This document shows, piece by piece, positions 1 through 64,000 of a stretch of 64,000 nucleotides of DNA. Origin of the DNA: a virus; IMG/VR virus record IMGVR_UViG_3300048591_001244, positions 1-64,000 of that record. One strand, written 5' to 3'. The position numbers and the translations under genes are program-made. Position 1 is the stretch's first letter; the number at the start of each line of letters is the position of its first letter. The notes beneath the pieces were generated by a model that was given only the letters and a program-made list of their open reading frames with translations, was not told the DNA's origin and did no database searches.

Positions 1-167
1 ACAAGCTCATTCTTTTTGATATTGAAGGACAAGACAGAGGTGGAATCTTTTTGACATTGCCTGAGTTCCTTCAAAAGAAAATTGAACTTTCTCCTGAATG
101 GAGCCGAAATCCATTTGAGGAAACGCCAATCGCTCCTGCAGAAGAAATAGGTGCAGACGAGTTTTAA
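1..167 (+). CDS. Partial CDS (C-terminus), possible ssDNA-binding/replication protein
   Basis: Frame 3 reads KLILFDIEGQDRGGIFLTLPEFLQKKIELSPEW...EEIGADEF*, with an acidic-aromatic C-terminal tail; 5' end is outside the window. Confidence 0.5.
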   Translation, partial: KLILFDIEGQDRGGIFLTLPEFLQKKIELSPEWSRNPFEETPIAPAEEIGADEF

Positions 168-173
168 AAAAAA

Positions 174-722
174 ATGAGAGTAAAGAGAGTTTACAAGAAA
201 CCAGACATTTACGCTCCTGTCGGACTTCATTTAGCAGAACTAAAAGATATTCGATATGCACGTAAACCAGATGGTAACATAATCTATGATCAGTCAGGAG
301 TTCACCCAATTGTAAAACTCAAGATTGGCTTAGATACCTCTGCAGGAAAAGAAGATATCATATTCAATGTAGGCACTACACCAAATGTTGAATGGATCTG
401 GAAAAACCTGAGAGGCGCATTGAAGATAAAAAGTGACGAGAAGAAAAACGTTCTTGAAGCTATTGGAGAAAAGTTTTATGTCATCGTTGCAGGAAAGGCA
501 AAACTTGATGCTACCGGTGTTGTTCTTGATGATAAAGGACAAGTTACATACTCTTCAAAGGAATTAAGAATGAAGTTCTTTCAGTACAATGAAAATGGCT
601 TCAAGCCAATTTTAGAAGGTGATCCGGAGAGAAGAGATGGAATTCCTGCAGGTGATTTTCTGCTTAATGAGGTTGACATTAAAGAGTACTTAAAACTGAA
701 TACGCCATCAGATGAATTCTGA
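174..722 (+). CDS. Hypothetical protein, possible SSB-like OB fold
   Basis: 182-aa ORF, beta-rich N-terminus (APVGLHLAELKDI), ends PSDEF. Confidence 0.45.
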   Translation: MRVKRVYKKPDIYAPVGLHLAELKDIRYARKPDGNIIYDQSGVHPIVKLKIGLDTSAGKEDIIFNVGTTPNVEWIWKNLRGALKIKSDEKKNVLEAIGEKFYVIVAGKAKLDATGVVLDDKGQVTYSSKELRMKFFQYNENGFKPILEGDPERRDGIPAGDFLLNEVDIKEYLKLNTPSDEF

Positions 723-1209
723 ACCAAAGGAAAAGTTTACTGGAGTAGTGAAAAATGGAATCATTATCCATAACAAACCGCTGTCTTATTCAATTGCGAT
801 AAAGAGGCTGGAAGGGCAAGAGGTAGAATATACCCTTGCCCCCAGGTTTGTTCAGGCTACAAGTGATCAGCATGGCTATTACAGAGCTTCTATCCGTTGG
901 TTGATAGACAATATCGAATCTTTCGGTGGATGGGAACAAGAAGCACTACATAACTTCTTTGCAAGGAAATTCCTTTCTCATAGATTTATGGAAAAGATCA
1001 TCTGGCCTGATGGGAAAGAAGAATTGGCAGAGTTTGTTCATGTAGCAAAAACTTCTACCATTGGAAAGAAAAGGATGGCTGAGTACATTACTAATGTATG
1101 GGCCTATTTAGCAGAGAGAGGAATTTACGTTCCGGAAAGTGAATCTGTAGACCCGGGAAAATATGCAACACGAGTTAAAATAAAAAAGAATGAGTCTGAT
1201 AAAAAATGA
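712..1209 (+). CDS. NinB/lambda Orf-like recombination accessory protein
   Basis: TSDQHGYY...G-W-x-x-EALHNFF...KTSTIGKKRMAEYITNVWAYLAERGIYVP resembles the NinB family pattern. Confidence 0.65.
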   Translation: MNSEPKEKFTGVVKNGIIIHNKPLSYSIAIKRLEGQEVEYTLAPRFVQATSDQHGYYRASIRWLIDNIESFGGWEQEALHNFFARKFLSHRFMEKIIWPDGKEELAEFVHVAKTSTIGKKRMAEYITNVWAYLAERGIYVPESESVDPGKYATRVKIKKNESDKK

Positions 1210-1492
1210 TAACACTATCAGGGAACTGATAATTTCCAGAACAGAGAAGGAATTGAATATTCCCAAGAGTCAGATTATTGAAGATGCTCTAAGTTATGGA
1301 GTGAGCATTAATTTTGCAGCATTGTCAAGGTACTTCAAAAATGAGGCAAAGGATTCGATGCGTAGTAGCCTTACCGAATTTCAAGTACTTTGGCTTTGTT
1401 GTAGATATCGCATCGAAGTGAAAGTAAAAATCAAAAAGCAACCTTATTCTAAGGAGAGTGCTGTTAAAAATCTTAAAACCTGTAAATCATGA
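1190..1492 (+). CDS. Hypothetical protein, possible HTH DNA-binding
   Basis: 100-aa ORF overlapping both neighbours; INFAALSRYF helix. Confidence 0.55.
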   Translation: MSLIKNDNTIRELIISRTEKELNIPKSQIIEDALSYGVSINFAALSRYFKNEAKDSMRSSLTEFQVLWLCCRYRIEVKVKIKKQPYSKESAVKNLKTCKS

Positions 1493-1737
1493 ATCCAATA
1501 AAATTTCCAGAGGTTAACAAAACATATGCTGAAAATCAACCGGAATATCAGCCAATTCCTGTATATCAAGATCCCGGACCAGATGGATATGTAATTAGTT
1601 GTTGGCAACTATCATGGAAAGAAAGACTTAAAATTCTTTTTACTGGAAAATTATGGATGGGTTTAATGTGTTTTCACAAACCATTGACTCCAAGTAATCT
1701 CTCTGTTTATAAAAGCGACTTTTTAAATGCAAATTAA
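1489..1737 (+). CDS. Conserved phage hypothetical protein
   Basis: ATGA overlap; motif ENQPEYxPIP...VISCWQLSWKER. Confidence 0.7.
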   Translation: MNPIKFPEVNKTYAENQPEYQPIPVYQDPGPDGYVISCWQLSWKERLKILFTGKLWMGLMCFHKPLTPSNLSVYKSDFLNAN

Positions 1738-2302
1738 AAGAACTCTCTATTGGCCTATTACGGTCATGGGCAAGCCACGAATGACACGTAGCGACAAGTG
1801 GAAAAAAAGAGATCGTGTTGTCAATTACAGAACTATCGCTGATGCATTGAGGACATTTGCAGATAAAGATAAATTTACTCTTGGAAATCATTTACATGCT
1901 GTTTTTTTTCTGCCTATGTCAGAATCATGGAGTGAAAAAAAGAAGGCTGAAATGCATGGAACACTACACAATGAAATGCCGGACACCGACAATTTACTCA
2001 AGTCGATTTGTGATTCTCTGGCAAAACAGGATAAAGAAATTGCTGTCAAATTAGGAGTAAAACTATGGAGCTATGAAGGAGGACTTTTGCTATACGAATA
2101 CGAGCAGGATCAAATTGTACTCAGCAGATTGGATCTTCGGCTTACAAGCATTCAACAAAACCAACTTCATTCAGGTCCAGAAGATGCCAACAATGTACCT
2201 GAGCAAAGAGATGTTAAATCTATCCTTCTCAGCAGTCAGAAGAACTATCAAATATTTCGATCTTTACTCAAAGGACAGAAAAAGAATAATAAAAACACCT
2301 AA
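1727..2302 (+). CDS. rusA: RusA-family Holliday junction resolvase
   Basis: GKPRMTRSDKWKKR, FFLPMSESWS, PDTDNLLKSICDSL...D catalytic aspartates. Confidence 0.85.
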   Translation: MQIKRTLYWPITVMGKPRMTRSDKWKKRDRVVNYRTIADALRTFADKDKFTLGNHLHAVFFLPMSESWSEKKKAEMHGTLHNEMPDTDNLLKSICDSLAKQDKEIAVKLGVKLWSYEGGLLLYEYEQDQIVLSRLDLRLTSIQQNQLHSGPEDANNVPEQRDVKSILLSSQKNYQIFRSLLKGQKKNNKNT

Positions 2303-2465
2303 CTTTGATGTACCACTAATTTTTGAAATTCATTGGAGAGAACAAATAGGAATAAGCAATGTCACATATGAAGAATTTATCAAGTCCACTTACAGAGAAA
2401 TTATCCTGGCAAGAAATGTTGCTCGACAACATATTGAAGAAGCCGAACGCGATCAAATTACGTGA
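2073..2465 (+). CDS. Hypothetical protein overlapping rusA and ung, start uncertain
   Basis: 130-aa open frame with plausible composition, but heavily overlapped. Confidence 0.3.
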   Translation: MKEDFCYTNTSRIKLYSADWIFGLQAFNKTNFIQVQKMPTMYLSKEMLNLSFSAVRRTIKYFDLYSKDRKRIIKTPNFDVPLIFEIHWREQIGISNVTYEEFIKSTYREIILARNVARQHIEEAERDQIT

Positions 2466-3102
2466 GTTCATTGCCCGGCAACGTATTGATGAAGAAGTCT
2501 TTCCTGAGCAACATGAAGTCTTTCGAATTTATAAAGACTTGCAACCCTCAGATGTTCATGTAGTCATTCTTGGATTTGATCCTTACATAATTTCAGGAGT
2601 ATCAGATGGATATGCTTACAGTTCAAAAAAGATGGGCTTTATCCCGCGGGTCTTAGATACCATTATCAAAGAAATTTATCTGCAGCATCAAAAGAAATAC
2701 TATTCCTCAAGGCAACAGGATGGCCGTTTAGACGGTCTTGTAAATCAAGGAGTCTTTCTACTTAATAGATATCTTACTTCAGTAGGCCCCAAATCAAGAG
2801 GTCACAAACAAAGAGGATGGGAAGATATCATTGATGCAACAATGGAAATCTTAGGATCCAAAAATCAGAAACCTACAGTTTTCCTACTTTGGGGTAAGGA
2901 ACTTCAAGCCTTTTCAAAGTTTATCGATCAGGATGTTCATCTGATAATAAAAAACAATGCTCCCGGTGGTAATGCGTATCACAAAAAGAGCAAGAATAAA
3001 TTTTCACAGGACAACACTTGCTTTTTAGAGGCAAATATATTTTTGAAAAAGAATGGCCGGCAGGAAATCGACTGGCTCAGTTTTAACCCAACAGAATTTT
3101 AA
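2359..3102 (+). CDS. ung: Family-1 uracil-DNA glycosylase-like protein with variant motifs
   Basis: VVILGFDPY, DGYAYS, QGVFLLNRYLT, H...GWE, VFLLWG, ANIFL...IDW. Confidence 0.85.
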   Translation: MSHMKNLSSPLTEKLSWQEMLLDNILKKPNAIKLREFIARQRIDEEVFPEQHEVFRIYKDLQPSDVHVVILGFDPYIISGVSDGYAYSSKKMGFIPRVLDTIIKEIYLQHQKKYYSSRQQDGRLDGLVNQGVFLLNRYLTSVGPKSRGHKQRGWEDIIDATMEILGSKNQKPTVFLLWGKELQAFSKFIDQDVHLIIKNNAPGGNAYHKKSKNKFSQDNTCFLEANIFLKKNGRQEIDWLSFNPTEF

Positions 3103-3114
3103 AAAAAAACAACT

Positions 3115-3561
3115 ATGAAATTACAAGAAGAAGGATTCCCAGTATTGCCACTATGGCTCAAAGAAGGGCGAATGACTATTGAGGTCATGAAAATTAAAGG
3201 AAAGACAAAATCCGGAATTGATCTTGAAGAAGATCAGACAATCTTTTTAAGAACAGGAAAAATTGTTGCCTTAACTGAAAATCTTGTAAGAGAATACGGG
3301 TTAAAAGTAGGTGATTACGTTCTTTTTAATATGCTTTCCGGTGGAGTTGTTAAAATCGACTTCAATAAAGTTGAGGGAAAACTTCTATCGTTCTTACATG
3401 GAATGGATGTCTTTGGTGTTTGGACAACCGATCCTGTTGCTTATTATCAGGGTGGTGTTGTTCCTGGTAATCTATCTGATACGATCGTTACAGAGAAGCC
3501 TGCAGAGATCCCTGAAGGATTCAGTTCTGATCCTATAGGTATGCAGATAATCAAGGAGTAA
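3115..3561 (+). CDS. GroES/Cpn10-like co-chaperonin
   Basis: KTKSGIDL mobile-loop-like segment, TGKIVA, GLKVGDYVLF. Confidence 0.7.
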   Translation: MKLQEEGFPVLPLWLKEGRMTIEVMKIKGKTKSGIDLEEDQTIFLRTGKIVALTENLVREYGLKVGDYVLFNMLSGGVVKIDFNKVEGKLLSFLHGMDVFGVWTTDPVAYYQGGVVPGNLSDTIVTEKPAEIPEGFSSDPIGMQIIKE

Positions 3562-3845
3562 TGCTACAGATGCTCCCGGGATTACGCGGATGGAGAAAGA
3601 GCATTTTAGAAAAGGAAATCGAAATTACTCTTGTAATCATTCGTGAAAAGTATGAATCCAGCTTTGTCTTAAAAGTCAAAGAAGTTCCAGAGGTTGGAAC
3701 TGTGATAACGAAAAAACTGATCGATCCAATGACAGTTGGAAAGGTTGTAAAAGTTGACAATCGTGAAGGGTGGTATTTGGTGTATGAAAAAAAGGTTGAT
3801 ATCCTTTCAAAATTGTGGAAAGTTGAATGGGATGAAAACTTTTAA
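3561..3845 (+). CDS. Hypothetical protein
   Basis: 94-aa ORF coupled by TAATG overlap. Confidence 0.55.
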   Translation: MLQMLPGLRGWRKSILEKEIEITLVIIREKYESSFVLKVKEVPEVGTVITKKLIDPMTVGKVVKVDNREGWYLVYEKKVDILSKLWKVEWDENF

Positions 3846-3851
3846 ATTAAA

Positions 3852-3883
3852 TTTGGAACTTTAAAAATTCTGTTTTACATTTG
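3852..3883 (+). promoter_or_regulatory. Bacteroidota sigma-70-type promoter
   Basis: TTTG at 3852-3855 (-33) and TACATTTG at 3876-3883 (TAnnTTTG, -7). Confidence 0.7.
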
Positions 3884-3889
3884 TCCTGT

Positions 3890-4300
3890 TGTAAGGCGTT
3901 GACAGGCGAAACAACAAAAAAATCTTACTATCGGTTCGCCGAGCGAAATTCCCAGAAAGTCCTGTCAACGTTTATTGATGGGATTTCGTGTTTATAGGGT
4001 TTCGCTTCGGATTACAGGCTGAACAACCAGCGCCCAGATTCTAGCTAAAAGAATCAAATAAGCCGATAGTTGTATTTCTTGCACATCGTTCTAGTGGTGG
4101 CTCTGTCTTGCTCCTGACAACATACCGACCTGAAAATAAAAGAAAGCGATGTACCACCTTACAGGGTGTGGATACTTGAGAAAGTAACAGCTTAAAGAAA
4201 ATCAATAGCTGAAAAATGATTTTCTACTTCTGAAAACCAATTTGTCCTATTTTGATTAAGATAAGGCATAAGGCACATTCAGGGATAAAAAGGAGTGTGT
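3890..4300 (+). ncRNA. Candidate structured non-coding RNA or long leader
   Basis: ORF-free ~440 nt after a promoter, with several complementary segments (3897-3906/3961-3970, 3944-3954/3979-3988, 4083-4092/4141-4152, 4196-4204/4217-4225). Confidence 0.4.
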
Positions 4301-4332
4301 TTAAATAAAAAAAACTAAAAACAAAATAAATC

Positions 4333-4530
4333 ATGGCACATGCAATAGAGCAACAGCAGTATATAAAAAATGTTGGTCAATATATGGGAATTGAAATAAC
4401 TTGGGGCGGAATTGGATCTAATATATCCGGAACATCTCGATTTTACGCAACTCTTCCAAATGGAACAAAAGTAAGCTCTCCTGTTAAGAGATATTTAAAG
4501 AAACGAATTAAAAAATTCTTTAATACTTGA
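4333..4530 (+). CDS. Hypothetical protein
   Basis: 65-aa ORF preceded by an A-rich Bacteroidota-type leader. Confidence 0.65.
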   Translation: MAHAIEQQQYIKNVGQYMGIEITWGGIGSNISGTSRFYATLPNGTKVSSPVKRYLKKRIKKFFNT

Positions 4531-4537
4531 AAATAAC

Positions 4538-4545
4538 TATCTTTG
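4538..4545 (+). promoter_or_regulatory. TAnnTTTG -7 box
   Basis: TATCTTTG about 35 nt upstream of a terminator hairpin. Confidence 0.45.
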
Positions 4546-4580
4546 AATTCGACTTTGACATAGGTTGATTTAGACAGAAG

Positions 4581-4612
4581 AACCCCGACAGAATACCGTT
4601 GGGGTTTTTTTT
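4581..4612. terminator. Intrinsic terminator between convergent modules
   Basis: AACCCCGAC-loop-GTTGGGGTT followed by a T tract. Confidence 0.8.
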
Positions 4613-5039
4613 ATGGATTGACGATTAAGATATGATCTAGTCCGGTCCAGCGGATATCTAAATGATTCCAGCCTTTAGTAAAATCTACATTTTCCATTGT
4701 AGTAAGCCCGGCTTTCATAAAAGCTTTCTCATTTGCCAGGATAACATCATAGACCTCTTTGGCTGTCATTCCGGAAGTATTGCTATCGTAAGCCCTGCCA
4801 AACTTATGCTGAGATAAATTACCGCCTGTAGTTGTATTTGGCGGCCTGAAACCTCTCAGACTAAAAGCTCCACCACTATCCCAATTGTTCACATAAACAG
4901 GCAAATCAAAAAAGGTTCTATGGAATTCTGCCAATGCAATTAGCCTGGGATCTAAAAACATGATCGATCTTTTATTCCAACCGGCAAATATTGCTTTTGG
5001 AACAAATTCTTCTATATCAAAATTATCACTGAGTTTCAT
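4611..5039 (-). CDS. Endolysin, peptidase M15 family
   Basis: RGFRPP...SQHKFGRAYD...WNHLDIR (SxH-x6-D...H zinc ligands). Confidence 0.85.
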   Translation of the reverse strand: MKLSDNFDIEEFVPKAIFAGWNKRSIMFLDPRLIALAEFHRTFFDLPVYVNNWDSGGAFSLRGFRPPNTTTGGNLSQHKFGRAYDSNTSGMTAKEVYDVILANEKAFMKAGLTTMENVDFTKGWNHLDIRWTGLDHILIVNP

Positions 5040-5614
5040 GGCTTCCTTCTTAAAGAGATTTTAAGTTGTACTGACCCCATCCAGCTTTTAGATAGCGCAT
5101 CTTTTCCAACAGAGAAGATATCGCCTCTACGATTCTGAAACGACATCACAGGACCAAATGCTAAGTCAGATCCGTCAGATAATGCAAAGGCACCAGCTAA
5201 AATACGACGGGTAGGCAGTTTGGTCTCCGTGATTAATGTCGTTGTATTGTTAATCTTGAGATTCCTCAATAATGTCTTAATACGATTGTCCTGTAAGGTG
5301 ATTTTAAGCTGTTCTGACGATAGCGAGTCTGTAAAGGTCGTATCATATGTAACAAGCTCAGATAGCCGGGAATTAAGCTGATATATCATCATAATCAGCG
5401 TATCTATATTAGTAGTCTCCACCTTGAAATTCGATGGATGAACAACAATAGATGCTGGAACAGGAGATTCTATGTAAATTGGTTGTAATTGAACAGTAGT
5501 GGTCTTTGTCTCGACTTTCTGAACCGGCGGTTCAGGTTTACCCCTACTGAGATAAATAAAAAAGCCTATACAGGCTAAAATGATTAAAATGGTATTTATG
5601 TTAAATGATTTCAT
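5036..5614 (-). CDS. Membrane-anchored lysis accessory protein (spanin-like)
   Basis: N-terminal TM helix, adjacent to the endolysin, beta-strand C-terminus. Confidence 0.5.
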   Translation of the reverse strand: MKSFNINTILIILACIGFFIYLSRGKPEPPVQKVETKTTTVQLQPIYIESPVPASIVVHPSNFKVETTNIDTLIMMIYQLNSRLSELVTYDTTFTDSLSSEQLKITLQDNRIKTLLRNLKINNTTTLITETKLPTRRILAGAFALSDGSDLAFGPVMSFQNRRGDIFSVGKDALSKSWMGSVQLKISLRRKP

Positions 5615-5677
5615 CTTTTAGCAAAGCCGTCCGGGTAGAGCAGTTCAGCATGAGCAAACCCTACCCGGAACATGGCT

Positions 5678-5908
5678 TTATTTTTTTAATGGATTTTTTC
5701 TCCACTTGTACCCTGGATACATTTTCTCAAGAACCTTCTTGCGATGATAGATCCCACTACGAGAAGGATACTTATCAGGACTGTTGATATTTCCATTGGT
5801 ATGCAACACATGAATGTAGAAATACGCTTTGGTTTTCCACCATTCGATATAACCTGTTTTCTTTGCCATGAGCTTACTCTTTAATTGACAGAATTGTCTT
5901 GTCTCCAA
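5678..5908 (-). CDS. Small hypothetical protein, DUF1508/YegP-like; start probably at MAKKTGY
   Basis: YFYIHVLHTNGNINSPDKYPSRSG resembles the YegP repeat pattern. Confidence 0.4.
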   Translation of the reverse strand: METRQFCQLKSKLMAKKTGYIEWWKTKAYFYIHVLHTNGNINSPDKYPSRSGIYHRKKVLEKMYPGYKWRKNPLKK

Positions 5909-6254
5909 TTGTCATTGGAGTTGTTGTTCCAAGAGCAAGAATAGCAGCATTCAGAGTTATAACCCCTTTTGATATCCAAGCTATAACCACTTCTGAAAGG
6001 CCAAATAACTCTTGATTAGCAACAATGCTACCACCGACCATTATTACAACACCAAAAATATTTACAATCCAAAATCCGGCAGACATATTTTTTAGCCAGA
6101 CTCCGGAATCGGATGTTTTCTTTAGCCACATGATAATAGCTGAATTTGCTATTCCAACAATAGCAATTCCAATTGGGCCGAATGCATCAGTCATATTCAT
6201 TAAGAATATAACTACCATTGACAAAATAACTACTCCTAACGATTTCTTTTTCAT
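5874..6254 (-). CDS. Putative holin
   Basis: 126 aa, about 4 hydrophobic helices, basic N-terminus, within the lysis cluster. Confidence 0.65.
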   Translation of the reverse strand: MKKKSLGVVILSMVVIFLMNMTDAFGPIGIAIVGIANSAIIMWLKKTSDSGVWLKNMSAGFWIVNIFGVVIMVGGSIVANQELFGLSEVVIAWISKGVITLNAAILALGTTTPMTIGDKTILSIKE

Positions 6255-6302
6255 GTGATTTTTTTTAGATGTTTAATTTTGAATAACAAGTATACGAATT
6301 AT

Positions 6303-6995
6303 TTAATCAATAAATTTCAATGTTCTATGGTACCCGATAATATTTCCCTTGGGATCAGTAAGCCTTGTAGCTTTTGAAGATACATGATACTCAGTGCCTT
6401 TTTTATCTACAATATAATAAGTTGACTCATAATCCCTTTCGGCCATAATAGCATCGTTAAAATCTTTCCAAACTCTCGACCTGTCCGATTCTGCAATACA
6501 ATTAATCCATCCACTTCCTTTTATTTCTGACTGATCCCTTTCTGTTGTGCTCCTAAAAAGTCTGTTTGCTCTTAAAACTTCACCTTTTGGATTGGTCATT
6601 AATATCATCTCTTCCTCATTCTTATCAATCATTGTCAAAATAAGAGCATGAGTCATGGTTGTCATTTCTTTCATGCTCTGCCCTCCATTGTTGGGATTGA
6701 ATTCTTTTATCATTGTCTCATGCTGACTTTTTAGTTTTTCAACATCAGAGGTAAGAATTTTTATCCCTGCAATCCCGCTTGTCATCAATGTTGTTAGATT
6801 ATCAAGCCTTGCATTAGTCGCAGCTCTTCCGGATATCTTATCGAATATTGGCATCATAATTTTTCTCCAAGCATACATTACATATTTATGAACATTAACT
6901 TTGTATCCAGCCCATATTGCAAATAAAGATACAATAATTGCCAGGAAGTCTTTTATGTCAATTTTAGCTTCTTTAAGTATCTGATACCACTCCAC
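6303..6995 (-). CDS. Membrane protein with a C-terminal PAS domain
   Basis: TM helix (FLAIIVSLFAIWAGY), coiled segment, then ILMTNPKGEVLRANRLF...EIKGSGWINCIAESDRSRV...YYIVDKKG...TDPKGNIIGY (PAS/PAC). Confidence 0.8.
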   Translation of the reverse strand: MEWYQILKEAKIDIKDFLAIIVSLFAIWAGYKVNVHKYVMYAWRKIMMPIFDKISGRAATNARLDNLTTLMTSGIAGIKILTSDVEKLKSQHETMIKEFNPNNGGQSMKEMTTMTHALILTMIDKNEEEMILMTNPKGEVLRANRLFRSTTERDQSEIKGSGWINCIAESDRSRVWKDFNDAIMAERDYESTYYIVDKKGTEYHVSSKATRLTDPKGNIIGYHRTLKFID

Positions 6996-6997
6996 AT

Positions 6998-8254
6998 CTA
7001 TTCCAGTTCTTGGGCCATCTCAAGGTGAGAGGGCAAGGTTTCATTGATAAAATCAGGATCGGCAAAGGCCGGTAAATATTCAACTTCTACTCCGTCAATC
7101 ATTCTTGCCATTGGAACAGAGCTTGGCTGTGCTACTCTCAAGAAGTCAAGAGCAAAGACTATATATCCGTCTGTTTTCAGATTACTATAATTCATAGCAT
7201 CAAATCCCTTTTTCCACTCGAAGTATGCCTCATCTAGCGAATGAGCTTTATAATACCCCTGCATAAAATCAGGTTCTGCTGAAAGTATAGGACGGAAAAT
7301 CGGTATTTCGTTTTGGGCTTTTGCTTCTCTATTTAAGTCATTACACCTTGTTCTCGACCTGCCAAAATCAGGAGATGAATAGTACATGTGAACAATCAAA
7401 ACATCTGTTTGAGCGATCAATGTTTTGGGCGCATCTATTTCAAATGGAGTTTTAAACCAGCCGAAATAATCATAAATCGTTTCAACCTGACCATTGGATT
7501 TGCCAGCCTTCATTTCAGACAAATATCTTTTGTTGTCAAGCCAGGCTAATCCTCTTGATGCTTCAGTTGAACTTGTTTCACTTGCCTTTGTCTTGTCAAA
7601 CGTATAGCCACCTGTTGAAGTTGGGTAAGCATTCCAAGGCTCAAATTCTAAATTCCAGCCGTCAAAGTCTGCTGAATCGGCATTGTTTTTATTGAAAGTT
7701 GTTGCTGCACCAACGCATGAAGCAGAGTTTCCGCGAGCTGCGACAATTTCCTTAATGCCAGATTCTTTTCGCATTCTGATATGGAGCTTTGCAAGTGCCG
7801 GCTCTTTCGAAGTGCCTAAAATATCTCCAAGATTGTATTCGTGAACTGCATTAATCTTCCAGAATTTTAAGTCATAGCATAAAGCATCTTCGTACATTTT
7901 GTTTCCGACAATATTTTTAAATCCGTTTAGATAAAGCCCTCTGTATAAAGTATCAGCATCAACCGGTTCAGTTATCGTATCACAATACATTGAAAGGATT
8001 CTGCCAGTATCAGCCGTAACAAAATAAGGCACATCAATCTTGATAGTATCCTTCCTACATTTTGCTAAAATTGCAGCTGTATCAGGAACAAATAGATTCT
8101 TATACATAGTCAGGATTGCCAGGGTATCAGCCGGGACGGTCCTGATCTCAGGTATGCAGTAACCCATGAAGATGAATTTCTTCTTGGGCTGGTTTAATGT
8201 TTGCCCCTGAGTTGTCAGCCATAGCAGCGATAGTATGAGGGTTAGGAATCTCAT
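6998..8254 (-). CDS. Secreted glycoside-hydrolase-like (TIM-barrel) protein
   Basis: Sec signal peptide MRFLTLILSLLWLTTQG; FDGWNLEFEPW (GH18-like DGxxxxxE); xDTx repeats. Confidence 0.55.
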   Translation of the reverse strand: MRFLTLILSLLWLTTQGQTLNQPKKKFIFMGYCIPEIRTVPADTLAILTMYKNLFVPDTAAILAKCRKDTIKIDVPYFVTADTGRILSMYCDTITEPVDADTLYRGLYLNGFKNIVGNKMYEDALCYDLKFWKINAVHEYNLGDILGTSKEPALAKLHIRMRKESGIKEIVAARGNSASCVGAATTFNKNNADSADFDGWNLEFEPWNAYPTSTGGYTFDKTKASETSSTEASRGLAWLDNKRYLSEMKAGKSNGQVETIYDYFGWFKTPFEIDAPKTLIAQTDVLIVHMYYSSPDFGRSRTRCNDLNREAKAQNEIPIFRPILSAEPDFMQGYYKAHSLDEAYFEWKKGFDAMNYSNLKTDGYIVFALDFLRVAQPSSVPMARMIDGVEVEYLPAFADPDFINETLPSHLEMAQELE

Positions 8255-8255
8255 A

Positions 8256-8471
8256 TTACTGAGCTATGCCTAAAGCTGTTTTAACTTGCGTTTCTGCTGC
8301 TGCAACAATCTCTTCAACTGTTCCATTAGGATAGTCGTTCATAGCTCCTTCAACTCTATTAAGAGTAGCTATGAACCCTTCCAGCTGAGAGTCTGCCAAG
8401 AATATTCCTCTTAAATAAGCACTGTCTTGAATAACAGTAAGAGCCGCTTTAAATTTCGCTAAGTCGTTCAT
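8256..8471 (-). CDS. Hypothetical protein
   Basis: 71-aa helical ORF in the operon. Confidence 0.65.
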   Translation of the reverse strand: MNDLAKFKAALTVIQDSAYLRGIFLADSQLEGFIATLNRVEGAMNDYPNGTVEEIVAAAETQVKTALGIAQ

Positions 8472-8498
8472 TTTGTTTTTTTTTTGATTGTTTAATTA

Positions 8499-9782
8499 TT
8501 AATATGATTCAACAATATAGACAGCCACGTTGTGGTCTCCCTGTCTTTCAAGTGTTACGAAGCCGGTGTTTCCGTTATATGTTTCAAACGCAGGAGATCC
8601 TGAAGGGTAGTATCTCGGGAACATGATTTCGTCAGTACCGGCATTTCCGGGCGTTCTGACGTTCATAACAAATCCATCAAATTCGACAGGTGACTGAAAC
8701 CTTGTAACTTTTCCAATTGGATTAAACCCTGTAATTTTTGAAATATCTATGTAGTTGTTGAGATTAAATACACCTACAAAATCAAGAGCAGCATCAATTG
8801 TTAAGAGTTCAGTTCCACTGTCATAAACAGCAGGCAGTCCTGTATCAAGGTCATATTCAAAATTGCTTGATACCCCTGATATAAGTGTTTTTCCTGTTGC
8901 TGAATATCCTGCAGGGAACACAATAGTTTCTCCTGTACCTAAAAATATACAATCTGTCAAAACAACACTTCCTGCAGAAAGATCCAATGTAATATTTGAA
9001 GCAAAACCACTAAAGCTTGAACCCGACCCAGGAACAATTTTATAATCAGAATATGCTGGACCCCTTAAATTTCCTCTTAGCGTCCATGTGCTGGCACCGG
9101 TCTTTTCATAATAATCTCCCGTGAGAGTATCTAAAGCCCAATCACCTACAATACCTGTTCCGGCCGAAGGAGGACCACTTGCATGATACCAAACAGATCC
9201 TGCCGCTCCTGTTGCTCCGGTAGCACCAGGAGGACCCACAGGGCCAAGAATGTTTCCAGATAAAGTCCATGAACTACCATTATAGATATAAACATCTCCA
9301 TTAGAAACATTCAAATAATGATCATTTGCAACAGCTGGAAATGCAGGAACACCTGCTGATGAATACCAAAGAGAACCAGCCGGCCCTGCTGCTCCTGCTG
9401 CTCCTGCTGCTCCTGTAGCTCCTGTAGCTCCTGTAGCTCCTGTAGCTCCTGTTGGCCCAACAATCCCTATTGTACTCCATTTATATACCCAGACTCCACC
9501 TGTTTTATAAAATAAATCACCCGGAAGTACAGTATCATCAATGTATAAATCACCGTCATTGCCAAAGCTATTGTCAGGCGGATTTTCAGGTCCAACAGTT
9601 ATAGTCGCTCCACCACCAGGAGAAAATCCTGAAAGGATTTCCATTAACTGATCTAAAGGAACAGCATTATCATTAGATTCAGCATAAGCAATACTTCCCA
9701 AACGAGCGCGAACACCCTGCTTGACCAGTCTGATCAAACTGCTATAACCATCATTAAATATGTGTCTTGTACTCATCAGCAA
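8499..9782 (-). CDS. Collagen-repeat tail/head fibre protein
   Basis: GAT/GAA triplet runs alternating with GDxYxD...GDxYxK...W modules. Confidence 0.8.
   Translation of the reverse strand: MLMSTRHIFNDGYSSLIRLVKQGVRARLGSIAYAESNDNAVPLDQLMEILSGFSPGGGATITVGPENPPDNSFGNDGDLYIDDTVLPGDLFYKTGGVWVYKWSTIGIVGPTGATGATGATGATGAAGAAGAAGPAGSLWYSSAGVPAFPAVANDHYLNVSNGDVYIYNGSSWTLSGNILGPVGPPGATGATGAAGSVWYHASGPPSAGTGIVGDWALDTLTGDYYEKTGASTWTLRGNLRGPAYSDYKIVPGSGSSFSGFASNITLDLSAGSVVLTDCIFLGTGETIVFPAGYSATGKTLISGVSSNFEYDLDTGLPAVYDSGTELLTIDAALDFVGVFNLNNYIDISKITGFNPIGKVTRFQSPVEFDGFVMNVRTPGNAGTDEIMFPRYYPSGSPAFETYNGNTGFVTLERQGDHNVAVYIVESY
9385..9453. repeat. 9-bp tandem repeat encoding collagen triplets
   Basis: (CCTGCTGCT)/(CCTGTAGCT) array. 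Confidence 0.85.
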
Positions 9783-12700
9783 TTTTTACATCCACAAAAC
9801 TGTTGAACAGTGGCCCAAAGAGCTTCTATTTCAGTTTCAGTTAAACAATACTCCGGATTATTAAGCAGTACTCTTGAAAGAGCCATAAGTGTCTTACTCT
9901 TAGTTTTCAAACAGGTTGCATTAAAGGCTCCTGTTTTTTCTGCCATGATAGCTTTGTATGCATAATCACCTACACAACACATCAAATTGTGCTTTTTTGC
10001 ACAATCTTCATCAACCTCATCAATTATTTCCGGCACATCTTCACAAATAAATTGAGCAGTATATGTACAGCCAGCAATATCTGTAACCTCTACAGAATAA
10101 AGACCTGAAGAAGAAAACCTCACAACATCTGTTGTTTCCCCCGTTAAAACAACACCGTCTTTTGACCACTGATAAGTAAAGATGCCGCTACCGCCGGTTA
10201 CTAAAGCTTGAGCCCATCCACGAACTCTTGTTCCAGCTTCAGGACATAATGCATTGATTCCTAATCGGGCCGGTGGTATCGATGATACATCAAAGAACCC
10301 TTCAATGGTACATCCATTGGCATCTGTCACAAGAACTGAATAGGATCCGCCAGGAATATTTGCCCTGTTTTGTGTTGTTGCCCCATCATTCCAAAGGAAT
10401 GAATAAGGAAAAGTCCCGCCAGTAACGTCATAGTTTATAGAACCTGTATTGGCTCCTGCACAACTTTCATCAACGATTGCAATGTTACTTATTCTAGGAG
10501 AAGATATTATAATGGTTTCCGTCAAAGCTACTGTTTGACCTAGATTGTCGGTGACAAGCAAATTATATGTTCCCAGATAAAGACCACTAATATCTTTTGT
10601 CGTAGCAGTAAATCCTGTAGGCCCCGTCCATGCATAAGCATAAGGCTCGCAACCACCCGTAACATCAACATTGATAGCACCTGTATTGGCTGCGGCATTA
10701 CAAGCTACATTGGTAACAGAAACGGCACTGATTGTCGGTGGTGGAGCAGGAGAAACAATGATATGATTTGATTCTGTGCGACATCCGTAAGCATTGATAC
10801 CAACAACCCAATATTCGATCGGTGCTGTCAATCCGGATGAAGGATAAGCTATCCCCGTAGTAGTTTCTAATGTTGGCTCCCAATAAAATCCTGTAAAAGC
10901 ACCTGTACCGGCAACACTAAGTTCATAATCATTAATGCCACAACCATCAGGAGCAACATCTAAAGTTACTACAAGAGGATCTGTTGAAGCTGCAATGACA
11001 TCAAATTCAAAAGTCTGTACTTTTGCACATCCGTCTTTTACGACATATGCCCAATAGCTATACGATCCGGGAGCAAGAAGTCCAATATTATTAACCAATC
11101 CCGTTGCCCCGTTAGACCATAAAATACTATCTACAGGTGTTTCAGCACCATTAACACTTATGCTGTCAATGGTTAATACAACAGCTTGCCCTTCACACAC
11201 AACAGAGCCGAAGTTTCCTGAAATAGAAATAATAAGCTCTGGTGCCGGTCCGATAACAAAAGGTCCGAGATCCGGTGAAGTCTGACAGCCAAGAGAATCT
11301 TCTACATGAAGCATATAACTGCTTCCTGGCGACAATCCTGAAATATAATTCGAATCCGGTGCTGATGGTGTCCATGTATATTCGTATGGTTCTACACCCC
11401 CTGTAACCTCTACCTGAATAGCACCGGTAGGAAGAAGACAATTAGGATGTGTTATGATTGACTCAACAAGACGGATACCAACAGTATCTTCAAGTGTTAT
11501 GGTGTTAAAAGCTGTGCAACCATTAGCATCGGTAACATAAACAATATAAGTCCCTGCAGGAGCTTCAATATAATCATCAGTCCCCCAGTTTATAGACTCT
11601 CCTGGATAATCCCACCATTGATATGTATATGGTGCTATTCCGCCTGTAATGTCTACATTGGCTCTTGCAGATGGAGATGGATTTGTACAGTCAGCATTGA
11701 TTCCAACAACTGATACTGATAATGCTGGAGGCTTTTCAGTTCTAAATGGTCCCAAAACCATTGTAGTATAAAGACCACCATCGTCAATAATTCTCATCCA
11801 CAAATCAACTCCAAATGGAGGATTTGCAAAATACTGAAAAAAACCAGAAGCCGCTTGTTGAGAAGTATAAACACTTGTAGCTAATAATGTTCCGCTACAA
11901 GTAGCATTAATACCATAAGGCTCTGATATTGTACCACCAGAATAAAGCTCCACAGTAAAAGTGTTGCTATAAGCCGGAGCATTATTTGGAACTAAAATTA
12001 TTGGAGATATATAATTTGTCCCTTCTAATGCAAAACACTGCCAGTCTGCTGTTCCACCATAGGCCGTTATACGGTCTCCGGTTCCATACATAATAGCAAT
12101 AGTATCGCCACCATAATTAGATGTTACAACATGTGTTAATATAGTTGGCCCGCTAGAAGGAACAAAAACATGGTTAGCATAAAACCCTTGAAAACTTGGA
12201 ATGCCAAATGTCGATCCCGGTTTAGCTGTAATAGTTATTATTTGCCCAACATAATAGTGTAGAATATCCTGACAAGTTCCTGTAAGCCCTACAGGATTAC
12301 CATTAGCATCTGTAACACTTATATCGTAATCAATATTAGCATAGTTAGATACGATCTGAACTCTTTGTCTTGCCGGTGGCGTAGGAACATAAACCGCATA
12401 AAGGACATGAGAAGAAAGATCATCCAATAAAATAGTAGGAGAGAAAGAAAAGTCGAAGCCCCCACGAGTCCACTTTTGAAATACATTGCCACCAAAAGTT
12501 GCCGGTGCCGTAGCAGTAACAGCTGTAGTAGCATCATATTCAGCTATAAATGGTGTCGGTGCACTTGAAATTGCATTTATATCTGCAGGACTTAAATTTA
12601 TCACTACTCCATTGCCAGGCGATGAATTAAATCTTAAATGCTTTTGTGCCGGTGGAGAAGATACAAGTATCTGCATATCATCATAAGATGATACTGTTCC

Positions 12701-13933
12701 ATCTGACGCTGTCAATCGAAGAACATATGTTCCTGCAACTTCGAAAGTGAAGGTCGGTATAAGCGATGTTTCTGTTCCATTAAAGTTACCTAGCCCCCCG
12801 CCAGGTTGAGAAACAATACTCCAAAGATACGTTAATGTTCTTCCTACCGGAAGTTCATCGTCACAAGCCGTACCGACTGGATTGGCTGTTTGGTTAGGAA
12901 ACGATGGACTGTTGTTAACAATGTCATTGCCTGCGTTGACTAAAATAAATGGCCCGTTACCAGCACTTAAAGCCTTCATCCGACCATAAGTAAAGATTAC
13001 TATTCCAGTAAGATTAATGAAATTCTTTATGTTGGCATGCGTAGAAGGATTATTAAAGTATTCCGAGTTCCCTTGAGGTGTACCGGAAGCCATTGACAAT
13101 GTCAGGTAATCCCAAGCATCCTGAATTGTTTTCTTTGGATACACAACAGCTCCAAGCTCATTCTTTCCTTCGAAGAAATTCTTTGAAAAGGCAGACTCTA
13201 CCGAAAGAATAATATAACTCTCTGCATTCCATGTAACATCTTCCATTCTTCCTGCAGCGTATCCAAAATTAGGTCCGTTCTTTGGATCTGACTTATAATA
13301 GGAGTGCCACATCATTACATCAAAAACCCCTTGAAGCTGATTAGCTTCATGACCACCAGTTACCTGAGAGCCATCCATTCCTGGCTGATCAGTATAGAAT
13401 TCTAAGTTCCTTTTTAACCATCCAACATATCCGTATGTCAATAAGCCTCTTGCAAGCAAAGCAGTACGCCTTGAAAGCAAATTGTTTTTCATTGACAAAA
13501 AAGAATAGGTGCCTATTTTTCCAGGGCCAAGAGCATTTGCTTTTGTAGCCGGGTTGTTGTAAGAATACCACCACCATTCATTTTCAATAGTAATTCCTAC
13601 AAGTTTTTCACTGACAGAAGCAATATTTTGATAATCAATGTAACAATCAATATGATCTGGATTGCTATCAGTAACACCCGCTACGTCCAGCCCCACTGCC
13701 CGACACTGAGAAGTGAAGCTTCTTAGCTTAGTCTTGGCCGTAGTTCCGAAAGTTGTATCGCCTGATGATCTCCATGGCGCAACATTCATCTCATAGAGAA
13801 AAAACCCGGTATAACCACCTGCTTTAGCAACACAAATAACACGCGTTATTTCTGCCTGACTATAAAGTACCGTCCCTGTATTAGAGAGATAATACCATTT
13901 TTTTAAAGGTGCTGTTATTGCAGGCCAAGCCAT
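9776..13933 (-). CDS. Large fibre/adhesin: GH-like domain, PKD domain, SprB repeats, Cys-rich C-terminus
   Basis: VNAGND...YLWS...GTYVLRLTASDG (PKD); several G-I-V-TGGxxPYxYxW...GxYxVxVTDANGC SprB repeats. Confidence 0.8.
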   Translation of the reverse strand: MAWPAITAPLKKWYYLSNTGTVLYSQAEITRVICVAKAGGYTGFFLYEMNVAPWRSSGDTTFGTTAKTKLRSFTSQCRAVGLDVAGVTDSNPDHIDCYIDYQNIASVSEKLVGITIENEWWWYSYNNPATKANALGPGKIGTYSFLSMKNNLLSRRTALLARGLLTYGYVGWLKRNLEFYTDQPGMDGSQVTGGHEANQLQGVFDVMMWHSYYKSDPKNGPNFGYAAGRMEDVTWNAESYIILSVESAFSKNFFEGKNELGAVVYPKKTIQDAWDYLTLSMASGTPQGNSEYFNNPSTHANIKNFINLTGIVIFTYGRMKALSAGNGPFILVNAGNDIVNNSPSFPNQTANPVGTACDDELPVGRTLTYLWSIVSQPGGGLGNFNGTETSLIPTFTFEVAGTYVLRLTASDGTVSSYDDMQILVSSPPAQKHLRFNSSPGNGVVINLSPADINAISSAPTPFIAEYDATTAVTATAPATFGGNVFQKWTRGGFDFSFSPTILLDDLSSHVLYAVYVPTPPARQRVQIVSNYANIDYDISVTDANGNPVGLTGTCQDILHYYVGQIITITAKPGSTFGIPSFQGFYANHVFVPSSGPTILTHVVTSNYGGDTIAIMYGTGDRITAYGGTADWQCFALEGTNYISPIILVPNNAPAYSNTFTVELYSGGTISEPYGINATCSGTLLATSVYTSQQAASGFFQYFANPPFGVDLWMRIIDDGGLYTTMVLGPFRTEKPPALSVSVVGINADCTNPSPSARANVDITGGIAPYTYQWWDYPGESINWGTDDYIEAPAGTYIVYVTDANGCTAFNTITLEDTVGIRLVESIITHPNCLLPTGAIQVEVTGGVEPYEYTWTPSAPDSNYISGLSPGSSYMLHVEDSLGCQTSPDLGPFVIGPAPELIISISGNFGSVVCEGQAVVLTIDSISVNGAETPVDSILWSNGATGLVNNIGLLAPGSYSYWAYVVKDGCAKVQTFEFDVIAASTDPLVVTLDVAPDGCGINDYELSVAGTGAFTGFYWEPTLETTTGIAYPSSGLTAPIEYWVVGINAYGCRTESNHIIVSPAPPPTISAVSVTNVACNAAANTGAINVDVTGGCEPYAYAWTGPTGFTATTKDISGLYLGTYNLLVTDNLGQTVALTETIIISSPRISNIAIVDESCAGANTGSINYDVTGGTFPYSFLWNDGATTQNRANIPGGSYSVLVTDANGCTIEGFFDVSSIPPARLGINALCPEAGTRVRGWAQALVTGGSGIFTYQWSKDGVVLTGETTDVVRFSSSGLYSVEVTDIAGCTYTAQFICEDVPEIIDEVDEDCAKKHNLMCCVGDYAYKAIMAEKTGAFNATCLKTKSKTLMALSRVLLNNPEYCLTETEIEALWATVQQFCGCKNC

Positions 13934-13936
13934 AGA

Positions 13937-14983
13937 TTATACGTTTTTAAAGATCGGTACAGACGTTGACTTAATATGCAGATCGTCCGGACCTGACGAT
14001 GGTTGAGTAACCATTTTTACCTGACAGTAAACTTTTTGTCCTGCTGTTAATGTCAATGGAACAGATATGGTATTCATCGTATGGTAATCTCCATCTGCAT
14101 CAGCAGTCCATGAAGCCCCTGTAACAAAATCAAACCCTACCTCATTGCCATCAAGCATCATTTGAAGCCTTACGTTAGATCCTGCAGGATTAACACCTGC
14201 AGCCCACTCTAGAATAAGACCTGAAATTTCAAATGTTGCTGTCATTGCTACCGGAGCAATAAACCATCCAGCTGTAATGTCATGATTGTTTCCTGTGTCA
14301 AAATTCAGCCCTGTTGTCTCATCATCAAAATGCAACCTGAATGTATCTCCTGTTCCCATAGCTATCCCTTCATCAAGAAGTAAGGTATCTGTAACATGAA
14401 AAGATGTAATAGGACTTGGAGCAGTATTGCAAATAGCATTCATAATCGCTACCAAATACTGATTTAGATTCATTCCCGGAGTAATTACAGAAGTAAAACA
14501 AGAAGGAATAGTAAGAGAAGGAATAATAGTAGAAGCTGCAGGTGTTGGGCCTGTTGGGCCTGTTGGACCGGTAGCACCAGGAGGACCCACAGGGCCATCG
14601 TTTCCATCTTCACCATTACAAACATAAGTAACGACTAGATTCGTATCAGGAACACCATCATTATCATTATCATCACCGGTAGTTATCTTACGGCCGCCAT
14701 TAGGACAATTGACTCCTGCAGGTTCAGCTTCATTTTTGATAGCTCTGGACTGCCCCGGAGATCCATTACAGACATATCTGGTAACGGTAATACTATCCGG
14801 ACTCCCATCATAGTTAGAATCAGGGCCGCCCTGAAGCTTTATTCCGCCATGCATACAATTGGCACCGGCAGGTTCAGGTGTTGCTATCCATGAAAAAGAT
14901 GCCCCATCCTTACCTTTTGGTCCCGGAGGGCAATTACAGTCACAATTGACATTGGTTTTATCGTTACAATTTGTACATCCCAT
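13937..14983 (-). CDS. Collagen-containing fibre protein with EPAGxNCxxGG repeats
   Basis: Two EPAGxNC-x2-GG...GxD-x-N-x-DG repeats, GPT collagen, C1q-like C-terminal domain. Confidence 0.7.
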   Translation of the reverse strand: MGCTNCNDKTNVNCDCNCPPGPKGKDGASFSWIATPEPAGANCMHGGIKLQGGPDSNYDGSPDSITVTRYVCNGSPGQSRAIKNEAEPAGVNCPNGGRKITTGDDNDNDGVPDTNLVVTYVCNGEDGNDGPVGPPGATGPTGPTGPTPAASTIIPSLTIPSCFTSVITPGMNLNQYLVAIMNAICNTAPSPITSFHVTDTLLLDEGIAMGTGDTFRLHFDDETTGLNFDTGNNHDITAGWFIAPVAMTATFEISGLILEWAAGVNPAGSNVRLQMMLDGNEVGFDFVTGASWTADADGDYHTMNTISVPLTLTAGQKVYCQVKMVTQPSSGPDDLHIKSTSVPIFKNV

Positions 14984-14986
14984 GAT

Positions 14987-15562
14987 TTAACAAGTTAAGC
15001 ATCCATTTTCTCTACACAATAGCTGTACCTGCTCCAAAATTGCAGTAGCTTTAGTAAAATTACAACATTCATTAGCTAAGTATTTCATAGCTACTATTTT
15101 ATCGGAAATGTTGTTGAATGTCTGCGAAGCAGAGCCATCACAACACTTATCAGTAGCTTTAATCTTTGTTGCCATCGTAGCCAAGCAACAGTCAGCATTA
15201 CAAGAAACAAAAAACGTAAGTCGCCTTTCTACAACAAGATCATTAGGTCCCGTCATGGTAACAACGGCCACTGTTGTTCCGTCAACTAATTTAGCTCCCA
15301 ATACGTTCTTGTCCAAAGTGAATTCTGTTCCGGAAGTTGACGGAAGCAATGATCCTCCACCATTATAAACACTAAAAGGCCCCAGAATAACACCATTGGA
15401 CATTTCAATACTTAACGTTGCTGCATCAAAATCCGAGAGTTCCGGATTAGGACTTCCATAGCCACCCGTATTATCAGGAGTTGAATAAACGCCCGTAGTA
15501 TCTTTTATTTTAAGTTCCGAGCACCCTAATGGGGTAAAATAAGCTTTAAAATTCAATGCCAT
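14987..15562 (-). CDS. Virion structural protein with Cys-rich C-terminus
   Basis: DTTGVYS...NTGGYGSPN motif; lies next to fibre genes. Confidence 0.6.
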   Translation of the reverse strand: MALNFKAYFTPLGCSELKIKDTTGVYSTPDNTGGYGSPNPELSDFDAATLSIEMSNGVILGPFSVYNGGGSLLPSTSGTEFTLDKNVLGAKLVDGTTVAVVTMTGPNDLVVERRLTFFVSCNADCCLATMATKIKATDKCCDGSASQTFNNISDKIVAMKYLANECCNFTKATAILEQVQLLCRENGCLTC

Positions 15563-15592
15563 AACGTTGCTAAAATAAGTTATTTATAATTA

Positions 15593-18500
15593 CTATTTTT
15601 CTTCCATGAACTTTTTTATCACTTTTTCCATTGGCAGAGTATTGACAACCATCATAGGAACCTTAGAATCTCCTTTTTTACCATATTTCGTGTCTTTCTC
15701 ATAAACCAAAGGACCATAGAATCCATTTTCAGCCAATCCTTTCATCATTTTTAATGCATCAACAATGGTTGAGAAAACTGGCAGTCCACCCTGGAAGGTG
15801 TATATATAATTGTCAATGTCATAGACAACTGCAACATCACCCCACATACGATTTAAACTTGTATATGTTTCCTTATCATCATCGCCAAATCCGGCAATAA
15901 GCATAGATATCAAAAGCATCATTGTTGCCTCTCTTGCAAGCTTCCGAAGGTTCTCCTGATCCACTGGCTTGAGAGCATAGAACATCTTCTTTGCCTTTTC
16001 ATGATCCTTTTCTTTTGCCAGAACCTCTAAGTACTTAAATGTTCCGCCACCTATATCTCCGACAGTTCGAACGATACCTTTGAGTTTTTTATCACTTGTT
16101 CCGGCAAAGCGCTCTGACATGGCATGTACATCATAGATATCAAACATCCATGTTCGAAGTTGCATGATAGCCCGGCCCTCAGTAGTGGAAGCAGCAATCC
16201 TTTTTGCCAGACGGTGATACGAACCATGTATATCCTGAGCCTCACTGATAAGCTTGATAATCTGATCGGCTGTCATTCCTTTATGTCCATCTTTAACAGT
16301 TCCGTCATGTTTGTACGCATCCCATTGTTTTTGAGACATGCTACCGGCAATGGTCATAGAATGGTTAAAAAACTCAACAAATGCCGTTGGAGAGAATAAA
16401 AGTTGCTTTATAAATCCATAATTATCAGACGAATCTGCTGTTGTCCAGTCATGGTTGATTTCTAAGATTCTTTGCTGTTGCATGATATTGACGATCTTAG
16501 AATCCAAGAAAGCAGTTTTCCAATTTGTTCCTGGTTTAACACTTCCAAAGGTTCTCATTACTCCAATAAATGTTTTCCGGAAACCAAGATCCCTTACATT
16601 CTGAGTTATACCGCCGAATAAGTTCATCGTTGCGGCACCGAAATTCAAAGCCATAAATTTCAGCCCTGTATATTCAATCAGGAATTTTGTGACAATTTCA
16701 ACATTATGAGGTAATTTGCTCTCAGGCTTGATACCATACAACTGCCAATCATTCAGCTGCTTGATAAACCGAGCAACATTTTTTCCTTTAGCATTGTATG
16801 TTGTAGCATAGTTTTCAGTGAATTCCATCACTAAAAGATTGTCACCAAGAGCCCTGACAAAAGCACCTTGATGTAAAAAGTGCATTGCAGGGGTAAAAAT
16901 ATCGCGACTTCTTGTACCTGAATCCTCTTTATACAAACTATGGAACATAGATTTTGCATCAGTTCGTATAATAGGCTCATTAGCCGCATCCATTGGACTT
17001 GTGCTATCATACATCTTCCGGGCAGTTTCAGTAGCCTTACGCAAAGCTAAGTAGTATTGTCGCTTTGATTTTTTATCAGCACCACCAATTTTTTGCCTCT
17101 CCTTTAACGTTCTCTTATAATTTTTTAATGTTACCGGCTCGTCAAACTCAGGAACCATAATGTGAAGGCGATCGTATTTTGACTGGCCAAAAAACTGATG
17201 CATGAATGCAGTAAACCATCCCAGCTTTTTTGATAATTCAGTACCGGTTGCCTCAGCATAATTTACCTGGAACATTTTTTCTCCTGTTGCAATAACTTCC
17301 TTTGGAGCATAGTTATTTAACAGAGATGCATAAGTATCTGCAAACTCAATAATAGCCTTAGACTTTTCATCTGTCTTTCCTTTTAACTTTTGATAGTTTT
17401 CAGAAGCAGGATATCCCGGACCACTTGGATGAACAAAATAGAATACTGATGTATTTGTATCCATATCAGTCATCTCTTTCTTTGTAACTTTCAAATCCTT
17501 TAATTTCTTATAAATAGGACTTAAAAGATGCTTGATTTCAGCCTGAGCATTATTGGCTTCAAATTCTGCGCGCTGGATAATCTGATTCCTCAAAGCAACA
17601 GCAGCACTGCCACTTTTTAAATGTGCCGCAAACGGAGCAATAACATTGTCCTTTCCAACCCAAGAATTATGTGTTGTCAAATCCTTCACATCTCTCGGAT
17701 CAAAAATCTCATGGAGAGCCTTTATGAAAACTCTGTTCTTGTCATTTTTTGAATCAACTTCATTTTTTATTTCTTGAGTAAAAAGGTGTGCCGTAGCATA
17801 CGAAGTAATGATAGTATCAACAGTATCAAAATATGCAAGGCTATCGCTTTTCATATTCATTCCACGACTGTTATACTTAGCCTTCAATCTGCTTAGATCA
17901 TTGGCAATATCTACAGCTGCATCTTTGTCAAGAAGCTCTAATTTGCTTTCATCAGTATAACGATTAGAAAGAAGCTTTGCAGATTCAATCATATCACTCA
18001 AATATTCTTGATATTCCTTTGTTACCTTTTTGGCAAGATTTTCATTTTCATCATTTTGAATCAAATCAATATACCTGATTCCAACCCTGTCTTTTGAAAA
18101 GGTATCCTTATCTATCGGTCTTATCATTTGGAATCCTGGTTCCATCGCTCCTGCATATGGCACTCTTGCAAACTGTTCATTATAGACATAATCATTGTTT
18201 CCGGGAATAGGAGTAAACCCTGCAGCCATAATTTCAAATTCTTTCGAATCTGCCAGCTGAATTTGCTTTCCTGTAATCCTTTCTATTGCAGCCTGCCAAA
18301 AGTTTTGTGCTCCCCTACGAATGATCTCACTAAAGGCATTTCGGGTAATATCGGTATGCTCAATCTCAGAAAGACTCTTTATTTTATTCTCTCTCTTTTC
18401 ATTGATCTTTTTTATCAAATCATCAATTTTTTCCTGATGATCCTGAAAGACAGGACCGGTATTAGTCCTCTTCATGTAATTTAATGTGAGATTCCTAAAG

Positions 18501-21500
18501 TCCTGTTGAGCAAGTTCAGCATCTGTTCCTTTCCACATACGCTGAGCCATAATTTTAGCATAAAGGTCAGGAGAGGCATCTTTCCAGATCATTGCTCTCA
18601 CCCTTGACCAAAAATGTTTCATCCAATTAGAAACCTTGTTAAACAATCCTTTGTTCTGAGATTCTAATTTTACTAATTCTGTTCCAGCCTTACCAATAGC
18701 ATTTACAGCCGCTTCCTCAGAGCCATAATGTGCAAGCAACTTCTTCTTTACAATATCACTATCAGGTAGCATAGCCCAGTAAATATGCGCGTGCTCATGG
18801 AATATAGCTTCTTGGTGAGGCGTGTTAGGATTGATCCAATAGGCATCACCGATGGAAGCACCCCAGGCATTCATGTCAAGCTTCTTTCCCGGAGCGATGA
18901 CATCAATGACTCTCTGGAACTCTTCTGCAGAGAAAGCCTTGACATGAGGGAATAGCTTAGCAAACTTTTTACGCATGATCTCTATCTGCTTAGGATCTGC
19001 AGAAGTGATAGGATCTTCATTCAGATTTTTTGGGCCAATTGTATCTTCAGGGAAATCAATTTGTGACTGTCCTGTAGTCGGTGGCGGTGGAAGATTTAAA
19101 ATAGCATTAAGCTGAGCTTCCCAATTAGGATCAGCCATGTTTATAACAGGAATTCCTTTACGAGAAGCCATTTCATTTGAAGCTGGCCTATTTAAAAATG
19201 GAGAAGCACGCATAACCTCATTTGATAGATTTACTGATTTGTCCTTTTCATAATAGAAAATATCAACACTATTCCATTTGTATTGTATAGTCTCTTTTTT
19301 GCGCTCGAAAATATTATACTTTCCTTTTCTGTTTTCATCCTTGATCTTAACAAAATAAGGAAGTTCATTTATATTCTCTCCTGCCTTGTTCTTAACAACA
19401 TATTTTCTGGAAGAAGGAATATCCTTTCCGTTGATAACAACTCCAGCATAAAGGGTGTCAAACTCAGGAATTAATTCAGGATTATTTATCAAGATATCCC
19501 TTGAAACACTTGTTGCTCCATTAGTAGAATTTAAAAATGAAAGACCTTCAAGTTTTGTCTTTACATCTTTCAATGTCTTGTATGGAAGTATCTCATAGAA
19601 AGAACCTGACCATGGCGCACTTCTCCATCCAAATTCACTAACCAAATATTTAATCAGCATATTCAGATCAGAATCAGGAAGCTCCTTCATCTTGTCTTTC
19701 GCTATTTTCGAGTAGCCAAAATCATCAACATTCTGTTTAGCCTCTTCACTAAGTTCAACTCTCTCATTGACCAGACTGAATGTTAAATATTTTTTCACAA
19801 AACTATCTTCTGGAAACTTTTCAAGCCACTGAGCCACATCATCTTTTAAAGATTCTTTTGACTCTGTGACATTCATAGCTTGAAGCATCAAGAACTTATC
19901 AAATTCATTGTAAATTAAATCATACTGATCTTTTTTTAAGTTTCTTATTCTTTCTTTCCATCCTTCTTCATTGTATGGATTATCAATCAATGACAGCTCT
20001 TTGGCAATTCTATATATCACATGCTGTCCAAAATTTGTTGAAATTGGGTGTGTAGCATAATAAGACCCTGAAATAGCCCTATTGATTTTTGCTCTCACAA
20101 AAGAATCAGAATTGATCATCTCTTGAACCTGACTGTGATTGATAAAACGCAATGGCCTTGAGCCTTCCTTTGGAAACATAATCCGATCATAAGCATGCTT
20201 TCCTTCCATGTACTCTCCATAAGAAAGAGGTCCAGAGGTTGTAAGCTTTAATATCTTATTGATCATCTGTATCTCACTGGAAAGCTTATTCATGGCACTA
20301 AACATTCTCACAATTTTAATCTGAGATGTTATTGAATCACTTTCCATATCATAATCATACAGATCTGGAAGTCTGTTCTTTTGTAAAACCCAAGCATTGC
20401 TATAAAATTCTTTTTGTTCTTCTGTTAATGACTCACCCATTGTTTTAGGAGAGATCATAGCAAGGACAATCTTATCATAAACATCATCACCGTTTCTTCG
20501 ATTACTGACTGAGGTAAAATGTTCATATAATTCAATGAACTTCTTCATTCCCGGAGTATGCATAAATGCAGTAAGACTATCTTCAATCTCAGCATCCAGT
20601 CCTAATAAAGCATCATATTGTCCGGCAGTAGAAGAGAACTTATTCATCATTGACAGCGTACCATTTTTGACAGCATCGGCAGCATGATTCAAATGAGCGT
20701 TCAATACAGAAAACAACTTTTCTTTTTCTCTTGATTCCAGCCTGTTCTTTTCTTCCGTATGAGCACGACCAAGCTGACGAACAAGAGCTTCATCTTTTAC
20801 AAGTTTATTATCTTCATTGTAATAGAAATATTCACTTTCATCCTCTTGATTCTTTTCAATCTCTACATAATAGTTCTTCCCTTTAAACTCAAAAGAATTT
20901 ATTGTGTCCTTATCAACTGTTCTACCCCATCCGGTTAATAGGAATGGAATCTTTTCCCATGTTCTTGACTCAGTATTGAATTTGGGGAAACGAATCTGAG
21001 TAGATAAGTTAATATCATTTGAAGCTAAATTATAAACAACCTTCAGTGCAGAAGCAGTAATTGATATGACATCCTGAGAATCTAAGTTAGCTCGAACCAT
21101 CTTATTCCAGCTACTCGGCATCAACGGATCAAGATTCTTTCCTTCATCATAATACGTTTCCAGATATTCTTTCTTCTCTGCAATAGTCGTCTGCTCAGTA
21201 ATACGATTGAACATATGAGGATCTTCATACGTTTCTTTCATCATTTCAAAGATGCTGTTCATCCGGGACTCATAACTAGAATCCCCTGCAGGAACTTCTT
21301 TTCCTGCCTTGTTCTTATATGGAGCCCAAAGGAATACTGTATCACCATCATGGTCTGATCCGGAATAAACCTGAATTGCGCCATCGGTAACAATAGTATT
21401 TTTCATTGTCGGCGGTAAAAACCCTGCAACTTTAACATAAGAGAAGGAATTCAAATCACCGGTAGGTACGCGAATAATAAATAATCCTTCACCTTCTTCA

Positions 21501-24500
21501 AAGCCATTAGGGTTTTCATCAGACTTCATTGCCGAAGCAGGAAGGTAAACAACAGGACTCTGTACCTCATTTTTCTCTTTGTCAAGCTTGATATGACCTA
21601 AATTCTGTCCTATTACCTTTCCATGAACATACTGAGCCTTTAGTACAACAAAGTCAAGGAGTTTTTTTCTTACCGCGTTCTTCCAGTACTTGTTTACAAT
21701 TCCACGAACAATAGGATCCTGCATTGTTATTACAGACTGCTTGTTCATTTCTTTCAAGGCCATAACATCATCACTCTTTGGATTGATAGTCATGAGCCAT
21801 TTTATAATATCTTCCCCGCTCTTATTTAATACCTCTTGAATTTCTTTTTCTTTTATTAAAGAAGCTTCAGAGAATAATTTATCAATCGCTGCTTTATGCT
21901 TTGTAGACTTTAAAATGTTCAATATCTGAGTAGGAAGGGAACCAAGATTTAACAGACCTTCATTTGTAAGATCAAGTATGACACGGAAATCATCATTCTC
22001 AATGTCTATGTATTTTGGTGCCTCTTTACCAAAGTCAACTTCTTTAATATCCGGACCGCTGGTAGTCCATTTCCAGTCATTGACATTTTCCTCTCCTGTT
22101 ATTTTTGTTCCTGACTTAAATGCAATCCTGTCAATTCCATGTTCTTTAGCATACTCAACAATCTTTTTTGCCATTGGATTCTGTGCATAAAAGATCTTTC
22201 CTTCCTCAGTATGTAAATGAGGATACACAACATCATTAGCTTTTATTAAATGCTCTGAGCCATTGATATGAGTATATGTGAATGCTTTGATAACGCCTGA
22301 GTACATTCCACCGGAACTTATTTCAATCTGGTCATTGAACCAAGGCATCATAATATCACCGCCATCAGGAAGCTCAACTTCCTTGTTCCATACTCCAATG
22401 TCAATAAAGACCTTTGGATCATTAACAATCATCACCCTGTGCGTTTTACCTATTCCTCCAGGTAATCCTTGCAATAAAGTAAGTCCCATACCATGTATCT
22501 TCCTTTTGATAGACATGGCATATGAAAGCTCCCGATCATTCTTACCTCTGAAATACTGATCAGTGTGATACTTGTTGTAAATGTGATTGTAAACAAATTC
22601 TTCGGCAAATTCTCTTGAAGATACTCCGGGATCTGTCATGAACTTTTTGGCAACAAAATTTTCAATCTTTTTTTGCCACATTCCAACTTCCTTGTTAATA
22701 GCTTCAGAAGACTGTTTTGCAGTAGTCTTATTTCTTTTGGCGTGTAACTTGCGTATGCTGTCCTTCTGAGCAGTGGTAAGATTTCTTAACCTCTCAACAG
22801 GGATCATAATCTTAGTGGAGCTATCGGCCTGCTGATCCATTGTAAAAAGATAATTACCCTTTCCTGCCATATGTTCTTTATCAGAATGCATAAAATTGGC
22901 AATGAGCATAATGTCAAAATCAGTACTGTTTAACTTTGACCTCTCTTCTGCAATATTGGTATCAGTATTTTTTACTCCATCAAGCTTAAAGAATTTAATG
23001 GAATCTTTAAACTTTTGGAACCACGGATTATCCTTGTACAGTTTTCTTATATCTTCACGCTTAGCTCTTTTTCCCTGATTTGTAAGAAAGCTATCATATT
23101 CTGTAGAATCCTGATTCTTACCGGTAGCAGTAGTAAACCGTTTGGCAACACCAAGATTTACTGAATATTCAGCAAAGTGCCTTGAGATTGTATCAAGCTG
23201 AGATCCCTTCTCTCCAACTCCTTCATAATAATCTTTTATTGCCTTTGTACTTGTTAAAGCCCTTATGCGACGAAGTTGGTGATAAGATATTTCAGTAGCG
23301 TTGTCTGCTGTTGGAAAAGCTGTCTTTCCTCCAAATGACTGACCATTTATAATTCTATTAGCCAAAAATCTTTCATATGTTTCAAAGCCTTCTTTCTTTG
23401 AATAGTATCTTAAAAAAGCTTCCCACTGACCTCTGTTTTTATGCTGATCAATACCGGTTATCCTCTTCGCTGTTTCTATATCTGCATTGATAAGATCAGC
23501 AACGAAAGAAGATCTGGTAAGAGCATCAATCAAATCTTCCTTTTTTGCAGCCCAGTCAATACCTGTTACATCAGACTTCTTATTTAATTTGCTGATAACA
23601 TATTGCCAATTAAAATGCGTTTTAGCATTTGCTCCGAATTCTTTTTTCAGCAGTTCAATTAAATCCTTGTTTTCTTCTCGAATGAATTTGTCAAGAGCAA
23701 TTAAAATCTTAACTTTCTTTTCGTCATTATTTTGAAGAATAGAACGTATTTCAGTTATACTTATGGAAGCAAGTTTTTTTGCAAGGGACTCTCTGTTCTC
23801 TCTTTTAATCTGTGGCTTAGTGTACCTTGCATTTGATTGTAATGGAACAAATGGCCCTTCATTAGAATTAATGTATAGCAGGTTTACAAAGCGCTGAGAG
23901 CTTTTGTAATGGTTTCTCAAGCGAACAAATCGGTTAAAGTGAAAATCATCTTGGTCTCCATTTCTCCAAACTTCTGCCATTTCTCGAACAGGAAAGAAGT
24001 CAATAAAATACTGCTTGACATCAATTTCATCATCAGGCATCTGATCGACAAGATCTTCTGCCATCTCCATCAATTCATTCCTGGTATATTCACCAACATA
24101 AGGAAGGCTTGTGTTACTATTTATAAATAAACCATATAGCTTCTTTTCATTTTCTGCAAATCGATCTTCAGAATCTGAAAGATTGGCCATCTTTGCAGCT
24201 TCAATTTCATCACTCCAACGTGCCTGAAGAACAGGATCATTATTAACATATTCAGCAATGATAGGATTTCTGATTTCTGTTTTTGAACCATACAAAGCTT
24301 TCAAGCTTATTGTCAAATCAGCTTCTTCTCCTATTGTAAGTTCTTTTCCTGTTTCTTCCCTGTGAAGTTTCTTTGCTTCTATGATAACCCGATCAATTGC
24401 ATCATCGGCAAGTTCAAGCCTTCTCTCTTCTGTAATTTCAATGTTCTTGCTTTTAAGAATACGTAATCCTTTTAGGTAAAGATTATAAGTAAGGTCTAAG

Positions 24501-27500
24501 AGGGCTTTCCATGTGGCAAGACCAACAATTTTAATTACAGCTTGCGGATTATAAAAAAAACCAAGATCTCCGCGGCTCTTTTTAATATTTTTTGCAAGTG
24601 AATCGCTTACTTTTTTTCTTTCTGCATTTATCTTATTAAGAAACGGATCATTCTGTTCTTCTTCAGAAGGCTTCTCAGCTTTGAATTCTGTATCAGGAGT
24701 AATTTTAAATGGATCTTCTGAAACTTCTGTTTTCTCAGGCTCATTTTTAGGCATATGAGAAAAATCAAAATCTCCTATGTTGTTTTCTTGATATCCGGCT
24801 TCTTCTGGACTAAGCTCTCCAAGAATTGACTGTTCAGAATTGCCTCCTTCCTGTTCTTCTGAATAGAATTCATGACGAATTCTGCTGATTCTTTTTTGTT
24901 CTCTAATGGCTTCATTGGCTAATTGTTTTGTTAATTCAATTCCATATTTTGTATATATCTGATCTGAAATTATTTTTGCCGCCCCATAATTATCATGGTT
25001 ATTTGAAAGACTATCTGTTGCCTTTCTTGATGGGTTGTCAAAAATAAAACGGATTAAATAATCTATTGTGTATTCAGGATATTTTACTTCAAGGTTTTCA
25101 TCTTCAAATAAATCGATATTTGAATTGTCTACTTTTTTACTCCCATACTTATCAATAAGCTTTTCTTTAACCGATGAATACTTTTCAGATTCTGATTTTA
25201 ATATTACAAGATCTGACTTCTTCAAATTCTTTTCTAAAACCCAACGCTTTTTAAATTCACTAAATTCTATGGGGCTCATGTCTCTAATATAATTTAAGTC
25301 TCCATGTCTTTGAAAACTTAAAATACTAAACGCAGGAGCATTTTCAGCTAAATAAAAATCAAGTCCTGTTTTTCTTCCAGACTCTACATTTTCTTGTTCT
25401 TTTTTAATATTTAGATATCCAATAATCCAATCGATTAAATTAGGACTTTTTATTGTAGATTCTGCAGAAGCTTCATGTGAACTGTTTTCTGGACGCTCAA
25501 ATTGATAAGATTCGTCATATTTTGCCCAGGCAATATTTTTTATTGCTTCGATTTCATAAATCTCTTTTAATGTATTATAAAGAGAACCCTTATCATATAC
25601 ATATCCGCTTTTAAAATTTTTGAAAATGAGTTTTTCACTATTCCAGTAAGCTCCAAAGGCAACATTTTTGTGATATATTTTTACGTGATCTGTTTGAGAT
25701 AATACATTCAAATATTTATTTTTTAACTTTTCCTTTCTTTCCTTAAAGTTTTTTTTCTTTGGCTCGGATATTATTTTCGCTTCCTTTTTTTCTTGAGGTA
25801 CAACCGGTTCAGCTTTATCTTCTTTTTTCTCCGTCTCATTCTCTTGAAGTTTTAGTCCTAACTGATTTTTGAAGTAAGCAAGGTCATCACTGATGAAAGC
25901 ACCGGACTTTTGCTCATGACGCTGATTGTAAAAAACCTTGCTATTTGTAACCTCTCCCTTGTTATTCAAAAGGTACAGGTATGACAAGCCCAGTTTTTTC
26001 TGAACAGGTTTTTTTGTTCTCTCCGGAATAAACTCTCCTTGAGAATCTACAATATCAGAAGTGGCAAACAGATAATTGTTACCATGCTTATCTGTTAATT
26101 TATATACTGGCAATGACTTAGAGTGAGCAAGTGTTAATGTTGTATTTCCTTCTTTGTCTGTAACCTTTATCTCTCCCCCTGGAATCTCTAACATTCCATT
26201 GACAATTTTCAATGGTGCTTTTTTAACAGTTTCCTTTGAAGGGATTTCAAGATTTAATGAAGGATCAGGCTTTGCAGTTTTATTTATTCCAAAGAATTTG
26301 AGAATTTTTTCTTTGGTGTTAAGCTTTTTGGAAACCTGACTTAATGATGTTTTATGTTTTTTAGGATCAAACAATCGAGCGGCACGATGCTGTTTGGTCA
26401 TATGAGTAACCTCAGTATCATCTGTCTCTTTTTCTATTTCTTCTATTTTTGAATCTCTTTCTTTCTGAATTTTTTCCAACTCTTCATCATGAGCAAAGAC
26501 AGAGATGGCACCTTCGTCATAATCCTTTTTAAGCTTAGCGATTTTAACTTCAGCTGTATCACGAGCTAATTTTTTACGATCGTTTATATCGTCCTCTTTT
26601 GTCTGCTTAGGAGCAGGCTTTTCGTCATTCAGTTCAGCATTGATCTGATCAAGAACATCTTTTTCATCTTGCACCTTTCTCTGTTGAATATCAGAAACGC
26701 GTTTTATTTCCGCTTCATAGTCTTCATTACTAATAGGTGTACCTTCTTGCTGACGTTTTTCTGCATGTCTTTTAATTCCTTCAAGAACTTTCTTTCTGGT
26801 ATTTTCAGCTTCAGTTACCTTTATCTCCTGTAAGTTTTTTGCTCGAACAAGTTCTTCTTTACGTACAGCTTTTTTAGCTTCTTCATCTTCACCCTTGACC
26901 TCAAAAGTTAAATCATCAGAAATGGTAAATGGCTTTTCTTCTGGCTCTCCTTCTTTTATTACCTCAGAAGTAGCCGCCGGGGTTTCCGAAGTTGTTACAG
27001 GTCCCTTAGTTTCTGCTTCTGACGAAACTGCTTGCTCTTCAGATTTAGATTCTTCCTTCTTTTCTTCAGTAGGTTTGGTAGCTTTGGCAACAATACCATC
27101 AATTTTCTTCTGCCAATGTTTAACTTGATCCTCATAAGCTTTTATTTTTGCAGAAGTATATGGATTGGCAACTTCATTTGCTGACAACTCTTCAACTTTT
27201 GCTTTCGCTGAATTTTGATTCCACAGAGCTTCAAAAAACTCTGCTTTATCTTCCGTCTGAATTTTTAAATCATCCTTTTTTATCTCGTCATGATATTGCT
27301 TATAGAATCTTATTTTGTTTACAGCATTATTGTACTGCTCGTCAGTAAGCCTACCTTGATCATGTACTTTTTTAAGCTGACTTTCTAATAAAGCTTCATT
27401 GCCCGTTTCTATGTGACGATAGATCTCTTCATTTTGACTACGCTCTCTTTGAGGAGAAACAGTTCCACCAAAAGCACCACCCATAAATCCACCTAAGATG

Positions 27501-29122
27501 CTCTCATACAATTCTGCCTGCTCCTTCTTTCCCATCATGACAGTACCATATTTGTTACCATCATGACCCATGTTGTCATACATAACCTGCATGTACTGAG
27601 AGAACAATGTCTGAGATCCTTCTTCAATTCCTTCTCCAACAGCTTCTTTTACAGCATTCTTACCATACAAAGCAAGATTTAATGCAGTATGCTTAATGGT
27701 AGCATTGAACAGACCATTCATTGACGTGGGATTAGGAACATCTACCCCTATTGTTAATTGTTCTTTTAATGCTGTCTTAACAGATTTTCTTTTTGTAGCC
27801 ATATCTTCAGCTACATCTTTGAATATCTTACGTTTGTTCAAAAGCCTTAATTCCTGACCACCGATCATTATCTCCATAGCACCTACACCAATTGCCGTAG
27901 CAGCTGTAAATGCATATCCTGCACGTCCTTTAATGCCTGCCTGCCTTGCAGCTTCTGAGGCTTCAGATAAGCTTATCATAGAAGAAACAAGCCAAGACTC
28001 TTTATTTTTAAATGGACTGTTGGCTACAAGTTTCTGAGCTATTGAAGCAGGCTTTGCTGTCAGTGCAGCAATTTCATCTCCTGCCTGAGCAGCTTTCCCG
28101 GAACCAGAGATAGCTCTGGCAACACCGGCACCACCAATAAATTGAGCCAACGATCCAACAACATCACCCATCAGGCGAACCATATTCTGAGGATTTGGAG
28201 TAAACTCAACATCTCCATCTTCTCCTACGCCAAATACAGATTTGCTTGCATCTTCATGAGTGTCAAATTTCATGTTGTCAACATGAGCAATGAAATCTTT
28301 CATCCAGGAAGAATCTTCTCCTGTTGTCAGTCCATAGAAAAGATTTGCAACTTCCGGAACAGTCTTACCGACATTAACAAAACTATTGTAAATCGACTTG
28401 CCTAATGTCGTTGCAGGGTTATCATCATCTGCACTTAGCTGATTGCCAAAAGTGCTTTCTATTTTTGCTCCTGGCGGGGGCAATTCTCCAACACCTAAAG
28501 CGATGGCTTTTCCATCTGCATCAAAATAATATCTCTTTTGATCGGTAGCGGCACCTTTTATTCCACCATAAAGACCACCGGCGGCCGCGGCAATACCTAC
28601 TCCTGCAGCTCCTACCGGTCCAAAGCTTGATGCTAACCCTGTAGCAACACCTGTTGTTGTGGCTCCGGTGACAAGACCTTCCATGAAACGGGAAAACATG
28701 GTATCATCTTGTTGCTTGGGATCAAGTCCCTGCATGACTTTAGCTGTCTGAATATAGTCTTCTGAATCAAAAGTATAAGCAGCCCATTTGAGATATTGCT
28801 TTTCATCATCATTGACATTCTGGTATCTGTCGATCTGATTGTCAATCTCTCGCTTTTTAGCAATTAATGGAGTAATCTGACTTCCGTATTTATACACCTG
28901 ACCAAAATCAGTAAGAGGCTTAACTTTTACATCTGCCCCAGATTCAATAATTTCATCTAATGGAATTCCCTTTTCTCTTATTTGAGAAACAAGATCTTGA
29001 TTGAAATCATCTTCTTCTTTTGTTTTAAAAACAACACCATTAGCTTCTAAGTCATCAATGCTATAAGCCTGACCACTTTTTAAAGTTAAAGGGTGATTGT
29101 TATTTTCCTCTGGTTTTGGCAT
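15593..29122 (-). CDS. Virion-packaged single-subunit (double-psi-barrel) RNA polymerase polyprotein
   Basis: 4509 aa; IRVP...GSDHDGD metal-binding motif (21341-21355); zincin-like HEHAH (18785-18799); hydrophobic Gly/Ala-rich N-terminal segments; crAss-like gene context. Confidence 0.85.
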   Translation of the reverse strand: MPKPEENNNHPLTLKSGQAYSIDDLEANGVVFKTKEEDDFNQDLVSQIREKGIPLDEIIESGADVKVKPLTDFGQVYKYGSQITPLIAKKREIDNQIDRYQNVNDDEKQYLKWAAYTFDSEDYIQTAKVMQGLDPKQQDDTMFSRFMEGLVTGATTTGVATGLASSFGPVGAAGVGIAAAAGGLYGGIKGAATDQKRYYFDADGKAIALGVGELPPPGAKIESTFGNQLSADDDNPATTLGKSIYNSFVNVGKTVPEVANLFYGLTTGEDSSWMKDFIAHVDNMKFDTHEDASKSVFGVGEDGDVEFTPNPQNMVRLMGDVVGSLAQFIGGAGVARAISGSGKAAQAGDEIAALTAKPASIAQKLVANSPFKNKESWLVSSMISLSEASEAARQAGIKGRAGYAFTAATAIGVGAMEIMIGGQELRLLNKRKIFKDVAEDMATKRKSVKTALKEQLTIGVDVPNPTSMNGLFNATIKHTALNLALYGKNAVKEAVGEGIEEGSQTLFSQYMQVMYDNMGHDGNKYGTVMMGKKEQAELYESILGGFMGGAFGGTVSPQRERSQNEEIYRHIETGNEALLESQLKKVHDQGRLTDEQYNNAVNKIRFYKQYHDEIKKDDLKIQTEDKAEFFEALWNQNSAKAKVEELSANEVANPYTSAKIKAYEDQVKHWQKKIDGIVAKATKPTEEKKEESKSEEQAVSSEAETKGPVTTSETPAATSEVIKEGEPEEKPFTISDDLTFEVKGEDEEAKKAVRKEELVRAKNLQEIKVTEAENTRKKVLEGIKRHAEKRQQEGTPISNEDYEAEIKRVSDIQQRKVQDEKDVLDQINAELNDEKPAPKQTKEDDINDRKKLARDTAEVKIAKLKKDYDEGAISVFAHDEELEKIQKERDSKIEEIEKETDDTEVTHMTKQHRAARLFDPKKHKTSLSQVSKKLNTKEKILKFFGINKTAKPDPSLNLEIPSKETVKKAPLKIVNGMLEIPGGEIKVTDKEGNTTLTLAHSKSLPVYKLTDKHGNNYLFATSDIVDSQGEFIPERTKKPVQKKLGLSYLYLLNNKGEVTNSKVFYNQRHEQKSGAFISDDLAYFKNQLGLKLQENETEKKEDKAEPVVPQEKKEAKIISEPKKKNFKERKEKLKNKYLNVLSQTDHVKIYHKNVAFGAYWNSEKLIFKNFKSGYVYDKGSLYNTLKEIYEIEAIKNIAWAKYDESYQFERPENSSHEASAESTIKSPNLIDWIIGYLNIKKEQENVESGRKTGLDFYLAENAPAFSILSFQRHGDLNYIRDMSPIEFSEFKKRWVLEKNLKKSDLVILKSESEKYSSVKEKLIDKYGSKKVDNSNIDLFEDENLEVKYPEYTIDYLIRFIFDNPSRKATDSLSNNHDNYGAAKIISDQIYTKYGIELTKQLANEAIREQKRISRIRHEFYSEEQEGGNSEQSILGELSPEEAGYQENNIGDFDFSHMPKNEPEKTEVSEDPFKITPDTEFKAEKPSEEEQNDPFLNKINAERKKVSDSLAKNIKKSRGDLGFFYNPQAVIKIVGLATWKALLDLTYNLYLKGLRILKSKNIEITEERRLELADDAIDRVIIEAKKLHREETGKELTIGEEADLTISLKALYGSKTEIRNPIIAEYVNNDPVLQARWSDEIEAAKMANLSDSEDRFAENEKKLYGLFINSNTSLPYVGEYTRNELMEMAEDLVDQMPDDEIDVKQYFIDFFPVREMAEVWRNGDQDDFHFNRFVRLRNHYKSSQRFVNLLYINSNEGPFVPLQSNARYTKPQIKRENRESLAKKLASISITEIRSILQNNDEKKVKILIALDKFIREENKDLIELLKKEFGANAKTHFNWQYVISKLNKKSDVTGIDWAAKKEDLIDALTRSSFVADLINADIETAKRITGIDQHKNRGQWEAFLRYYSKKEGFETYERFLANRIINGQSFGGKTAFPTADNATEISYHQLRRIRALTSTKAIKDYYEGVGEKGSQLDTISRHFAEYSVNLGVAKRFTTATGKNQDSTEYDSFLTNQGKRAKREDIRKLYKDNPWFQKFKDSIKFFKLDGVKNTDTNIAEERSKLNSTDFDIMLIANFMHSDKEHMAGKGNYLFTMDQQADSSTKIMIPVERLRNLTTAQKDSIRKLHAKRNKTTAKQSSEAINKEVGMWQKKIENFVAKKFMTDPGVSSREFAEEFVYNHIYNKYHTDQYFRGKNDRELSYAMSIKRKIHGMGLTLLQGLPGGIGKTHRVMIVNDPKVFIDIGVWNKEVELPDGGDIMMPWFNDQIEISSGGMYSGVIKAFTYTHINGSEHLIKANDVVYPHLHTEEGKIFYAQNPMAKKIVEYAKEHGIDRIAFKSGTKITGEENVNDWKWTTSGPDIKEVDFGKEAPKYIDIENDDFRVILDLTNEGLLNLGSLPTQILNILKSTKHKAAIDKLFSEASLIKEKEIQEVLNKSGEDIIKWLMTINPKSDDVMALKEMNKQSVITMQDPIVRGIVNKYWKNAVRKKLLDFVVLKAQYVHGKVIGQNLGHIKLDKEKNEVQSPVVYLPASAMKSDENPNGFEEGEGLFIIRVPTGDLNSFSYVKVAGFLPPTMKNTIVTDGAIQVYSGSDHDGDTVFLWAPYKNKAGKEVPAGDSSYESRMNSIFEMMKETYEDPHMFNRITEQTTIAEKKEYLETYYDEGKNLDPLMPSSWNKMVRANLDSQDVISITASALKVVYNLASNDINLSTQIRFPKFNTESRTWEKIPFLLTGWGRTVDKDTINSFEFKGKNYYVEIEKNQEDESEYFYYNEDNKLVKDEALVRQLGRAHTEEKNRLESREKEKLFSVLNAHLNHAADAVKNGTLSMMNKFSSTAGQYDALLGLDAEIEDSLTAFMHTPGMKKFIELYEHFTSVSNRRNGDDVYDKIVLAMISPKTMGESLTEEQKEFYSNAWVLQKNRLPDLYDYDMESDSITSQIKIVRMFSAMNKLSSEIQMINKILKLTTSGPLSYGEYMEGKHAYDRIMFPKEGSRPLRFINHSQVQEMINSDSFVRAKINRAISGSYYATHPISTNFGQHVIYRIAKELSLIDNPYNEEGWKERIRNLKKDQYDLIYNEFDKFLMLQAMNVTESKESLKDDVAQWLEKFPEDSFVKKYLTFSLVNERVELSEEAKQNVDDFGYSKIAKDKMKELPDSDLNMLIKYLVSEFGWRSAPWSGSFYEILPYKTLKDVKTKLEGLSFLNSTNGATSVSRDILINNPELIPEFDTLYAGVVINGKDIPSSRKYVVKNKAGENINELPYFVKIKDENRKGKYNIFERKKETIQYKWNSVDIFYYEKDKSVNLSNEVMRASPFLNRPASNEMASRKGIPVINMADPNWEAQLNAILNLPPPPTTGQSQIDFPEDTIGPKNLNEDPITSADPKQIEIMRKKFAKLFPHVKAFSAEEFQRVIDVIAPGKKLDMNAWGASIGDAYWINPNTPHQEAIFHEHAHIYWAMLPDSDIVKKKLLAHYGSEEAAVNAIGKAGTELVKLESQNKGLFNKVSNWMKHFWSRVRAMIWKDASPDLYAKIMAQRMWKGTDAELAQQDFRNLTLNYMKRTNTGPVFQDHQEKIDDLIKKINEKRENKIKSLSEIEHTDITRNAFSEIIRRGAQNFWQAAIERITGKQIQLADSKEFEIMAAGFTPIPGNNDYVYNEQFARVPYAGAMEPGFQMIRPIDKDTFSKDRVGIRYIDLIQNDENENLAKKVTKEYQEYLSDMIESAKLLSNRYTDESKLELLDKDAAVDIANDLSRLKAKYNSRGMNMKSDSLAYFDTVDTIITSYATAHLFTQEIKNEVDSKNDKNRVFIKALHEIFDPRDVKDLTTHNSWVGKDNVIAPFAAHLKSGSAAVALRNQIIQRAEFEANNAQAEIKHLLSPIYKKLKDLKVTKKEMTDMDTNTSVFYFVHPSGPGYPASENYQKLKGKTDEKSKAIIEFADTYASLLNNYAPKEVIATGEKMFQVNYAEATGTELSKKLGWFTAFMHQFFGQSKYDRLHIMVPEFDEPVTLKNYKRTLKERQKIGGADKKSKRQYYLALRKATETARKMYDSTSPMDAANEPIIRTDAKSMFHSLYKEDSGTRSRDIFTPAMHFLHQGAFVRALGDNLLVMEFTENYATTYNAKGKNVARFIKQLNDWQLYGIKPESKLPHNVEIVTKFLIEYTGLKFMALNFGAATMNLFGGITQNVRDLGFRKTFIGVMRTFGSVKPGTNWKTAFLDSKIVNIMQQQRILEINHDWTTADSSDNYGFIKQLLFSPTAFVEFFNHSMTIAGSMSQKQWDAYKHDGTVKDGHKGMTADQIIKLISEAQDIHGSYHRLAKRIAASTTEGRAIMQLRTWMFDIYDVHAMSERFAGTSDKKLKGIVRTVGDIGGGTFKYLEVLAKEKDHEKAKKMFYALKPVDQENLRKLAREATMMLLISMLIAGFGDDDKETYTSLNRMWGDVAVVYDIDNYIYTFQGGLPVFSTIVDALKMMKGLAENGFYGPLVYEKDTKYGKKGDSKVPMMVVNTLPMEKVIKKFMEEK

Positions 29123-29124
29123 AA

Positions 29125-30705
29125 TTAATCTGGAATAAAAATATCTCTTCCTTGTTCGTTCTTCAAAATTTTCCCAGGCATTCCATTTACAATAACCGGC
29201 GATCCTTCAGGATAATTTTGTCCTTTAATATAAGGTCTAACCGGTCCGGAATCATTTTGACTTTGATCATAATTGAAGTTGTCATTGACCTTCCAGTGCT
29301 TACCCATTTCAAGAGCCATAGGCTGATCATCTTTTGGTAATGGCTTTCTTATTTTAAACTTGACAACGGTTCCTTTATCTGTTTGGGTAGAAGTGTATTT
29401 ATCAGATCCGTCAATATCTCCTAATGACTCCCACAAATTTTCATTGTTCTCTCCATGAATAGTGAAATCTCCACTTCCAGAGAATCCTATCCCTGTATTA
29501 TCATCAATGATACCTGATTCATCTTCTGCAAATTTACGGAATAGATCGCCTTCCATTTCAATATTCCATTCAGTATAAAATTCTCCAAGTTTCTTATCAA
29601 AAAGAATCTTTCCTGTATTGGTAGCTTTAGCACTGCTCAGCAACATAGCTTGTTTGTCAGTAGGAATCTGATGGAAATCTTTTCCTGGATTATCTATTGA
29701 TTCGCCTCTGGAAGAAACAATGATACCATCAGACAAATCTACTAATCCATCTGAACTATATGCATTTTTAATTATCTCAGGAGATATTCGAACATATCCT
29801 GTTGGTGATTCCATCGCCCTTTTCAACTGAGTTTGGAACGGATCAAGTAACACACCACCATTTGCTCCACCGCCAGCGCCACCTCTGCCAGTATTAGGGT
29901 TGAATATCTTAACATCCGAAGGAGCCTGTCCCGGATCTGCAAAGCCTTCACCTGTCTTAACAATATATGTTGCAAGGTCATTTTTGTAAAGCTTCTCTCT
30001 AATTGCAGGATCGAGAGATTGAAACTCTTTTGTGGCTACACGCCTTGCAATAGGATTGGCAAGAACAAGATCCGCTGCAGCTCTCAAATCTTCATTTCTC
30101 TGATAGGTATATGTCCTCCCATCTTCAGTAGCACCAAGACCTTGAGCTTTGAGATTTTTAAAGATGTCAGCGACAGATTTGCCAAGATCAAATTTGGTAT
30201 CAGGATTTATGAAAGTGTATTTTTTGCGTTCCTGAGCATTGATATCAGTAGTACCAAATGTCCTGTAATTTTCAATTTCATCAAGCATCTCCTGAACATG
30301 AGGATCATCTTTTGCAGCATCAGGATTTTCATGAAGCCATTTCATTGTAGCATCGTATTCAGTCCGGAAATTCATGTCTTCAGAAACAATGTCATTGTCA
30401 ACAAGCTCTTGTTTCATCATTTTAAACTGCAACATCTTTGCAGGATTAAGATGAAGATCATTGTTTTGAAGGACAAACTTACCCATCTCAGTAAGCTTCT
30501 GCTTATAGAAATCATTGAGTCTTTGACGATTATAGGGACTGCTGACAGAAGCAAGTTTAAAGTCCTCTCCAAGAAGCTTTGCCTTGTTCTCTGCATCTAC
30601 ACGAGTCTGTCTTTCATATGCGCGCTCTTGTAAATTCCGTTGCATTCTTGCATCGTAATCAACTTTAACATTTGCGCCTTGATATACTCCGATATTTAAT
30701 GGCAT
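29125..30705 (-). CDS. Putative ejected/cargo virion protein
   Basis: 526 aa, between the muzzle and vRNAP genes as in Crassvirales. Confidence 0.6.
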   Translation of the reverse strand: MPLNIGVYQGANVKVDYDARMQRNLQERAYERQTRVDAENKAKLLGEDFKLASVSSPYNRQRLNDFYKQKLTEMGKFVLQNNDLHLNPAKMLQFKMMKQELVDNDIVSEDMNFRTEYDATMKWLHENPDAAKDDPHVQEMLDEIENYRTFGTTDINAQERKKYTFINPDTKFDLGKSVADIFKNLKAQGLGATEDGRTYTYQRNEDLRAAADLVLANPIARRVATKEFQSLDPAIREKLYKNDLATYIVKTGEGFADPGQAPSDVKIFNPNTGRGGAGGGANGGVLLDPFQTQLKRAMESPTGYVRISPEIIKNAYSSDGLVDLSDGIIVSSRGESIDNPGKDFHQIPTDKQAMLLSSAKATNTGKILFDKKLGEFYTEWNIEMEGDLFRKFAEDESGIIDDNTGIGFSGSGDFTIHGENNENLWESLGDIDGSDKYTSTQTDKGTVVKFKIRKPLPKDDQPMALEMGKHWKVNDNFNYDQSQNDSGPVRPYIKGQNYPEGSPVIVNGMPGKILKNEQGRDIFIPD

Positions 30706-30711
30706 GGCTTG

Positions 30712-33700
30712 TTACAAATTATTAAGTAGGCTCATTAATCCAGATGCAAAGTTCTTTTCTGTTCCAGAATATTTAGCATCAATTTTATCAAGACGTTCCT
30801 TTTGTCCAGCTTCAGAAGTAGCACCGATGAAATTAGAAATACCCGTATTCATAAGTCCTGCAGCTGCCTGTTGGTTCAGAAGGAATTCATTACGCTTATC
30901 CTCATAAGCCATACGATTCTGTCCTGCTACCTGTCCTGCAAGATTCCCAGCAAACTGTTTCTTGTTTAACTTCTGTTCTTCCTGCATTGCTGCCAAAGCT
31001 ATGATCCCACGATTCTTATCGATGCCAGCACGACGAATGTTATTAACAGCAAGTCCAGTATCACCACCAGCCATCTGTTGAACCTGTTCAATTTGTCCAC
31101 GACGAGTAAGTTCTAAGTTACGTTCAGCATTTGACTTTATTGCAGGGTCCAACCTGTTAGAGTCAAGGATGGCTTCATCTCTGAGTTTTACTAAGGTAGC
31201 ATCAGGAGAATATGCACCCGGGTGTTTTTCTGACAATACTCCGGCAAGACCGAAACCTGTTTGAGCAAGAGCCATCAAGCCACCATAGCCACCCATTGCT
31301 TCAAAAATCTTTGAACCGGCAGATTGTGTTGGAGGAGGAGGCGTACTTTTTTCAGGATATTTTATATCGTCTCCAACAGGTTTTAATGAAGCTATTTCAT
31401 CAGAAGCCTGTTTCCTTAAAGAGGGCTGTTTTTTCTTTTGAAGTAAATCAAGTGCCGTTGGAGCAAGTGCAATATCTTGATATCTTGGATCAGGAATCCG
31501 TTCATTGTTTTGTGAAATTGCTTCTGAATCATCAACATTATATGTCGTTTTAGAAGTGGGATATTTTGCTAATTCTGATTTTAATCCTTCTTGTTTTATT
31601 AACTCTTTAAAATCAGGATCGGTACCTCTTCTTTTATAAATTTCACGAATACGATCACGTTCAGATAAAGCTTTGTCATAGTTAGCTTGAACCTTTGGAT
31701 CAATTCCTCTATTACGACTTTGATTGACAGATTCTTGACCAAAAGGAGAAACTGTTTCTTGCGAGAGCTTTGCTCGATCATATTGTCTTTTGGCAAGTTG
31801 ATATTCTTGTTCTGCTTTATCAAGCGGACCAGAACCACTTGCTACCAATTTTGCATCTCTTACTTTTTGATCTTCAGCTTGAAGTTTTTCTGCCTTCTTT
31901 AATTCAGCAGTTTTCTTTGCTAACTGTTTACCAAGTTCAGGATCATAATTTTGCTCATATTTCTTTTTAATATTAGCAATTTCTACTTGAAGCTTTGGAA
32001 CAGATCCAGCTGAATAAGATTCTTTTTTTGTCTCTGCAGGAGATGATGTTTTAACTGCTTTTGCCAAATGGTTTTCCTTTGGATCAAAAACTGACTTTGA
32101 TGGAAGCTGTATTTTTTCGCCTTTTAAATAAGCTTCACGAATTTTAGGAATGTCCTGAGACAATTTATTTGTTCTTTTTAAAGAGTCTGTTGGATTAGAA
32201 ACAGGGTCAGATTCAATACCTCCTGGCAGTGATGTCCATGTTCCTTTTAATCCTTTGTCAGCTTCGTCAAATTTTCCATTAGCAACATTTGATATTTGGC
32301 CTCTTTCTATCATTAAGGCAATTGCTCCTAATGCAGCTTCATTTAAATCAGGACTTCTCAAATCTGCACCATACGCATCTAAAATTTCTTGATGTGTTGA
32401 ATCAATAGCCTGAAACCATCCTTGAGCAGATGATTCTCCTGCTTCATTTTTTCCTGTTGCCGGATTTTTCTTTGAAGGTTCAGTATGTAATATTCCAGCA
32501 ATGTAAGCCTGAACATTTTTTTTGTTTAAATAGTCGGTTAAGAGCTTTCTTTTTTCCGCATCTGAAAGTTTTATAATTTGTGATCTTGTGAGTTTCTTTT
32601 CTACTGTTCCGCCAAATACATATCCTTTTCGAACAGTGCCACCTTTTTGATAGCCTGTACCTGAATACTCTGCATTCGGAGCCAACATAGCCAAATTGAT
32701 ACCCTGAGATTCAAGAATCTTCACTTCGTCAGGAGTAAACAAATGTTCTCCATTACTTAAAGAGACAGGAGTATTTCCACCCTTGGTCATTTTCTGCTTT
32801 CCCGGATCTCCCAAGTATTGTTCTCTCAACTGCTGAGCAATGGTAGCATTTGTAGCAGGAACAACAAATGATCCTTCCTGAACATTTACATCGATATCAT
32901 CAGACCTTCCCGTTCCTGGACCCTCTACCTGACCACCTTCTTTTAAGGATTGCTTAGCATCCATCTTTGAATGATTCGGAGTAGGAGCCATCTTATCATA
33001 AAGAATCGCTCCCATTAATCCACCGGGAGAGCCTGCTATGATATTCTCCTGTGCAGTAGCTTTCTTATTAATTACACCGCCATCTTTTGCAGCAATACGA
33101 TAGTCAGCTTTATCTTTCATTTGACTCATTAATGGATCTAGTCGCTGCTTTTGTATTAATTTATCACGCTCTTTTTTCTTTTCTTCATTCATTTTTAATC
33201 CGTGTCCCCAAGGTAATAACAATGCTTCTGCAGCAGTACCAATATCTCCTTTTCCTATTGCATTAATTCCATCCATAGTAGAATCTCCAGGACTAAAAAT
33301 ATTTGCAGCAACAACTTGAGTATCATTTCCTTTTCGTATGCCATAATCTTCTATTGGAGAAATGGTATCTGCAATTAAATGACTTGACGCTTCTCCCAAT
33401 GCAGCAAATGGAACAATTGATCCAACACCATCTGCTATTCCATCTTTTGAAGCTGCCGCTTTTGCTTGTGCATCAAAATATTCACTAGTTCCATATTCAT
33501 ATTCATTAACAGGTCTTTTTCCTATCCCTGCAGATTTTGCTGCATTACCAGCAATCATTGAAGCTCCTGCAACATCAACACCGCCACCGCTTTTTGAGTT
33601 TTCTCCTTTTGTACTATTTAAATAATCTATCTTTTCTGCATCTGTTTCAAGACTTTGAAATTTTGCTTGTTGACTTGCACTAAGATCATTTATTGCAATT

Positions 33701-34089
33701 GGATTGTAAGATGTAGTATTAGTATCAAACTGATTTGACATGGCAATCCCTTGGGAATTTAATTGAACCTTTTTTGGATTGCTATTTAATTGTACTTTTT
33801 TTGGATTACTATAAGTATCACTTATTGATTTTGCATTTCCAAGAACACCGCCGGCAAGGGCAACACCGTTTACTCCTGATCCTTTAGAATTTGGGTCCTT
33901 TGATGTATTACCAACAGATTCAAGGTAGGCCATCTTCTCATTGTCAGTAGACATGCCTTCAAACTGAAGGCGCTGATCTTCGGTAAGACTGGCAAGCGTC
34001 AATGGATTGAAAGTTGTTCCACCATTATTATATTTTTTCCTTGCAGGAACCTTTATGTCTTTTTTATCATTTACAATAGCGCGCCCCAT
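30712..34089 (-). CDS. Putative cargo/ejection protein with a lambda-lysozyme-like (GH104) muramidase domain
   Basis: ILHTE...SSAQGWFQ...WTSLPGG (~32200-32520); GPGTGRSDDI...LSNGE motif. Confidence 0.7.
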   Translation of the reverse strand: MGRAIVNDKKDIKVPARKKYNNGGTTFNPLTLASLTEDQRLQFEGMSTDNEKMAYLESVGNTSKDPNSKGSGVNGVALAGGVLGNAKSISDTYSNPKKVQLNSNPKKVQLNSQGIAMSNQFDTNTTSYNPIAINDLSASQQAKFQSLETDAEKIDYLNSTKGENSKSGGGVDVAGASMIAGNAAKSAGIGKRPVNEYEYGTSEYFDAQAKAAASKDGIADGVGSIVPFAALGEASSHLIADTISPIEDYGIRKGNDTQVVAANIFSPGDSTMDGINAIGKGDIGTAAEALLLPWGHGLKMNEEKKKERDKLIQKQRLDPLMSQMKDKADYRIAAKDGGVINKKATAQENIIAGSPGGLMGAILYDKMAPTPNHSKMDAKQSLKEGGQVEGPGTGRSDDIDVNVQEGSFVVPATNATIAQQLREQYLGDPGKQKMTKGGNTPVSLSNGEHLFTPDEVKILESQGINLAMLAPNAEYSGTGYQKGGTVRKGYVFGGTVEKKLTRSQIIKLSDAEKRKLLTDYLNKKNVQAYIAGILHTEPSKKNPATGKNEAGESSAQGWFQAIDSTHQEILDAYGADLRSPDLNEAALGAIALMIERGQISNVANGKFDEADKGLKGTWTSLPGGIESDPVSNPTDSLKRTNKLSQDIPKIREAYLKGEKIQLPSKSVFDPKENHLAKAVKTSSPAETKKESYSAGSVPKLQVEIANIKKKYEQNYDPELGKQLAKKTAELKKAEKLQAEDQKVRDAKLVASGSGPLDKAEQEYQLAKRQYDRAKLSQETVSPFGQESVNQSRNRGIDPKVQANYDKALSERDRIREIYKRRGTDPDFKELIKQEGLKSELAKYPTSKTTYNVDDSEAISQNNERIPDPRYQDIALAPTALDLLQKKKQPSLRKQASDEIASLKPVGDDIKYPEKSTPPPPTQSAGSKIFEAMGGYGGLMALAQTGFGLAGVLSEKHPGAYSPDATLVKLRDEAILDSNRLDPAIKSNAERNLELTRRGQIEQVQQMAGGDTGLAVNNIRRAGIDKNRGIIALAAMQEEQKLNKKQFAGNLAGQVAGQNRMAYEDKRNEFLLNQQAAAGLMNTGISNFIGATSEAGQKERLDKIDAKYSGTEKNFASGLMSLLNNL
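33757..33810. repeat. 27-bp in-frame tandem duplication
   Basis: Encodes SNPKKVQLN twice. Confidence 0.8.
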
Positions 34090-34090
34090 T

Positions 34091-37000
34091 TTAGTATGCT
34101 TTTCGATATGTTATAATAACAGTATTGAGAACAGTCCTCTCATTCTTACTGAATCTTGGAGATCCATTTAACCGATTGTCCTTTTCCATCTCTACACCCA
34201 TTTGAACATCGACAAGTCGACCATCTGTTGATAGTGGAACGGAAGAAAGCCACACCTTGTTGCGATATTCATATTCTGAATGATTAACCAAATCTAAGTC
34301 CGTTGCACTCTGATCAGACGTTGATGCAGTAAGTCTATCAAAAAAGGCTTTACTGCCCTGAAATTCAAAGTTGTCAAAGACTTTTTGCATTCTTGGATCT
34401 TTGGTTAAAGTAATGAATTTCAATAATGACGGATGAACCCTTCCATAATATTTTCCAACATCTCCTAAGTTGTGCATCCACAGCTCATTCTTCTTACTCG
34501 ACTGAGCCCAAAACAAAGGAAACAATGCAGGGTTCTGTCCTCCCGTATGCGTATAAGGCTGAATGCATATCCATGTATCCTGATCTGTTAATCCATGGAC
34601 TAAATCTCCTTCAACATAGTTTCCCGGAGCCAAAACACCAAGATTCAAACTCTCAGAATTTGTTATCAGGTCTTCTCCCCAAGCATGGTATAGAGTAGGC
34701 AGAAAAGGGTAAAACCCAGCGAACTGAGGTTTAAGATGATCAAAAGCCAAAGTAAAGTCACCGGTATCAGTCCCCCGTACTGTAATGTAAGTTTTCTTGT
34801 TTTTAAAGTCATGTCCTGAAATTACACCTACCCTCAAAAATGGCGTATCGCCAGAGAGTAGATTTCCATTAATTCTTTTCTGTAAAAAGGAGTTCATTCC
34901 TTTCACCGCACCAAGTTCTACAATCTCCTGTCCTAGCGACATGTAACACAAAGTCCTTCTTTTCACGTCCATCCATACAAAACCTTGAGGCGTTTCTGTC
35001 AATCCAAACTGATGTTGATTACCATAGAACCTACTACGCTCGTCATATCTTTCCATTACGCCACCTTCTCCCATTGTGACAGCCTGACCTAAAGAAGTCG
35101 CTAAAGCGGCTCTCTCATTGACAGGAATATATCCTGTAGCGTCCTCCTGCCAGTAGAACAACTTCATTGCTTTTGCCATGAAATTTGTAATAGGACCATT
35201 CAAGCCATTGACATCTCTGAAATTCCCGGAAGAGAACCTTCGAAAAGAATTGATCTGTTCACCAGGAGTTTTACGGAAAGAGTAAAGTCCACGATATGGA
35301 TATTCATTGACCGGCCTGTAGTTTTCCGGCGCCGAATCATAGGGAACAGTCAAATGATGATTTGAATATGCTTGATTATAAAGCCACTGCTCAATATTGG
35401 TATTGGAAAGGTTAGCTGTCTTTGCAGCTGTACGGCCTTCTCTAAGCAAGAAATTAGCATGAGATTCCAATGGAATACCTACCAAGAAACGATAAGAATC
35501 TGTATTTCCATCATAGTTTTGCTCTTTAGCAAAACAATGTAGTCCGATCGTAGCATCACCACCGAAAACTTCTATCCCGCTGATAATACCATTGCCAGCA
35601 ACAAGGGCAGACATGAAATTGCTATTGAAGCTTTGAAAATGACCAATTGGAATGTATTGATTATTAGCCTTTGCAGAATTTGAAGATCCTCCATAAAGGA
35701 CAACATTATTCTTTTTCAAATTAACAACCGGGCGGATATGATCAAACTGGCCAACCCTACTTGGATTCCAGTCAGTAACAATAACAGCTCCTCTTGCTCC
35801 AATGGCATCTTTTACGGTTCCGCCTCCTATGCTAATTCCCGGCGGAGAAAGCGTAGGACTTGCTCTCATTATATTTTCAAAAGAATTACCATTGGCATTA
35901 CCGGTTCCTCCTATATCAAATTCAGCAACAGAATTTCCAGAATCTATTGGATGAATAACTCCTTGCCTTCCTGTATTTGGCTGAGCATGAACAAATTTTT
36001 GTTGCCATGTTTGGCTACCGACAAGTTTGTTTACTATTCCTCCGGCAGAAGCAGCATATTCCATTACCACTTCCATCTTGGTAACTTCATTGAAAGAAGG
36101 AAGGCCATTGTGACGCAACTGAAAGTCTGGAGAATAGAACATCTCCATATTTGGAATCAATGGATGCAAAGCATAGTCATTTGAATGACTGGGCTGAGAC
36201 ATTGCTATTGGACCTACCGTTCCAAAACCATTGCCAATTATAGGATAGCAAGTACCCTGAGCGACAATAGTAGAATCTAAAGGACATCTTAAAATTGAAA
36301 ATCCACTGAAATAATTTGGAAGTTCGGCGACAGTAATACCTAAAGCCGTGGCAAGACCATTAAAATCAATATTGTCAAAGACTACACCAATTGAACGAAC
36401 AGTAGATCTTGGCCAGCCAAGATAGTTCCCATCCATTTCAATAACATCCATATCAAATCCGATGACATTTCCATCATCATCTAAGTCAGCAGCCTTTTTA
36501 TATCGTGCCGGAATCTTCTTATCTGCAATCCATCTGGCATAGGTAATGTTCCCGGCCAGATCATGCATTCCAATAGCATATCGATATGTTTCATCACGCC
36601 AGAGACTTTTTGACCAATAGTTAAATGTCATCCCAGCACCATCAGCAAAGTCATTATCAAGAACAACATCATTATAAACAGGCCCGGCTATTGGATGATC
36701 ATACTTTTTTATTCTGATAATTGACTGTATTGTAGCTCCATTAAATGCTCTTGCTTCTTCAGCTAAAGCCAATCCATTTGTTGACGGCCTTAATCCTGTA
36801 AATACATCTCCAGGGAAATACTGAGTTCCACCAATCGGATACCTAACAAAAGAACCTGCAGGACCAACAACTTTATAGGTTTGGTTCCAGCGGATTCCGG
36901 TAAGAGTTAAAATAGGATTCTGACTTGGTAAATGTCCCAAGAAATTTGTACTGCCATATCCCTGATCATCATGAGTACGATCAAGCTTAATACATTTTAC

Positions 37001-38266
37001 AGAAACACCTGCACTTGCATCCCAAGCAAAGTCTTTAGAATAGACAATGTTTCCCGGAAAGAAAATATTGTTGACAGTAGCAATGGTCTTAACTTTCTCA
37101 ATTCTAAGAAGAACCTGAGTGATATCTTCTTCTGTCAGCTGAGTAAGGTATTCACGCCCTGTAAAGTTTACTAAAATAGTATCTCCATCTTCTACATCAC
37201 CGGTGGTAACATTGGCATTGGAAACAGTACCGTCATAAATAACAACAGGCTCTTCATAAACATTTAAGTCCGTTCCAACAATCATAGCAACCCTGAGTCT
37301 GGTGTACTTTCTATCCAGATTAGTTATCTCAAGTTGAATTCCCTGAGAGGACAAAGTTCCATATGGATGACCTTGATGATTAGAATAGCTTGTAATGACA
37401 TTTGTAACTGCATTAGGTCCGGCCACACGAATAGGAAAAGTAGGCATAGACCAATTTGTTGCAGCGCCATCATTATCCAATAGCTGATAGACAAAAGTAT
37501 AAACTCCACATGGAGCATTTCCAACAAGAGGTTTCTTGAATTTTATTTGTCCTGCTTTAAATATAGGAGTCCAGTCAAGAAGCTCCAAAGGAATGTAATC
37601 GATCAGCCTGAATGGATTTCCTGATGGGTTGGCAAATACGGCTCCGGTAGCAGTAAAAACAGTCCCTGCAGTTTCTCCCGGACCATACAAAGTACTGTTG
37701 TAGATTATCTGTCCCTGAGCAACCATATACTGATTTCCCGCAACCAAAGAAGCCGGGTTAGTATATAAATTATGAAGCTTTGTATTTAAAATATTTAATG
37801 TCCGCGGAGGATTAAAATTGTCTGTCCAATAGCTTCCCTCAACAAAACTATTTTCCGGAAACAAAATTCCTTCAATAGCATAACGCTCCTGAAAGTTTAG
37901 TCCGATATGATTGTATAAAGGAGTGTATGTTGCCGTTAAATTTTGCTTATTGATTTCAAGAATACCAATCTCACCATTATGACGAAGTGTATTACCGATC
38001 CATGCTGAATGAACAACAATTCTTCCCTGACTTCCGGAAAGGCGAAGAGGAGAATATCCAGGAGTTAAATTTTGAATAGAGATGTTTCCTTCAGGAGAAG
38101 TTATAGCAAAGCTTGTTCCACCGGTATTTATCAGGTGAAAGTTTTGTAAATCAAATAGCGTTCCTTCAGGCTGATCGTAGAAGTCCTGAACAACACCGTC
38201 TTTAAACTCCTGCGCGTATTCCATAGTTTGGTTCGTTTCCCAGCCAGAAAGCATTTGCATATCCAC
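34091..38266 (-). CDS. Tail muzzle/stabilization protein (P22 gp10-like)
   Basis: 1391 aa; YWTDNFNPPR, SLWRDETYRYAI, DVNGLNGPIT, YGNQHQF motifs; crAss-like position. Confidence 0.75.
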   Translation of the reverse strand: MDMQMLSGWETNQTMEYAQEFKDGVVQDFYDQPEGTLFDLQNFHLINTGGTSFAITSPEGNISIQNLTPGYSPLRLSGSQGRIVVHSAWIGNTLRHNGEIGILEINKQNLTATYTPLYNHIGLNFQERYAIEGILFPENSFVEGSYWTDNFNPPRTLNILNTKLHNLYTNPASLVAGNQYMVAQGQIIYNSTLYGPGETAGTVFTATGAVFANPSGNPFRLIDYIPLELLDWTPIFKAGQIKFKKPLVGNAPCGVYTFVYQLLDNDGAATNWSMPTFPIRVAGPNAVTNVITSYSNHQGHPYGTLSSQGIQLEITNLDRKYTRLRVAMIVGTDLNVYEEPVVIYDGTVSNANVTTGDVEDGDTILVNFTGREYLTQLTEEDITQVLLRIEKVKTIATVNNIFFPGNIVYSKDFAWDASAGVSVKCIKLDRTHDDQGYGSTNFLGHLPSQNPILTLTGIRWNQTYKVVGPAGSFVRYPIGGTQYFPGDVFTGLRPSTNGLALAEEARAFNGATIQSIIRIKKYDHPIAGPVYNDVVLDNDFADGAGMTFNYWSKSLWRDETYRYAIGMHDLAGNITYARWIADKKIPARYKKAADLDDDGNVIGFDMDVIEMDGNYLGWPRSTVRSIGVVFDNIDFNGLATALGITVAELPNYFSGFSILRCPLDSTIVAQGTCYPIIGNGFGTVGPIAMSQPSHSNDYALHPLIPNMEMFYSPDFQLRHNGLPSFNEVTKMEVVMEYAASAGGIVNKLVGSQTWQQKFVHAQPNTGRQGVIHPIDSGNSVAEFDIGGTGNANGNSFENIMRASPTLSPPGISIGGGTVKDAIGARGAVIVTDWNPSRVGQFDHIRPVVNLKKNNVVLYGGSSNSAKANNQYIPIGHFQSFNSNFMSALVAGNGIISGIEVFGGDATIGLHCFAKEQNYDGNTDSYRFLVGIPLESHANFLLREGRTAAKTANLSNTNIEQWLYNQAYSNHHLTVPYDSAPENYRPVNEYPYRGLYSFRKTPGEQINSFRRFSSGNFRDVNGLNGPITNFMAKAMKLFYWQEDATGYIPVNERAALATSLGQAVTMGEGGVMERYDERSRFYGNQHQFGLTETPQGFVWMDVKRRTLCYMSLGQEIVELGAVKGMNSFLQKRINGNLLSGDTPFLRVGVISGHDFKNKKTYITVRGTDTGDFTLAFDHLKPQFAGFYPFLPTLYHAWGEDLITNSESLNLGVLAPGNYVEGDLVHGLTDQDTWICIQPYTHTGGQNPALFPLFWAQSSKKNELWMHNLGDVGKYYGRVHPSLLKFITLTKDPRMQKVFDNFEFQGSKAFFDRLTASTSDQSATDLDLVNHSEYEYRNKVWLSSVPLSTDGRLVDVQMGVEMEKDNRLNGSPRFSKNERTVLNTVIITYRKAY

Positions 38267-38945
38267 TTAACGGATCACTCCACATTGCAATCATTTGAGC
38301 TTCTTCTTCAGGAGATGGCTTTCCATCGTCAGCGTTACAATGAGCAGCAAGTCTTGACCATATTTTAAATTGTCCATCAATTTCATTTCTTCCATAATTT
38401 CGGCCACCAATTTTATGGCGAGATCGTTTCATGTACATGTATTCAATATAGCTGGAAATTGCACGTACATGATTCTCATTGATAAGCATCCAGCCCTCTT
38501 CATCAACTTCTTGAATTAAAAGCTGAACAGTCACTTTCTGATTGTGATAATTTTCATCGAAAACAAGTTCGTTATTTTGAATCTTCCAAGACAGATCTCT
38601 TCTACATGCAGGACCGCCAATATTAAACTCATAAGTTAAATTAAATGGAAGCTGAGAAGTATTTATTGCAAGTTGAACTTGGTTAAATTTTAAATCACAA
38701 TCACATCCATGATCGCCCAACATTGTAGCAAGAACAGCTTTTGCCTCACAAGGAAGTGTCGCCCTACACTGACAGACATCAAGAACATAGTTCTTTTTTT
38801 TGTATTGTGTAAAACTTCCAATTTCATTCTCAGCATCAGCAGCCCATATTTTAAATACAGGCACGAGCGTATTTTCCTCTATACCAAGATCATCAAGAGC
38901 CTGTTGAACAGCTCTCTTGATACTAACCTTTTTTTTTATGCTCAT
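38202..38945 (-). CDS. Tail ring/tubular protein
   Basis: DEEGWMLI...AISSYI motif; immediately upstream of the muzzle gene. Confidence 0.6.
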   Translation of the reverse strand: MSIKKKVSIKRAVQQALDDLGIEENTLVPVFKIWAADAENEIGSFTQYKKKNYVLDVCQCRATLPCEAKAVLATMLGDHGCDCDLKFNQVQLAINTSQLPFNLTYEFNIGGPACRRDLSWKIQNNELVFDENYHNQKVTVQLLIQEVDEEGWMLINENHVRAISSYIEYMYMKRSRHKIGGRNYGRNEIDGQFKIWSRLAAHCNADDGKPSPEEEAQMIAMWSDPLSGYANAFWLGNEPNYGIRAGV

Positions 38946-39387
38946 AGCTTGCGTATTGCTTGTCAGTTTTCATTAATATATTGAACAGCTTCTTTCTCCA
39001 CTTATTACTGGCAAAGAACTTAAATCCCATATCTTCCAACTCTTTATTTTCAAAGGAGATTAAATAATTTTCGTTTATTCTCTTTGGATTAAAACAAAAT
39101 TCCTGAGTGACCTTATCTGGAAACAAATGTGCATTTTTCCATGGCTTAGGCTTTTCTAAAACTTGCTTATTGACAAAGATCGTAGTCCCATCTGCAAACT
39201 TAACCCGGTTACCATCTAAAACAGATTCCATCATTAAATCACAATACATTCCTATGATATTATTGATCGTCTTTTTTCTTAAAATAGGAACGTTCCTTTT
39301 CTTTACAACAAACTCAATAATCTCCTGCCTCTTAACATTGTGGTTAAAGATCTTTGCCTTCCTATGATATGTGGATAATCTTGGCAT
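38923..39387 (-). CDS. HU/IHF-like DNA-binding protein
   Basis: Basic; MESVLDGNRVKFADGTTIFV resembles the HU/IHF fold; crAss structural modules contain such genes. Confidence 0.55.
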   Translation of the reverse strand: MPRLSTYHRKAKIFNHNVKRQEIIEFVVKKRNVPILRKKTINNIIGMYCDLMMESVLDGNRVKFADGTTIFVNKQVLEKPKPWKNAHLFPDKVTQEFCFNPKRINENYLISFENKELEDMGFKFFASNKWRKKLFNILMKTDKQYASYEHKKKG

Positions 39388-40205
39388 TATTGCTGCTCAA
39401 TGATAGTTTGCTGATTGGTATTATCGTTTTTAATATCGGCAATTTTTCTCTCTTCAATATTTAATTCTTTTGTCAAGATCATCATCGAAACATATTCTCC
39501 ACCCTGGAATGTCATTGGATAAGGATCATCTTCTGTCATTGGCCTACGCTTGTCTTTGAAGAACACCTTTCCCGGACCAGACCATGTTGTTGCCAGCTGA
39601 CCTATAAACGTATCTCCTGCAACATAGTTCGTTCCATCATAAGTGACAGCACCTTCAGAAACTTCATATTCTAAATCTTCCTGAATCTTTTGTTGTAAGG
39701 TATTGTCAAAGAAATCTCCATCCATAGGATTATCCAGGACAAAACGAAAATGAGCCTTATTTGGCGTTGGATATAAATAGAAGTCATCCCCTGACCTCAT
39801 GTAGTATGGAATCTTTGCTCTTAAAGAAGTGCGGTCAAGATCGAAAAAACGCTCTATTGATATACCATAGTAGGTACTATGCTGAGAAGTTCCGGAAACT
39901 CTCACCACTCCTTTATCATCAGGAAGGGAAAGGATTCTGGGAAGGACAACCTTTCCAAGTGTTATGCCACTGCAATATCCCGGCAATTCCTCTCCTGAAT
40001 CTACAGGAGTAAGGGTTCTGATTCCAAGATTCTGAATCCATACCGGATCGATATATCCCTGTCGCTGGAATGATTCTCGTTTTGACCGGGCAGCATATTT
40101 ATGAATGAGAAAATTGAGATGTGGTCTTTCTAATCTGTGGTCCTTACTGACTTTACTCTTTTCGGCAATAAGTTCTATATCTGAACGAAGCTCTCTTAGT
40201 GTCAT
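39387..40205 (-). CDS. Tail ring protein
   Basis: MTLREL...DDPYP...DIKND pattern of crAss ring proteins. Confidence 0.6.
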   Translation of the reverse strand: MTLRELRSDIELIAEKSKVSKDHRLERPHLNFLIHKYAARSKRESFQRQGYIDPVWIQNLGIRTLTPVDSGEELPGYCSGITLGKVVLPRILSLPDDKGVVRVSGTSQHSTYYGISIERFFDLDRTSLRAKIPYYMRSGDDFYLYPTPNKAHFRFVLDNPMDGDFFDNTLQQKIQEDLEYEVSEGAVTYDGTNYVAGDTFIGQLATTWSGPGKVFFKDKRRPMTEDDPYPMTFQGGEYVSMMILTKELNIEERKIADIKNDNTNQQTIIEQQ

Positions 40206-40223
40206 GGCTTTAAGGATTTACTA

Positions 40224-40231
40224 CAAAAATA
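40224..40231 (-). promoter_or_regulatory. TAnnTTTG -7 box
   Basis: TATTTTTG on the - strand just upstream of the ATG at 40205. Confidence 0.5.
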
Positions 40232-40262
40232 AAAAAGGAGTCGAATATTCCGACTCCTTTTA
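40232..40262 (-). terminator. Intrinsic terminator
   Basis: AAAAGGAGTCG-loop-CGACTCCTTTT with flanking A/T tracts. Confidence 0.8.
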
Positions 40263-40285
40263 TTAATAATTATACAATTTCAATC

Positions 40286-41356
40286 TTAGGTTAAAGCTGC
40301 CATTGCCGCTTCGAATGCTGCAATACTTCCACCGGCTGCATTTGCATACAGAATGTAAGTATACTCAGCAATAGTTCCACCCGCATTGACCATGCTCTGA
40401 TTGGCATCAACAGTCCGTTTCACCTTGATTACATAGGTCCAGTACGAGTTTGCTGCAACAGGAGCTTCATTGATTGCCATGGCGTGAGAGCCGGAAGCAA
40501 GGTTTCCTGATGTGCGCTCCATAACCGGAACCATATTGACAAGGTGAGAACCTTTACCTTGCTGATATACAGCTGCAGTTGTCAAAACGCGGTCAGTAGA
40601 AGTAAATCCGGATTCCAGACGAACTTCTGTTGCTCCACCTTTTGTCTCTTTTGCATTGTAATACCCGCCGGTATCAGTCAAACGAAGACCCAAAGTTGTA
40701 CTTGTCAATGGATTTGTTGCTGAGAAAGCAGCCAGTACACAAGTACCTGTTGAGGAAGAAGTAACTGTTTCTCCTGCAATAAACACTTTTCCAGGAGAGA
40801 GAGAAGTAATGTCAATGTTCAGTGTTCCAGTAGCTCCCGAAGCAATAGTATTCAAGGCAACTCCTGTTGCTCCTGAAGTTCCACCTACAAGAGTATCACC
40901 AGCTGTAATTGTTGCTGTTGCAACGTTACCCGTGAGCAAATAGCCTACACGAACACCTGCAGTAACATAACCACGCTGATCACGATTGACCTTACGAGCC
41001 ATATCCATCAGCATATTTAACTTATCAGAAGCATTTCCAATAAGTGTTGCCGGAGTAGTATAAGCTACAGGCTTCATACTTCCTGTGTACTCATAGTCTC
41101 TTTTTGAGGCTCCTCCAAATGCAAACTTGTATCGCGTTGAAGCGATCATTGTAGCACTTGGATAAATTGTCACGACCTGAGCAACTTCCGTCACTGCAGC
41201 AAAGCGCTCATACCCGTTGTAGTCAACGGCTTTAATCGTAGGCAATCCTGAGATTGCATACATAGCATTGGCTCCTGTTCCAACCGTAGTGACATCTGCC
41301 GCGACAGGATTGTTCAACAGTGACCATGCCATAGGTGCATTGAATTCTGTTTTCAT
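40286..41356 (-). CDS. Abundant structural protein (auxiliary capsid-like)
   Basis: 356 aa, Thr/Ala/Gly-rich, has its own promoter and terminator. Confidence 0.55.
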   Translation of the reverse strand: MKTEFNAPMAWSLLNNPVAADVTTVGTGANAMYAISGLPTIKAVDYNGYERFAAVTEVAQVVTIYPSATMIASTRYKFAFGGASKRDYEYTGSMKPVAYTTPATLIGNASDKLNMLMDMARKVNRDQRGYVTAGVRVGYLLTGNVATATITAGDTLVGGTSGATGVALNTIASGATGTLNIDITSLSPGKVFIAGETVTSSSTGTCVLAAFSATNPLTSTTLGLRLTDTGGYYNAKETKGGATEVRLESGFTSTDRVLTTAAVYQQGKGSHLVNMVPVMERTSGNLASGSHAMAINEAPVAANSYWTYVIKVKRTVDANQSMVNAGGTIAEYTYILYANAAGGSIAAFEAAMAALT

Positions 41357-41413
41357 TGTTTTTGATTTTTAGTTGTTAAGTAATTATTAAAAGCCCGCAT
41401 CTTTGGGGTTGTA

Positions 41414-41421
41414 CAAATATA
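41414..41421 (-). promoter_or_regulatory. TAnnTTTG -7 box
   Basis: TATATTTG on the - strand upstream of 41356. Confidence 0.6.
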
Positions 41422-41428
41422 CTTTTTT

Positions 41429-42199
41429 TTATGATCTTTCAGCTTCCATAGAAACTTTTTGAGACTTCTGGTAATCTTCGAAAGTTCCGGTCAGTACAGA
41501 GGCCGCAATCTTGCATATTTCCTCATGTGTACTCACCGGCAATTCCGTTTGTGTAAGGTTATTAACAATTCCGGTTCCTGTAAAAGAACCGATTGTTGCA
41601 GTGAAAACAGATCCTACAGGATAGATGATCGATCCTGAATTCACAATTCCACTGACAACATAGTATGGCCGTCCAATTATCAATGCTGTTAAACCTTGAG
41701 TAATTGGCGTTTCATCAAACTTTACCCTGGTATGATTCTTTAAATAAGTCATTAGTCCTGGACCTAAAACAAGCTTACCCGAACTGAAGGTAAAGCCGGT
41801 TGCAGTCCTGCGATGAATGATTTTATTAACACCGGGTTTAGTAAATGAATTTTTGGAGAGATCAGATTCCTGATAGGTCTTCAAATCACATGGCTCCTGT
41901 TTTCCATTAACGGTAACAGTAGTCAAGAGATGATAGCTGAAATCAGGCGGAGTATCTGTTTTTTGACCTACAATAGAAATGGGATAATCATCAACAATGA
42001 TAGGATACAATTCTTCGCGTACCCTTTCAGGCACCTCAAAAGAATATCTCCTTTGCTGTTTGATATTGTCGTACCGATCTTTGACAAAGCTATCAATGGC
42101 AGTATTCAAAGCCTGATCTCGATCAGTACGACTATATCTTGGACTCTTGACCTTATCGGCCCAGAAATCCACCTTATCATGCATTTCCTTTAGGTTCAT
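41429..42199 (-). CDS. Head-tail adaptor/ring protein
   Basis: MNLKEMH...DK...ELPVSTHEEICKIAA pattern. Confidence 0.65.
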   Translation of the reverse strand: MNLKEMHDKVDFWADKVKSPRYSRTDRDQALNTAIDSFVKDRYDNIKQQRRYSFEVPERVREELYPIIVDDYPISIVGQKTDTPPDFSYHLLTTVTVNGKQEPCDLKTYQESDLSKNSFTKPGVNKIIHRRTATGFTFSSGKLVLGPGLMTYLKNHTRVKFDETPITQGLTALIIGRPYYVVSGIVNSGSIIYPVGSVFTATIGSFTGTGIVNNLTQTELPVSTHEEICKIAASVLTGTFEDYQKSQKVSMEAERS

Positions 42200-42200
42200 C

Positions 42201-43115
42201 TTAGAATCCGTCTAAATTTGAACTCGGTTCATTTACTATTTCCTCATCTTCCTCTTCTTCTTCAAGATTAGGAACGTTTTTGACTGCTTCTACCTTTTTT
42301 GTATTTGCTGTAGTATGCTTTGCAGCCTTTGATATAGAATCAAGGGTTGTCAGCATATCCACATTCTTTTTAAGGTATTCAACAGCAAGTTCTTTGGATA
42401 GCCCAAGACTTATTCCCATGTATACAAATCCACGTTCATTGCCGGTATTCTGGATATCTCCATTTGAAAGGGCTCTTTCGAAGATCTCGTGAATCCTGGT
42501 CTTTTCAGTGTCATTCATATATGGAAGGAACTTCTTAGGGTTTTCCATGGCAAGATCAACCAATGTACCACGAGTAATCTCGATCGTGTTATTTGATGGA
42601 TCCATATTGAACAGTCGAGAGAAGTCATTCAACTTATTCTCGCTCATATTATTGATGAAATTGAACACATCAATAAAAGTGGTTGCTTTTTGTAATGAAT
42701 CTTTCGCTTGCTGAGAGTGAGACTCTACTTTCCAGCGTGGCCGGCCAACAACATTTGGAGAATTTTCCATGAAGAAATGATGCTTAAAAATGTGCCATTC
42801 TTTTGCATCTTCCGGGTTTTTCAAATAGAAAACTCGACCATCGAGCAGAGTAAGCTTTTTAAACTTTCTGCTTCCATCAGCATTTGTACCAACCTGAATT
42901 CCAAACCAATACTTCTTTTCTCTTACTTCCGGATCAGGATGATTTTGATTCGATGCCAACTTTCCTTTAAATCCGGAAAATGTTGTCGATTCATTCTTGA
43001 ACATATTGGGTTTCATCGGATGGACCGTAATGATTCCCTCTCTTTCAATATCATCAAAAGAGCACACTTCTGTTTCGTCAAACACTTGGGGTTGACCAAT
43101 ATTTGTTCTTCTCAT
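42201..43115 (-). CDS. Conserved capsid-module protein
   Basis: 304 aa directly downstream of the MCP, as in crAss-like phages. Confidence 0.55.
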   Translation of the reverse strand: MRRTNIGQPQVFDETEVCSFDDIEREGIITVHPMKPNMFKNESTTFSGFKGKLASNQNHPDPEVREKKYWFGIQVGTNADGSRKFKKLTLLDGRVFYLKNPEDAKEWHIFKHHFFMENSPNVVGRPRWKVESHSQQAKDSLQKATTFIDVFNFINNMSENKLNDFSRLFNMDPSNNTIEITRGTLVDLAMENPKKFLPYMNDTEKTRIHEIFERALSNGDIQNTGNERGFVYMGISLGLSKELAVEYLKKNVDMLTTLDSISKAAKHTTANTKKVEAVKNVPNLEEEEEDEEIVNEPSSNLDGF

Positions 43116-43142
43116 TTTTTTTGTTTTTTAAGTAAAAATAAA

Positions 43143-43170
43143 GCGGAGCCAACTCTTGGGATGGCTCCGC
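43143..43170 (-). terminator. Intrinsic terminator after the MCP gene
   Basis: GCGGAGCCA/TGGCTCCGC stem followed by TTTATTTTT on the - strand. Confidence 0.75.
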
Positions 43171-43177
43171 CGGAATA

Positions 43178-44644
43178 TTAATTTGGTGACATATTGATTA
43201 TTCCACAGCTTGTTGTGTTGTAAATATTGATCATGTCCTGCTTGAGCATTTCATAAGCAATAGCATCAACAGAGTGGAGAACCTGTCCGTCGGCCCCTGT
43301 CAATCCATTAAGGTATGCTTCAACCATTGAACGGTTGATACCATAGGCTCCTTTGGTGACGATCTCAATGTTCGGAGAAGATATACTTCCCGGATCAAGA
43401 AAAACGGCCATGTTTCCACGGATCAACTCACCATTGGATCCACGCTCATACCATTTTTCTTCATCATCCCAGGCAACGTTCTTGCAAAGGATAACTTTGT
43501 TTCCGTTGATATTGAAAGTATCAAAGTTTTGTCCAACTTCAATATCTCCACCACCAACAGAACCACTAGAAGATCCACTATGAGTAACGTTTCCGCCCAA
43601 TTGATTAACCCAGTAATCGCGGAAAAGATTCTGATAGTGAGCATAACCATCGGTACCTGTTACCATGTACCAGTAGTTATTTGACGTTTTGTTCGAACGC
43701 TTCTCGAGCGTCTTCATCATGTCAGTTACATCATCAATGGTAGATTTACCATCGGCACCGGAACCAAAGTGCTCATTACCACCTTCGATCAGGGGAAGAA
43801 CACCGTCACCACGGACGATCTCTTTTCCTGTACCCGGATCGATTTCCAATGAACGAGAAAGAAGCTCACCTGCAGAATTCTTCATAGAAGAAGTTCCATC
43901 CCATTTGGCGTGCTCATTTTCCATCATAAATTGGATACGAAGCTGAATCTCTTTGGTGTACTTCCATCCTTTTGTATCACCGGCAACATACCATGTTACA
44001 TCAGTCAAAGCATCTCCTGTCAAGGACATACCTTTACGCTGAGTAGTCATATGCTGGATGAACTCAGAAGGGAAGAATGATCGGCTGTAACCTCTCAGTG
44101 AAGCCTCACCATAAGAAGTGTATGCTCCAAAAGCAAAGGATTCACCAATCGGGTGAAGGTGCGTTGCAGAGACAAACAGCTCATTCGGATTGTGGAAAGT
44201 GTAATTGTATCCACCGGAAACTTTTGTAGGGTTGCCGGAAACGCGAGCATAGAAATGATCACGATAGAACTTTACCATCTGTCCAGGATACAGCTGACTG
44301 TCTTTCATCGTTAAGATGAAATAGCCATCAGCAGTAGTTGTTCCTACCTGAGCAATAACGGCAGATTTCTTTTGGATACGACCTTGCACCTTGTAGCGCA
44401 TAGCCTGATCACCAATGGCTTTACCATCAGGAATCTTTCCGATTTTTGTTTTAATTGCAGTGGTATCTCCTGTACGAAGATCCCAAGGGGTGCGAGCACC
44501 AGAAACGATCATTGTAGACAATGTTCTTGCATCGGCATACTCAATGACGTCGCGCACAAAGGGCTTTTTTGCCGCATTCTGCGTAAGGCTATTGGATGTT
44601 GTACACGAATCATCCCAACTGCCCTGAATAGTTTGTATTTTCAT
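43178..44644 (-). CDS. Major capsid protein
   Basis: 488 aa; order terminase-portal-scaffold-MCP; QHMTTQRK, GDGVLPLIE, MVTGTDG motifs. Confidence 0.8.
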   Translation of the reverse strand: MKIQTIQGSWDDSCTTSNSLTQNAAKKPFVRDVIEYADARTLSTMIVSGARTPWDLRTGDTTAIKTKIGKIPDGKAIGDQAMRYKVQGRIQKKSAVIAQVGTTTADGYFILTMKDSQLYPGQMVKFYRDHFYARVSGNPTKVSGGYNYTFHNPNELFVSATHLHPIGESFAFGAYTSYGEASLRGYSRSFFPSEFIQHMTTQRKGMSLTGDALTDVTWYVAGDTKGWKYTKEIQLRIQFMMENEHAKWDGTSSMKNSAGELLSRSLEIDPGTGKEIVRGDGVLPLIEGGNEHFGSGADGKSTIDDVTDMMKTLEKRSNKTSNNYWYMVTGTDGYAHYQNLFRDYWVNQLGGNVTHSGSSSGSVGGGDIEVGQNFDTFNINGNKVILCKNVAWDDEEKWYERGSNGELIRGNMAVFLDPGSISSPNIEIVTKGAYGINRSMVEAYLNGLTGADGQVLHSVDAIAYEMLKQDMINIYNTTSCGIINMSPN

Positions 44645-44669
44645 TTCTAAATTAGATTAGGAGTTAAAC

Positions 44670-45938
44670 TTAACGTCCTGATCTGGCCTCTTCTTCTTTT
44701 GCTAGTATTTCGCCCCAAGCATCAAGCCCTTTTGCCGTCTTCTTGTTAACAGAACTTTTGCTTCCGGTTTCAAGACCTATATTCTTAATCTTGTTAAGAA
44801 CCTGCTTTCTACCTTCGTCACGCTTTCCGTTACCAATTAACGATGGTAACTGATTTTGGAACTCTAAAAACATTGCAATCTGAACTTCCAATTCGGGATT
44901 TTTGGTAAGCATAGCTTTGTAATATCCCTTTTCGTACTTTTTCTGAAGCAACGCTTTATCTCGTTCAGCAATTGGAACCCCGAAAAATTCTTTGGCTTTG
45001 CCCAAATTTTCCTTAAAAGTCTTTGCTTCTGCTAAACGATCACTTTCTTGTTTTTCTTTTGCTCTATTTATTTTTTCTCTCGCTTCTGAAATCATCGATT
45101 CCTCACGAGAAGCTTTTCCGTTTTTTAATGCCTGACGAAGCATATCTGCTTCAAGGTCAAGCTTTCCGTCAACGTCGAAACTCTCAACAATCTCTTCGGC
45201 TTTCTCTTCCGGGAAGTTCTTCAAAAGAAGATCCTTCTTTACAAGAGACCTATTATCAAGAGCAAGATACTGATCAAATATTTTCAGCGGATTTAAGAAC
45301 GATTCTACCGTATTTCCTTCTACTGAAAGAAAATCATAAAGTTTCTTAGCATCCTCCGGAAGTTTATCAAGAGCCAAATTCTGTCCTTCTTCAACACCAG
45401 CAAGGCGCTCAGCCTTTTTCGTCTCTTCAAGCCTTACCTTAAAAGAAGTGAAATTATCATCTTCCAATTCTCCCAATCCGGTTTCTTTGGCAATCAATCC
45501 CCAGGTAGATTCTTCTACCGTTTCTGCTTCTGAAGACTCTTCAAGGTCTTTAACCTCAAATTTAACTTCTCCATCATCGTCATCTTCTCCTATATCTTCT
45601 ATTGCAGGAGCCTTCTTTTCAAGATCAGGTTTCTTTTCTTCCTTTTTTTTCGAATCTTCCTTTTTTGCTGCTCCGGCCTCGATCTCTTCCATTGTTGTTC
45701 CATCGGGAAGATCTCCAATGTCCTTTGCGCTTTTGAGAGCCTTTTCAGGATTGACAAAAGCTTCAATGGTTTGCTCGGTCTTTTTTTCAGATGCAGCTGA
45801 ATTATCATCTGCAGATTCTGTTGATACGGTAGTTTCAATTGCCGGTTCCCCGCCTTCCGCTGCTGCCGTTACTCCCCCGCCCGTAGAGTCTCCGGCATCT
45901 GAGCCTGAGTCTGGACTTCTGTGAAATTTGAACTTCAT
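44670..45938 (-). CDS. Putative scaffolding protein
   Basis: Acidic disordered N-terminus and coiled coil, between portal and MCP. Confidence 0.65.
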   Translation of the reverse strand: MKFKFHRSPDSGSDAGDSTGGGVTAAAEGGEPAIETTVSTESADDNSAASEKKTEQTIEAFVNPEKALKSAKDIGDLPDGTTMEEIEAGAAKKEDSKKKEEKKPDLEKKAPAIEDIGEDDDDGEVKFEVKDLEESSEAETVEESTWGLIAKETGLGELEDDNFTSFKVRLEETKKAERLAGVEEGQNLALDKLPEDAKKLYDFLSVEGNTVESFLNPLKIFDQYLALDNRSLVKKDLLLKNFPEEKAEEIVESFDVDGKLDLEADMLRQALKNGKASREESMISEAREKINRAKEKQESDRLAEAKTFKENLGKAKEFFGVPIAERDKALLQKKYEKGYYKAMLTKNPELEVQIAMFLEFQNQLPSLIGNGKRDEGRKQVLNKIKNIGLETGSKSSVNKKTAKGLDAWGEILAKEEEARSGR

Positions 45939-45970
45939 GATTTTTAGTTTATGATTTATTAATTAGAAGC

Positions 45971-46276
45971 CTATTGCTTCATTCCTTCGATTGTATATCC
46001 TGTCACGGCCAACTTTCCCGTGTAAGAATCGCCCTTCTCATTATCAAGAAGTTCGTTTCTTAACAGTTTTACAGTGATTTCCATCTTATACTCTTGTCCA
46101 ACTTCAAGAGTTGCAAGTTCAGGAATTTGCGTACTGTTAATATGAATCATTGGTCTTCCATCAGGAACATCCCAGGATTCTTTTGGCAATTTTGTCGTTG
46201 AATCAATCTTGCGAAGATCTGTTTTAAGCAAAACAGGAACTTTTAAATTATTTTTCATAGCTGTAATATTAAGCAA
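45971..46276 (-). CDS. Hypothetical protein
   Basis: ORF between portal and scaffold; true start probably MKNN. Confidence 0.55.
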   Translation of the reverse strand: MLNITAMKNNLKVPVLLKTDLRKIDSTTKLPKESWDVPDGRPMIHINSTQIPELATLEVGQEYKMEITVKLLRNELLDNEKGDSYTGKLAVTGYTIEGMKQ

Positions 46277-48512
46277 TCATTTGTTGTTGTGGCTGTTGAG
46301 GCATTCCTTGAGCCCCATCCATAAATTGTGCACCCATCATACTATACTCATTCATAGCTTCTTGGTTGATTCTTCCTGATTCTAAAAGATGCTTGAGAAT
46401 TTCCATGAAAGCTTTGAATTTGCGCTCTTTATCAAGCTCTCCATCTCTGGCCTGAACCTGCTGACCTACCATCTGTTGTTTAGCTTGATTATCTCTCTCA
46501 GCCTGTTCTGCCTGATTTTTTTTAATGACTTCCCATCCGTTACGGGTAATGGCAATAGCTTCGTCAATAGTTTCTGACAGGGCCGCTTCCATCGCATCGA
46601 CAACGCGCATTTCCCCGGCATTGATCGCCTGTGGGAACCAGAGTTGCATCATCTGACGAATATCCCCTTCTTTCCGGCCATCAGTTATCACTGCATCAAA
46701 ATCATCCAGGGAAAGATTTTTAATCTCTTCCAAAAAGAGAGCACCCTTGTCACCAAGTAGTTGCTGAGCTTCTTTATGATGGAAATTGCCATATGTTATC
46801 TGAGCGGCCTGAAGTAATTTCCTGACAACCATCCGGACAAACTGATGATTCATGTGAAATAAATATTCCGTAGAAGTACGTGAAACTTGTATCTGATTTA
46901 CCGCATTGGTAGCAGTCATGGATGCAGGGGTCTGGCCCTGACGAGAATTTGACAATCCGGTAAGCAGATCTGTCGTAGCTTCCAAATTCTGCTTTAAAGC
47001 AATCAAATGTTGAAAGCTATTACTCAGTCCAAGATCAAATTCTTTTAAGAGATTCCCTACCAAGTTCCCGTTGGCAAGCTGAGCCGCATCAGAGGAAGAG
47101 TCCACGTCAATGATTCCATCATTGATCATTCGTAACAACATCTTTTCCATTGTATTATTACCAAGAAAAGCTCTGTCATAAACAATAACCTTACCTTTTA
47201 ACTTGTTCAACTCTCTACGAATCTGGAGCATGGTAATGTTGTACAATTCGGAAACATGGTCAAGAGTATTGAAAATTGAAATTCTTGTTCCGTCATGAGT
47301 TTTGAAAAGAAGACCGGTATAAGAATATTCAGACAAAAAAGGATTCTGAACCGATCGTGGCTGATTGGGTTTTACTCTAATATTTTTGAAAATGCTTTTG
47401 CCAATTCTGTATCCTTCCCAGACATATGACAATTCGGTAGCTGAAGCTTTTATCTTTCCGTTGGAAACCTTGCTTTTGAACCTCTCTCTTTCAGTAGAGT
47501 CCATCTTATCAAGGTCCATCATCTTGTAATAAGTGGCACCTGTTTTTGACGGAGATTCTTTTATGTACAAAGTATCAACAGCTCTCCATTCAAGATGGTA
47601 TACTTCAATGCCGCCATCTATTCCAACATCTTTCTGGCCGGTATTGGTGCTGATCGTTGCAGTATTACTTCTGTTTTCTTTAATCTCACTTTTCAACTGC
47701 CTGTATTCTTCAGCGGTAAGATCAAATCGATTCATGATATCGTGCATGAAAAGAACTTCACGCCTTCCGATGTATGGAGTTTTTTGCAGGAAAGGATCTT
47801 TTTTAGATTCCTCAAACAACATATCACGAACATCACACTCCCGGACCCGGGTGTATCCGGCCTTGTCGATCTCTACCTGAATAAAAGCTTCAGAACAAAT
47901 TACCTGGTCAGAAAAGGATTCAGCAAGTTTGCTCCAAATATCTTCGATTTCCATTACCTTCCGAAGAAGGATCTGCATGATATGAGTCGTTCTTCTCTTT
48001 CCTGAAAGAAGATCAAAGATTTTATCATCATCTTCTTGCAATGGTTCCATGCCTTCTAAGACTGGAACTTCTGCAGATCTGAGTTTTTGTATTTCCGGGG
48101 CTGCGTGTTTTAATCCTACCTGAAAAGCATAGTTTTCGAAAAGCTCACTCTTAGCATCAGGGTTAACACTTACAACTCTATCAAATCGTTCTCTTCCCAG
48201 CCACTCACCAACCAATAGTTCAACCTTTGTACGCCCCAACCGGTAGTCATTGTAACGGACCAACGCATCACCTCCGTAAGTGCTGTTGATATGTTTGTAT
48301 TTCTGCTCGTTAACAAGTCCATTGAAATCATTGTAAAGCTTGTTGATTTTTGTCAGCTGCTCCTTTCGAACAGAGTTAAATCTTGCAATAGCATATTCTA
48401 TACATTGCTGACCAAGATACTTCTGGTACTCCTGTATAGACATATCCTTCGGCGGCTTCTCATACATTTTGAAGCCTGGAAAATAATCCGGAACGCCAGC
48501 ATCTTTTAACAT
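46269..48512 (-). CDS. Portal protein
   Basis: 747 aa after the terminase; KVELLVGE, WEGYRIG, LTGLSNSRQG; Gln-rich C-terminus. Confidence 0.85.
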   Translation of the reverse strand: MLKDAGVPDYFPGFKMYEKPPKDMSIQEYQKYLGQQCIEYAIARFNSVRKEQLTKINKLYNDFNGLVNEQKYKHINSTYGGDALVRYNDYRLGRTKVELLVGEWLGRERFDRVVSVNPDAKSELFENYAFQVGLKHAAPEIQKLRSAEVPVLEGMEPLQEDDDKIFDLLSGKRRTTHIMQILLRKVMEIEDIWSKLAESFSDQVICSEAFIQVEIDKAGYTRVRECDVRDMLFEESKKDPFLQKTPYIGRREVLFMHDIMNRFDLTAEEYRQLKSEIKENRSNTATISTNTGQKDVGIDGGIEVYHLEWRAVDTLYIKESPSKTGATYYKMMDLDKMDSTERERFKSKVSNGKIKASATELSYVWEGYRIGKSIFKNIRVKPNQPRSVQNPFLSEYSYTGLLFKTHDGTRISIFNTLDHVSELYNITMLQIRRELNKLKGKVIVYDRAFLGNNTMEKMLLRMINDGIIDVDSSSDAAQLANGNLVGNLLKEFDLGLSNSFQHLIALKQNLEATTDLLTGLSNSRQGQTPASMTATNAVNQIQVSRTSTEYLFHMNHQFVRMVVRKLLQAAQITYGNFHHKEAQQLLGDKGALFLEEIKNLSLDDFDAVITDGRKEGDIRQMMQLWFPQAINAGEMRVVDAMEAALSETIDEAIAITRNGWEVIKKNQAEQAERDNQAKQQMVGQQVQARDGELDKERKFKAFMEILKHLLESGRINQEAMNEYSMMGAQFMDGAQGMPQQPQQQMIA

Positions 48513-48533
48513 AAAGGCGAATATATGAAATAA

Positions 48534-50621
48534 TTATATTTGACCACTATTAATTAATTGGCTGAAAAGGTCTCCTTGACTTGACTTATCAACATCATCA
48601 TTAGCCTTTTTAACGCTCGTTTTCATTTCAAAGTTTCCTGTAATTGAATTATAACTCCAGTGGGTTTCTACACTATCCTTCTGCTTTCCGGAACTAAGCT
48701 TGAGTAATTTCCTGTCAATGTCACAGACAATGGAAAGGCCCAAAGCATCTACTTCATCCCAATCTGAATCATCTTCAATCTCGTTGTAATTTGCCAGGCC
48801 ATCAACGATCAGGGGAAAGATACATTCGTCAATTTCATCTAAAACCCATGTTTGTAAAACAGAAAGCATCTGAGGCTTTGACTTCTTTCCAGAAGAGAGC
48901 ATCATTCCATAATCATGTCTTTGAGTAGAATCTTCAGCTTCGAAACTTAATGGTCTTGGTGCCAGGTAAATTTTTCCTCCGTTGGCTTTGTAATATTCAA
49001 TGATTGCCGGCTTTCCCGCATCGATCATTGTCATACCTGTCAGTCCCCAATAAATAGAAGCTTTTAAACAATTATCATAGAACTTTTCCTTCCTTCGCGG
49101 TCTGTTTCGAATGAGCATTACCGGTATTCGCTTATCAGCAAGAGATTCATTGTTTGCATTTCTATAAGGATGTCCTTTTCTCAAAGTGACAACCATTGCT
49201 CCCAAAGACTTACTTGTTATGGACTGATCTTGGTCATAGGAGTCAACTCCACCGGAATATGCATGCTTATATCCTTTGGTAGTAAGAGGAACTTCATATC
49301 CCTTTCGAATAAGAACAATATCTTCCGGTCGGTCCTTACCTTCAATGGGATCACGAAGAATAATTTCCCGCGGGGAACATATCCGGCCATCCTCTTCTTT
49401 GCGATCATCTAAAACATATGGCGCATACAAGGGCTTTGCCTGCATCATCAGATATGCCTGTTGATTTGCCAGAGCATCCCGATCAAACTGATTGGTAGCA
49501 ACAGCCATCAATGCCTCAGCTTCTGTTCTTGGGAAGTCAAGGAAATGCTCTATGTATGCCTCTAAATTACTTGCCTCTTTAAGTACCGTTCGCTGGGTTA
49601 AAATTTTCAGGTCGGCCTGTTCAACATCCTCACAGCCAAGCACTTGCTCGTCAGTAAGGTTTTTCTCCTCTTGTAAAATTTCAATGTTTGGAGTATCATG
49701 GTTTACTTCATTGGTTTCATCTACGCTTCCTGTAAAAAATCCTACAACAAGGCGGTAGCCGGGAACAAAAAATCTGTCAAGGCCATAGGCATTAGCATCG
49801 CCCCACATTGTTCTAAAGTCCTTAGAACCAGACTTTCCAGAAGTTCCGTAGACAAGAGGCGTTCCGATCAGTTTGATACCAACCTTTAGACCGGCAGTGG
49901 TCGCTGCATATCCTTTTAAAAGATGCTTAAATTCTCCACCCTCTTCATAGATAACATCATTTAAGAACTTGCCCTTGAAGACGTTAGCATTGTTGAACAT
50001 TGTTCTACAATACAGGGTGTTTTGAGATCCTGCTGGGTCCGAATTATCATCTTTCCAACCGGCAACAATAAGTTCTGCAGTATCGGAAATTTTAAACTGC
50101 ATGCGCAGTTCAGGGGGAAGAAAAGTATTGAGTTCCCGGAATTTTCGGCGCATATCATCAGAATAGTCTTTTAATCCTGCACACAGTCCGGCGCGGTATG
50201 CTTCTGCATGCATGTACATACCATAACCTAAAATTCCTTTGGCAGCTTTTTCTGATAGTCCAGCCCTTCGTTTTTTGAGCGAGATCATCCCCCTATTATT
50301 CTCTTTTACATGCTGATAGAGATCGAAGTATTCTTTGTCAAGGTCTACATAATCGGGAAGGTGATATCCACGAACAGGAGTAGCGATCTGACAGAAGTTG
50401 AGATACCAATAAAAGTTCGGAGTTATTTTTATCGAGCCGGATTCATGGCCATGTTCAAGGCGATAAAACTGCTCTTCCCACCAAGATTCGTAAGCTTTGG
50501 TGCCTACAACTTTTGGATTTGCCAGAGAATCGGCGTAGGCCGGAATTCCATACTTAGCTACTGGATTTGGGCAGAAGCCGATCCCCTTAATAATTGGCGT
50601 ATAATTATAGTCAAAGGCCAT
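48534..50621 (-). CDS. terL: Terminase large subunit
   Basis: Walker A LKKRRAGLS, Walker B VIYEEGG, coupling motif GTSG, RNase H-like GGVDSYD. Confidence 0.9.
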   Translation of the reverse strand: MAFDYNYTPIIKGIGFCPNPVAKYGIPAYADSLANPKVVGTKAYESWWEEQFYRLEHGHESGSIKITPNFYWYLNFCQIATPVRGYHLPDYVDLDKEYFDLYQHVKENNRGMISLKKRRAGLSEKAAKGILGYGMYMHAEAYRAGLCAGLKDYSDDMRRKFRELNTFLPPELRMQFKISDTAELIVAGWKDDNSDPAGSQNTLYCRTMFNNANVFKGKFLNDVIYEEGGEFKHLLKGYAATTAGLKVGIKLIGTPLVYGTSGKSGSKDFRTMWGDANAYGLDRFFVPGYRLVVGFFTGSVDETNEVNHDTPNIEILQEEKNLTDEQVLGCEDVEQADLKILTQRTVLKEASNLEAYIEHFLDFPRTEAEALMAVATNQFDRDALANQQAYLMMQAKPLYAPYVLDDRKEEDGRICSPREIILRDPIEGKDRPEDIVLIRKGYEVPLTTKGYKHAYSGGVDSYDQDQSITSKSLGAMVVTLRKGHPYRNANNESLADKRIPVMLIRNRPRRKEKFYDNCLKASIYWGLTGMTMIDAGKPAIIEYYKANGGKIYLAPRPLSFEAEDSTQRHDYGMMLSSGKKSKPQMLSVLQTWVLDEIDECIFPLIVDGLANYNEIEDDSDWDEVDALGLSIVCDIDRKLLKLSSGKQKDSVETHWSYNSITGNFEMKTSVKKANDDVDKSSQGDLFSQLINSGQI

Positions 50622-50630
50622 TTGTTTTTT

Positions 50631-50951
50631 TTAAAAATAATATAGACGGGGGTTTTTTCTTGGTCGGCTTTCCAAAATTGATAATTTTCTTTTTGGCATC
50701 AATCGATATCCATTATGGTAAGCATCCCATACTTTTTGAACTTTTCCATTTTTAATAAATGCTATGGCAAAGACCTGAAGCGTTGGGTTCATTCCCGGCT
50801 GAGGGATTAACGAAAAAAAAATTTCACGAGTTTCTGACTCGTTTTTAAAAGAATTTCGATGCTTATAAAGATGCTTCATCAATTTTTGATGAGAAGTCCT
50901 AAACGGCAACTCAATAAAATATCCAGTCTCTTGTGTTGTATACAATATCAT
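50631..50951 (-). CDS. Hypothetical protein
   Basis: 106-aa ORF in the operon. Confidence 0.6.
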   Translation of the reverse strand: MILYTTQETGYFIELPFRTSHQKLMKHLYKHRNSFKNESETREIFFSLIPQPGMNPTLQVFAIAFIKNGKVQKVWDAYHNGYRLMPKRKLSILESRPRKNPRLYYF

Positions 50952-50960
50952 GACGATAAT

Positions 50961-51170
50961 TTAAAAGGGTGATTCTTCAGGATTGCAATTTTCCGAATTA
51001 CAGGACTGCTTGAAAACAAACTCATGCTTCCTGTCCATGGTCCGGAAATGATTTGTTACAATATATCCTCCCTCTACTTCTCCAATACCATCTATAAAGG
51101 TTATCGGATAGGATTCACTCCTGTTATTCAAAAAAAAAGCTCCCGAAGGAATAAGCATTACCTGTCTCAT
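50961..51170 (-). CDS. Hypothetical protein
   Basis: 69-aa ORF, ATGA overlap. Confidence 0.55.
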   Translation of the reverse strand: MRQVMLIPSGAFFLNNRSESYPITFIDGIGEVEGGYIVTNHFRTMDRKHEFVFKQSCNSENCNPEESPF

Positions 51171-51775
51171 AGTTCTTCTTTTTTACTCTCTTTTTTCTTT
51201 TTTTGTTTCCTTGCTTTAGTCGGAGAGCGGAGATCCTGAATTTCTGCAAGCCTGGTCTTATCAGTTTTGCTTCTTCTCCTGTTGGCCTGCCAGATTTCAA
51301 GAAGACTCATTTTATCCCTTCCTTCAATAGAATTCGTTGCCAGTTCATCGGTGTAAATATCATGCTCAATCTTATCAATCTCCTTTGAAAGCAATTCAAT
51401 GGCCGTTTGAATATTTTTGATCTCCAAAGGAGAATTAGCAGCCATCATGTTGATGTTGAGCAAAGATATTTTTGCTCGGTAGTTCTTTTGTGTTTCCCTG
51501 CGGATATCATACTGCAGGGAATCATAAAGTTCTATCTCTTTTTTCAGTCGCTTCTCATGCTTATCATATTCGTTATTTTTGAAGCATCTGGTAGAAGCTG
51601 TCAATCTTCTTTGTTTATGAGTAAGCTGTCTGTAGGGAGAGTAGTAGTCAGTGATCAGGATGATAAAAAGCAAATCCTCTGCCGGTAATTTTCCCAGCAG
51701 AGGTTCTAAGCTTATCGCATCGGGATGTAAAAACACCCCTTTTTGATCATCGTATAAAAATAGCGTGCTTGCCAT
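51167..51775 (-). CDS. Hypothetical protein, possible terminase small subunit
   Basis: DYYSPY motif, coiled coil, upstream of terL; function inferred from position only. Confidence 0.5.
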   Translation of the reverse strand: MASTLFLYDDQKGVFLHPDAISLEPLLGKLPAEDLLFIILITDYYSPYRQLTHKQRRLTASTRCFKNNEYDKHEKRLKKEIELYDSLQYDIRRETQKNYRAKISLLNINMMAANSPLEIKNIQTAIELLSKEIDKIEHDIYTDELATNSIEGRDKMSLLEIWQANRRRSKTDKTRLAEIQDLRSPTKARKQKKKKESKKEEL

Positions 51776-52554
51776 TATAATGGAAGTTGTCTGCGTTGTG
51801 ATCTTTGCTTTTCAATAGCAGCTTTTCTTTCTTCAGATTTTAATTGAGCAAGTTTGCGAAGGTCATCATTTCCTTCCAGAACAGATTTTATCCTGGAAAG
51901 TTCCATGCCGAGCCACATCTTTGCTTCTATCAAGGCAAGCCATGAAGTCTGTACAAAGATCCCTTCAAAGTTATGGTCCTGATAAGCATCAATGATCGTC
52001 TGAATAACACTACGAATTCTCTTAACTCCCGATGTTTGAGAAAGACCATTTTCATTAAAGATATGTCCATCTACAGCCTCAGCTGTCGGTTCGATCTTTT
52101 TTGATTCCGGGTTCATGCTTTCCGGATATAGATTCTCCTGATCCAGTTCCTTTAGGCGCATGTCAAGGAACATTTTTGCTTTTTCAAGGTTTGTAAGTGC
52201 CAGTGACACTTCTCGGCTGGGATTTAAAACCTTCACTGAGTTCATCAGCGCGTGAATATCCCTTCGTATAATTCGTATTCTTTCTGTTTCTACTACCATA
52301 AGATTTTGATTAGCGTCAAGAATTACTGATTCACTGTTATTCTCCGGATGATCATCATCGTCATCATCATCAAAGTGAGACCCCTCTTGATAATCGTAAT
52401 TTTCATTACTTCCAGAACCATCATTATCTTCAACGACAAGTTCAATGTCACCAAGTTTGAAAGGCTCCTGTGGAACTTCTTCCAAAGGACTGCTTTCAGG
52501 AGATGGTTTAATCAAAGGCTTCTTGCGAAAAACCCCTTTTTCATTTTCACTCAT
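51775..52554 (-). CDS. Protein with two Acb2/Tad1-like helical hairpins
   Basis: SREVSLALTNLEKAKMFL and SWLALIEAKMWLGMEL. Confidence 0.5.
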   Translation of the reverse strand: MSENEKGVFRKKPLIKPSPESSPLEEVPQEPFKLGDIELVVEDNDGSGSNENYDYQEGSHFDDDDDDDHPENNSESVILDANQNLMVVETERIRIIRRDIHALMNSVKVLNPSREVSLALTNLEKAKMFLDMRLKELDQENLYPESMNPESKKIEPTAEAVDGHIFNENGLSQTSGVKRIRSVIQTIIDAYQDHNFEGIFVQTSWLALIEAKMWLGMELSRIKSVLEGNDDLRKLAQLKSEERKAAIEKQRSQRRQLPL

Positions 52555-52566
52555 TTTTTTTTAGTT

Positions 52567-53346
52567 TTAAAAATAGTTAGTAATTGACGCTTGGTTAAGC
52601 AGCGTCTGAGCTTCGTGTTTCAAGTATGGAATGGGAATCTTCAACCAAAATACTGGCTCGTTTTTTTCCATCGCTTCTAAGTTTATCCAGATCAAAGATA
52701 GTGTTCCTATCCGATATCCGTGTTCTTCCATCATCGCAGCATATAAACTTTGCTGTATAGCATACCGGGTGTACTTATTATCGACAAGATGATCAATCGG
52801 TGGATACATCCAGGCACTGTACTGATAAACATTCTCAATACCCTTCTTATTGGTCTTAAAATCTTCAATATGAAGGATTTTATTCTTTGGAGATTCCAAA
52901 ATAGGAACGTCCATTGTTCCGGCAACCTGAGCTTTTTCAGAATAAGCAATGACTTCCGTATAGCATTGGTAGTAATTAGAGAAGATTCCTGCCAGCCGGC
53001 GGATTTGCTTCTCCCACTGAGGTTCTGTTATCTGTCCTGAGCCAATGTAATCTTCCATTGCATTGTGAAAGATTGTTCCTCTGTCTGCAGCATCCTGACC
53101 GCCTTGCTTCCATTGCTCCTGTAACTTTTTTGACTCCCTGTTGATCGATGCTGTTGTTATTGCTACACCATCAGCTTTCATCTTTTTAATGGCGCTACCT
53201 ACAGAAGCTCCTTTGGCATCAAAGGCTTTGTAATACTGAGCAAGTAATTTGCTTACCGATATGTATCTGGTACCATCCTGATGATAGTACTGATGCTCCG
53301 GATCTTTACGGTGAACTTTATTTGGAAATGGATTAAGTGTATTCAT
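52567..53346 (-). CDS. PD-(D/E)XK exonuclease (Cas4/RecB-like)
   Basis: SVSKLL, RGTIFH, E...VAGTMD, IEDFKT, YAIQQSLY. Confidence 0.85.
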   Translation of the reverse strand: MNTLNPFPNKVHRKDPEHQYYHQDGTRYISVSKLLAQYYKAFDAKGASVGSAIKKMKADGVAITTASINRESKKLQEQWKQGGQDAADRGTIFHNAMEDYIGSGQITEPQWEKQIRRLAGIFSNYYQCYTEVIAYSEKAQVAGTMDVPILESPKNKILHIEDFKTNKKGIENVYQYSAWMYPPIDHLVDNKYTRYAIQQSLYAAMMEEHGYRIGTLSLIWINLEAMEKNEPVFWLKIPIPYLKHEAQTLLNQASITNYF

Positions 53347-53358
53347 ATCATCATCGAT

Positions 53359-53949
53359 TTAAGTCTTTTCTCTTCTTACAGGCCCTCCAAAAGAATTTAG
53401 ATTTTGCAATCGAGTAGTTTCATCTATCTGATTCTTATCAAGAGGATGCATTCCTTGCTTCGGACTAACATATTGATCATCATAAACCAAAGGAATTACA
53501 ATTCCGCAAATGAGCATATTGTAAACAGAATAATGAAAATCTTCAATTCCCCTGCTTAAATCTGCATGCCTTTGAATTGAACTTGCTCTTTCATCAGTAG
53601 CAACAAAACTCTGAAAGTAAACAGCATACCATTTGCCATCAGTATGCTGTTTCCTTAAATAACTCTCAATATCTATACCACCAGCTTTATTATAACCAAC
53701 ATGAATCTTCGGATAAATAGCCTTCCCTGTCAGATCAATCTCTATAGGAATACTCTCACTTTCAACTTCAATAGTCAATGGCCCTTTTTTCAGGGGACAC
53801 TTTTTCGGGATAGTATCCAACATTAATGGATCCAATGTATTTTGATAAGATCCTGCATTTTCAACATTTGGGTGGCTACACTCATACTGCTCTCCATGAA
53901 ATAAGAACAGACAGCTTCGGCAGTTTTTTACTACTAATTTATTTTCCAT
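53359..53949 (-). CDS. Hypothetical protein with an N-terminal Cys cluster
   Basis: CRSC...CSHP...CPL. Confidence 0.6.
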   Translation of the reverse strand: MENKLVVKNCRSCLFLFHGEQYECSHPNVENAGSYQNTLDPLMLDTIPKKCPLKKGPLTIEVESESIPIEIDLTGKAIYPKIHVGYNKAGGIDIESYLRKQHTDGKWYAVYFQSFVATDERASSIQRHADLSRGIEDFHYSVYNMLICGIVIPLVYDDQYVSPKQGMHPLDKNQIDETTRLQNLNSFGGPVRREKT

Positions 53950-54072
53950 AATTTTTTTTTCTAACTCTTTTGCATTGGAATATGGAGTTATTTACAGTTC
54001 CGGAAATTTTGACTTTAAATAATTCGTAGCCTCTAACCAACGTTCTTCAAAAGTATATTTCTTTGACATAAT

Positions 54073-54243
54073 TTATTCCTCCAGTAATTGTTCTATAGAT
54101 TTCCTGCAGAGATAAATCTCATTGACCTCAGACTCCCCTGATTCAATTTCATCCCTGCAGAGCTGTAATAAGTCAGCCACTTCCTGACCATGTTCCGGGT
54201 ATTCACTTACAAACTCCCGGGCAAATTCTTCTAACTGTTCCAT
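54073..54243 (-). CDS. Small acidic hypothetical protein (not in the ORF track)
   Basis: MEQLEEFAREFVSEYPEHGQEV...IEQLLEE*, 56 aa. Confidence 0.55.
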   Translation of the reverse strand: MEQLEEFAREFVSEYPEHGQEVADLLQLCRDEIESGESEVNEIYLCRKSIEQLLEE

Positions 54244-54289
54244 CGCTTCTTTTTTAATTGTGTTTGAAACTAACTAAGCTCAGTTTCTG

Positions 54290-54781
54290 CTATTTCCCAA
54301 ATAGCTCCTTTCTCATTTTGTAAGTCATTAATTTCCCCCGAAAACCGGATCGCCTTGACTTCTGCCTATCAACCTCTTTCTTAGGAATCGTCAGATGACT
54401 CTCCCAGTATACTTTCATGCAGCTCTCACGATAAATCCTCTGCTCTTCAGTCATAGGCATCTCATGATAGATCCTTTTACTTGCCTGAGACTCTAACATC
54501 TTCAATATTTCTATCGCCTGCTCTCTTGTTGAAGGAAGCGGAATCAACTTACTCTTATTCATTGGTTCATCTACCATATCTTCATTTTTTCTAAGCATTA
54601 TTTGTGTACCTCTCCTGAATTTCATAATTACAGGAGTAGCATCAATTGCTCTTGCAAAATCTACTAACCTATAGTAGTACTCAAATACCTTCCAGTCATG
54701 ATCAGTATAAGAAGAAAACTCTTTTTCAGAATCCATAGTCGTCATCATTATTCCCTTGCCCGAAAGGAAAATGGTAGGCAA
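54290..54781 (-). CDS. Hypothetical protein
   Basis: ORF; start probably at MMTT. Confidence 0.55.
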   Translation of the reverse strand: MPTIFLSGKGIMMTTMDSEKEFSSYTDHDWKVFEYYYRLVDFARAIDATPVIMKFRRGTQIMLRKNEDMVDEPMNKSKLIPLPSTREQAIEILKMLESQASKRIYHEMPMTEEQRIYRESCMKVYWESHLTIPKKEVDRQKSRRSGFRGKLMTYKMRKELFGK

Positions 54782-54842
54782 ATAATCCCGAAGCTATCAG
54801 GATTATTGCCATTATTAACAGCCCATTTATCAGTCCTCCTTT

Positions 54843-55445
54843 TTAAAACACTTCCTCTGCTTCACCTACGGAAAAATCCGCCGGCTCCATCACAATACAC
54901 CCCTGCTTCTCTAAAATAGACTTCGCCTTAACCAACAGCTCTTCCTCACTCATTGAATCAAGGTTCAGATCAACAAATTCTTTTTTTACCTTCTCATCCC
55001 CATACTCCTTGAAATCCAATAACACCTGCTTGGAATTCATTGCCGTACTTCCCTGTACATGCAACGCCACCAACTCATGCAATTCTCCCACCAACCTCGA
55101 CAACCCCGCGAAATCCTTATACTCCGTTCCCTCATTCATCCAGGCCGTAGTAACATTGTAATCCAACGAGTCATAACTCATCACCTGTGCCATCAATGAT
55201 ACCTTCTCAACATCACCCAAAACACCTACAACACTCAACAACGTCTGATCCTCAACCCTCAACATCCGTTTACAGTGCTCCTCCATCTTGATCAATACCA
55301 TCCGAATCTCCGGCGTAACAGGCATCCGGTACTTCCCCGATAAACTGTTCCTAAACTTCATCCCGCCACTGTCCATCTCCTGATCATACTCCACAGCCAA
55401 TCCATTAGTACCGTGGTTCATTAACTTAACCTTTGCGATTTTCAT
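54843..55445 (-). CDS. Hypothetical protein
   Basis: 200-aa ORF. Confidence 0.7.
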   Translation of the reverse strand: MKIAKVKLMNHGTNGLAVEYDQEMDSGGMKFRNSLSGKYRMPVTPEIRMVLIKMEEHCKRMLRVEDQTLLSVVGVLGDVEKVSLMAQVMSYDSLDYNVTTAWMNEGTEYKDFAGLSRLVGELHELVALHVQGSTAMNSKQVLLDFKEYGDEKVKKEFVDLNLDSMSEEELLVKAKSILEKQGCIVMEPADFSVGEAEEVF

Positions 55446-55800
55446 GTCTCCTAATTATTTTTTCCCTTATCTCATTTATATTGGCCGGAAAATATTCCAA
55501 ATCCCCCGGTTGCAATCTCTTCATCTCTACCTCAACACTACGCCTCAAATAATCCCGCAATTCATCTTCACTATCAAATAATAACAACTCCCTCACCCAA
55601 TACCCATGATCAACAACATCAAACAAATTCTCTACCCTGCTCCTACACAAATATAACCGCTCCAAATACGGATACGTATCACCAGCCTCATTCCGCTCTA
55701 TCCGCCTATACAACTCGTAATCCCCCAACTTCCCTACATCCCAAAACTCATCAAAACAGCCACACTGCTCCACCCGAAATACTCCTGATCTCGTTCCCAT
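55426..55800 (-). CDS. Hypothetical protein, start revised to MGTRSG
   Basis: TATATTTG -7 box at 55808-55815 lies just upstream of the in-frame ATG at 55800. Confidence 0.55.
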   Translation of the reverse strand: MGTRSGVFRVEQCGCFDEFWDVGKLGDYELYRRIERNEAGDTYPYLERLYLCRSRVENLFDVVDHGYWVRELLLFDSEDELRDYLRRSVEVEMKRLQPGDLEYFPANINEIREKIIRRHENRKG

Positions 55801-56132
55801 AATTCTACAAATATAGAACCTTTTTGTAAACCAGTACAGGTCCCAACGACCTAGCCAGAACCCATACCAATTTACGCGTATTAACACAAATTCCCCATAA
55901 AATCTTTGAATAAAAGAAAAATTATTTCTCACCACAATATACATCTACATTTGTTATTTCTAACAAATAGTACCAACTTTATTTATCAACAATTCATTTG
56001 TTATTCCTAACAAGAATATATACATAGTCATGTTACCGGGAGAAGGTGTTCGGTTCTTCAGGTCTTAGGGGGCCCCCATGTTCGGGGTGGGGGGTAGGTC
56101 TTTATTCGGGTAGGAGTCCCTAAAAAAAAAAT

Positions 56133-56154
56133 AAGCCCTCTCATCTGAGGGCTT
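56133..56154 (-). terminator. Intrinsic terminator
   Basis: AAGCCCTC/GAGGGCTT stem followed by a T tract on the - strand. Confidence 0.7.
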
Positions 56155-56320
56155 CACGTATCGTCCATTTAACCTGCCATGTGGTCTAGGCCTTGCTGAT
56201 GAGTAGCAAGATTAGCTTACTTTCATGCTTTGTCGTATTCTAAAGCATCTTCTTTTACGACGGTAAGCGTACCGTCAGGTAATTCATAATAAATCATAGC
56301 AAGGGAAAGAAAAACTACCC

Positions 56321-56506
56321 CTAATTGGGATAGTTCTTCTCTACATAGTTCTTCAGTACAAGCGCATTGTACAATGTCTTGAACTGTTCGGGCGTGAGTA
56401 GTAGTTCGGTGTTGAAGTGAACGATTCGCCCGATAGTTAAGCAGATGAACTGCTTTTGCGTGTCTGACAGTTTCCCTATGAATGTCACCTGGTATCTTGT
56501 TGTCAT
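56321..56506 (-). CDS. Hypothetical protein
   Basis: 61-aa ORF. Confidence 0.5.
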   Translation of the reverse strand: MTTRYQVTFIGKLSDTQKQFICLTIGRIVHFNTELLLTPEQFKTLYNALVLKNYVEKNYPN

Positions 56507-56641
56507 GATGATTTAAGTTAAAGGAAAATCAATCCATCCAGTGTTCACCGTTCTCATGTCCGTCATAGATAGTGAGTTCTTTGCTTATCTGACGTGAATT
56601 TTTGTTTTTCATAGCTGTATAGTTTAGAGTTAGAACAAAAA

Positions 56642-56674
56642 AAAGAGATTCCCCGTATTTCAGGGGAATCTCTT
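56642..56674 (-). terminator. Intrinsic terminator
   Basis: AAAGAGATTCCCC/GGGGAATCTCTTT stem plus T tract. Confidence 0.8.
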
Positions 56675-56678
56675 TCAC

Positions 56679-57233
56679 TTAAACCTCAAGGGCTTCAAGC
56701 GGACGAATCGCTTTCAATCGAACGTCCATCTTGTGCGTCACCGGATTCATTTCAGGGCCGAGAACGATAGTCAGTTCACGTCCTAACAAATCAGCAACCT
56801 TGAAATTGGCCTCAAGCGGTAAGCCTGTAGCTCCTGCCAAACCTTGAAAGATGCTCAAAGCCTGGTCAGAACGATTCGGCTTCCATCCGTCAGCTTTCTT
56901 CTGCTCAGGTGTGGAATACGGAACTTTCTCACGCAATCCAGTACTGAGATTCAGAGCATAACCGCCTGCATCTATGTACTTTCCTGACTCACGCTCTTTC
57001 TCGCTGAGTTCAGCAAAAAGCCTGTAAGCAAACAGATTGTAATAATGCCTGAACTGACGGCCCTCCTTATCTTTGAAGGTTACCTCTGCCTGTTCGTCCT
57101 TGTCCTTGAAATCGGACTTCTTGTGTTCAGGCACCTTACCTTCAATTCCTGCAATGCGCACATTATGCACACCAGACTCCAGTAGGCCAGACTTAGCTTC
57201 ACCTACGGTAAACACCATTTCATTCAAATTCAT
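56679..57233 (-). CDS. Hypothetical protein, possible DUF669-like ssDNA-binding protein
   Basis: LLESGVHNVRIAGIE...EVTFKD...DLLGRELTIVL pattern. Confidence 0.5.
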   Translation of the reverse strand: MNLNEMVFTVGEAKSGLLESGVHNVRIAGIEGKVPEHKKSDFKDKDEQAEVTFKDKEGRQFRHYYNLFAYRLFAELSEKERESGKYIDAGGYALNLSTGLREKVPYSTPEQKKADGWKPNRSDQALSIFQGLAGATGLPLEANFKVADLLGRELTIVLGPEMNPVTHKMDVRLKAIRPLEALEV

Positions 57234-57577
57234 AACAAATAGTTTTAGGGCTGGCTTATCACCAGCGTGTTAATACGAACAAAAGAAAAATTGAATCCCC
57301 CTCTTTAGCACAACCACAACGCTACACCACCATCATACGACAGGACAGGTCTAATAGGCTTTACCGACAGATACGACAGGATCTATAGCGAAAGGACAGG
57401 ACTAATACCATGAACGCAAAAATTCCCCGCCGGGTAGTGAAGCCCAACAGGGAATAGCAAGAAAAGAAAACCATTATCAGGTATCGACCACAATGATACA
57501 TAAAAAAAACCATCAGATATACTCCGATGGCTCTTTTGTCCTGTACCCCTACAGGACGTTCATTTACTTCCGAGCTA

Positions 57578-57585
57578 CAAATATA
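57578..57585 (-). promoter_or_regulatory. TAnnTTTG -7 box
   Basis: TATATTTG on the - strand at the head of the leftward transcription unit. Confidence 0.45.
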
Positions 57586-58365
57586 ATAACTTCCAATCAC
57601 CACAACAAATTTATTTTACTATCTGCCAATTAGGCACACCTCCATAGCCCATCCTAAAGTGATACATGATACTTACATAATTACTTTATCATTTCTCTGT
57701 AACTCCTTGATTATCAGTAGGTCTTATATTTTTTGTCGACATATATTGTGATTATTGTCTGAAAAGGGTGATTATTTGTTGAGTGGGGTATTATTTGTTT
57801 GGGTTATTGATTTGGGGTATTTCTGGGATTGTTTGTGGATATTTTGTGTTATTGTTGGGAGTACTATACATTCTGGAGGAAAGAGGGGAGGGAGAGGAGG
57901 AGCCGAAATGAAGTTTCGGCCCTTGGCCCAGAGGGAGACTTGACATTCTGTCGGAAGTCGGGTAAGGTATGAGTATGGAGTTGATGGGCGACAGAAGTTT
58001 TGAACATATCGCTTGTTACCATCATTACAGCCTATTGGTCAGGTGATGAACGAGATGGGTTTTAGTTGGCTGTTGGATACGGCGGGGCCTGCTGGTGGGT
58101 CAGGTTTGTAGGAGGGATCTGGTGTCCGCTACTCAGGTGTGGAGGTAATTAACGGGAGTCCGGTTGGGCTTGGAACAAAGGCAGTAATGAACTGTACCGG
58201 GCCGAATAAAGAGTATATCCTTCACACGAGTTAAACAAATAGGTTCACTATCCTATTTCAGGGAACAAAGTAATGGTGTTGTGGTGAGAAAGTCAAGAGT
58301 TTGGGGGAAATAATTTTTCTTTCTTTCGTAATCTAATAAGTATTAACCAGATAAAATAAAAAACT

Positions 58366-58812
58366 ATGAAAATTGAGTCCTTTAGTTATGACGAATTGAG
58401 AGTTAACCATGAATTGTTTGATAATAAAATGGGCAAGTCACATGAGATCTTTAATATTGATTCGGAGCGTTATAAGTTGATAACCGATGCTATTTCAGTC
58501 CGGGCTAATAAGATTGTGGATACCCTACAAAAAGCTTCTGATTCAAAATCTGTACAAGAAAAGACAGATCTGCTCAAGCCGTATTTTAATGAACTCACCT
58601 TACCGGTTGTCATGACAGATCACTTACTTAAAAACAGTGAGGTGAAGTATGAGTCTGTAGAAGAGTTCTTTGTTGCTGTCCTATTGTGCGGTCAATTTTT
58701 TACTCAGACCAATCAAACTATGTCCAATAATCCTTCTGTTGCAATAACCATTAATCTAATAAACGTTGAAAACCTTTTGGAGACAAAGAAAGGAGAAGTC
58801 AATGAACAGTAG
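58366..58812 (+). CDS. Hypothetical protein
   Basis: 148-aa ORF after an A-rich leader. Confidence 0.7.
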   Translation: MKIESFSYDELRVNHELFDNKMGKSHEIFNIDSERYKLITDAISVRANKIVDTLQKASDSKSVQEKTDLLKPYFNELTLPVVMTDHLLKNSEVKYESVEEFFVAVLLCGQFFTQTNQTMSNNPSVAITINLINVENLLETKKGEVNEQ

Positions 58813-59148
58813 AGAATTGAAAGTACAATCAAAGTATGTCCATGAGGTCCGGCCGGTGTATATCAAGGAGGCAACGAGATCTTTCAGCTATACCACCATA
58901 CTACCGGATCCATTTCCGGTGTGCAGGTAGATATCAGGATGGTCCTTGCCCTGGCATTATCATGTGGTGCATATGCAATGATTCTTACCCATAATCACCC
59001 ATCCGGAAGGACATACCCTTCGGAAAGTGACAAAGAGATCACTAAGCAATTTGCCGATGCTGCAAAATTACACGATATCAAGATCCTCGATCATATTATC
59101 GTCTCACAAGAAAGCTATTATTCCTTCGCTGATGAAGGAGAGCTGTAA
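58802..59148 (+). pseudogene. radC: RadC-like JAB-domain gene with internal deletion and frameshift
   Basis: HNHPSG...PSESD...ILDHII...YYSFADEG in one frame; N-terminal MNSRELKVQSKYVHEVRPVY in another; junction at ~58865. Confidence 0.7.
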
Positions 59149-59167
59149 ACCTTAAAATCAAAATGCT

Positions 59168-59392
59168 ATGACCAAACAAGAACAAATGAAAAGAATTCTG
59201 GTTTTTATTCGATTTCATACTGATATGCAGAATTTAGACAGAATAAGCCATATTGATTTAGATAGACTCGTTGCTTTCATCTTGCAATCGCTATATAATG
59301 AAAATCCAGCATTGGCTGTATCTGCTTCTGAAGAATTGAATTTTACCAGAACAAAGAAAACCTATGTTAACAATCTAAATCGACGATCATGA
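59168..59392 (+). CDS. Hypothetical protein
   Basis: 74-aa ORF. Confidence 0.55.
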   Translation: MTKQEQMKRILVFIRFHTDMQNLDRISHIDLDRLVAFILQSLYNENPALAVSASEELNFTRTKKTYVNNLNRRS

Positions 59393-59640
59393 CAAAAATT
59401 AATCAAGAACTAATACATACCCTCTCAGCTTCAGAAGCTCAGGAAGGTATTGTTGAAATTGAAAAACTAATGGCTAAGCATCAAGAGGTCTGCTCTCGTA
59501 TCAGTACTGATATGGAGCCGGAAGAACTGTTCTACCTACGAATAGAAGCTGCCATGACTGAAAGAGAGCTGCTTGTGGCTAAGAAAAAGATGAGACAACA
59601 AATGAAACGCAAACAAGTTCTCGGGGAGGTGTCATGTTAG
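59389..59640 (+). CDS. Hypothetical protein
   Basis: 83-aa ORF, ATGA overlap. Confidence 0.6.
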   Translation: MTKINQELIHTLSASEAQEGIVEIEKLMAKHQEVCSRISTDMEPEELFYLRIEAAMTERELLVAKKKMRQQMKRKQVLGEVSC

Positions 59641-59719
59641 ATATCCAACAATCACCGCAGAAACGAAAAGCGAGGAAGCAATTATAGGATTAAAACTGCA
59701 AGACAGAAAAAATGCAAAG

Positions 59720-59844
59720 TACGTGCCGCAGCTAAACGCTGTTGGCGATTTGAAATACGAAATTATCAATCTAAAAATAAAGTAACAATGGAAAACGAAA
59801 ATTTGAATACATCAGAAGCCGCCAATAGCGATTTAGGTGCTGTT
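59720..59844 (+). repeat. attC-like hairpin 1 (left core degenerate, TAC)
   Basis: Arms 59728-59747 GCAGCTAAACGCTGTTGGCG and 59820-59840 CGCCAATAGCGATTTAGGTGC; GTT at 59842. Confidence 0.7.
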
Positions 59845-60078
59845 AGTGGCAGTAGGGATTCTCAGGAAGATTGGTATGATGATGAATATTACGAGGGACA
59901 GCCGCACGAGGATTGCCCTAAATGTGGTAGAAGCTATGACCATATTGATTTTGATTACCAAAGCTGCTCTAAATGCGGCTGGGATGCTGAAAATGAAAAA
60001 TGGACAGAAGCCCGTGAGCCATCTGATGATGATTATTTAAATGGGGGTGCGGACATTCTTACTGGAAGGTGGTATTAG
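59788..60078 (+). CDS. Cassette protein with two CxxC pairs (zinc ribbon)
   Basis: CPKC...CSKC; ATG lies in the loop of hairpin 1. Confidence 0.7.
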   Translation: MENENLNTSEAANSDLGAVSGSRDSQEDWYDDEYYEGQPHEDCPKCGRSYDHIDFDYQSCSKCGWDAENEKWTEAREPSDDDYLNGGADILTGRWY

Positions 60079-60088
60079 TATTGCCACT

Positions 60089-60212
60089 AACGTGTTTGCG
60101 CTTGGCGCAGTGGCGGATTTCGGAGCGAAAAACTTTCAAACCACCACTAAAGCTGATGCGAGGCACAATGTTGAATTAACCACTAAAACCGCCATTGAGC
60201 CAAACGCATGTT
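60089..60212 (+). repeat. attC-like hairpin 2
   Basis: AAC 60089-60091; arms 60097-60116 and 60189-60208 (17/20 complementary); GTT at 60210. Confidence 0.8.
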
Positions 60213-60386
60213 ATGCTCTCGTTGCGGTTCATTAAGCAGAACTTTCAATCGAAGCAAGGTGTTTTTAATCTTTTTTTGTGCGGTGGTCAAAAAAATATCA
60301 ACATTGAAAATCAGCACTTTAGAGATAATAATACAAATAAGTGAAAAATATTTGTAAAAATGCTTGGTGGTTACAAATAAGCGGCT

Positions 60387-60394
60387 TATATTTG
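60387..60394 (+). promoter_or_regulatory. Cassette-internal TAnnTTTG promoter
   Basis: TATATTTG with CTTG ~24 nt upstream, ahead of the ATG at 60426. Confidence 0.65.
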
Positions 60395-60425
60395 TACTGT
60401 CATTAACAATCAAAATAACAAGAAA

Positions 60426-60851
60426 ATGAAAAATTTAATCAAAAACACAATCATCAGACAAGCAATCGAATTAGGTTTTGACTTTGAACAATTCACTAAC
60501 GATGCAGATTTGCAAGAAGTAAGCGAAGCACTTATGGACTTCTTTAACGAAAATTCAGACAAGTTGCCAAAACTTGAAGATGCGTGCGAAGTAACAAGCA
60601 ACGGAAGAACACAACACGTAAGCTATGGCGATTTTTGGTCTGATGGAGAGATAGTTAATTTTTCAGACAACTGGCACAAATCACCTGAAACAAAAGTTTT
60701 TCACTCTGATTTTGTAATGGAAGATACTGACGGATTGATGAAAAATATGAACTTGTATTATTTAGTTGGCGAAACTGATTACAACGCACCTGACGGCTAC
60801 TATTACAGCAAAAGCGAAAAAAGACACGTAAAAGAAGAAGAAAATGCGTAA
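60426..60851 (+). CDS. Acidic hypothetical protein
   Basis: 141-aa ORF. Confidence 0.7.
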   Translation: MKNLIKNTIIRQAIELGFDFEQFTNDADLQEVSEALMDFFNENSDKLPKLEDACEVTSNGRTQHVSYGDFWSDGEIVNFSDNWHKSPETKVFHSDFVMEDTDGLMKNMNLYYLVGETDYNAPDGYYYSKSEKRHVKEEENA

Positions 60852-61059
60852 GATTTTTCACTTAGAAATCAAATCGGAAAGCTCCCATAAATACTACGGG
60901 AGCTTATCCGCTTTATGCTCTGAAAACCCAAATTTGGGTATTTCAAAATTCACACTTGACAGATTTGATTTTACAGAACCTTTTGAAAATGCAACTTGCA
61001 TTATCCGAAAATCAGTAATGAAAACTACTGGAAGCGTGGGAGAAAAAGTTAAATGGTAA
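60844..61059 (+). CDS. Small putative DNA-binding protein
   Basis: HKYYGSLSALC...LGISKFTL, HTH-like. Confidence 0.6.
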   Translation: MRKIFHLEIKSESSHKYYGSLSALCSENPNLGISKFTLDRFDFTEPFENATCIIRKSVMKTTGSVGEKVKW

Positions 61060-61166
61060 ATTAGAGAACAACACGAATTTAATTATTAAGTAAAAAACGC
61101 TCACTTTAGCAGTACGCCCCTGCTTTTGTATAGCGTATGTTATAGGGCGTTTTTAATTTAATCAAA

Positions 61167-61361
61167 ATGAGAACAGTAGAAGTGACAGTAACTTACAAGT
61201 ATGAGCTTGAAATTGACGACAACAACGAGATTGTCAAAGAGTATGAAAGCGAAAACGAATTATTGGTGGATTGTGCCACTTATCGTTTCTCAACAGGATT
61301 ACCTGTAATTGGTGATGGTGGGGTAAAAGTTAAGGATGTCGAATTGGTCGAGGTTTCTTAA
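61167..61361 (+). CDS. Cassette hypothetical protein
   Basis: 64 aa; bounded by inverted repeat 61139-61152 / 61360-61373. Confidence 0.7.
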   Translation: MRTVEVTVTYKYELEIDDNNEIVKEYESENELLVDCATYRFSTGLPVIGDGGVKVKDVELVEVS

Positions 61362-61370
61362 ATGCCCTAT

Positions 61371-61493
61371 AACGTAAAAGTATAAAAGCAGGTGGGGATT
61401 GAACGGCAAACACGTTTCGACTTGCACAAAACTAAATAAACAGCCGAGGTGGTTAAAAATAGCACATAACCCCACTTGATTTTATACAGTGTT
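61371..61493 (+). repeat. attC-like hairpin 3
   Basis: AAC 61371-61373; arms 61380-61397 GTATAAAAGCAGGTGGGG and 61470-61487 CCCCACTTGATTTTATAC; GTT at 61491. Confidence 0.8.
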
Positions 61494-61510
61494 GTGTGCA
61501 GTTATTTATT

Positions 61511-61831
61511 ATGTTTAAATTACATTATGCAAGTTTAGATTTAGGGAATAATGATATTCCTTGTTTTGAGTTCAAAAAACATTCTCAAATGGTTGATTTT
61601 ATTGATGAAAAATGTATCAATAGAAATGGAAAAGTTGTTTGGCTTTTGGCTAAAGAAGATTTTACAGATGTTTTTATTTCTGAAAATCATTTAAGTATTC
61701 AGGATTTTTTAAGTAAAAAAGATTGCTGGCAAACAACTGGTAATTATTTTCTTCAAGAATATACAAGTTTTGAAGATGCTTATCGTGTCGCATTAGATAT
61801 GTCAGAAATTAGTCCGCTGTGTTATTCATAA
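61511..61831 (+). CDS. Cassette hypothetical protein
   Basis: ATG at 61511; bounded by inverted repeat 61491-61505 / 61828-61842. Confidence 0.7.
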   Translation: MFKLHYASLDLGNNDIPCFEFKKHSQMVDFIDEKCINRNGKVVWLLAKEDFTDVFISENHLSIQDFLSKKDCWQTTGNYFLQEYTSFEDAYRVALDMSEISPLCYS

Positions 61832-61845
61832 TTGCACACAACATC

Positions 61846-62118
61846 ATGAACAACTATCGCTCAATTGACAAAAAAACACCTGAAGTTGTTGACAATACAA
61901 CAAATGATACATATCCTAAAACCCTATACATTCGAAATGAAGTGGGAGGAATGGTGTGGCAAGTATATCATGTTAATAACATAACAGAAGCTCTCAATCT
62001 CGTTAAAAATGCTGTTAAAAATGGATTTTATGGCAACCATACATTAGAAGACCATACAAATGAAACAGAAACATGGCCTGATTGGAGAAAAACAGCACAT
62101 CCAGACATCTTTAAATAA
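61846..62118 (+). CDS. Hypothetical protein
   Basis: In-frame ATG at 61846 of the 61819 ORF. Confidence 0.6.
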   Translation: MNNYRSIDKKTPEVVDNTTNDTYPKTLYIRNEVGGMVWQVYHVNNITEALNLVKNAVKNGFYGNHTLEDHTNETETWPDWRKTAHPDIFK

Positions 62119-62126
62119 CATAAACC

Positions 62127-62495
62127 ATGAAAATAAAAGACATACTAAAGAAATACCTTCCTTATCACATAGTAAAAGAAATAACAGAAGCTATGAAATC
62201 ACAGGGAAGAGGACACGAGCTAAATCGCTTTAATTATGCGGTAAAATCACCACATTCAATAATAGGGCTTTCATTTGAATGGGCTATAAAAAACTACTTG
62301 AATAAAAATGACATCTATAAAGATGATAGTGACTTTCAGGATATCATTATTAATTCTTTCTATAATCAACACAATGAAGAAGAAGGTCGGCTAGATGTAA
62401 ATGACAATCCCTGGAAAGACAAATTAGATTATGTACATAATCACTTCGAATTATTCTGTCAGTATGCACAAAATAACTGGAGAAAGATTAAATAA
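62127..62495 (+). CDS. Hypothetical protein
   Basis: 122-aa ORF. Confidence 0.65.
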   Translation: MKIKDILKKYLPYHIVKEITEAMKSQGRGHELNRFNYAVKSPHSIIGLSFEWAIKNYLNKNDIYKDDSDFQDIIINSFYNQHNEEEGRLDVNDNPWKDKLDYVHNHFELFCQYAQNNWRKIK

Positions 62496-62564
62496 AATAA
62501 ATTTCATCCCTCGCATCTTGGTCGGTGCGGGGGATTTATAGACGGATGGAAAACTGAAAGTAAC

Positions 62565-62960
62565 ATGATAACAGAGACAAAAGAAATATATAAGTGCGAC
62601 CATTGTAAAAAGATGTACCAAAGAAAGTCGGCTTGCATGAGGCACGAAGATGTTTGTTTTAAAAGCCCTGATTTTTTAAGACCATGCCATAGTTGCGTGA
62701 ATCTTGAAAAGAGAACCACAACCGTATTTAGCGGACGTAGTGATGAAAACGGCAATGAATATGAAATGACCGTAAACCTTATGTTCTGTAAAAAAAGAGA
62801 CTGCTTCATTCATCCACATAAAGTAGCGGTAAAGGGAAATGCTTTCGAGACTGGAGATAAAGAAAATATTGAAATGCCAAAAGAGTGTGAATTTTATGAA
62901 AATGAATATGCGTATGTGTTAAAAGACAATCTAACCCCAACCCATGAAAACCACCCCTGA
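62565..62960 (+). CDS. Cys-rich zinc-finger-like hypothetical protein
   Basis: YKCDHC...C..HE..C...CHSC. Confidence 0.7.
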   Translation: MITETKEIYKCDHCKKMYQRKSACMRHEDVCFKSPDFLRPCHSCVNLEKRTTTVFSGRSDENGNEYEMTVNLMFCKKRDCFIHPHKVAVKGNAFETGDKENIEMPKECEFYENEYAYVLKDNLTPTHENHP

Positions 62961-63405
62961 CTACTTCAACGAAATAAAATGCCCGATTGTTAGGCGCAGG
63001 GCGATAAGGAATTGCGATGAACCTGAAAAACAAGAGAGTAGTCTAAAATGGGCAATTCATGGAGGCTTCGTCTGGAGAGAAACTCCTGAAGGTGTTGCAT
63101 ACTGGAGTGAGGTTTACGAAAACCCACTCGCCCCATCCCCAGAACATCTACTACCTGATGGGTACAGGGAGGAGGCCGAGCCAAACTTGACGTTAGCAGC
63201 AGTAACGGATTTAAAAATGGAACATTCAAAACAAGAAAAAGAAATTTACGAATTAGCAGAACTTTTGATGCAGTCTGAAAACTTAGAAGCAAGTGCAACT
63301 ATCCTTCGTGATTTTGCTGAAAAATGTTACCAAGAAGGTGCAATAGATGCTCAAAATGATGCGGCAAAAGAAATACGTGAACACTATGTAGAAGGTGGTC
63401 GGTAG
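62944..63405 (+). CDS. Chimeric hypothetical protein (resident N-half plus cassette C-half)
   Basis: FVWRETPEGVAYW domain, then a cassette boundary at 63192 and an internal ATG at 63217. Confidence 0.6.
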   Translation: MKTTPDYFNEIKCPIVRRRAIRNCDEPEKQESSLKWAIHGGFVWRETPEGVAYWSEVYENPLAPSPEHLLPDGYREEAEPNLTLAAVTDLKMEHSKQEKEIYELAELLMQSENLEASATILRDFAEKCYQEGAIDAQNDAAKEIREHYVEGGR

Positions 63406-63416
63406 TTATTGCTGCT

Positions 63417-63542
63417 AACGCCCAAGCAGCTTTGCGTTCGGTGGCGTTTTTAAACCGAACGCTTCACTTAATAACAAAATTTGATATGGAAAAAAATGTA
63501 ACAACCAACACCTACCCACAGCATGACGCAAAACTGCCTGTT
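63417..63542 (+). repeat. attC-like hairpin 4
   Basis: AAC 63417-63419; GCAGCTTTGCGTTC (from 63426) pairs with GACGCAAAACTGC (to 63537); GTT at 63540. Confidence 0.75.
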
Positions 63543-63701
63543 AGCGGTAGTTATTATTGGTATTGTCGATTCACTTTCAAAGGAGATAAATGTGATTTAT
63601 ACCTTACAGAAAGAAACAACTGCAAAACATTTAAGGAACTTCGTAGATGGTGGAGAAAAGAGAAACCAAACTTAAAACTTCTGTCAGCGGTCAGGAAATA
63701 A
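63486..63701 (+). CDS. Cassette hypothetical protein, start inside hairpin 4
   Basis: MEKNVTTNTYPQHDAKLPVSGSYYWYC...; inverted repeat 63540-63555 / 63697-63712. Confidence 0.6.
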   Translation: MEKNVTTNTYPQHDAKLPVSGSYYWYCRFTFKGDKCDLYLTERNNCKTFKELRRWWRKEKPNLKLLSAVRK

Positions 63702-63709
63702 TTTCCGCT

Positions 63710-63853
63710 AACAAGCTGGTATGTGCTGTGCCAGCCACAAAATTAATAATCACGGCACTAACTTAACAGGCATAGCATATACCGTTTTCGGGCTTGGCGT
63801 TCGGTTTTGTGCGTAGGGCTTGTGGGTGGCAAAACTGACGCAAAACCCGTGTT
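63710..63853 (+). repeat. Two fused attC-like hairpins (5a and 5b)
   Basis: Arms 63718-63732/63769-63783 and 63789-63809/63830-63849; AAC at 63710, GTT at 63851. Confidence 0.75.
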
Positions 63854-63947
63854 ATATGAAGGTGGGATTTTCACGCACTACACTCGATTAGAAGCACGTA
63901 AAAAGAAAAAGAAAAAATGAGCGTGGGAAACAATTAAATCATTTAAA

Positions 63948-64000
63948 ATGCAAAAGAACATTTTATTATTTGACGTAGAAAGCACAAGTTTACACGGAAC
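63948..64000 (+). CDS. Partial DEDD-family 3'-5' exonuclease (N-terminus)
   Basis: MQKNILLFDVESTSLHG is an ExoI D-x-E motif; truncated by the window end. Confidence 0.55.
   Translation, partial: MQKNILLFDVESTSLHG

Follow-up and report, generated by a model that had tools for sequence, protein, structure and literature searches.

A probable integron-like array of mobile gene cassettes in a distant crAss-like phage, with counterparts in Bacteroidota

The region from position 59720 to genome position 64526 of a distant crAss-like phage is, with good confidence in the explanation as a whole, an array of mobile cassettes subject to integron-like site-specific recombination of a kind common to Bacteroidota and their phages. 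The window, that is, the whole stretch of DNA analysed, comprises positions 1 to 64,000 of the record IMGVR_UViG_3300048591_001244, and the complete phage genome contains 79 kb. The anatomy of the array, the covariation within its sites, the exact permutation, duplication and transfer of cassettes in relatives and the co-location of such arrays with a Xer-like tyrosine recombinase were demonstrated, whereas the supply of the Xer-like catalyst by the host or a co-infecting phage, the folded single-stranded DNA substrate and the excised circles are inferred. The initial annotation had read the region as a cassette-shuffling system, a reading now supported by rearrangements at site boundaries in relatives and by the Xer-like recombinase at the ends of homologous arrays. 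The features of the array are listed in Table 1.

Table 1 Features of the cassette array in the phage genome.
Feature	Coordinates	Strand	Arms (left / right)	Description
Site S0	59720..59844	+		Leftmost array site; R1 38.3 bits, E 4e-8, full length
Unit U1	59842..60091	+	59842-59854 / 60079-60091	ORF 59788-60078 (96 aa)
Site S1	60089..60212	+		Canonical, 124 nt; R1 124.5 bits
Body of S1-headed cassette	60213..61138	+		ORFs 60426-60851 (141 aa), 60844-61059 (71 aa)
Unit U2	61139..61373	+	61139-61152 / 61360-61373	ORF 61167-61361 (64 aa)
Site S2	61371..61493	+		123 nt; R1 33.1 bits, E 1e-6; 18-bp inner stem
Unit U3	61491..61842	+	61491-61505 / 61828-61842	ORF 61511-61831 (106 aa)
Stretch without detectable site	61843..63191	+		ORFs 61846-62118, 62127-62495, 62565-62960, 62944-...
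Unit U4	63192..63419	+	63192-63206 / 63405-63419	Internal ORF, ATG 63228 to 63405
Site S3	63417..63542	+		126 nt; R1 36.4 bits, E 1e-7
Unit U5	63540..63712	+	63540-63555 / 63697-63712	ORF 63486-63701 (71 aa)
Degenerate mini-unit	63718..63783	+		Arms begin GGT, end ACC (compensated core); no ORF
Site S4	63781..63853	+		Short form (~70 nt); R1 24.1 bits, E 3e-4
Unit U6	63851 to genome 64526 (past window)	+	63851-63866 / 64511-64526	ORF 63948-64445 (165 aa)

The five inverted-repeat pairs described initially were all recovered at their positions. GTT...AAC inverted repeats of at least 13 nt with at most one mismatch occur four times, all in 59.8-63.4 kb (the fifth arm pair has two mismatches), against a mean of 0.56 per 64 kb in Markov shuffles, none of 300 of which reached four; a chance origin is excluded, and with it the objection that shuffled controls might give similar repeats. 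The AAC-to-GTT spans were re-measured at the values given before, 124, 123 and 126 nt for S1, S2 and S3 and 125 nt for S0, which starts with TAC and not AAC. The earlier statement that the arms bracket the ORFs needs correction for three left arms lying inside ORFs (U1, U4 and U5), the ORFs of U1 and U5 starting 54 nt upstream of the GTT. Each AAC is preceded by a stop codon at a distance of 11-14 nt. In all arm pairs the left G faces a right T at position 11. Over 35 intervals from one site to the next, the complementarity of cognate arms at positions 5-10 and 12-15 is 0.49-0.86, compared with 0.26-0.51 for non-cognate arms, and position 11 is G:T in 83% of the intervals and never a Watson-Crick pair. 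Homologous U6-like cassettes (74% protein identity) have different arms, each pair being compensated.

The sites were modelled, as had been proposed, by a new covariance model (R1, built from 40 related sites). Its matches in the 79-kb phage number exactly five, every one of them within the array and on the same strand. The consensus of the 40 sites has 18 pairs, four of them with many compensatory changes, a G:T pair invariant in 40/40, fixed mismatches and a bulge, and two inverted, similar boxes flank the central region as in the core sites of tyrosine recombinases. Single sites in linear context fold no better than shuffles (z from -0.6 to -1.7), so their structure is supported by covariation instead of linear folding; composites of the circular junction gain 10-12 kcal/mol in folding over the linear context for C2 and C4, and nothing for S3+U5. 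The site sequence, loop included, is kept across orders of Bacteroidota. The sites form a distinct, sequence-conserved Bacteroidota/phage class, as suspected in the initial annotation.

The same sites and arms are present in Flavobacterium psychrophilum phages, many uncultured viral contigs and Bacteroidota chromosomes, one of which carries at least 149 sites across ~500 kb. Near-identical Flavobacterium phages differ solely by permuted or duplicated blocks, each made of a site and the following ORF (D15, L018 and 6H show 98-100% identity block by block), and comparison of related phages bore out the expected gain, loss, duplication and reordering of units at exact site boundaries. Six junctions among D15, L018 and 6H, read base by base, all fall inside a shared TAACG, which sets the resolution at 5 nt. 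S4 together with U6 shows 99.2% identity to positions 2836-3579 of L164, a 40-kb viral contig otherwise unrelated to the phage, and the match stops at AAC. From the exact junctions and this ending it follows that the cassette is a site plus its downstream gene. Metagenome contigs hold single pieces stopping at unit or site borders. At 90-95% identity, metagenome similarity also breaks at the GTT edge, indicating that sites and units are partly uncoupled, for which gene conversion among repeated sites is merely a guess.

Breaks at both site edges are also expected from exchange or gene conversion among repeats, and the sites of different phages are 71-99% alike, so it could be suggested that the cassettes move by homologous recombination at conserved intergenic linkers, in the manner of PeSL cassettes, the hairpins being homology patches for co-infecting phages without any dedicated recombinase. 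This is regarded as highly improbable because the parents at the six junctions have only TAACG in common and diverge immediately on both sides, compensated cassette-specific arms with a fixed G:T would serve no purpose, and the arrays terminate at a tyrosine recombinase. The searches gave no close relative of the phage as a whole, and the whole array is present in no sequencing run; direct evidence of recombination in the crAss-like phage itself is absent, and its site-specific recombination is inferred from sequence comparison.

No tyrosine, serine or Y1 recombinase was detected in the complete phage genome, and PF00589 and TIGR02249 gave zero matches there at E<=1, so that the lack of an integrase first noticed in the window extends to the entire genome. 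Of the two sources considered initially for a tyrosine recombinase, the rest of the phage genome is thereby ruled out, and a Xer-like enzyme is present at homologous arrays. In G001, G003, G004, G005 and G007, chromosomal arrays with co-oriented sites, numbering from 14 up to at least 149, terminate at such a gene. In the viral contig L168 the recombinase gene lies 51 nt past the terminal AAC, and in L170 and L175 it is on the same strand, ~0.8 kb past the site following the unit. The array-associated recombinases reach 193-217 bits on TIGR02249, the cut-off being 265, with the match split in two and profile positions ~179-239 uncovered; judging from their sequences alone, they are Xer-like enzymes without the IntI-specific insertion.

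A recombinase is found in only 5 of the 38 chromosomal loci (8 kb each) and not at all in the phage, which would also suit small non-autonomous elements moved by another enzyme, such as a host nuclease or a HUH/Y1 single-strand transposase, the Xer-like gene then being no more than a frequent passenger of the arrays. The single-strand transposition of IS200/IS605 is hairpin-guided and likewise uses folded ends. Such an origin is regarded as very unlikely, given that the phage lacks a Y1 or serine recombinase, that in every fully mapped genome the best Xer-like homologue stands at the end of the array and always points the same way, and that the two inverted boxes of the site resemble tyrosine-recombinase core sites. 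The Xer-like enzyme is preferred as the catalyst, although co-location is the sole basis for this and catalysis remains an inference.

Each cassette consists of a ~124-nt structured site (or the ~70-nt short form) followed by one or two small genes flanked by cassette-specific arms, GTT-N7-GT... and ...AT-N7'-AAC. According to the proposed mechanism, excision would yield a circle that joins the right arm of a cassette through its site to its left arm, and this stretch, when single-stranded, may fold into one long imperfect hairpin. Its outer part is predicted to comprise a 15-bp stem (G:T at position 11), AAC/GTT pairs and a 4-5-nt bulge. Further in, a 4-bp helix that covaries would be separated by a C/A mismatch from a TTGGC/GCCAA helix, followed by a 9-bp inner stem containing the second G:T. 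Two AGT/ATT-containing stems are probably bound by two recombinase monomers, and strands would be exchanged within TAACG, at the 5′ boundary of the site. The crossover at G/TT assumed in the initial annotation is retained on the opposite strand and abandoned in the gene-sense orientation of the phage, where the AAC edge inside TAACG is concerned.

By the relative direction of genes and sites, the phage cassettes are mirror-oriented when set against chromosomal arrays or classical integrons. Genes in the phage lie on what is the antisense strand of chromosomal arrays, so a site precedes its gene and in two cassettes provides a start codon and an 18-codon leader: the U1 ORF takes its ATG (59788) and 18 codons from the 3′ half of S0, and the U5 ORF its ATG (63486) and 18 codons from S3. 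Start codons inside sites and the location of sites between cistrons are compatible with regulation by RNA structures instead of DNA mobility, the arms closing cistrons and the sites acting as processing, terminator or translation-control elements, and the conserved wobbles are in both cases G:T on the phage's gene-sense strand, which an RNA copy would show as G:U. Hardly any credence is given to this, since genes are antisense to the site in 32/38 chromosomal loci, where a transcript would carry A/C mismatches, the units show exact permutation, duplication and transfer as DNA, and Rfam contains no family matching the sites. A secondary RNA role for the sites is not excluded.

In Proteobacteria, integrons are the textbook example of a device for gene capture. 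The array resembles classical ones in several respects: five sites in the window are imperfect hairpins bounded by ...AAC and GTT..., the first bases of a cassette complement its own far-end box, the crossover agrees with AA/C and G/TT within the 5-nt resolution if the classical polarity is read on the strand opposite to the phage genes, and chromosomal arrays are very long, with a single recombinase gene that is terminal. Co-oriented arrays and promoter-poor single-gene cassettes are shared especially with sedentary chromosomal integrons, whose attC sites have a uniform length of 123-126 nt (Vibrio cholerae repeats). In contrast, IntI has an insertion missing from the array-associated Xer-like enzyme, the phage has no recombinase, no attI-like site was defined for the array, classical boxes are 7 bp and not 15 bp with a fixed G:T, attC is kept by structure whereas the present sites are conserved in sequence as well, and the phage genes lie on the opposite strand with the site ahead of the gene. 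PeSL cassettes of T4-type phages are mobile regulatory modules thought to act via homology, and pdif modules of Acinetobacter plasmids are Xer-dependent with conserved 28-bp double-stranded sites. Both include small accessory genes in plastic regions, bracketed by repeated structured or Xer-type sites and shuffled as modules, but long folded sites and complementary arms specific to each cassette are absent from both, and the exchange via extended homology that defines PeSL is not met by junctions sharing TAACG only.

According to IntegronFinder surveys, integrons are almost absent from Bacteroidetes (PMC9024848). Among published systems, rAID-1 clusters and phage CALINs come closest. The former, described in Bacteroidales as chromosomal immunity-gene clusters, consist of a XerD-like tyrosine recombinase followed by co-directional low-GC small genes, and their repetitive intergenic sequences were called "reminiscent of integrons" by the authors, the site anatomy, crossover point and phages not being covered (Ross et al. 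2019, bioRxiv 10.1101/471110). Membership requires a XerD-like recombinase at the 5′ end with 44% or more identity to BF9343_RS08045 (bioRxiv 10.1101/471110), which the phage, whose complete genome has no recombinase, does not fulfil. The recombinases of two rAID-1-like Bacteroides arrays share 36-48% identity with the enzymes beside the present arrays, and the intergenic sites of both follow the same grammar (...TAAC, hairpin, GCCAAAC, (A)TT, cassette-specific arms); they differ in being ~50-95 nt long and are missed by R1 even with filters off, R1 matches occurring in only 4/41 Bacteroides genomes, all isolated. CALINs, clusters of attC without integrase, have been reported in phage genomes, one of 17 being from a Polaribacter (Flavobacteriaceae) phage, with classical attC models used for detection and IntI1 for testing (Qi et al. 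2023, PMC9892861). Like the present array, they combine recombination hairpins and cassettes in clusters and occur in virulent phages without integrase. The definition (at least two attC within 4 kb by the classical attC model, no integron integrase) may be compared with the five R1 sites and no recombinase of the phage; that work does not mention Flavobacterium or crAss-like phages, the present site family, the mirror orientation or a Xer-like partner (PMC9892861).

On this evidence the phage array can be placed with a relative of the integron that does not depend on an integrase and has hardly been described. Such an equivalent system, differing in its recombinase and in the design of its sites, would operate in Bacteroidota and their lytic phages, among them relatives of the abundant crAss-like group. 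It is possible, though proposed only tentatively and with doubt still slightly prevailing, that this is a second integron lineage, independent of IntI and run by a Xer-like enzyme, in Bacteroidota chromosomes (arrays up to ~0.5 Mb) and their virulent phages including crAss-like ones, with mirror-oriented phage cassettes whose site doubles as the 5′ leader and start of the gene; in that case, one machinery could process host and phage cassettes, each expressed only in its own kind of array. The array offers a concrete, testable mechanism for the fast turnover of small early and accessory phage genes, the usual home of anti-defence functions, and it also suggests a way in which genes might pass between phage and host arrays. 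Cultured F. psychrophilum phages differing by whole cassettes make the system bench-testable.

As for individual features, S0 has a counterpart in another metagenome in which a proper ...ACACA+AC arm precedes the site (loose end at 59721). The U1 ORF contains a CxxC x2 motif, with no family match found, and metagenome contigs terminate at 60092. S1 is 71% identical to the sites of Flavobacterium phages 6H, 2A and FPSV. Parts of the array (60213-61138 and 61843-63191) are decayed or without sites. The first of these, the S1-headed cassette body, includes a Bacteroidota-type promoter-like stretch and is closed by a decayed half-site (61110-61138), with no matching right arm found; the second, with four ORFs, is either backbone or decayed cassettes, and at 63175-63191 retains GAGCCAAAC...GTT, a remnant of a site 3′ end. 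The similarity of nine metagenome contigs begins exactly at 61139, the left edge of U2, after unlike sequence, and contigs terminate at its right edge (61373/4). No site follows the AAC of U3, and a contig from run X1 begins at 61840, also after unlike sequence. The ORF upstream of U4, at 62944, runs on into this unit, where contigs from three runs begin exactly at 63192 and one stops at 63419. The mini-unit keeps G:T at position 11, and short sites homologous to S4 are present in L164 and L165. U6 is the final unit, its ORF having a weak RNase H-like match; the GTT at 63851 pairs with the right arm as the pattern predicted, again with G:T at position 11, and the array ends in AAC followed by unlike sequence.

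The virus record represents a complete genome of 79,204 bp with direct terminal repeats, of which the window comprises bases 1-64,000. Genes for the portal, the large terminase and the major head protein can be recognised, the relatives of the large terminase in GenBank belong to Crassvirales only (22–25% identity), and the phage encodes an ORF of 4509 aa. Because of these features, the label of distant crAss-like phage is fair for the source virus. No close relatives were found in IMG/VR in a search with an anchor gene (window 58,366-58,809), and therefore gain or loss of cassettes cannot be demonstrated for the whole array of this phage. The array ends at the final AAC (genome position 64,526), 3′ of which ordinary replication genes follow.

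Each of the five inverted-repeat pairs that the initial annotation had described around the ORFs is present at exactly the position claimed. Inverted repeats of the form GTT...AAC with a length of at least 13 nt and no more than one mismatch occur four times, all inside 3.6 kb; in 300 shuffles the mean was 0.56 per 64 kb, and none of them reached four. In every arm pair, position 11 places G against T. For the GTT at 63,851 this pattern foresaw a partner, which was found outside the window at genome position 64,511-64,526, again with G:T at position 11. The arms were also tested in 35 intervals from seven loci, by comparing the 18 nt that follow the GTT of each site with the 18 nt that lead up to the AAC of the site after it, complementarity playing no part in the selection. 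Cognate arms were Watson–Crick complementary at positions 5-10 and 12-15 in 49–86% of cases versus 26–51% for non-cognate ones, and position 11 was G:T in 83% of the intervals and Watson–Crick in none. Cassettes homologous to the last unit, U6 (74% protein identity), which were retrieved through protein similarity alone, have different arm sequences, each right arm compensating its own left arm with the G:T kept. Since the arm sequences vary while complementarity and the fixed mismatches stay, such arms make sense only if both pair on one strand. If the parts of a cassette are linked as an excised circle would link them, with the site between the right and the left arm, the whole folds as a single continuous hairpin. 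For two cassettes this fold is favoured over the linear context by 10–12 kcal/mol; a third showed no gain and a fourth had no linear form for comparison. A single site folded in linear context has a z of only −0.6 to −1.7, and therefore folding energy alone is not evidence.

A gene-less mini-unit with arms starting with GGT and ending with ACC is located at 63,718-63,783, 5 nt from the preceding AAC, and in its core a compensated G-C pair takes the place of the T-A pair that is otherwise universally conserved. The arms of U6 (window 63,851-63,935 and genome 64,450-64,526) extend into an inverted repeat that is imperfect and about 80 nt long. Within it lie the 19-nt run A5GA5GA6T and an exact inverse copy of this run, and the direct repeat GAGCGTGGG flanks the U6 ORF on both sides; these repeats may represent a nested second repeat system.

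A BLASTN search with the array region gave a match at 60,080-60,219 only, to the Flavobacterium psychrophilum phages 6H, 2A and FPSV-D15/D17/D35 with about 71% identity. The 17-base core pattern of the element S1 (second site of the table) led to 38 viral contigs, with true elements in about 24 of them, and to at least 120 loci in bacterial genomes; the complete element, 122–126 nt from AAC to GTT, is found in about 40 of the bacterial loci among the matches listed, all of them in low-GC Bacteroidota. Chance matches in high-GC genomes possess neither the element nor an arm pair and serve as an internal control. The match in locus L044, labelled 'Bacteroides sp.', was rejected as a chance match to the core pattern. 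The alignment of 40 elements contains 18 consensus pairs, with many compensatory double changes in a 4-bp helix and one further pair; the G:T pair in AGT/ATT is invariant (40/40), and a C/A mismatch and a 5′ bulge of 4–5 nt are fixed. The covariance model derived from this alignment (R1) detects sites at exactly five positions of the phage genome, each of them on the plus strand and within the array. The AAC-to-GTT spans, reported earlier as nearly constant, are exactly 125, 124, 123 and 126 nt and coincide with sites of the model. No Rfam family was found at the sites, the only matches (E of about 2–3.5) being located elsewhere in the region.

Sites, contig edges and chromosomal arrays with their recombinase genes (the latter from whole-genome mapping)
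Feature	Location	Strand	Remark
R1 site	59720-59844	+	125 nt
R1 site (S1)	60089-60212	+	
R1 site	61371-61493	+	
R1 site	63417-63542	+	
R1 site (S4)	63781-63853	+	short form
Metagenome contig ends	60092, 61138/61139, 61373-4, 61840, 63192, 63419, 63786		
Site array, chromosome G001 (CP058707.1)	3,480,328-3,982,496	one strand	at least 149 sites; Xer-like recombinase 3.3 kb past last site, opposite strand
Site array, chromosome G003		co-oriented	Xer-like recombinase at array end, opposite strand
Site array, chromosome G004		co-oriented	Xer-like recombinase at array end, opposite strand
Site array, G005 (F. aciduliphilum)		co-oriented	Xer-like recombinase at array end, opposite strand
Site array, G007 (Bacteroidales MAG)		co-oriented	Xer-like recombinase at array end, opposite strand

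In the 124-nt sites, a loop of about 70 nt (columns ~30–100 of the alignment) shows conservation from one order of Bacteroidota to another, which attC loops do not. It holds roughly three copies of a motif resembling CACAAA-GTTCAAT, perhaps a binding site for an accessory protein.

In FPSV-D15, eight units with their sites cover 3.7 kb without any intervening sequence. Compared with D15, the related viral contig L018 and phage 6H contain blocks that are 98–100% identical but permuted, one being absent and one new, and 6H carries one block twice. Every block consists of a site and the unit 3′ of it. At six junctions read base by base, the recombinant corresponds to one parent up to TAACG and to the other beyond, the parents being unlike on both sides of these five shared bases. 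Because just TAACG is shared at all six, exchange in the Flavobacterium phage arrays is, judging by these alignments, site-specific and not homologous. The block of S4 and U6 in our phage (63,783-64,526) has a counterpart with 99.2% identity at L164:2836-3579, part of a 40-kb viral contig, where it is located inside a different array; the match stops exactly at AAC, and the two have nothing else in common within the 6.5 kb examined. Metagenomes of sludge, freshwater, wastewater and landfill contain contigs with single pieces of the array, and at the break at 63,786 another unit's ...CACAAC stands directly before. Similarity in these older comparisons with the metagenome contigs breaks at the GTT edge too, which is attributed to gene conversion among repeated sites but has not been shown. 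No sequencing run contained more than one fifth of the array's sampled words; all runs are stored as contigs, and the uncovered parts are uninformative. The units could also be read as simple mini-transposons with terminal inverted repeats, which was rejected as the site travels with the unit 3′ of it and each unit has arms of its own.

One 5.3-kb activated-sludge contig joins 61,980 to 62,181 with 12 ambiguous bases, and in this 200-nt deletion variant the regions of a 90-aa and a 122-aa ORF are fused.

The observation behind the initial annotation is real and its integron-like reading stands, but the cassette frame, proposed there as an ORF with its downstream site, has to be shifted by one site. 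In the gene-sense orientation of the phage, the crossover inferred from the junctions is at the AAC edge, which makes the cassette a site with its downstream ORF. This explains why U1 and U5 start 54 nt upstream of their GTT; the X unit of D15 does likewise, and one of the units in L164 starts 22 codons upstream of its GTT. The start codon and the leader in the 3′ half of the site belong to the same cassette as the gene body, and the arm GTT AGY GGY AGT is translated as VSGS. On the opposite strand, the AAC-edge crossover is G|TT, in agreement with integron geometry. The genes are on the strand opposite to the site in 32 of 38 chromosomal loci, and 12 of 17 viral contigs have them on the same strand as the site; thus the phage arrays are mirror images of the chromosomal ones. 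Ten cargo proteins (the 71-aa ORF at 60,844-61,059 was left out) gave nothing in Pfam and PHROGs beyond one weak RNase H-like match and two PHROGs of unknown function, and TBLASTN of the cargo against all fetched chromosomal loci revealed no shared cassette.

The 153-aa ORF at 62,944-63,405 is a read-through fusion in which a gene lying upstream continues across a decayed site remnant (63,175-63,191) and the left arm of unit U4, whose stop it shares, the own ATG of U4 being at 63,228. A cassette of FPSV-D15 (L005:2664-3373), also present in 6H, codes for a protein with a KxDG nucleotidyl-transferase motif, RNA-ligase-like by eye, and the site at its head is the one that most resembles S1.

No tyrosine recombinase, integron integrase, serine recombinase or Y1 transposase was detected in the complete phage at E ≤ 1, with positive controls. 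Phage_integrase, together with Phage_int_SAM_4, is the Pfam family that occurs most often in the 98 long ORFs close to chromosomal sites. The array-associated recombinases are Xer/IntI-like with scores below the cut-offs, and they match the integron-integrase model in two separate parts that leave out the region of the IntI-specific insertion. A full-length homologue of this Xer-like enzyme (35–39% identity) is present in viral contigs L168, L170 and L175, and L026 has a fragment of 62 aa; these genes are on the cassette strand past the last unit of the array, that of L168 beginning 51 nt 3′ of the terminal AAC. The co-location of the Xer-like enzyme with the arrays is strongly supported, while catalysis is inferred, and neither recombination nor the substrate strand nor the enzyme has been shown experimentally.

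The array and recombinase of G001, Bacteroidota bacterium SSA2, occupy 3,480,328-3,986,832, about 500 kb or roughly 12% of the chromosome; if real, this array would be among the largest cassette arrays known.

The rAID-1 system was described in Bacteroidales by Ross et al. (2019, bioRxiv 10.1101/471110) without site anatomy or mention of phages. In two Bacteroides rAID-like arrays, the neighbouring recombinases are homologous (36–48% identity) and the sites are short with the same grammar, yet R1 detects no site there, so kinship is plausible but unproven. Qi et al. (2023, PMC9892861) reported 17 classical-model CALINs in phages, none of them in Flavobacterium or crAss-like phages, and IntegronFinder 2.0 found almost no integrons in Bacteroidetes (PMC9024848). 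A literature search revealed no paper on this site family, its crossover point or mirror-oriented phage arrays.

The Polaribacter phages Freya_1 to Freya_10 (L186/L187, MT732463-MT732472) are ten isolates of one phage, and a stretch of small ORFs immediately before an integrase gene accounts for differences of 0 to 4.1 kb among them; this integrase is 29% identical to the phage Xer-like enzyme. Freya has arm-like GTT...AAC repeats, in which position 11 is G:T, but no site that R1 detects, and may represent a further subtype of the system in cultured phages.

Follow-up and report, generated by a model that had tools for sequence, protein, structure and literature searches.

The cassettes of the phage array described here share one fixed flaw. 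When the left end of a cassette is set against the reverse complement of its right end, position 11, counted from the G of the terminal GTT, reads G against A in six of six cassettes of the window (the whole 64,000-nt stretch of viral DNA that we analysed). Judged from sequence, selection maintains the resulting wobble within an integron-like recombination site, where it probably tells the strand that folds and recombines from its complement; it is likely to act in recognition or in the choice of strand. The region would be a row of integron-like gene cassettes on a phage without a recombinase of its own, and the activity of this particular array is putative. We hold it rather probable that the explanation is right as a whole, namely an integron-like cassette array in which the wobble is a selected strand mark, likely read by an Xer-like recombinase.

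An earlier note on this DNA had reported the G/A pair for five complete cassettes and had seen the G of a sixth at 63851, and our reading agrees for all six, including the partner of the sixth, which lies beyond the window (Table 1). Its statement that four pairs have no other mismatch is correct within 12 nt; cassette 6 has an additional T/A mismatch at position 9. Pairing of the arms restarts past position 11 and reaches position 13-16, depending on the cassette, and in cassette 7 all of the first 16 nt pair except position 11. The triplets AAC and GTT are present in all six. Exact 10-nt inverted pairs headed by GTT number 5 in the 4.7-kb stretch of the array versus 5 in the remaining 75 kb, and the G/A pattern occurs in none of the latter five, which excludes chance. 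Cassette 2 had been left out of the earlier note's count of complete cassettes.

Table 1. Features of the array in window coordinates, with the 12-mer ends of the cassettes (direct reading for cassettes 1 and 3 to 7; right ends as reverse complement)
Feature	Coordinates	Strand	Details or basis	12-mer ends
Hairpin a0, first array site	59727..59841	+	fold, sequence, ORF list	
Cassette 1 left arm (GTT...)	59842..59856	+	position-11 G at 59852	59842 GTTAGTGGCAGT
Cassette 1 right arm (...AAC)	60077..60091	+	position-11 T at 60081	60080-60091 GTTAGTGGCAAT
Hairpin a1 core, AAC to GTT	60092..60209	+	5-nt spacer, imperfect 20-bp stem, 1-nt spacer	
Cassette 2, two ORFs	60210..61072	+	decayed ends	GTTATGCTCTCG vs GTTGTTCTCTAA
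Hairpin a2, short	61073..61138	+	fold	
Cassette 3	61139..61373	+	arms 61139-61153 (G 61149), 61359-61373 (T 61363)	61139 GTTATAGGGCGT; 61362-61373 GTTATAGGGCAT
Hairpin a3 core	61374..61490	+	fold	
Cassette 4	61491..61842	+	G 61501, T 61832; positions 1-10 and 12-15 pair	61491 GTTGTGTGCAGT; 61831-61842 GTTGTGTGCAAT
Cassette 5	63192..63419	+	G 63202, T 63409; positions 1-10 and 12-15 pair	63192 GTTAGCAGCAGT; 63408-63419 GTTAGCAGCAAT
Hairpin a5 core	63420..63539	+	fold, sequence	
Cassette 6	63540..63712	+	G 63550, T 63702; positions 12-16 pair; position 9 T/A	63540 GTTAGCGGTAGT; 63701-63712 GTTAGCGGAAAT
Hairpin a6, compound	63713..63850	+	fold	
Cassette 7, left part	63851..64000	+	G 63861; continues to genome 64526	63851 GTTATATGAAGG; genome 64515-64526 GTTATATGAAAG

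Seven hairpin sites and zero recombinases are found across the 79 kb of the phage, and no match to the tyrosine recombinase family PF00589 occurs in the complete phage. The first site is not preceded by the canonical AAC and reads GTAC instead. Hairpin a1 belongs to a type that is also present in Flavobacterium phages and Bacteroidota genomes. Cassette 4 has no hairpin downstream and cassette 5 none upstream, and two reading frames begin in hairpin loops, that of cassette 1 at 59788 (hairpin a0) and that of cassette 6 with the ATG at 63486 (hairpin a5). A related-locus search with 58366-58812 as the query, aimed at close relatives of the phage in which the site might be empty, returned none.

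For a larger sample, we assembled 172 unique cassettes (33 viral and 139 bacterial) from 33 sources, all Bacteroidota phages and bacteria, with 98 of the 172 coming from a single genome and one array spanning at least 362 kb. Only the hairpins on either side and agreement at positions 4-9 served to select cassettes, leaving positions 10 onward unconstrained; the AAC and GTT triplets are a requirement of the finder, and their invariance in this set is no evidence. A repeat viral scan with a 3'-arm motif yielded just seven more loci with arrays. Position 11 is matched in 0 of the 130 ungapped cassettes and is G/A in 127 of them, rising to 163 of 172 once a 1-nt bulge is allowed. This mismatch rate of 100% compares with 1-7% at positions 4-9 (93-99% matched) and 2-14% at positions 12-15, where matching is 98, 98, 92 and 86% versus 43, 33, 28 and 48% with shuffled partners; from position 16 onward, matching is at the background level. 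The refuting condition that the earlier note had set, a position-11 mismatch no commoner than those beside it, does not hold in this set. The flanks vary between cassettes and the mispair does not: positions 4-10 carry 101 different heptamers, which extends the covariation that the earlier note had described and bears out its view that the mispair is under selection. The mark persists among the 74 cassettes outside the dominant genome: 57 are ungapped G/A and 12 more read C/A at position 11, a reading that arises where a single additional T in the GTT arm displaces the G/A by one. An unpaired or bulged T adjoins the wobble on the same arm in about 40% of cassettes; in 31 cassettes a bulged T lies in the outer arm, opposite the AAC arm.

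Of the viral cassettes 30 of 33 keep the mark, and of the bacterial ones 133 of 139, even though the reading frames lie on the wobble strand in 24 of 25 viral cases and on the opposite strand in 34 of 35 bacterial ones. Equal conservation under opposite ORF strands excludes a coding or mRNA cause, and we rejected on this ground a coding artefact arising from a Val-Ser-Gly-Ser junction and right-arm stop codons. The polarity given in the earlier note (G·T for one strand and C·A for its complement) stands; its label of the G·T strand as the top strand does not carry beyond phages, for in bacterial arrays the wobble falls on the strand that does not code.

The hairpins themselves are asymmetric, with a 5-nt spacer on the AAC arm versus 1 nt between arm and stem on the GTT side (149 of 152 main-class hairpins). 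Their stems contain fixed 1x1 mismatches (C·A, G·T) and no bulges, and the loop is variable. In computed folds of 206 rebuilt complete sites, the wobble-bearing strand is the more stable in 200, by a mean of 4.9 kcal/mol, with the caveat that nearest-neighbour DNA parameters handle G·T only roughly. The gap arises from several positions, not position 11 alone. At stem position 5 of the core, this same strand also has a fixed C·A mismatch (117/152), so not all fixed mispairs favour the wobble strand.

Breakpoints between paralogous units indicate where exchange may occur. In the 362-kb array, such units share the upstream hairpin (identity 0.9-1.0) and not the downstream one (about 0.5-0.65), their identity begins and stops within AAC(G), and the phage loci are consistent with sharing of the upstream hairpin in 5 cases versus 0. 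Each unit consists of one body and one site, and units are co-oriented within arrays. We infer a crossover at AAC, on the side of the 5-nt spacer, which places it on the strand with the G·T wobble. The earlier suggestion of strand selection gains from this, as crossover position and folding energies both point towards exchange of the G·T strand. Position 11 itself was considered as the crossover point and rejected, since pairing restarts at positions 12-15 of the same cassette and the breakpoints fall at AAC.

The mobile unit would then be a hairpin and the body that follows it. In an excised circle or a single strand folded in vivo, the two ends of the unit would come together as a 15-bp arm at the hairpin's base. 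In the strand whose putative crossover triplet, 5'-AA^C, sits beside the 5-nt spacer, position 11 would form a T·G wobble and leave the arm unbroken; on the complementary strand it would be a C·A mismatch that cuts off the outer five pairs. A selected mark of this kind would let one strand only form a complete arm. The wobble lies 10 nt, about one helical turn, from the presumed scissile bond, and an Xer-like recombinase without the IntI insertion probably reads it directly as well. The recombinases beside related bacterial arrays are of this type: they are Xer-like, can be aligned with XerA (4a8e) over their full length, have 19 residues in the stretch that spans 62 in VchIntIA, lack the IntI-specific insertion (I2) and score below the TIGR02249 cut-off (178-211 versus 265 bits).

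It is conceivable, if unlikely in our view, that the mispair acts through thermodynamics only, biasing extrusion or folding of one strand without ever being read, its fixed position being historical. The 4.9 kcal/mol asymmetry in 200 of 206 sites would suit such a role, as would the scattered, stability-acting G:T mispairs of classical attC sites (PMC5027507). Stability, however, would be served by a mispair anywhere in the arm and of either polarity, and we observe one position and one polarity in 95% of cassettes, with neighbouring positions turning over freely; the unpaired or bulged T alongside in about 40% also resembles a local structural motif. Less likely again is a site that never folds, with double-stranded binding arms in which position 11, a T:A pair in the AAC arm and a C:G pair in the GTT arm, only tells left from right, much as dif has unlike XerC and XerD arms. 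An Xer-like recombinase, the fixed identity of both position-11 bases beyond mere mismatch, and an inner arm that is often CATAAC / GTTATG, hence dif-like, speak for it. A reader of duplex DNA, though, needs no covariation between the ends, and positions 4-10 and 12-15 covary; moreover, a GTT side 1 nt from the hairpin stem leaves no 6-8-bp central region.

We give little credence to an RNA feature, in which a G·U in the stem of the cassette transcript would serve processing or translational control. G·U is a standard RNA pair, phage genes are encoded on the wobble strand and two ORFs begin within hairpins, but the transcripts of 34 of 35 bacterial cassettes would hold C·A instead with the mark equally conserved, and an Rfam scan of 59000-64000 with E-values up to 1 matched no family. 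Slightly less credible even than this is a functionless by-product of cassette origin or mutation (hairpin deamination, for example), or an artefact of chance or ascertainment. No observation speaks for it. A neutral process would give a mixture at position 11, and G-C or A-T occurs there in 0 of 130 ungapped cassettes; the choice of cassettes by hairpins and positions 4-9 alone and the background matching with shuffled partners likewise argue against it.

Beyond the selected strand mark, we tentatively entertain a more specific proposal, possible but short of probable: that the T·G wobble, often beside an unpaired T, selects the strand in an as yet undescribed recombination system of Bacteroidota and their phages that works on single-strand hairpins and in which an Xer-like enzyme with an N-terminal extension reads the outer-arm wobble in place of using an IntI insertion. 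If true, this would be a second, independently built form of integron-type gene capture, which phages use with the genes reversed. An invariant and easily mutated single wobble would offer a handle on the recognition of folded DNA by a simpler Xer-like enzyme, and the signature GTT-N7-G ... T-N7-AAC with covarying flanks could be used to find such arrays. Standard integron surveys seem to miss them in Bacteroidota and their phages; IntegronFinder 2.0 reports almost no integrons in Bacteroidetes. We found no paper on a fixed position-11 wobble in the literature.

Strand choice sets the orientation of each captured cassette, and classical integrons make it through extrahelical bases that the IntI insertion recognises. 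The earlier note had drawn on this system, and the resemblance to classical attC/IntI (PMC5027507; PMC2727003) is real in several respects: an imperfect hairpin with invariant AAC/GTT triplets at its base, two cassette ends that pair together, one gene and one site per unit in co-oriented arrays, a crossover in AAC (here suggested by breakpoints) and recombination of the more stable, G:T-bearing strand (here presumed). Classical bottom strands are enriched in G:T mispairs that favour folding and recombination (PMC5027507). The site is nevertheless not a classical attC recombined by IntI: the phage carries no integrase, and the Xer-like recombinase of related arrays lacks the IntI insertion. 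Nor is the mispair an extrahelical base, being a wobble within a 15-bp stem. That arm is twice the classical 7 bp and more, the mispair is outside the 7-bp R box, as had been noted, and it is fixed in place and polarity, whereas classical mispairs are scattered. The core RYYYAAC / GTTRRRY is absent: in 162 cassettes, position 4 is always a purine (162/162), 88 have T or C at position 5, and all bases occur at positions 6-7, so the GTTRRRY consensus is lost beyond position 4. The 5 x 1 asymmetric spacer differs from the roughly symmetric unpaired spacer and extrahelical bases of attC, and its unpaired 5 nt lie on the AAC arm, opposite to the arm of the classical extrahelical bases, which leaves the analogy incomplete. 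In class 1 integrons, G/A occurs at position 11 in 0 of 9 cassettes and a normal pair in 5 of 9, a control of nine cassettes whose ends were read by hand from annotated plasmids, as the hairpin finder misses class 1 attC.

The layout fits a CALIN (at least two sites close together without an integrase), with putative attC-type sites, and phage CALINs likewise form a row of hairpin-site cassettes on an integrase-less phage (Qi et al. 2023, PMC9892861). Polaribacter phage P12002L, whose host is flavobacterial, is among their carriers, and their sites were called by classical attC models and assayed with IntI1; that paper mentions no Flavobacterium or crAss-like phages, extended arm or fixed wobble (PMC9892861). 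With Xer/dif (XerA 4a8e, XerC/D), the array shares recombinases that align with XerA throughout their length, and a wobble near the outer edge of a would-be 11-bp Xer-type arm. A dif site, however, is double-stranded, with two 11-bp arms flanking a 6-8-bp centre, a layout that the 1-nt spacing on the GTT side does not allow, and the arm strands here would meet only through folding or circularisation.

The virus record is complete (79,204 bp, with direct terminal repeats), and the window covers its bases 1-64000. Small ORFs follow one another on the plus strand, and six of them are flanked by inverted ends that start with GTT and finish with AAC. Counting from the G of GTT, the left end has G at position 11 and the right end, read as its reverse complement, has A there ("G/A"); this holds in all 6 phage cassettes. 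Four end pairs have no other mismatch inside 12 nt, and pairing starts again past that position; the cassette 7 arms pair over 16 nt, position 11 being their sole mismatch. Folding places imperfect hairpins of 66-138 nt, bordered by AAC and GTT, between the cassettes. Rfam yielded no family for the cassette region and Pfam no assignment for the cassette ORFs, and a profile search of the complete record found no tyrosine recombinase at E-values up to 1. The array borders are as expected if whole units had been inserted at a secondary site; we found no relative of this phage with an empty site. The stretch that separates cassette 4 from cassette 5 may be an insert, either decayed or not of cassette origin.

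Features of the phage array and of related loci, with their coordinates
Feature	Coordinates	Observation
Single large ORF of this phage	15593-29122	4509 codons, minus strand
Row of small ORFs	59.7 kb to genome position 64,526	plus strand
Array start	window 59720-59730	GTA/C ahead of hairpin a0
ORF started in loop	window 59788-60078	starts in preceding hairpin loop; crosses GTT as Val-Ser-Gly-Ser
Hairpin a1	60092-60209	
Stretch between cassettes 4 and 5	61843-63191	1.35 kb, several ORFs, hairpin on neither side
Terminator-like stem	~62500-62535	inside that stretch
ORF started in loop	window 63486-63701	as for 59788-60078
Repeats bracketing the cassette 7 ORF	window 63890-63917; genome 64450-64490 (L001, a stretch of this phage's genome, 5450-5490)	19-nt purine-rich inverted repeat, direct repeats GAGCGTGGG and AAATCATTT; ORF weakly matches RNase H-like family phrog_2259
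Array end	genome 64524-64540	AAC without a hairpin behind
ORF started in loop, phage 6H	L002 5743-6011	as for 59788-60078
Array of G001, a complete Bacteroidota chromosome	G001:C1:3620001-3990000 (L199-L216, L195)	many paralogous cassettes of ~510 nt; one end ~3.3 kb from a Xer-like recombinase gene, the other continues past the stretch
Chryseobacterium plasmid NZ_CP041688.1	L336 11956-22077	recombinase gene, then cassettes; an IS110 element and a group II intron break up some of them

Hairpin a1 shows ~71% identity to Flavobacterium psychrophilum phages, and phage 6H has the same layout as the phage array. A search with the hairpin-arm motif led to ~20 related viral contigs and many Bacteroidota genome contigs. 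Our hairpin finder required AAC, then 40-175 nt, then GTT, plus an inner stem, and nothing else; it gave several matches in each related locus, none in unrelated GC-rich loci, and at least 197 co-oriented hairpins across 362 kb of G001. To define cassettes, we paired the GTT end behind a hairpin with the AAC end ahead of the following hairpin, without demanding complementarity; of 275 adjacent end pairs, 213 agree at five or six of the positions from 4 to 9. After deduplication and a second viral scan, the final set held 172 unique cassettes from 33 sources.

In this larger set, the mismatch that the earlier note had reported as invariant in the window proves both real and general: allowing a one-base bulge, G/A is found in 163/172 cassettes (viral 30/33, bacterial 133/139), among which positions 4-10 carry 101 different heptamers. 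It is also much commoner there than at the adjacent positions, contrary to the outcome that the earlier note had named as its refutation. Among 130 ungapped cassettes, the ends match in 93-99% at positions 4-9, in 72% at position 10 and in 0% at position 11 (127 being G/A); matching then returns to 98, 98, 92 and 86% at positions 12-15 (43, 33, 28 and 48% with shuffled partners) before falling to background from position 16 onward. Three arm forms occur among the first 162 cassettes: a 15-bp stem with a clean wobble (88), a wobble adjoined by a T·T mismatch at position 10 (30), and a GTT arm with an extra base, mostly T, separating positions 9 and 10 (35).

Paralogous G001 cassettes at different array places keep the preceding hairpin (identity 0.9-1.0) and not the following one (~0.5-0.65, the background level). 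Similarly, for near-identical hairpins in phage loci, the downstream flank is kept and the upstream flank changed in five pairs, the reverse in none. The mobile unit is therefore a hairpin plus the body after it. This also accounts for the ORF starts at 59788 and 63486, which lie inside hairpin loops: the hairpin moves with the following body, start codon and gene forming one unit. At the nucleotide level, paralogue identity starts and stops inside AAC(G), on the side of the 5-nt spacer. Since a tyrosine recombinase cleaves the strand leading from its arm into the spacer, the exchanged strand would be the one with 5'-AAC adjoining the 5-nt spacer, which carries T·G at position 11.

When a complete site was rebuilt for each cassette from right arm, own hairpin and left arm, the wobble strand had the higher stability in 200 of 206 sites, with a mean advantage of 4.9 kcal/mol. 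The hairpin core has two further fixed mispairs, a G·T on the wobble strand at stem position 14 (113/152) and a C·A at stem position 5 (117/152), the latter pointing the opposite way; the asymmetry therefore does not come from position 11 alone. The mark may act through readout by a protein, through strand energetics or through both. An effect of coding or of RNA is ruled out as its cause. Taking hairpin polarity from the spacers (5 nt behind AAC, 1 nt ahead of GTT), we found the longest ORF on the same strand in 24/25 viral cassettes (L007-L065) and on the opposite strand in 34/35 bacterial ones (L069-L198); conservation of the mark is equal in the two sets. Median cassette length is 308 nt in phages versus 811 nt in bacteria.

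In three bacterial genomes, the array is preceded, on the strand of the cassette genes, by a gene for a tyrosine recombinase, 368-406 codons long; ahead of a fourth array lies what is left of such a gene, in broken form. On the XerA/integron-integrase model (cut-off 220), these recombinases reach 202-211 bits; on the integron-integrase model (cut-off 265), they reach 178-211 bits, in two blocks. Comparison with solved structures gives an end-to-end alignment with XerA (4a8e) and a two-block alignment with VchIntIA (2a3v), in which 19 residues face the integrase's 62; the recombinases therefore lack the IntI-specific insertion. They carry an N-terminal extra of ~90-125 residues. On plasmid NZ_CP041688.1, a 42%-identical Xer-like recombinase gene has cassettes of this kind behind it.

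CALINs have already been reported in phages (PMC9892861), and IntegronFinder 2.0 found next to nothing in Bacteroidetes. In the literature searched, we found no description of the fixed place and polarity of the wobble, the 15-bp arm or the Xer-like partner. The principle that G:T mispairs favour the recombined strand is already known: classical attC sites recombine as a folded bottom strand, cleaved between A and C of AAC, with extrahelical bases on the arm facing AAC, and this strand is richer in G:T mispairs (1.24 vs 0.39), which aids folding (PMC5027507). The classical control was a set of nine class 1 cassettes carried by four plasmids; their ends, read directly, pair over 7-12 nt, with a normal pair at position 11 in 5/9 and G/A in 0/9. 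The earlier note's proposal of a selected recognition or strand-selection determinant is partly supported: the position-11 mark is selected, polar and located on the predicted exchanged strand, and the system itself is integron-like, not a classical integron.

Follow-up and report, generated by a model that had tools for sequence, protein, structure and literature searches.

The closest described counterparts of the phage locus analyzed here are integrons, in particular the sedentary integrons of the Vibrio VCR type with their homogeneous repeats of ~120 nt. An integron combines an adjacent integron integrase with cassettes that each consist of a gene and its own 3' attC, with crossover at G|TT, while a run of at least two attC sites without a neighbouring integrase makes a CALIN. 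Seventeen CALINs have been reported in virulent phages, and IntI1 recombines some of their sites (Qi et al. 2023, PMC9892861). Recombination sites can also contribute to translation. Cassettes without initiation signals of their own are expressed with the help of ORF-11, ORF-17 and ORF-18 of attI1 and of short ORFs within attC, and in N-terminal fusions of aac(6')-Ib (aacA4) the start codon and the first residues come from upstream of the crossover (PMC8876359).

The window, 64,000 nt that form positions 1 to 64,000 of the IMG/VR record IMGVR_UViG_3300048591_001244, belongs to the 79-kb genome of a crAss-like phage of Bacteroidota. The region at 59.7-64.5 kb contains gene cassettes of an integron-like kind, in two short arrays (Table 1). 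The likeness to integrons includes imperfect hairpins of similar length, first cassette bases that are complementary to the opposite end of the same cassette, small genes, most without a known function, arrayed in one direction, and near-identical sites between unrelated cargo. As in attC, the phage sites have paired R/L boxes, AAC...GTT ends and asymmetric arms that give polarity. The phage arrays differ from integrons in that they lack IntI, their end boxes of 12 nt have a fixed mismatch at position 11, the site goes with the downstream gene whereas the integron attC goes with the upstream gene, and the loop of the site encodes the start codon and a leader of the cargo. Neither an adjacent integron integrase nor a cassette made of a gene and its own 3' attC with crossover at G|TT was found. 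As in a CALIN, five hairpins stand inside 4.2 kb with no recombinase in the genome. The CALINs of virulent phages are likewise attC-type sites with cassettes in integrase-free lytic phages, among them a phage that infects a marine member of the Bacteroidota, and DNA methyltransferases are frequent cargo there too; the paper describes no genes starting inside the site (PMC9892861). Our literature search found no published description of cassette genes that start inside such hairpins. The ORF-11 type of attI1 shares with the phage site a translation initiation region that lies in a recombination site and extends across the crossover point. However, the attI1 frames are separate short peptides that act by translational coupling and terminate within the core or right behind it, whereas the phage frame does not terminate at the core and continues as the N-terminus of the cargo, as a family-wide rule and not an accident of first position. 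The aac(6')-Ib fusions are sporadic, concern one resistance gene, take their start from attI1 or a neighbour gene, and involve no conserved leader module in the site.

Layout of the arrays and the hairpin family

Each full cassette is arranged as AAC, long arm, A-rich loop of ~55 nt, short arm and GTT, which together form an imperfect hairpin of ~125 nt. Next come a 12-nt box specific to the cassette (GTTAnnnGCAGT), then the gene body, and last the inverse box, which closes with AAC. Both arrays have a hairpin first and a bare AAC last (61842 and 64526). A covariance model found five sites, all on a single strand and none outside the array; a further match at 39397-39489 was dismissed as weak and partial (E 0.006). 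The count of 12-mer inverted repeats over the whole genome was not above that of shuffles, and the only meaningful pairs are the perfect 10-mers inside the array.

Table 1. Features of the cassette region in window coordinates.
Feature	Position	Strand	Description
Hairpin site 0	59716..59845	+	Covariance model 39.1 bits; arms CTAAACGCTG / AGCGATTTAG
ORF A	59788..60078	+	96 aa: 18-codon hairpin-encoded leader, VSGS (R' box), zinc-ribbon core CPKCG..CSKCG
Cassette A body	59842..60091	+	Inverted repeat GTTAGTGGCAGT / ATTGCCACTAAC at its bounds
Hairpin site 1	60085..60213	+	Covariance model 60.6 bits; fold z -2.1
Cassette C	61139..61373	+	Own ATG 61167; upstream only a right-arm remnant (context)
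Hairpin site 3	61367..61494	+	Divergent family member; covariance model 18.6 bits; fold z -2.2
Cassette D	61491..61842	+	Own ATG 61511; first array stops at its AAC, no hairpin after
Cassette F	63192..63419	+	Own ATG 63217; also in-frame fusion with upstream ORF 62944-63405
Hairpin site 5	63413..63543	+	Covariance model 87.4 bits; arms CTTTGCGTTCG / TGACGCAAA; loop carries ATG 63486
ORF G	63486..63701	+	71 aa: 18-codon hairpin-encoded leader, VSGS, small basic Cys-rich Met-free body
Cassette G body	63540..63712	+	Inverted repeat GTTAGCGGTAGT / ATTTCCGCTAAC at its bounds
Composite site 6	63713..63854	+	Short second-type hairpin 63713-63783, then short-loop main-family member 63777-63854
Cassette H	Own ATG 63948, past the window to 64526		Preceded by composite site 6

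Site 0, the first of its array, carries ATG 59788 in its loop (DNA fold z -2.5). Its AAC-side box is degenerate, with GTAC where TAAC is expected, and this may be the mark of a docking junction. Site 1 has no loop ATG that is open as far as the GTT; ATG 60208 runs into the GTT core at 60210. Site 3 and cassette D are kept together in another sequence (L136). Neither of the two hairpins of composite site 6 has a loop ATG, and its second-type hairpin is found again in L159. None of the cassette proteins in the window, ORF A included, matched Pfam, and a single-protein locus search of IMG/VR with ORF A as the query gave no match. No tRNAs were found.

Across 54 sites of the family, 95% of cells paired and nine pairs showed compensatory changes. 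None of 500 shuffles matched the observed values, and controls slid along the sequence paired at 38-44%. The AAC/GTT end pairs are 96% kept, one G-T pair is invariant, and the AAC-side arm is ~5 nt longer (TCG vs TG, plus an extra run beside AAC). These comparisons indicate that the hairpin is real, its covariation being equally compatible with a DNA or an RNA fold. Taken alone, site 5 folds no better than shuffles do (z -0.59), and it is supported through the family, which has a covarying stem in more than 119 phage stretches among the matches listed. The hairpin matched nothing in Rfam at the gathering score or at E<=1, and nothing by blastn in 50,697 GenBank phage records. Among the matches listed, it points with the flanking genes in 117 of 130 phage sites and against them in 80 of 99 bacterial sites. 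The bacterial copies have no start codon, and their genes point the other way. The opposite orientation in bacterial chromosomes suggests an undescribed cassette system that is common to Bacteroidota and their phages.

Loop start codons and in-frame leaders

The preliminary description held that two ORFs with no ATG of their own are started by ATGs in hairpin loops, at 59788 and 63486, and the sequence, a script and the covariance model all confirmed this. ATG 59788 lies 54 nt 5' of GTT 59842 (R' box GTTAGTGGCAGT) and ATG 63486 lies 54 nt 5' of GTT 63540 (R' box GTTAGCGGTAGT), and both frames give a Met and an 18-codon leader that runs in frame into V-S-G-S. From the GTT onward, ORFs A and G contain no in-frame ATG, GTG or TTG, on which the sequence and the script agree. 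A start-like codon is also absent upstream of ATG 59788 in ORF A; in the frame of ORF G, TTG 63432 and GTG 63441 fall within the left stem. The only ATG start of cassettes A and G is in the hairpin loop, and the rarer start-like codons are those in the left stem, in the frame of ORF G.

The pattern extends well beyond these two cassettes. The main-family test set comprised 103 related hairpins on phage contigs among the matches listed. Long ORFs over the GTT were open back to an in-frame ATG inside the site in 93 of 96 cases (in the loop in 91/96), and a site ATG was present in 20/186 control frames. In the 15 codons before the GTT, stops occurred 1 time in 1395 codons of the ORF frame vs 96 and 156 times (7-11%) in the other two frames. 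In the site-0 family, 18 of 19 sites among the matches listed have the in-frame ATG at -54. These counts indicate that the junction is under coding constraint and that the loop-start pattern is not due to chance; the frame between ATG and GTT, which the preliminary description had proposed to examine across many sites, is clearly not random. The spacing of exactly 54 nt holds for A, G and the frame-0 subfamilies and not for the others, where the ATG is at -44, -50, -53, -62, -65 or -68 (frame 1) or at -43 (frame 2). The site-borne ORF has no stop at the core and extends into the cargo by 53 to 316 codons. Two cases of frame compensation were seen: L002 and cassette G of the window differ by a 1-nt insertion in the box, and the same methylase body follows boxes of 16 and 15 nt in L113 (frame 2) and L052 (frame 1), respectively.

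The 25 nt before the start codon (-25 to -1) are 78% A+T, and a Shine-Dalgarno-like motif is present in 0 of 91 sites. The median position of the loop ATG is 40 nt past the left stem and 29 nt ahead of the right stem. Shine-Dalgarno sequences are lacking in Bacteroidetes, which tune initiation through mRNA structure (PMC6847099), and the context of the loop ATG fits such hosts because it is A+T-rich and free of Shine-Dalgarno motifs.

Leaders and bodies are combined in a modular way, with the same leaders recurring on dozens of unrelated proteins and 59 combinations from 24 leader clusters and 47 body clusters, and the site-0 leader occurs on at least 14 unrelated bodies. Homologous domains with different leaders, another check that had been proposed, were found in both families: the G body stands behind three leaders (the window's own and two others in L001 and L002), and the 87 homologues of ORF A have a conserved core with either their own Met or diverse leaders at the N-terminus. 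One leader in the ORF A family bears the PPDAK arm of the main family. In-frame fusions to longer upstream ORFs occur at 62944-63405 of the window and in L157; they are evidence solely that junction fusions occur.

Linkage of hairpin and gene, and probable exchange at cassette ends

Linkage was counted in gene-sense orientation, as GTT...AAC units occur on both strands. Among the matches listed, and where recent linkage was readable, the downstream body was common to 22 pairs of near-identical hairpins and the upstream body to one pair, and homologous bodies had kept the upstream hairpin and lost the downstream one in 8 pairs vs 0 for the reverse; the linkage result represents ~6 independent groups. 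Homology blocks extend from the AAC ahead of the hairpin to the AAC behind the body. Since the arrays open with a hairpin and close at a bare AAC, and the linkage is downstream, the hairpin is best taken as the cassette's own 5' end. This indicates that the phage cassette carries its own 5' site and does not depend on a neighbour for its start. Of the portable start module put forward in the preliminary description, the part in which the hairpin ATG and an 18-codon leader are read over the GTT stood (93/96; 18/19), whereas the dependence of a start-less cassette on whichever hairpin resides before it did not (22:1, 8:0).

Under the classical polarity of integrons, the hairpin would belong to the upstream cassette, and A and G would be start-less genes to which the neighbour's site happens to give an in-frame ATG. 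The arms show an attC-like asymmetry with the extra bases beside the upstream gene, the G body has three different leaders, and 125 pairs of near-identical hairpins stand ahead of unrelated bodies among the matches listed, all of which agree with this polarity. Those 125 pairs mean that GTT exchange or homogenisation of hairpins must also occur. The classical arrangement is nevertheless unlikely in view of the linkage counts, the block edges at AACs, the hairpin-first and hairpin-less ends of the arrays, and a contig in which site 0 and cassette A are retained together and the sequence differs beyond 60092.

Metagenome contigs match 59842-60091, 59726-60092, 60088-60214 and 61379-61493 and then diverge from the window, or begin at 63192 or end at 63420 with different flanks. 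A contig of 250 nt is an exact match to 59842-60091, the cassette A body, and site 1 stands between other flanks in contigs as well. The sequencing runs found were represented by assembled contigs only, which cover small shares of the stretch, and regions that no contig reaches carry no information. The positions of these breaks suggest that exchange occurs at cassette ends.

The hairpin could instead be chiefly an RNA element (for example, a translational operator, a processing site or a stabiliser), with the mosaics produced by homologous recombination in the conserved arms. The arms are conserved enough for homology, the invariant G-T wobble favours a fold of the sense strand, and most of these phages have no recombinase. 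PF00589 (tyrosine recombinase) is absent from the 79-kb genome, where the search for relatives of the 263-aa Xer-like recombinase of L167 also found none, and a tyrosine recombinase is absent in 27 of 30 related phage records; recombination is therefore something that we infer. Yet the same asymmetric hairpin lies opposite to the genes in bacteria and along them in phages (the 80/99 and 117/130 sites among the matches listed), so the shared features cannot serve one mRNA role. Moreover, each body has its own 12-nt inverted boxes and ends exactly at GTT and AAC, as for a circularising unit, the breakpoints fall at the GTT/AAC ends with none inside the arms, and no Rfam family matches, all of which leave an RNA element quite unlikely. 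It is highly improbable that the loop ATG is unused, with a frame that is open only through loop composition, and with A and G as unexpressed remnants or genes with rare-codon starts: the loop-encoded residues of the leaders do vary freely, but stops, which should be common because the loops are A/T-rich, are depleted 100-fold in the ORF frame, frame-restoring indels exist, and the A and G bodies are conserved proteins with no other start.

A proposed mechanism

The best explanation, which we consider probable, is that these are 5'-site cassettes that are translated from the loop ATG and undergo attC-like recombination by a recombinase supplied in trans. Ribosomes would start at the loop ATG, pass the right arm and the GTT core and go on into the body, and the product would consist of the 18-residue site-encoded leader, V-S-G-S and the body. 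Folding of the arms in the mRNA would keep the AUG within an open, A/U-rich stretch that lacks a Shine-Dalgarno motif, an initiation region of the kind used by Bacteroidota ribosomes. With its AUG exposed in this manner, the site would function as an integral translation start. For recombination, the analogy with attC suggests that the hairpin serves as a single-strand site with exchange at the AAC/GTT ends and that it would remain joined to the downstream gene. The enzyme would be a small Xer-like recombinase acting in trans, because the genome encodes none.

A wider and more tentative reading, which we regard as quite possible, is that Bacteroidota phages use a host integron-like system in inverted form, in which the cargo gene is reversed and the folded site therefore comes to lie at the gene's 5' end. 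The 5' site could then be a Shine-Dalgarno-free landing pad and a generic N-terminal leader, so that in-frame joins would be translated at once, and it could work as an engine to express, shuffle and possibly create small phage proteins such as anti-restriction methylases. If true, a folded recombination site doubles as a protein-coding, translation-starting module, and gene mobility is tied directly to expression in phages of hosts that do not use Shine-Dalgarno sequences. It would also explain phage accessory genes, many DNA methyltransferases among them, that are swapped yet expressed, and would imply that gene callers and integron finders mis-annotate the sites and, in hundreds of phage proteins, the N-termini.

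In 15 site-bearing Bacteroidota genomes, TIGR02249 never scored above its cut-off, and the hits skipped the IntI insertion. One related phage carries a small recombinase at the end of its array.

Start codons in the hairpin loops

The ORFs of cassettes A and G, two of the gene bodies in the two short arrays of this phage, start inside imperfect hairpins. ATG 59788 and ATG 63486 lie in the hairpin loops, each exactly 54 nt before the GTT of the core (59842 and 63540), and in-frame passage across GTT-AGY-GGY-AGT yields a leader of 18 residues followed by V-S-G-S. No in-frame ATG, GTG or TTG was found at or after the GTT in either ORF. The preliminary description, in which start and leader were read from the hairpin with no later start available, was confirmed for both.

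The virus record is 79,204 bp long with terminal repeats, and its portal protein shows distant kinship with crAss-like phages and with Flavobacterium and Cellulophaga phages. The window carries mostly large structural genes on the minus strand, with small plus-strand genes from about 58.3 kb on. A RadC-like JAB domain protein (58921-59148, E 8e-26) is encoded directly 5' of the array. A covariance model trained on 54 relatives and run over the whole genome returned five sites, every one on the plus strand and within 59.7-63.9 kb. Every gene body of the arrays lies between the halves of a GTT...AAC inverted repeat, 10-16 nt long. An identical mismatch occurs at position 11 of the repeats of cassettes A, C, D, F and H, in which the left end has G and the right end would need A, and the resulting G-T pair is confined to the plus strand.

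Coordinates of ORFs, hairpin sites, repeat pairs and metagenome contig pieces
Feature	Position	Strand	Remark
ORF of cassette A	59788-60078		96 aa
ORF of cassette G	63486-63701		71 aa
Hairpin site 0	59716-59845	+	covariance model
Hairpin site 1	60085-60213	+	covariance model
Hairpin site 3	61367-61494	+	covariance model
Hairpin site 5	63413-63543	+	covariance model
Site 6, short-loop main-type hairpin	63777-63854	+	covariance model
Cassette A repeat pair GTT/AAC	59842/60091
Cassette C repeat pair GTT/AAC	61139/61373
Cassette D repeat pair GTT/AAC	61491/61842
Cassette F repeat pair GTT/AAC	63192/63419
Cassette G repeat pair GTT/AAC	63540/63712
Cassette H repeat pair GTT/AAC	63851/64526
Metagenome contig piece	59842-60091		whole 250-nt contig
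Metagenome contig pieces	60088-60214; 61379-61493; from 63192; up to 63420

The arms of site 5 (CTTTGCGTTCG ... TGACGCAAA) matched at least 119 stretches in IMG/VR, with an arm spacing of 103-106 nt in nearly all of the matches listed, and those of site 0 (CTAAACGCTG ... AGCGATTTAG) had 22 further matches. Pairing was kept in 95% of the cells of the stem alignment versus 38-44% in slid controls. Compensatory changes at nine stem pairs (for example TTGGGG/CCCCAA, GGCGGG/CCCGCC and TGCTGC/GCAGCA), with none of 500 shuffles equalling the observed values, support the hairpin stem by covariation.

The reading frame was counted in 103 non-identical sites of the main family, the relatives of the site 5 hairpin. 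A frame open for at least 40 codons beyond the GTT was present in 96, and in 93 of these the same frame extended back to an ATG within the site, which lay in the loop in 91; the other two frames, taken as control, did so in 20 of 186 cases. Within 15 codons 5' of the junction, the ORF frame contained a single stop (1395 codons counted), compared with 96 and 156 stops in the two alternative frames. In the family of site 0, an in-frame ATG stood at -54 in 18 of 19 sites. These counts, the stop depletion and the -54 position in the site 0 family reject a random ATG-GTT frame, the outcome that would have spoken against the original proposal, and the start-in-hairpin pattern is far beyond chance. 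Beyond the GTT, 13 main-family sites had no ATG; the first one came after more than 90 nt in 47 sites, and only 8 had it within 30 nt.

The gene to which the hairpin belongs

In classical integrons the attC site comes 3' of its gene, whereas in the phage cassettes here the site is at the 5' end. Homologous bodies of at least 80% nucleotide identity were compared between contigs in gene-sense orientation. In 8 pairs (at least 4 independent groups, including cassette D versus L136, a phage contig stretch) they kept the upstream hairpin with a different downstream one, and the converse was found in none. The homology blocks run from the AAC 5' of the hairpin to the AAC 3' of the body. Near-identical hairpins (at least 93%) in different contigs shared only the downstream body in 22 pairs, only the upstream body in 1 and neither in 125. 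The window arrays open with a hairpin, site 0 being first with a degenerate AAC box (GTAC), and close at a body AAC without one (61842 and 64526). One metagenome contig retains site 0 and cassette A and diverges beyond 60092. The pair counts, the array ends and this contig argue that the phage cassette is the hairpin plus its downstream body, and that A and G are probably not start-less captives, having their start in their own 5' site. The idea of the site as a portable start module thus stands in that the site would supply start and leader; the part that is not supported is borrowing from a neighbour (22:1 and 8:0).

The 125 pairs sharing neither flank show that the hairpins are also generic, and over longer times they would be either re-assorted at the GTT or homogenised, much as in sedentary chromosomal integrons with their uniform repeats.

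The interpretation in the preliminary description is partly supported: start and leader come from the site, but the site would form the 5' end of the cassette itself. Integrase-less attC clusters with methylase cargo are known from virulent phages (Qi et al. 2023, PMC9892861), and attI1 initiation regions (ORF-11, ORF-17, ORF-18), short ORFs in attC and N-terminal fusions of aac(6')-Ib have been published (PMC8876359). Our literature search found no published account of an attC-like loop routinely encoding the start and leader of its cargo, nor of 5'-site cassettes.

Combinations of leaders and bodies

The leader of site 5 (ME[KT]NV..PQHDAKLP) heads at least 9 unrelated bodies and that of site 0 (ME[HK]ENLNTEETANSDLGA) at least 14. 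Clustering gave 24 leaders and 47 bodies in 59 combinations, and the largest body cluster, the DPPY-motif DNA methyltransferases, has ten different leaders. With 34 cassettes (L020-L130), these methyltransferases far outnumber any other cargo of the hairpins, and their occurrence with ten leaders would fit an anti-restriction role. On the question raised in the preliminary description, homologous bodies do stand behind different leaders, namely for cassette G, the cassette A family and the methyltransferases. The cassette G body recurs at 72-74% identity after two further hairpins, each with a different leader. In L002, one of the phage stretches carrying it, the codon register is shifted at the GTT, and one extra base in the box, the 12-nt inverted end, restores the frame. 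A second compensation concerns one methylase body, read in L113 from a frame-2 hairpin through a 16-nt box and in L052 from a frame-1 hairpin through a 15-nt box.

The zinc-ribbon family of cassette A comprises 87 homologues with 13 invariant columns. Short forms have their own Met just 5' of the acidic core, and long forms begin with varied leaders some 20 residues in length; the PPDAK arm of the main family is present in one long form. In L152/L153 cassette A follows a third hairpin variant, again with 54 nt from ATG to GTT, and in L159 a cassette of this type with its own ATG follows a short second-type hairpin, the element of 63713-63783 alone. The own-Met and varied-leader forms, with the frame-restoring indels, indicate that the leader is dispensable for the fold and that the reading frame across the junction is under selection.

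Bacterial copies and a possible mechanism

Bacteroidota chromosomes and MAGs are rich in hairpins of this family (carriers include Flavobacterium, Pedobacter, Chitinophagaceae, Cyclobacteriaceae and Algoriphagus), which occur in Ignavibacteria as well. Flanking genes run along the AAC-to-GTT direction at 117 of 130 phage sites (L001-L169) and against it at 80 of 99 bacterial sites (L170-L289). The in-frame loop ATG is nearly absent in bacterial sites (1 of 18 long frames), where each gene has a start of its own past the site. The asymmetric stem, kept regardless of transcription direction, argues for a shared function that would act on DNA, and the loop ATG with its leader appears to be a phage-specific addition. 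Bacterial hairpins are uniform across genera (median pairwise identity 75%, top decile at least 90%), and 617 pairs have both flanks unrelated.

Contig pieces of four metagenome runs end at cassette boundaries and continue into sequence unlike the window. With no recombinase gene encoded in this phage genome, a tyrosine recombinase in no more than 3 of the 30 phage records that carry sites and an integron-integrase model never above cut-off in 15 site-bearing host genomes, recombination at the hairpin sites is presumed by analogy. One of these three recombinases, a 263-aa Xer-like enzyme from a related phage with a complete genome (L167, G003:C1:45996-49448), is encoded at the array end and co-oriented with the array, and is a candidate enzyme for the cassette system.

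The 25 nt 5' of the loop ATG are 78% A+T and 48% A, and a Shine-Dalgarno-like motif preceded it in none of 91 sites. Bacteroidetes mRNAs lack Shine-Dalgarno sequences; secondary structure and a small number of bases 5' of the start modulate their initiation (Baez et al. 2019, PMC6847099). The loop ATG lies, by medians, 40 nt past the left stem and 29 nt short of the right stem. Folding of the arms may leave the AUG exposed in an open loop rich in A, after which the elongating ribosome would melt the right arm. The conserved leader end (..DAK.. or ..SDLGA) and V-x-x-S are no more than the codon reading of the right arm and of the 12-nt box.

A 153-aa ORF (62944-63405) continues an upstream gene through GTT 63192 into cassette F. 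This cassette has an ATG of its own at 63217, and 5' of its GTT there is only a right-arm remnant (GAGCCAAAC). In L157 the zinc-ribbon cassette is fused in a comparable way to an upstream ORF of 40 aa. Another hairpin type, shorter than the main one (GCTGGTATGTGCTGTGCC ... GGCATAGCATATACC, 63713-63783), lies between AAC 63712 and the short-loop main-type hairpin. A conserved module of about 30 nt starting GTTATGCTCTCGTTGCGGTT (window 60210-60240; L146; L113) comes after three different hairpin types and stands at the front of a larger unit, which spans 60210 to about 61140 and includes two genes, each with its own start. At site 1 the bases running into the core read CATGTT, and the ATG overlapping the G of GTT opens a possibly coding 49-codon frame (60208-60357, MLCSRCG...); an ATG at -2, as here, recurs in several other sites.
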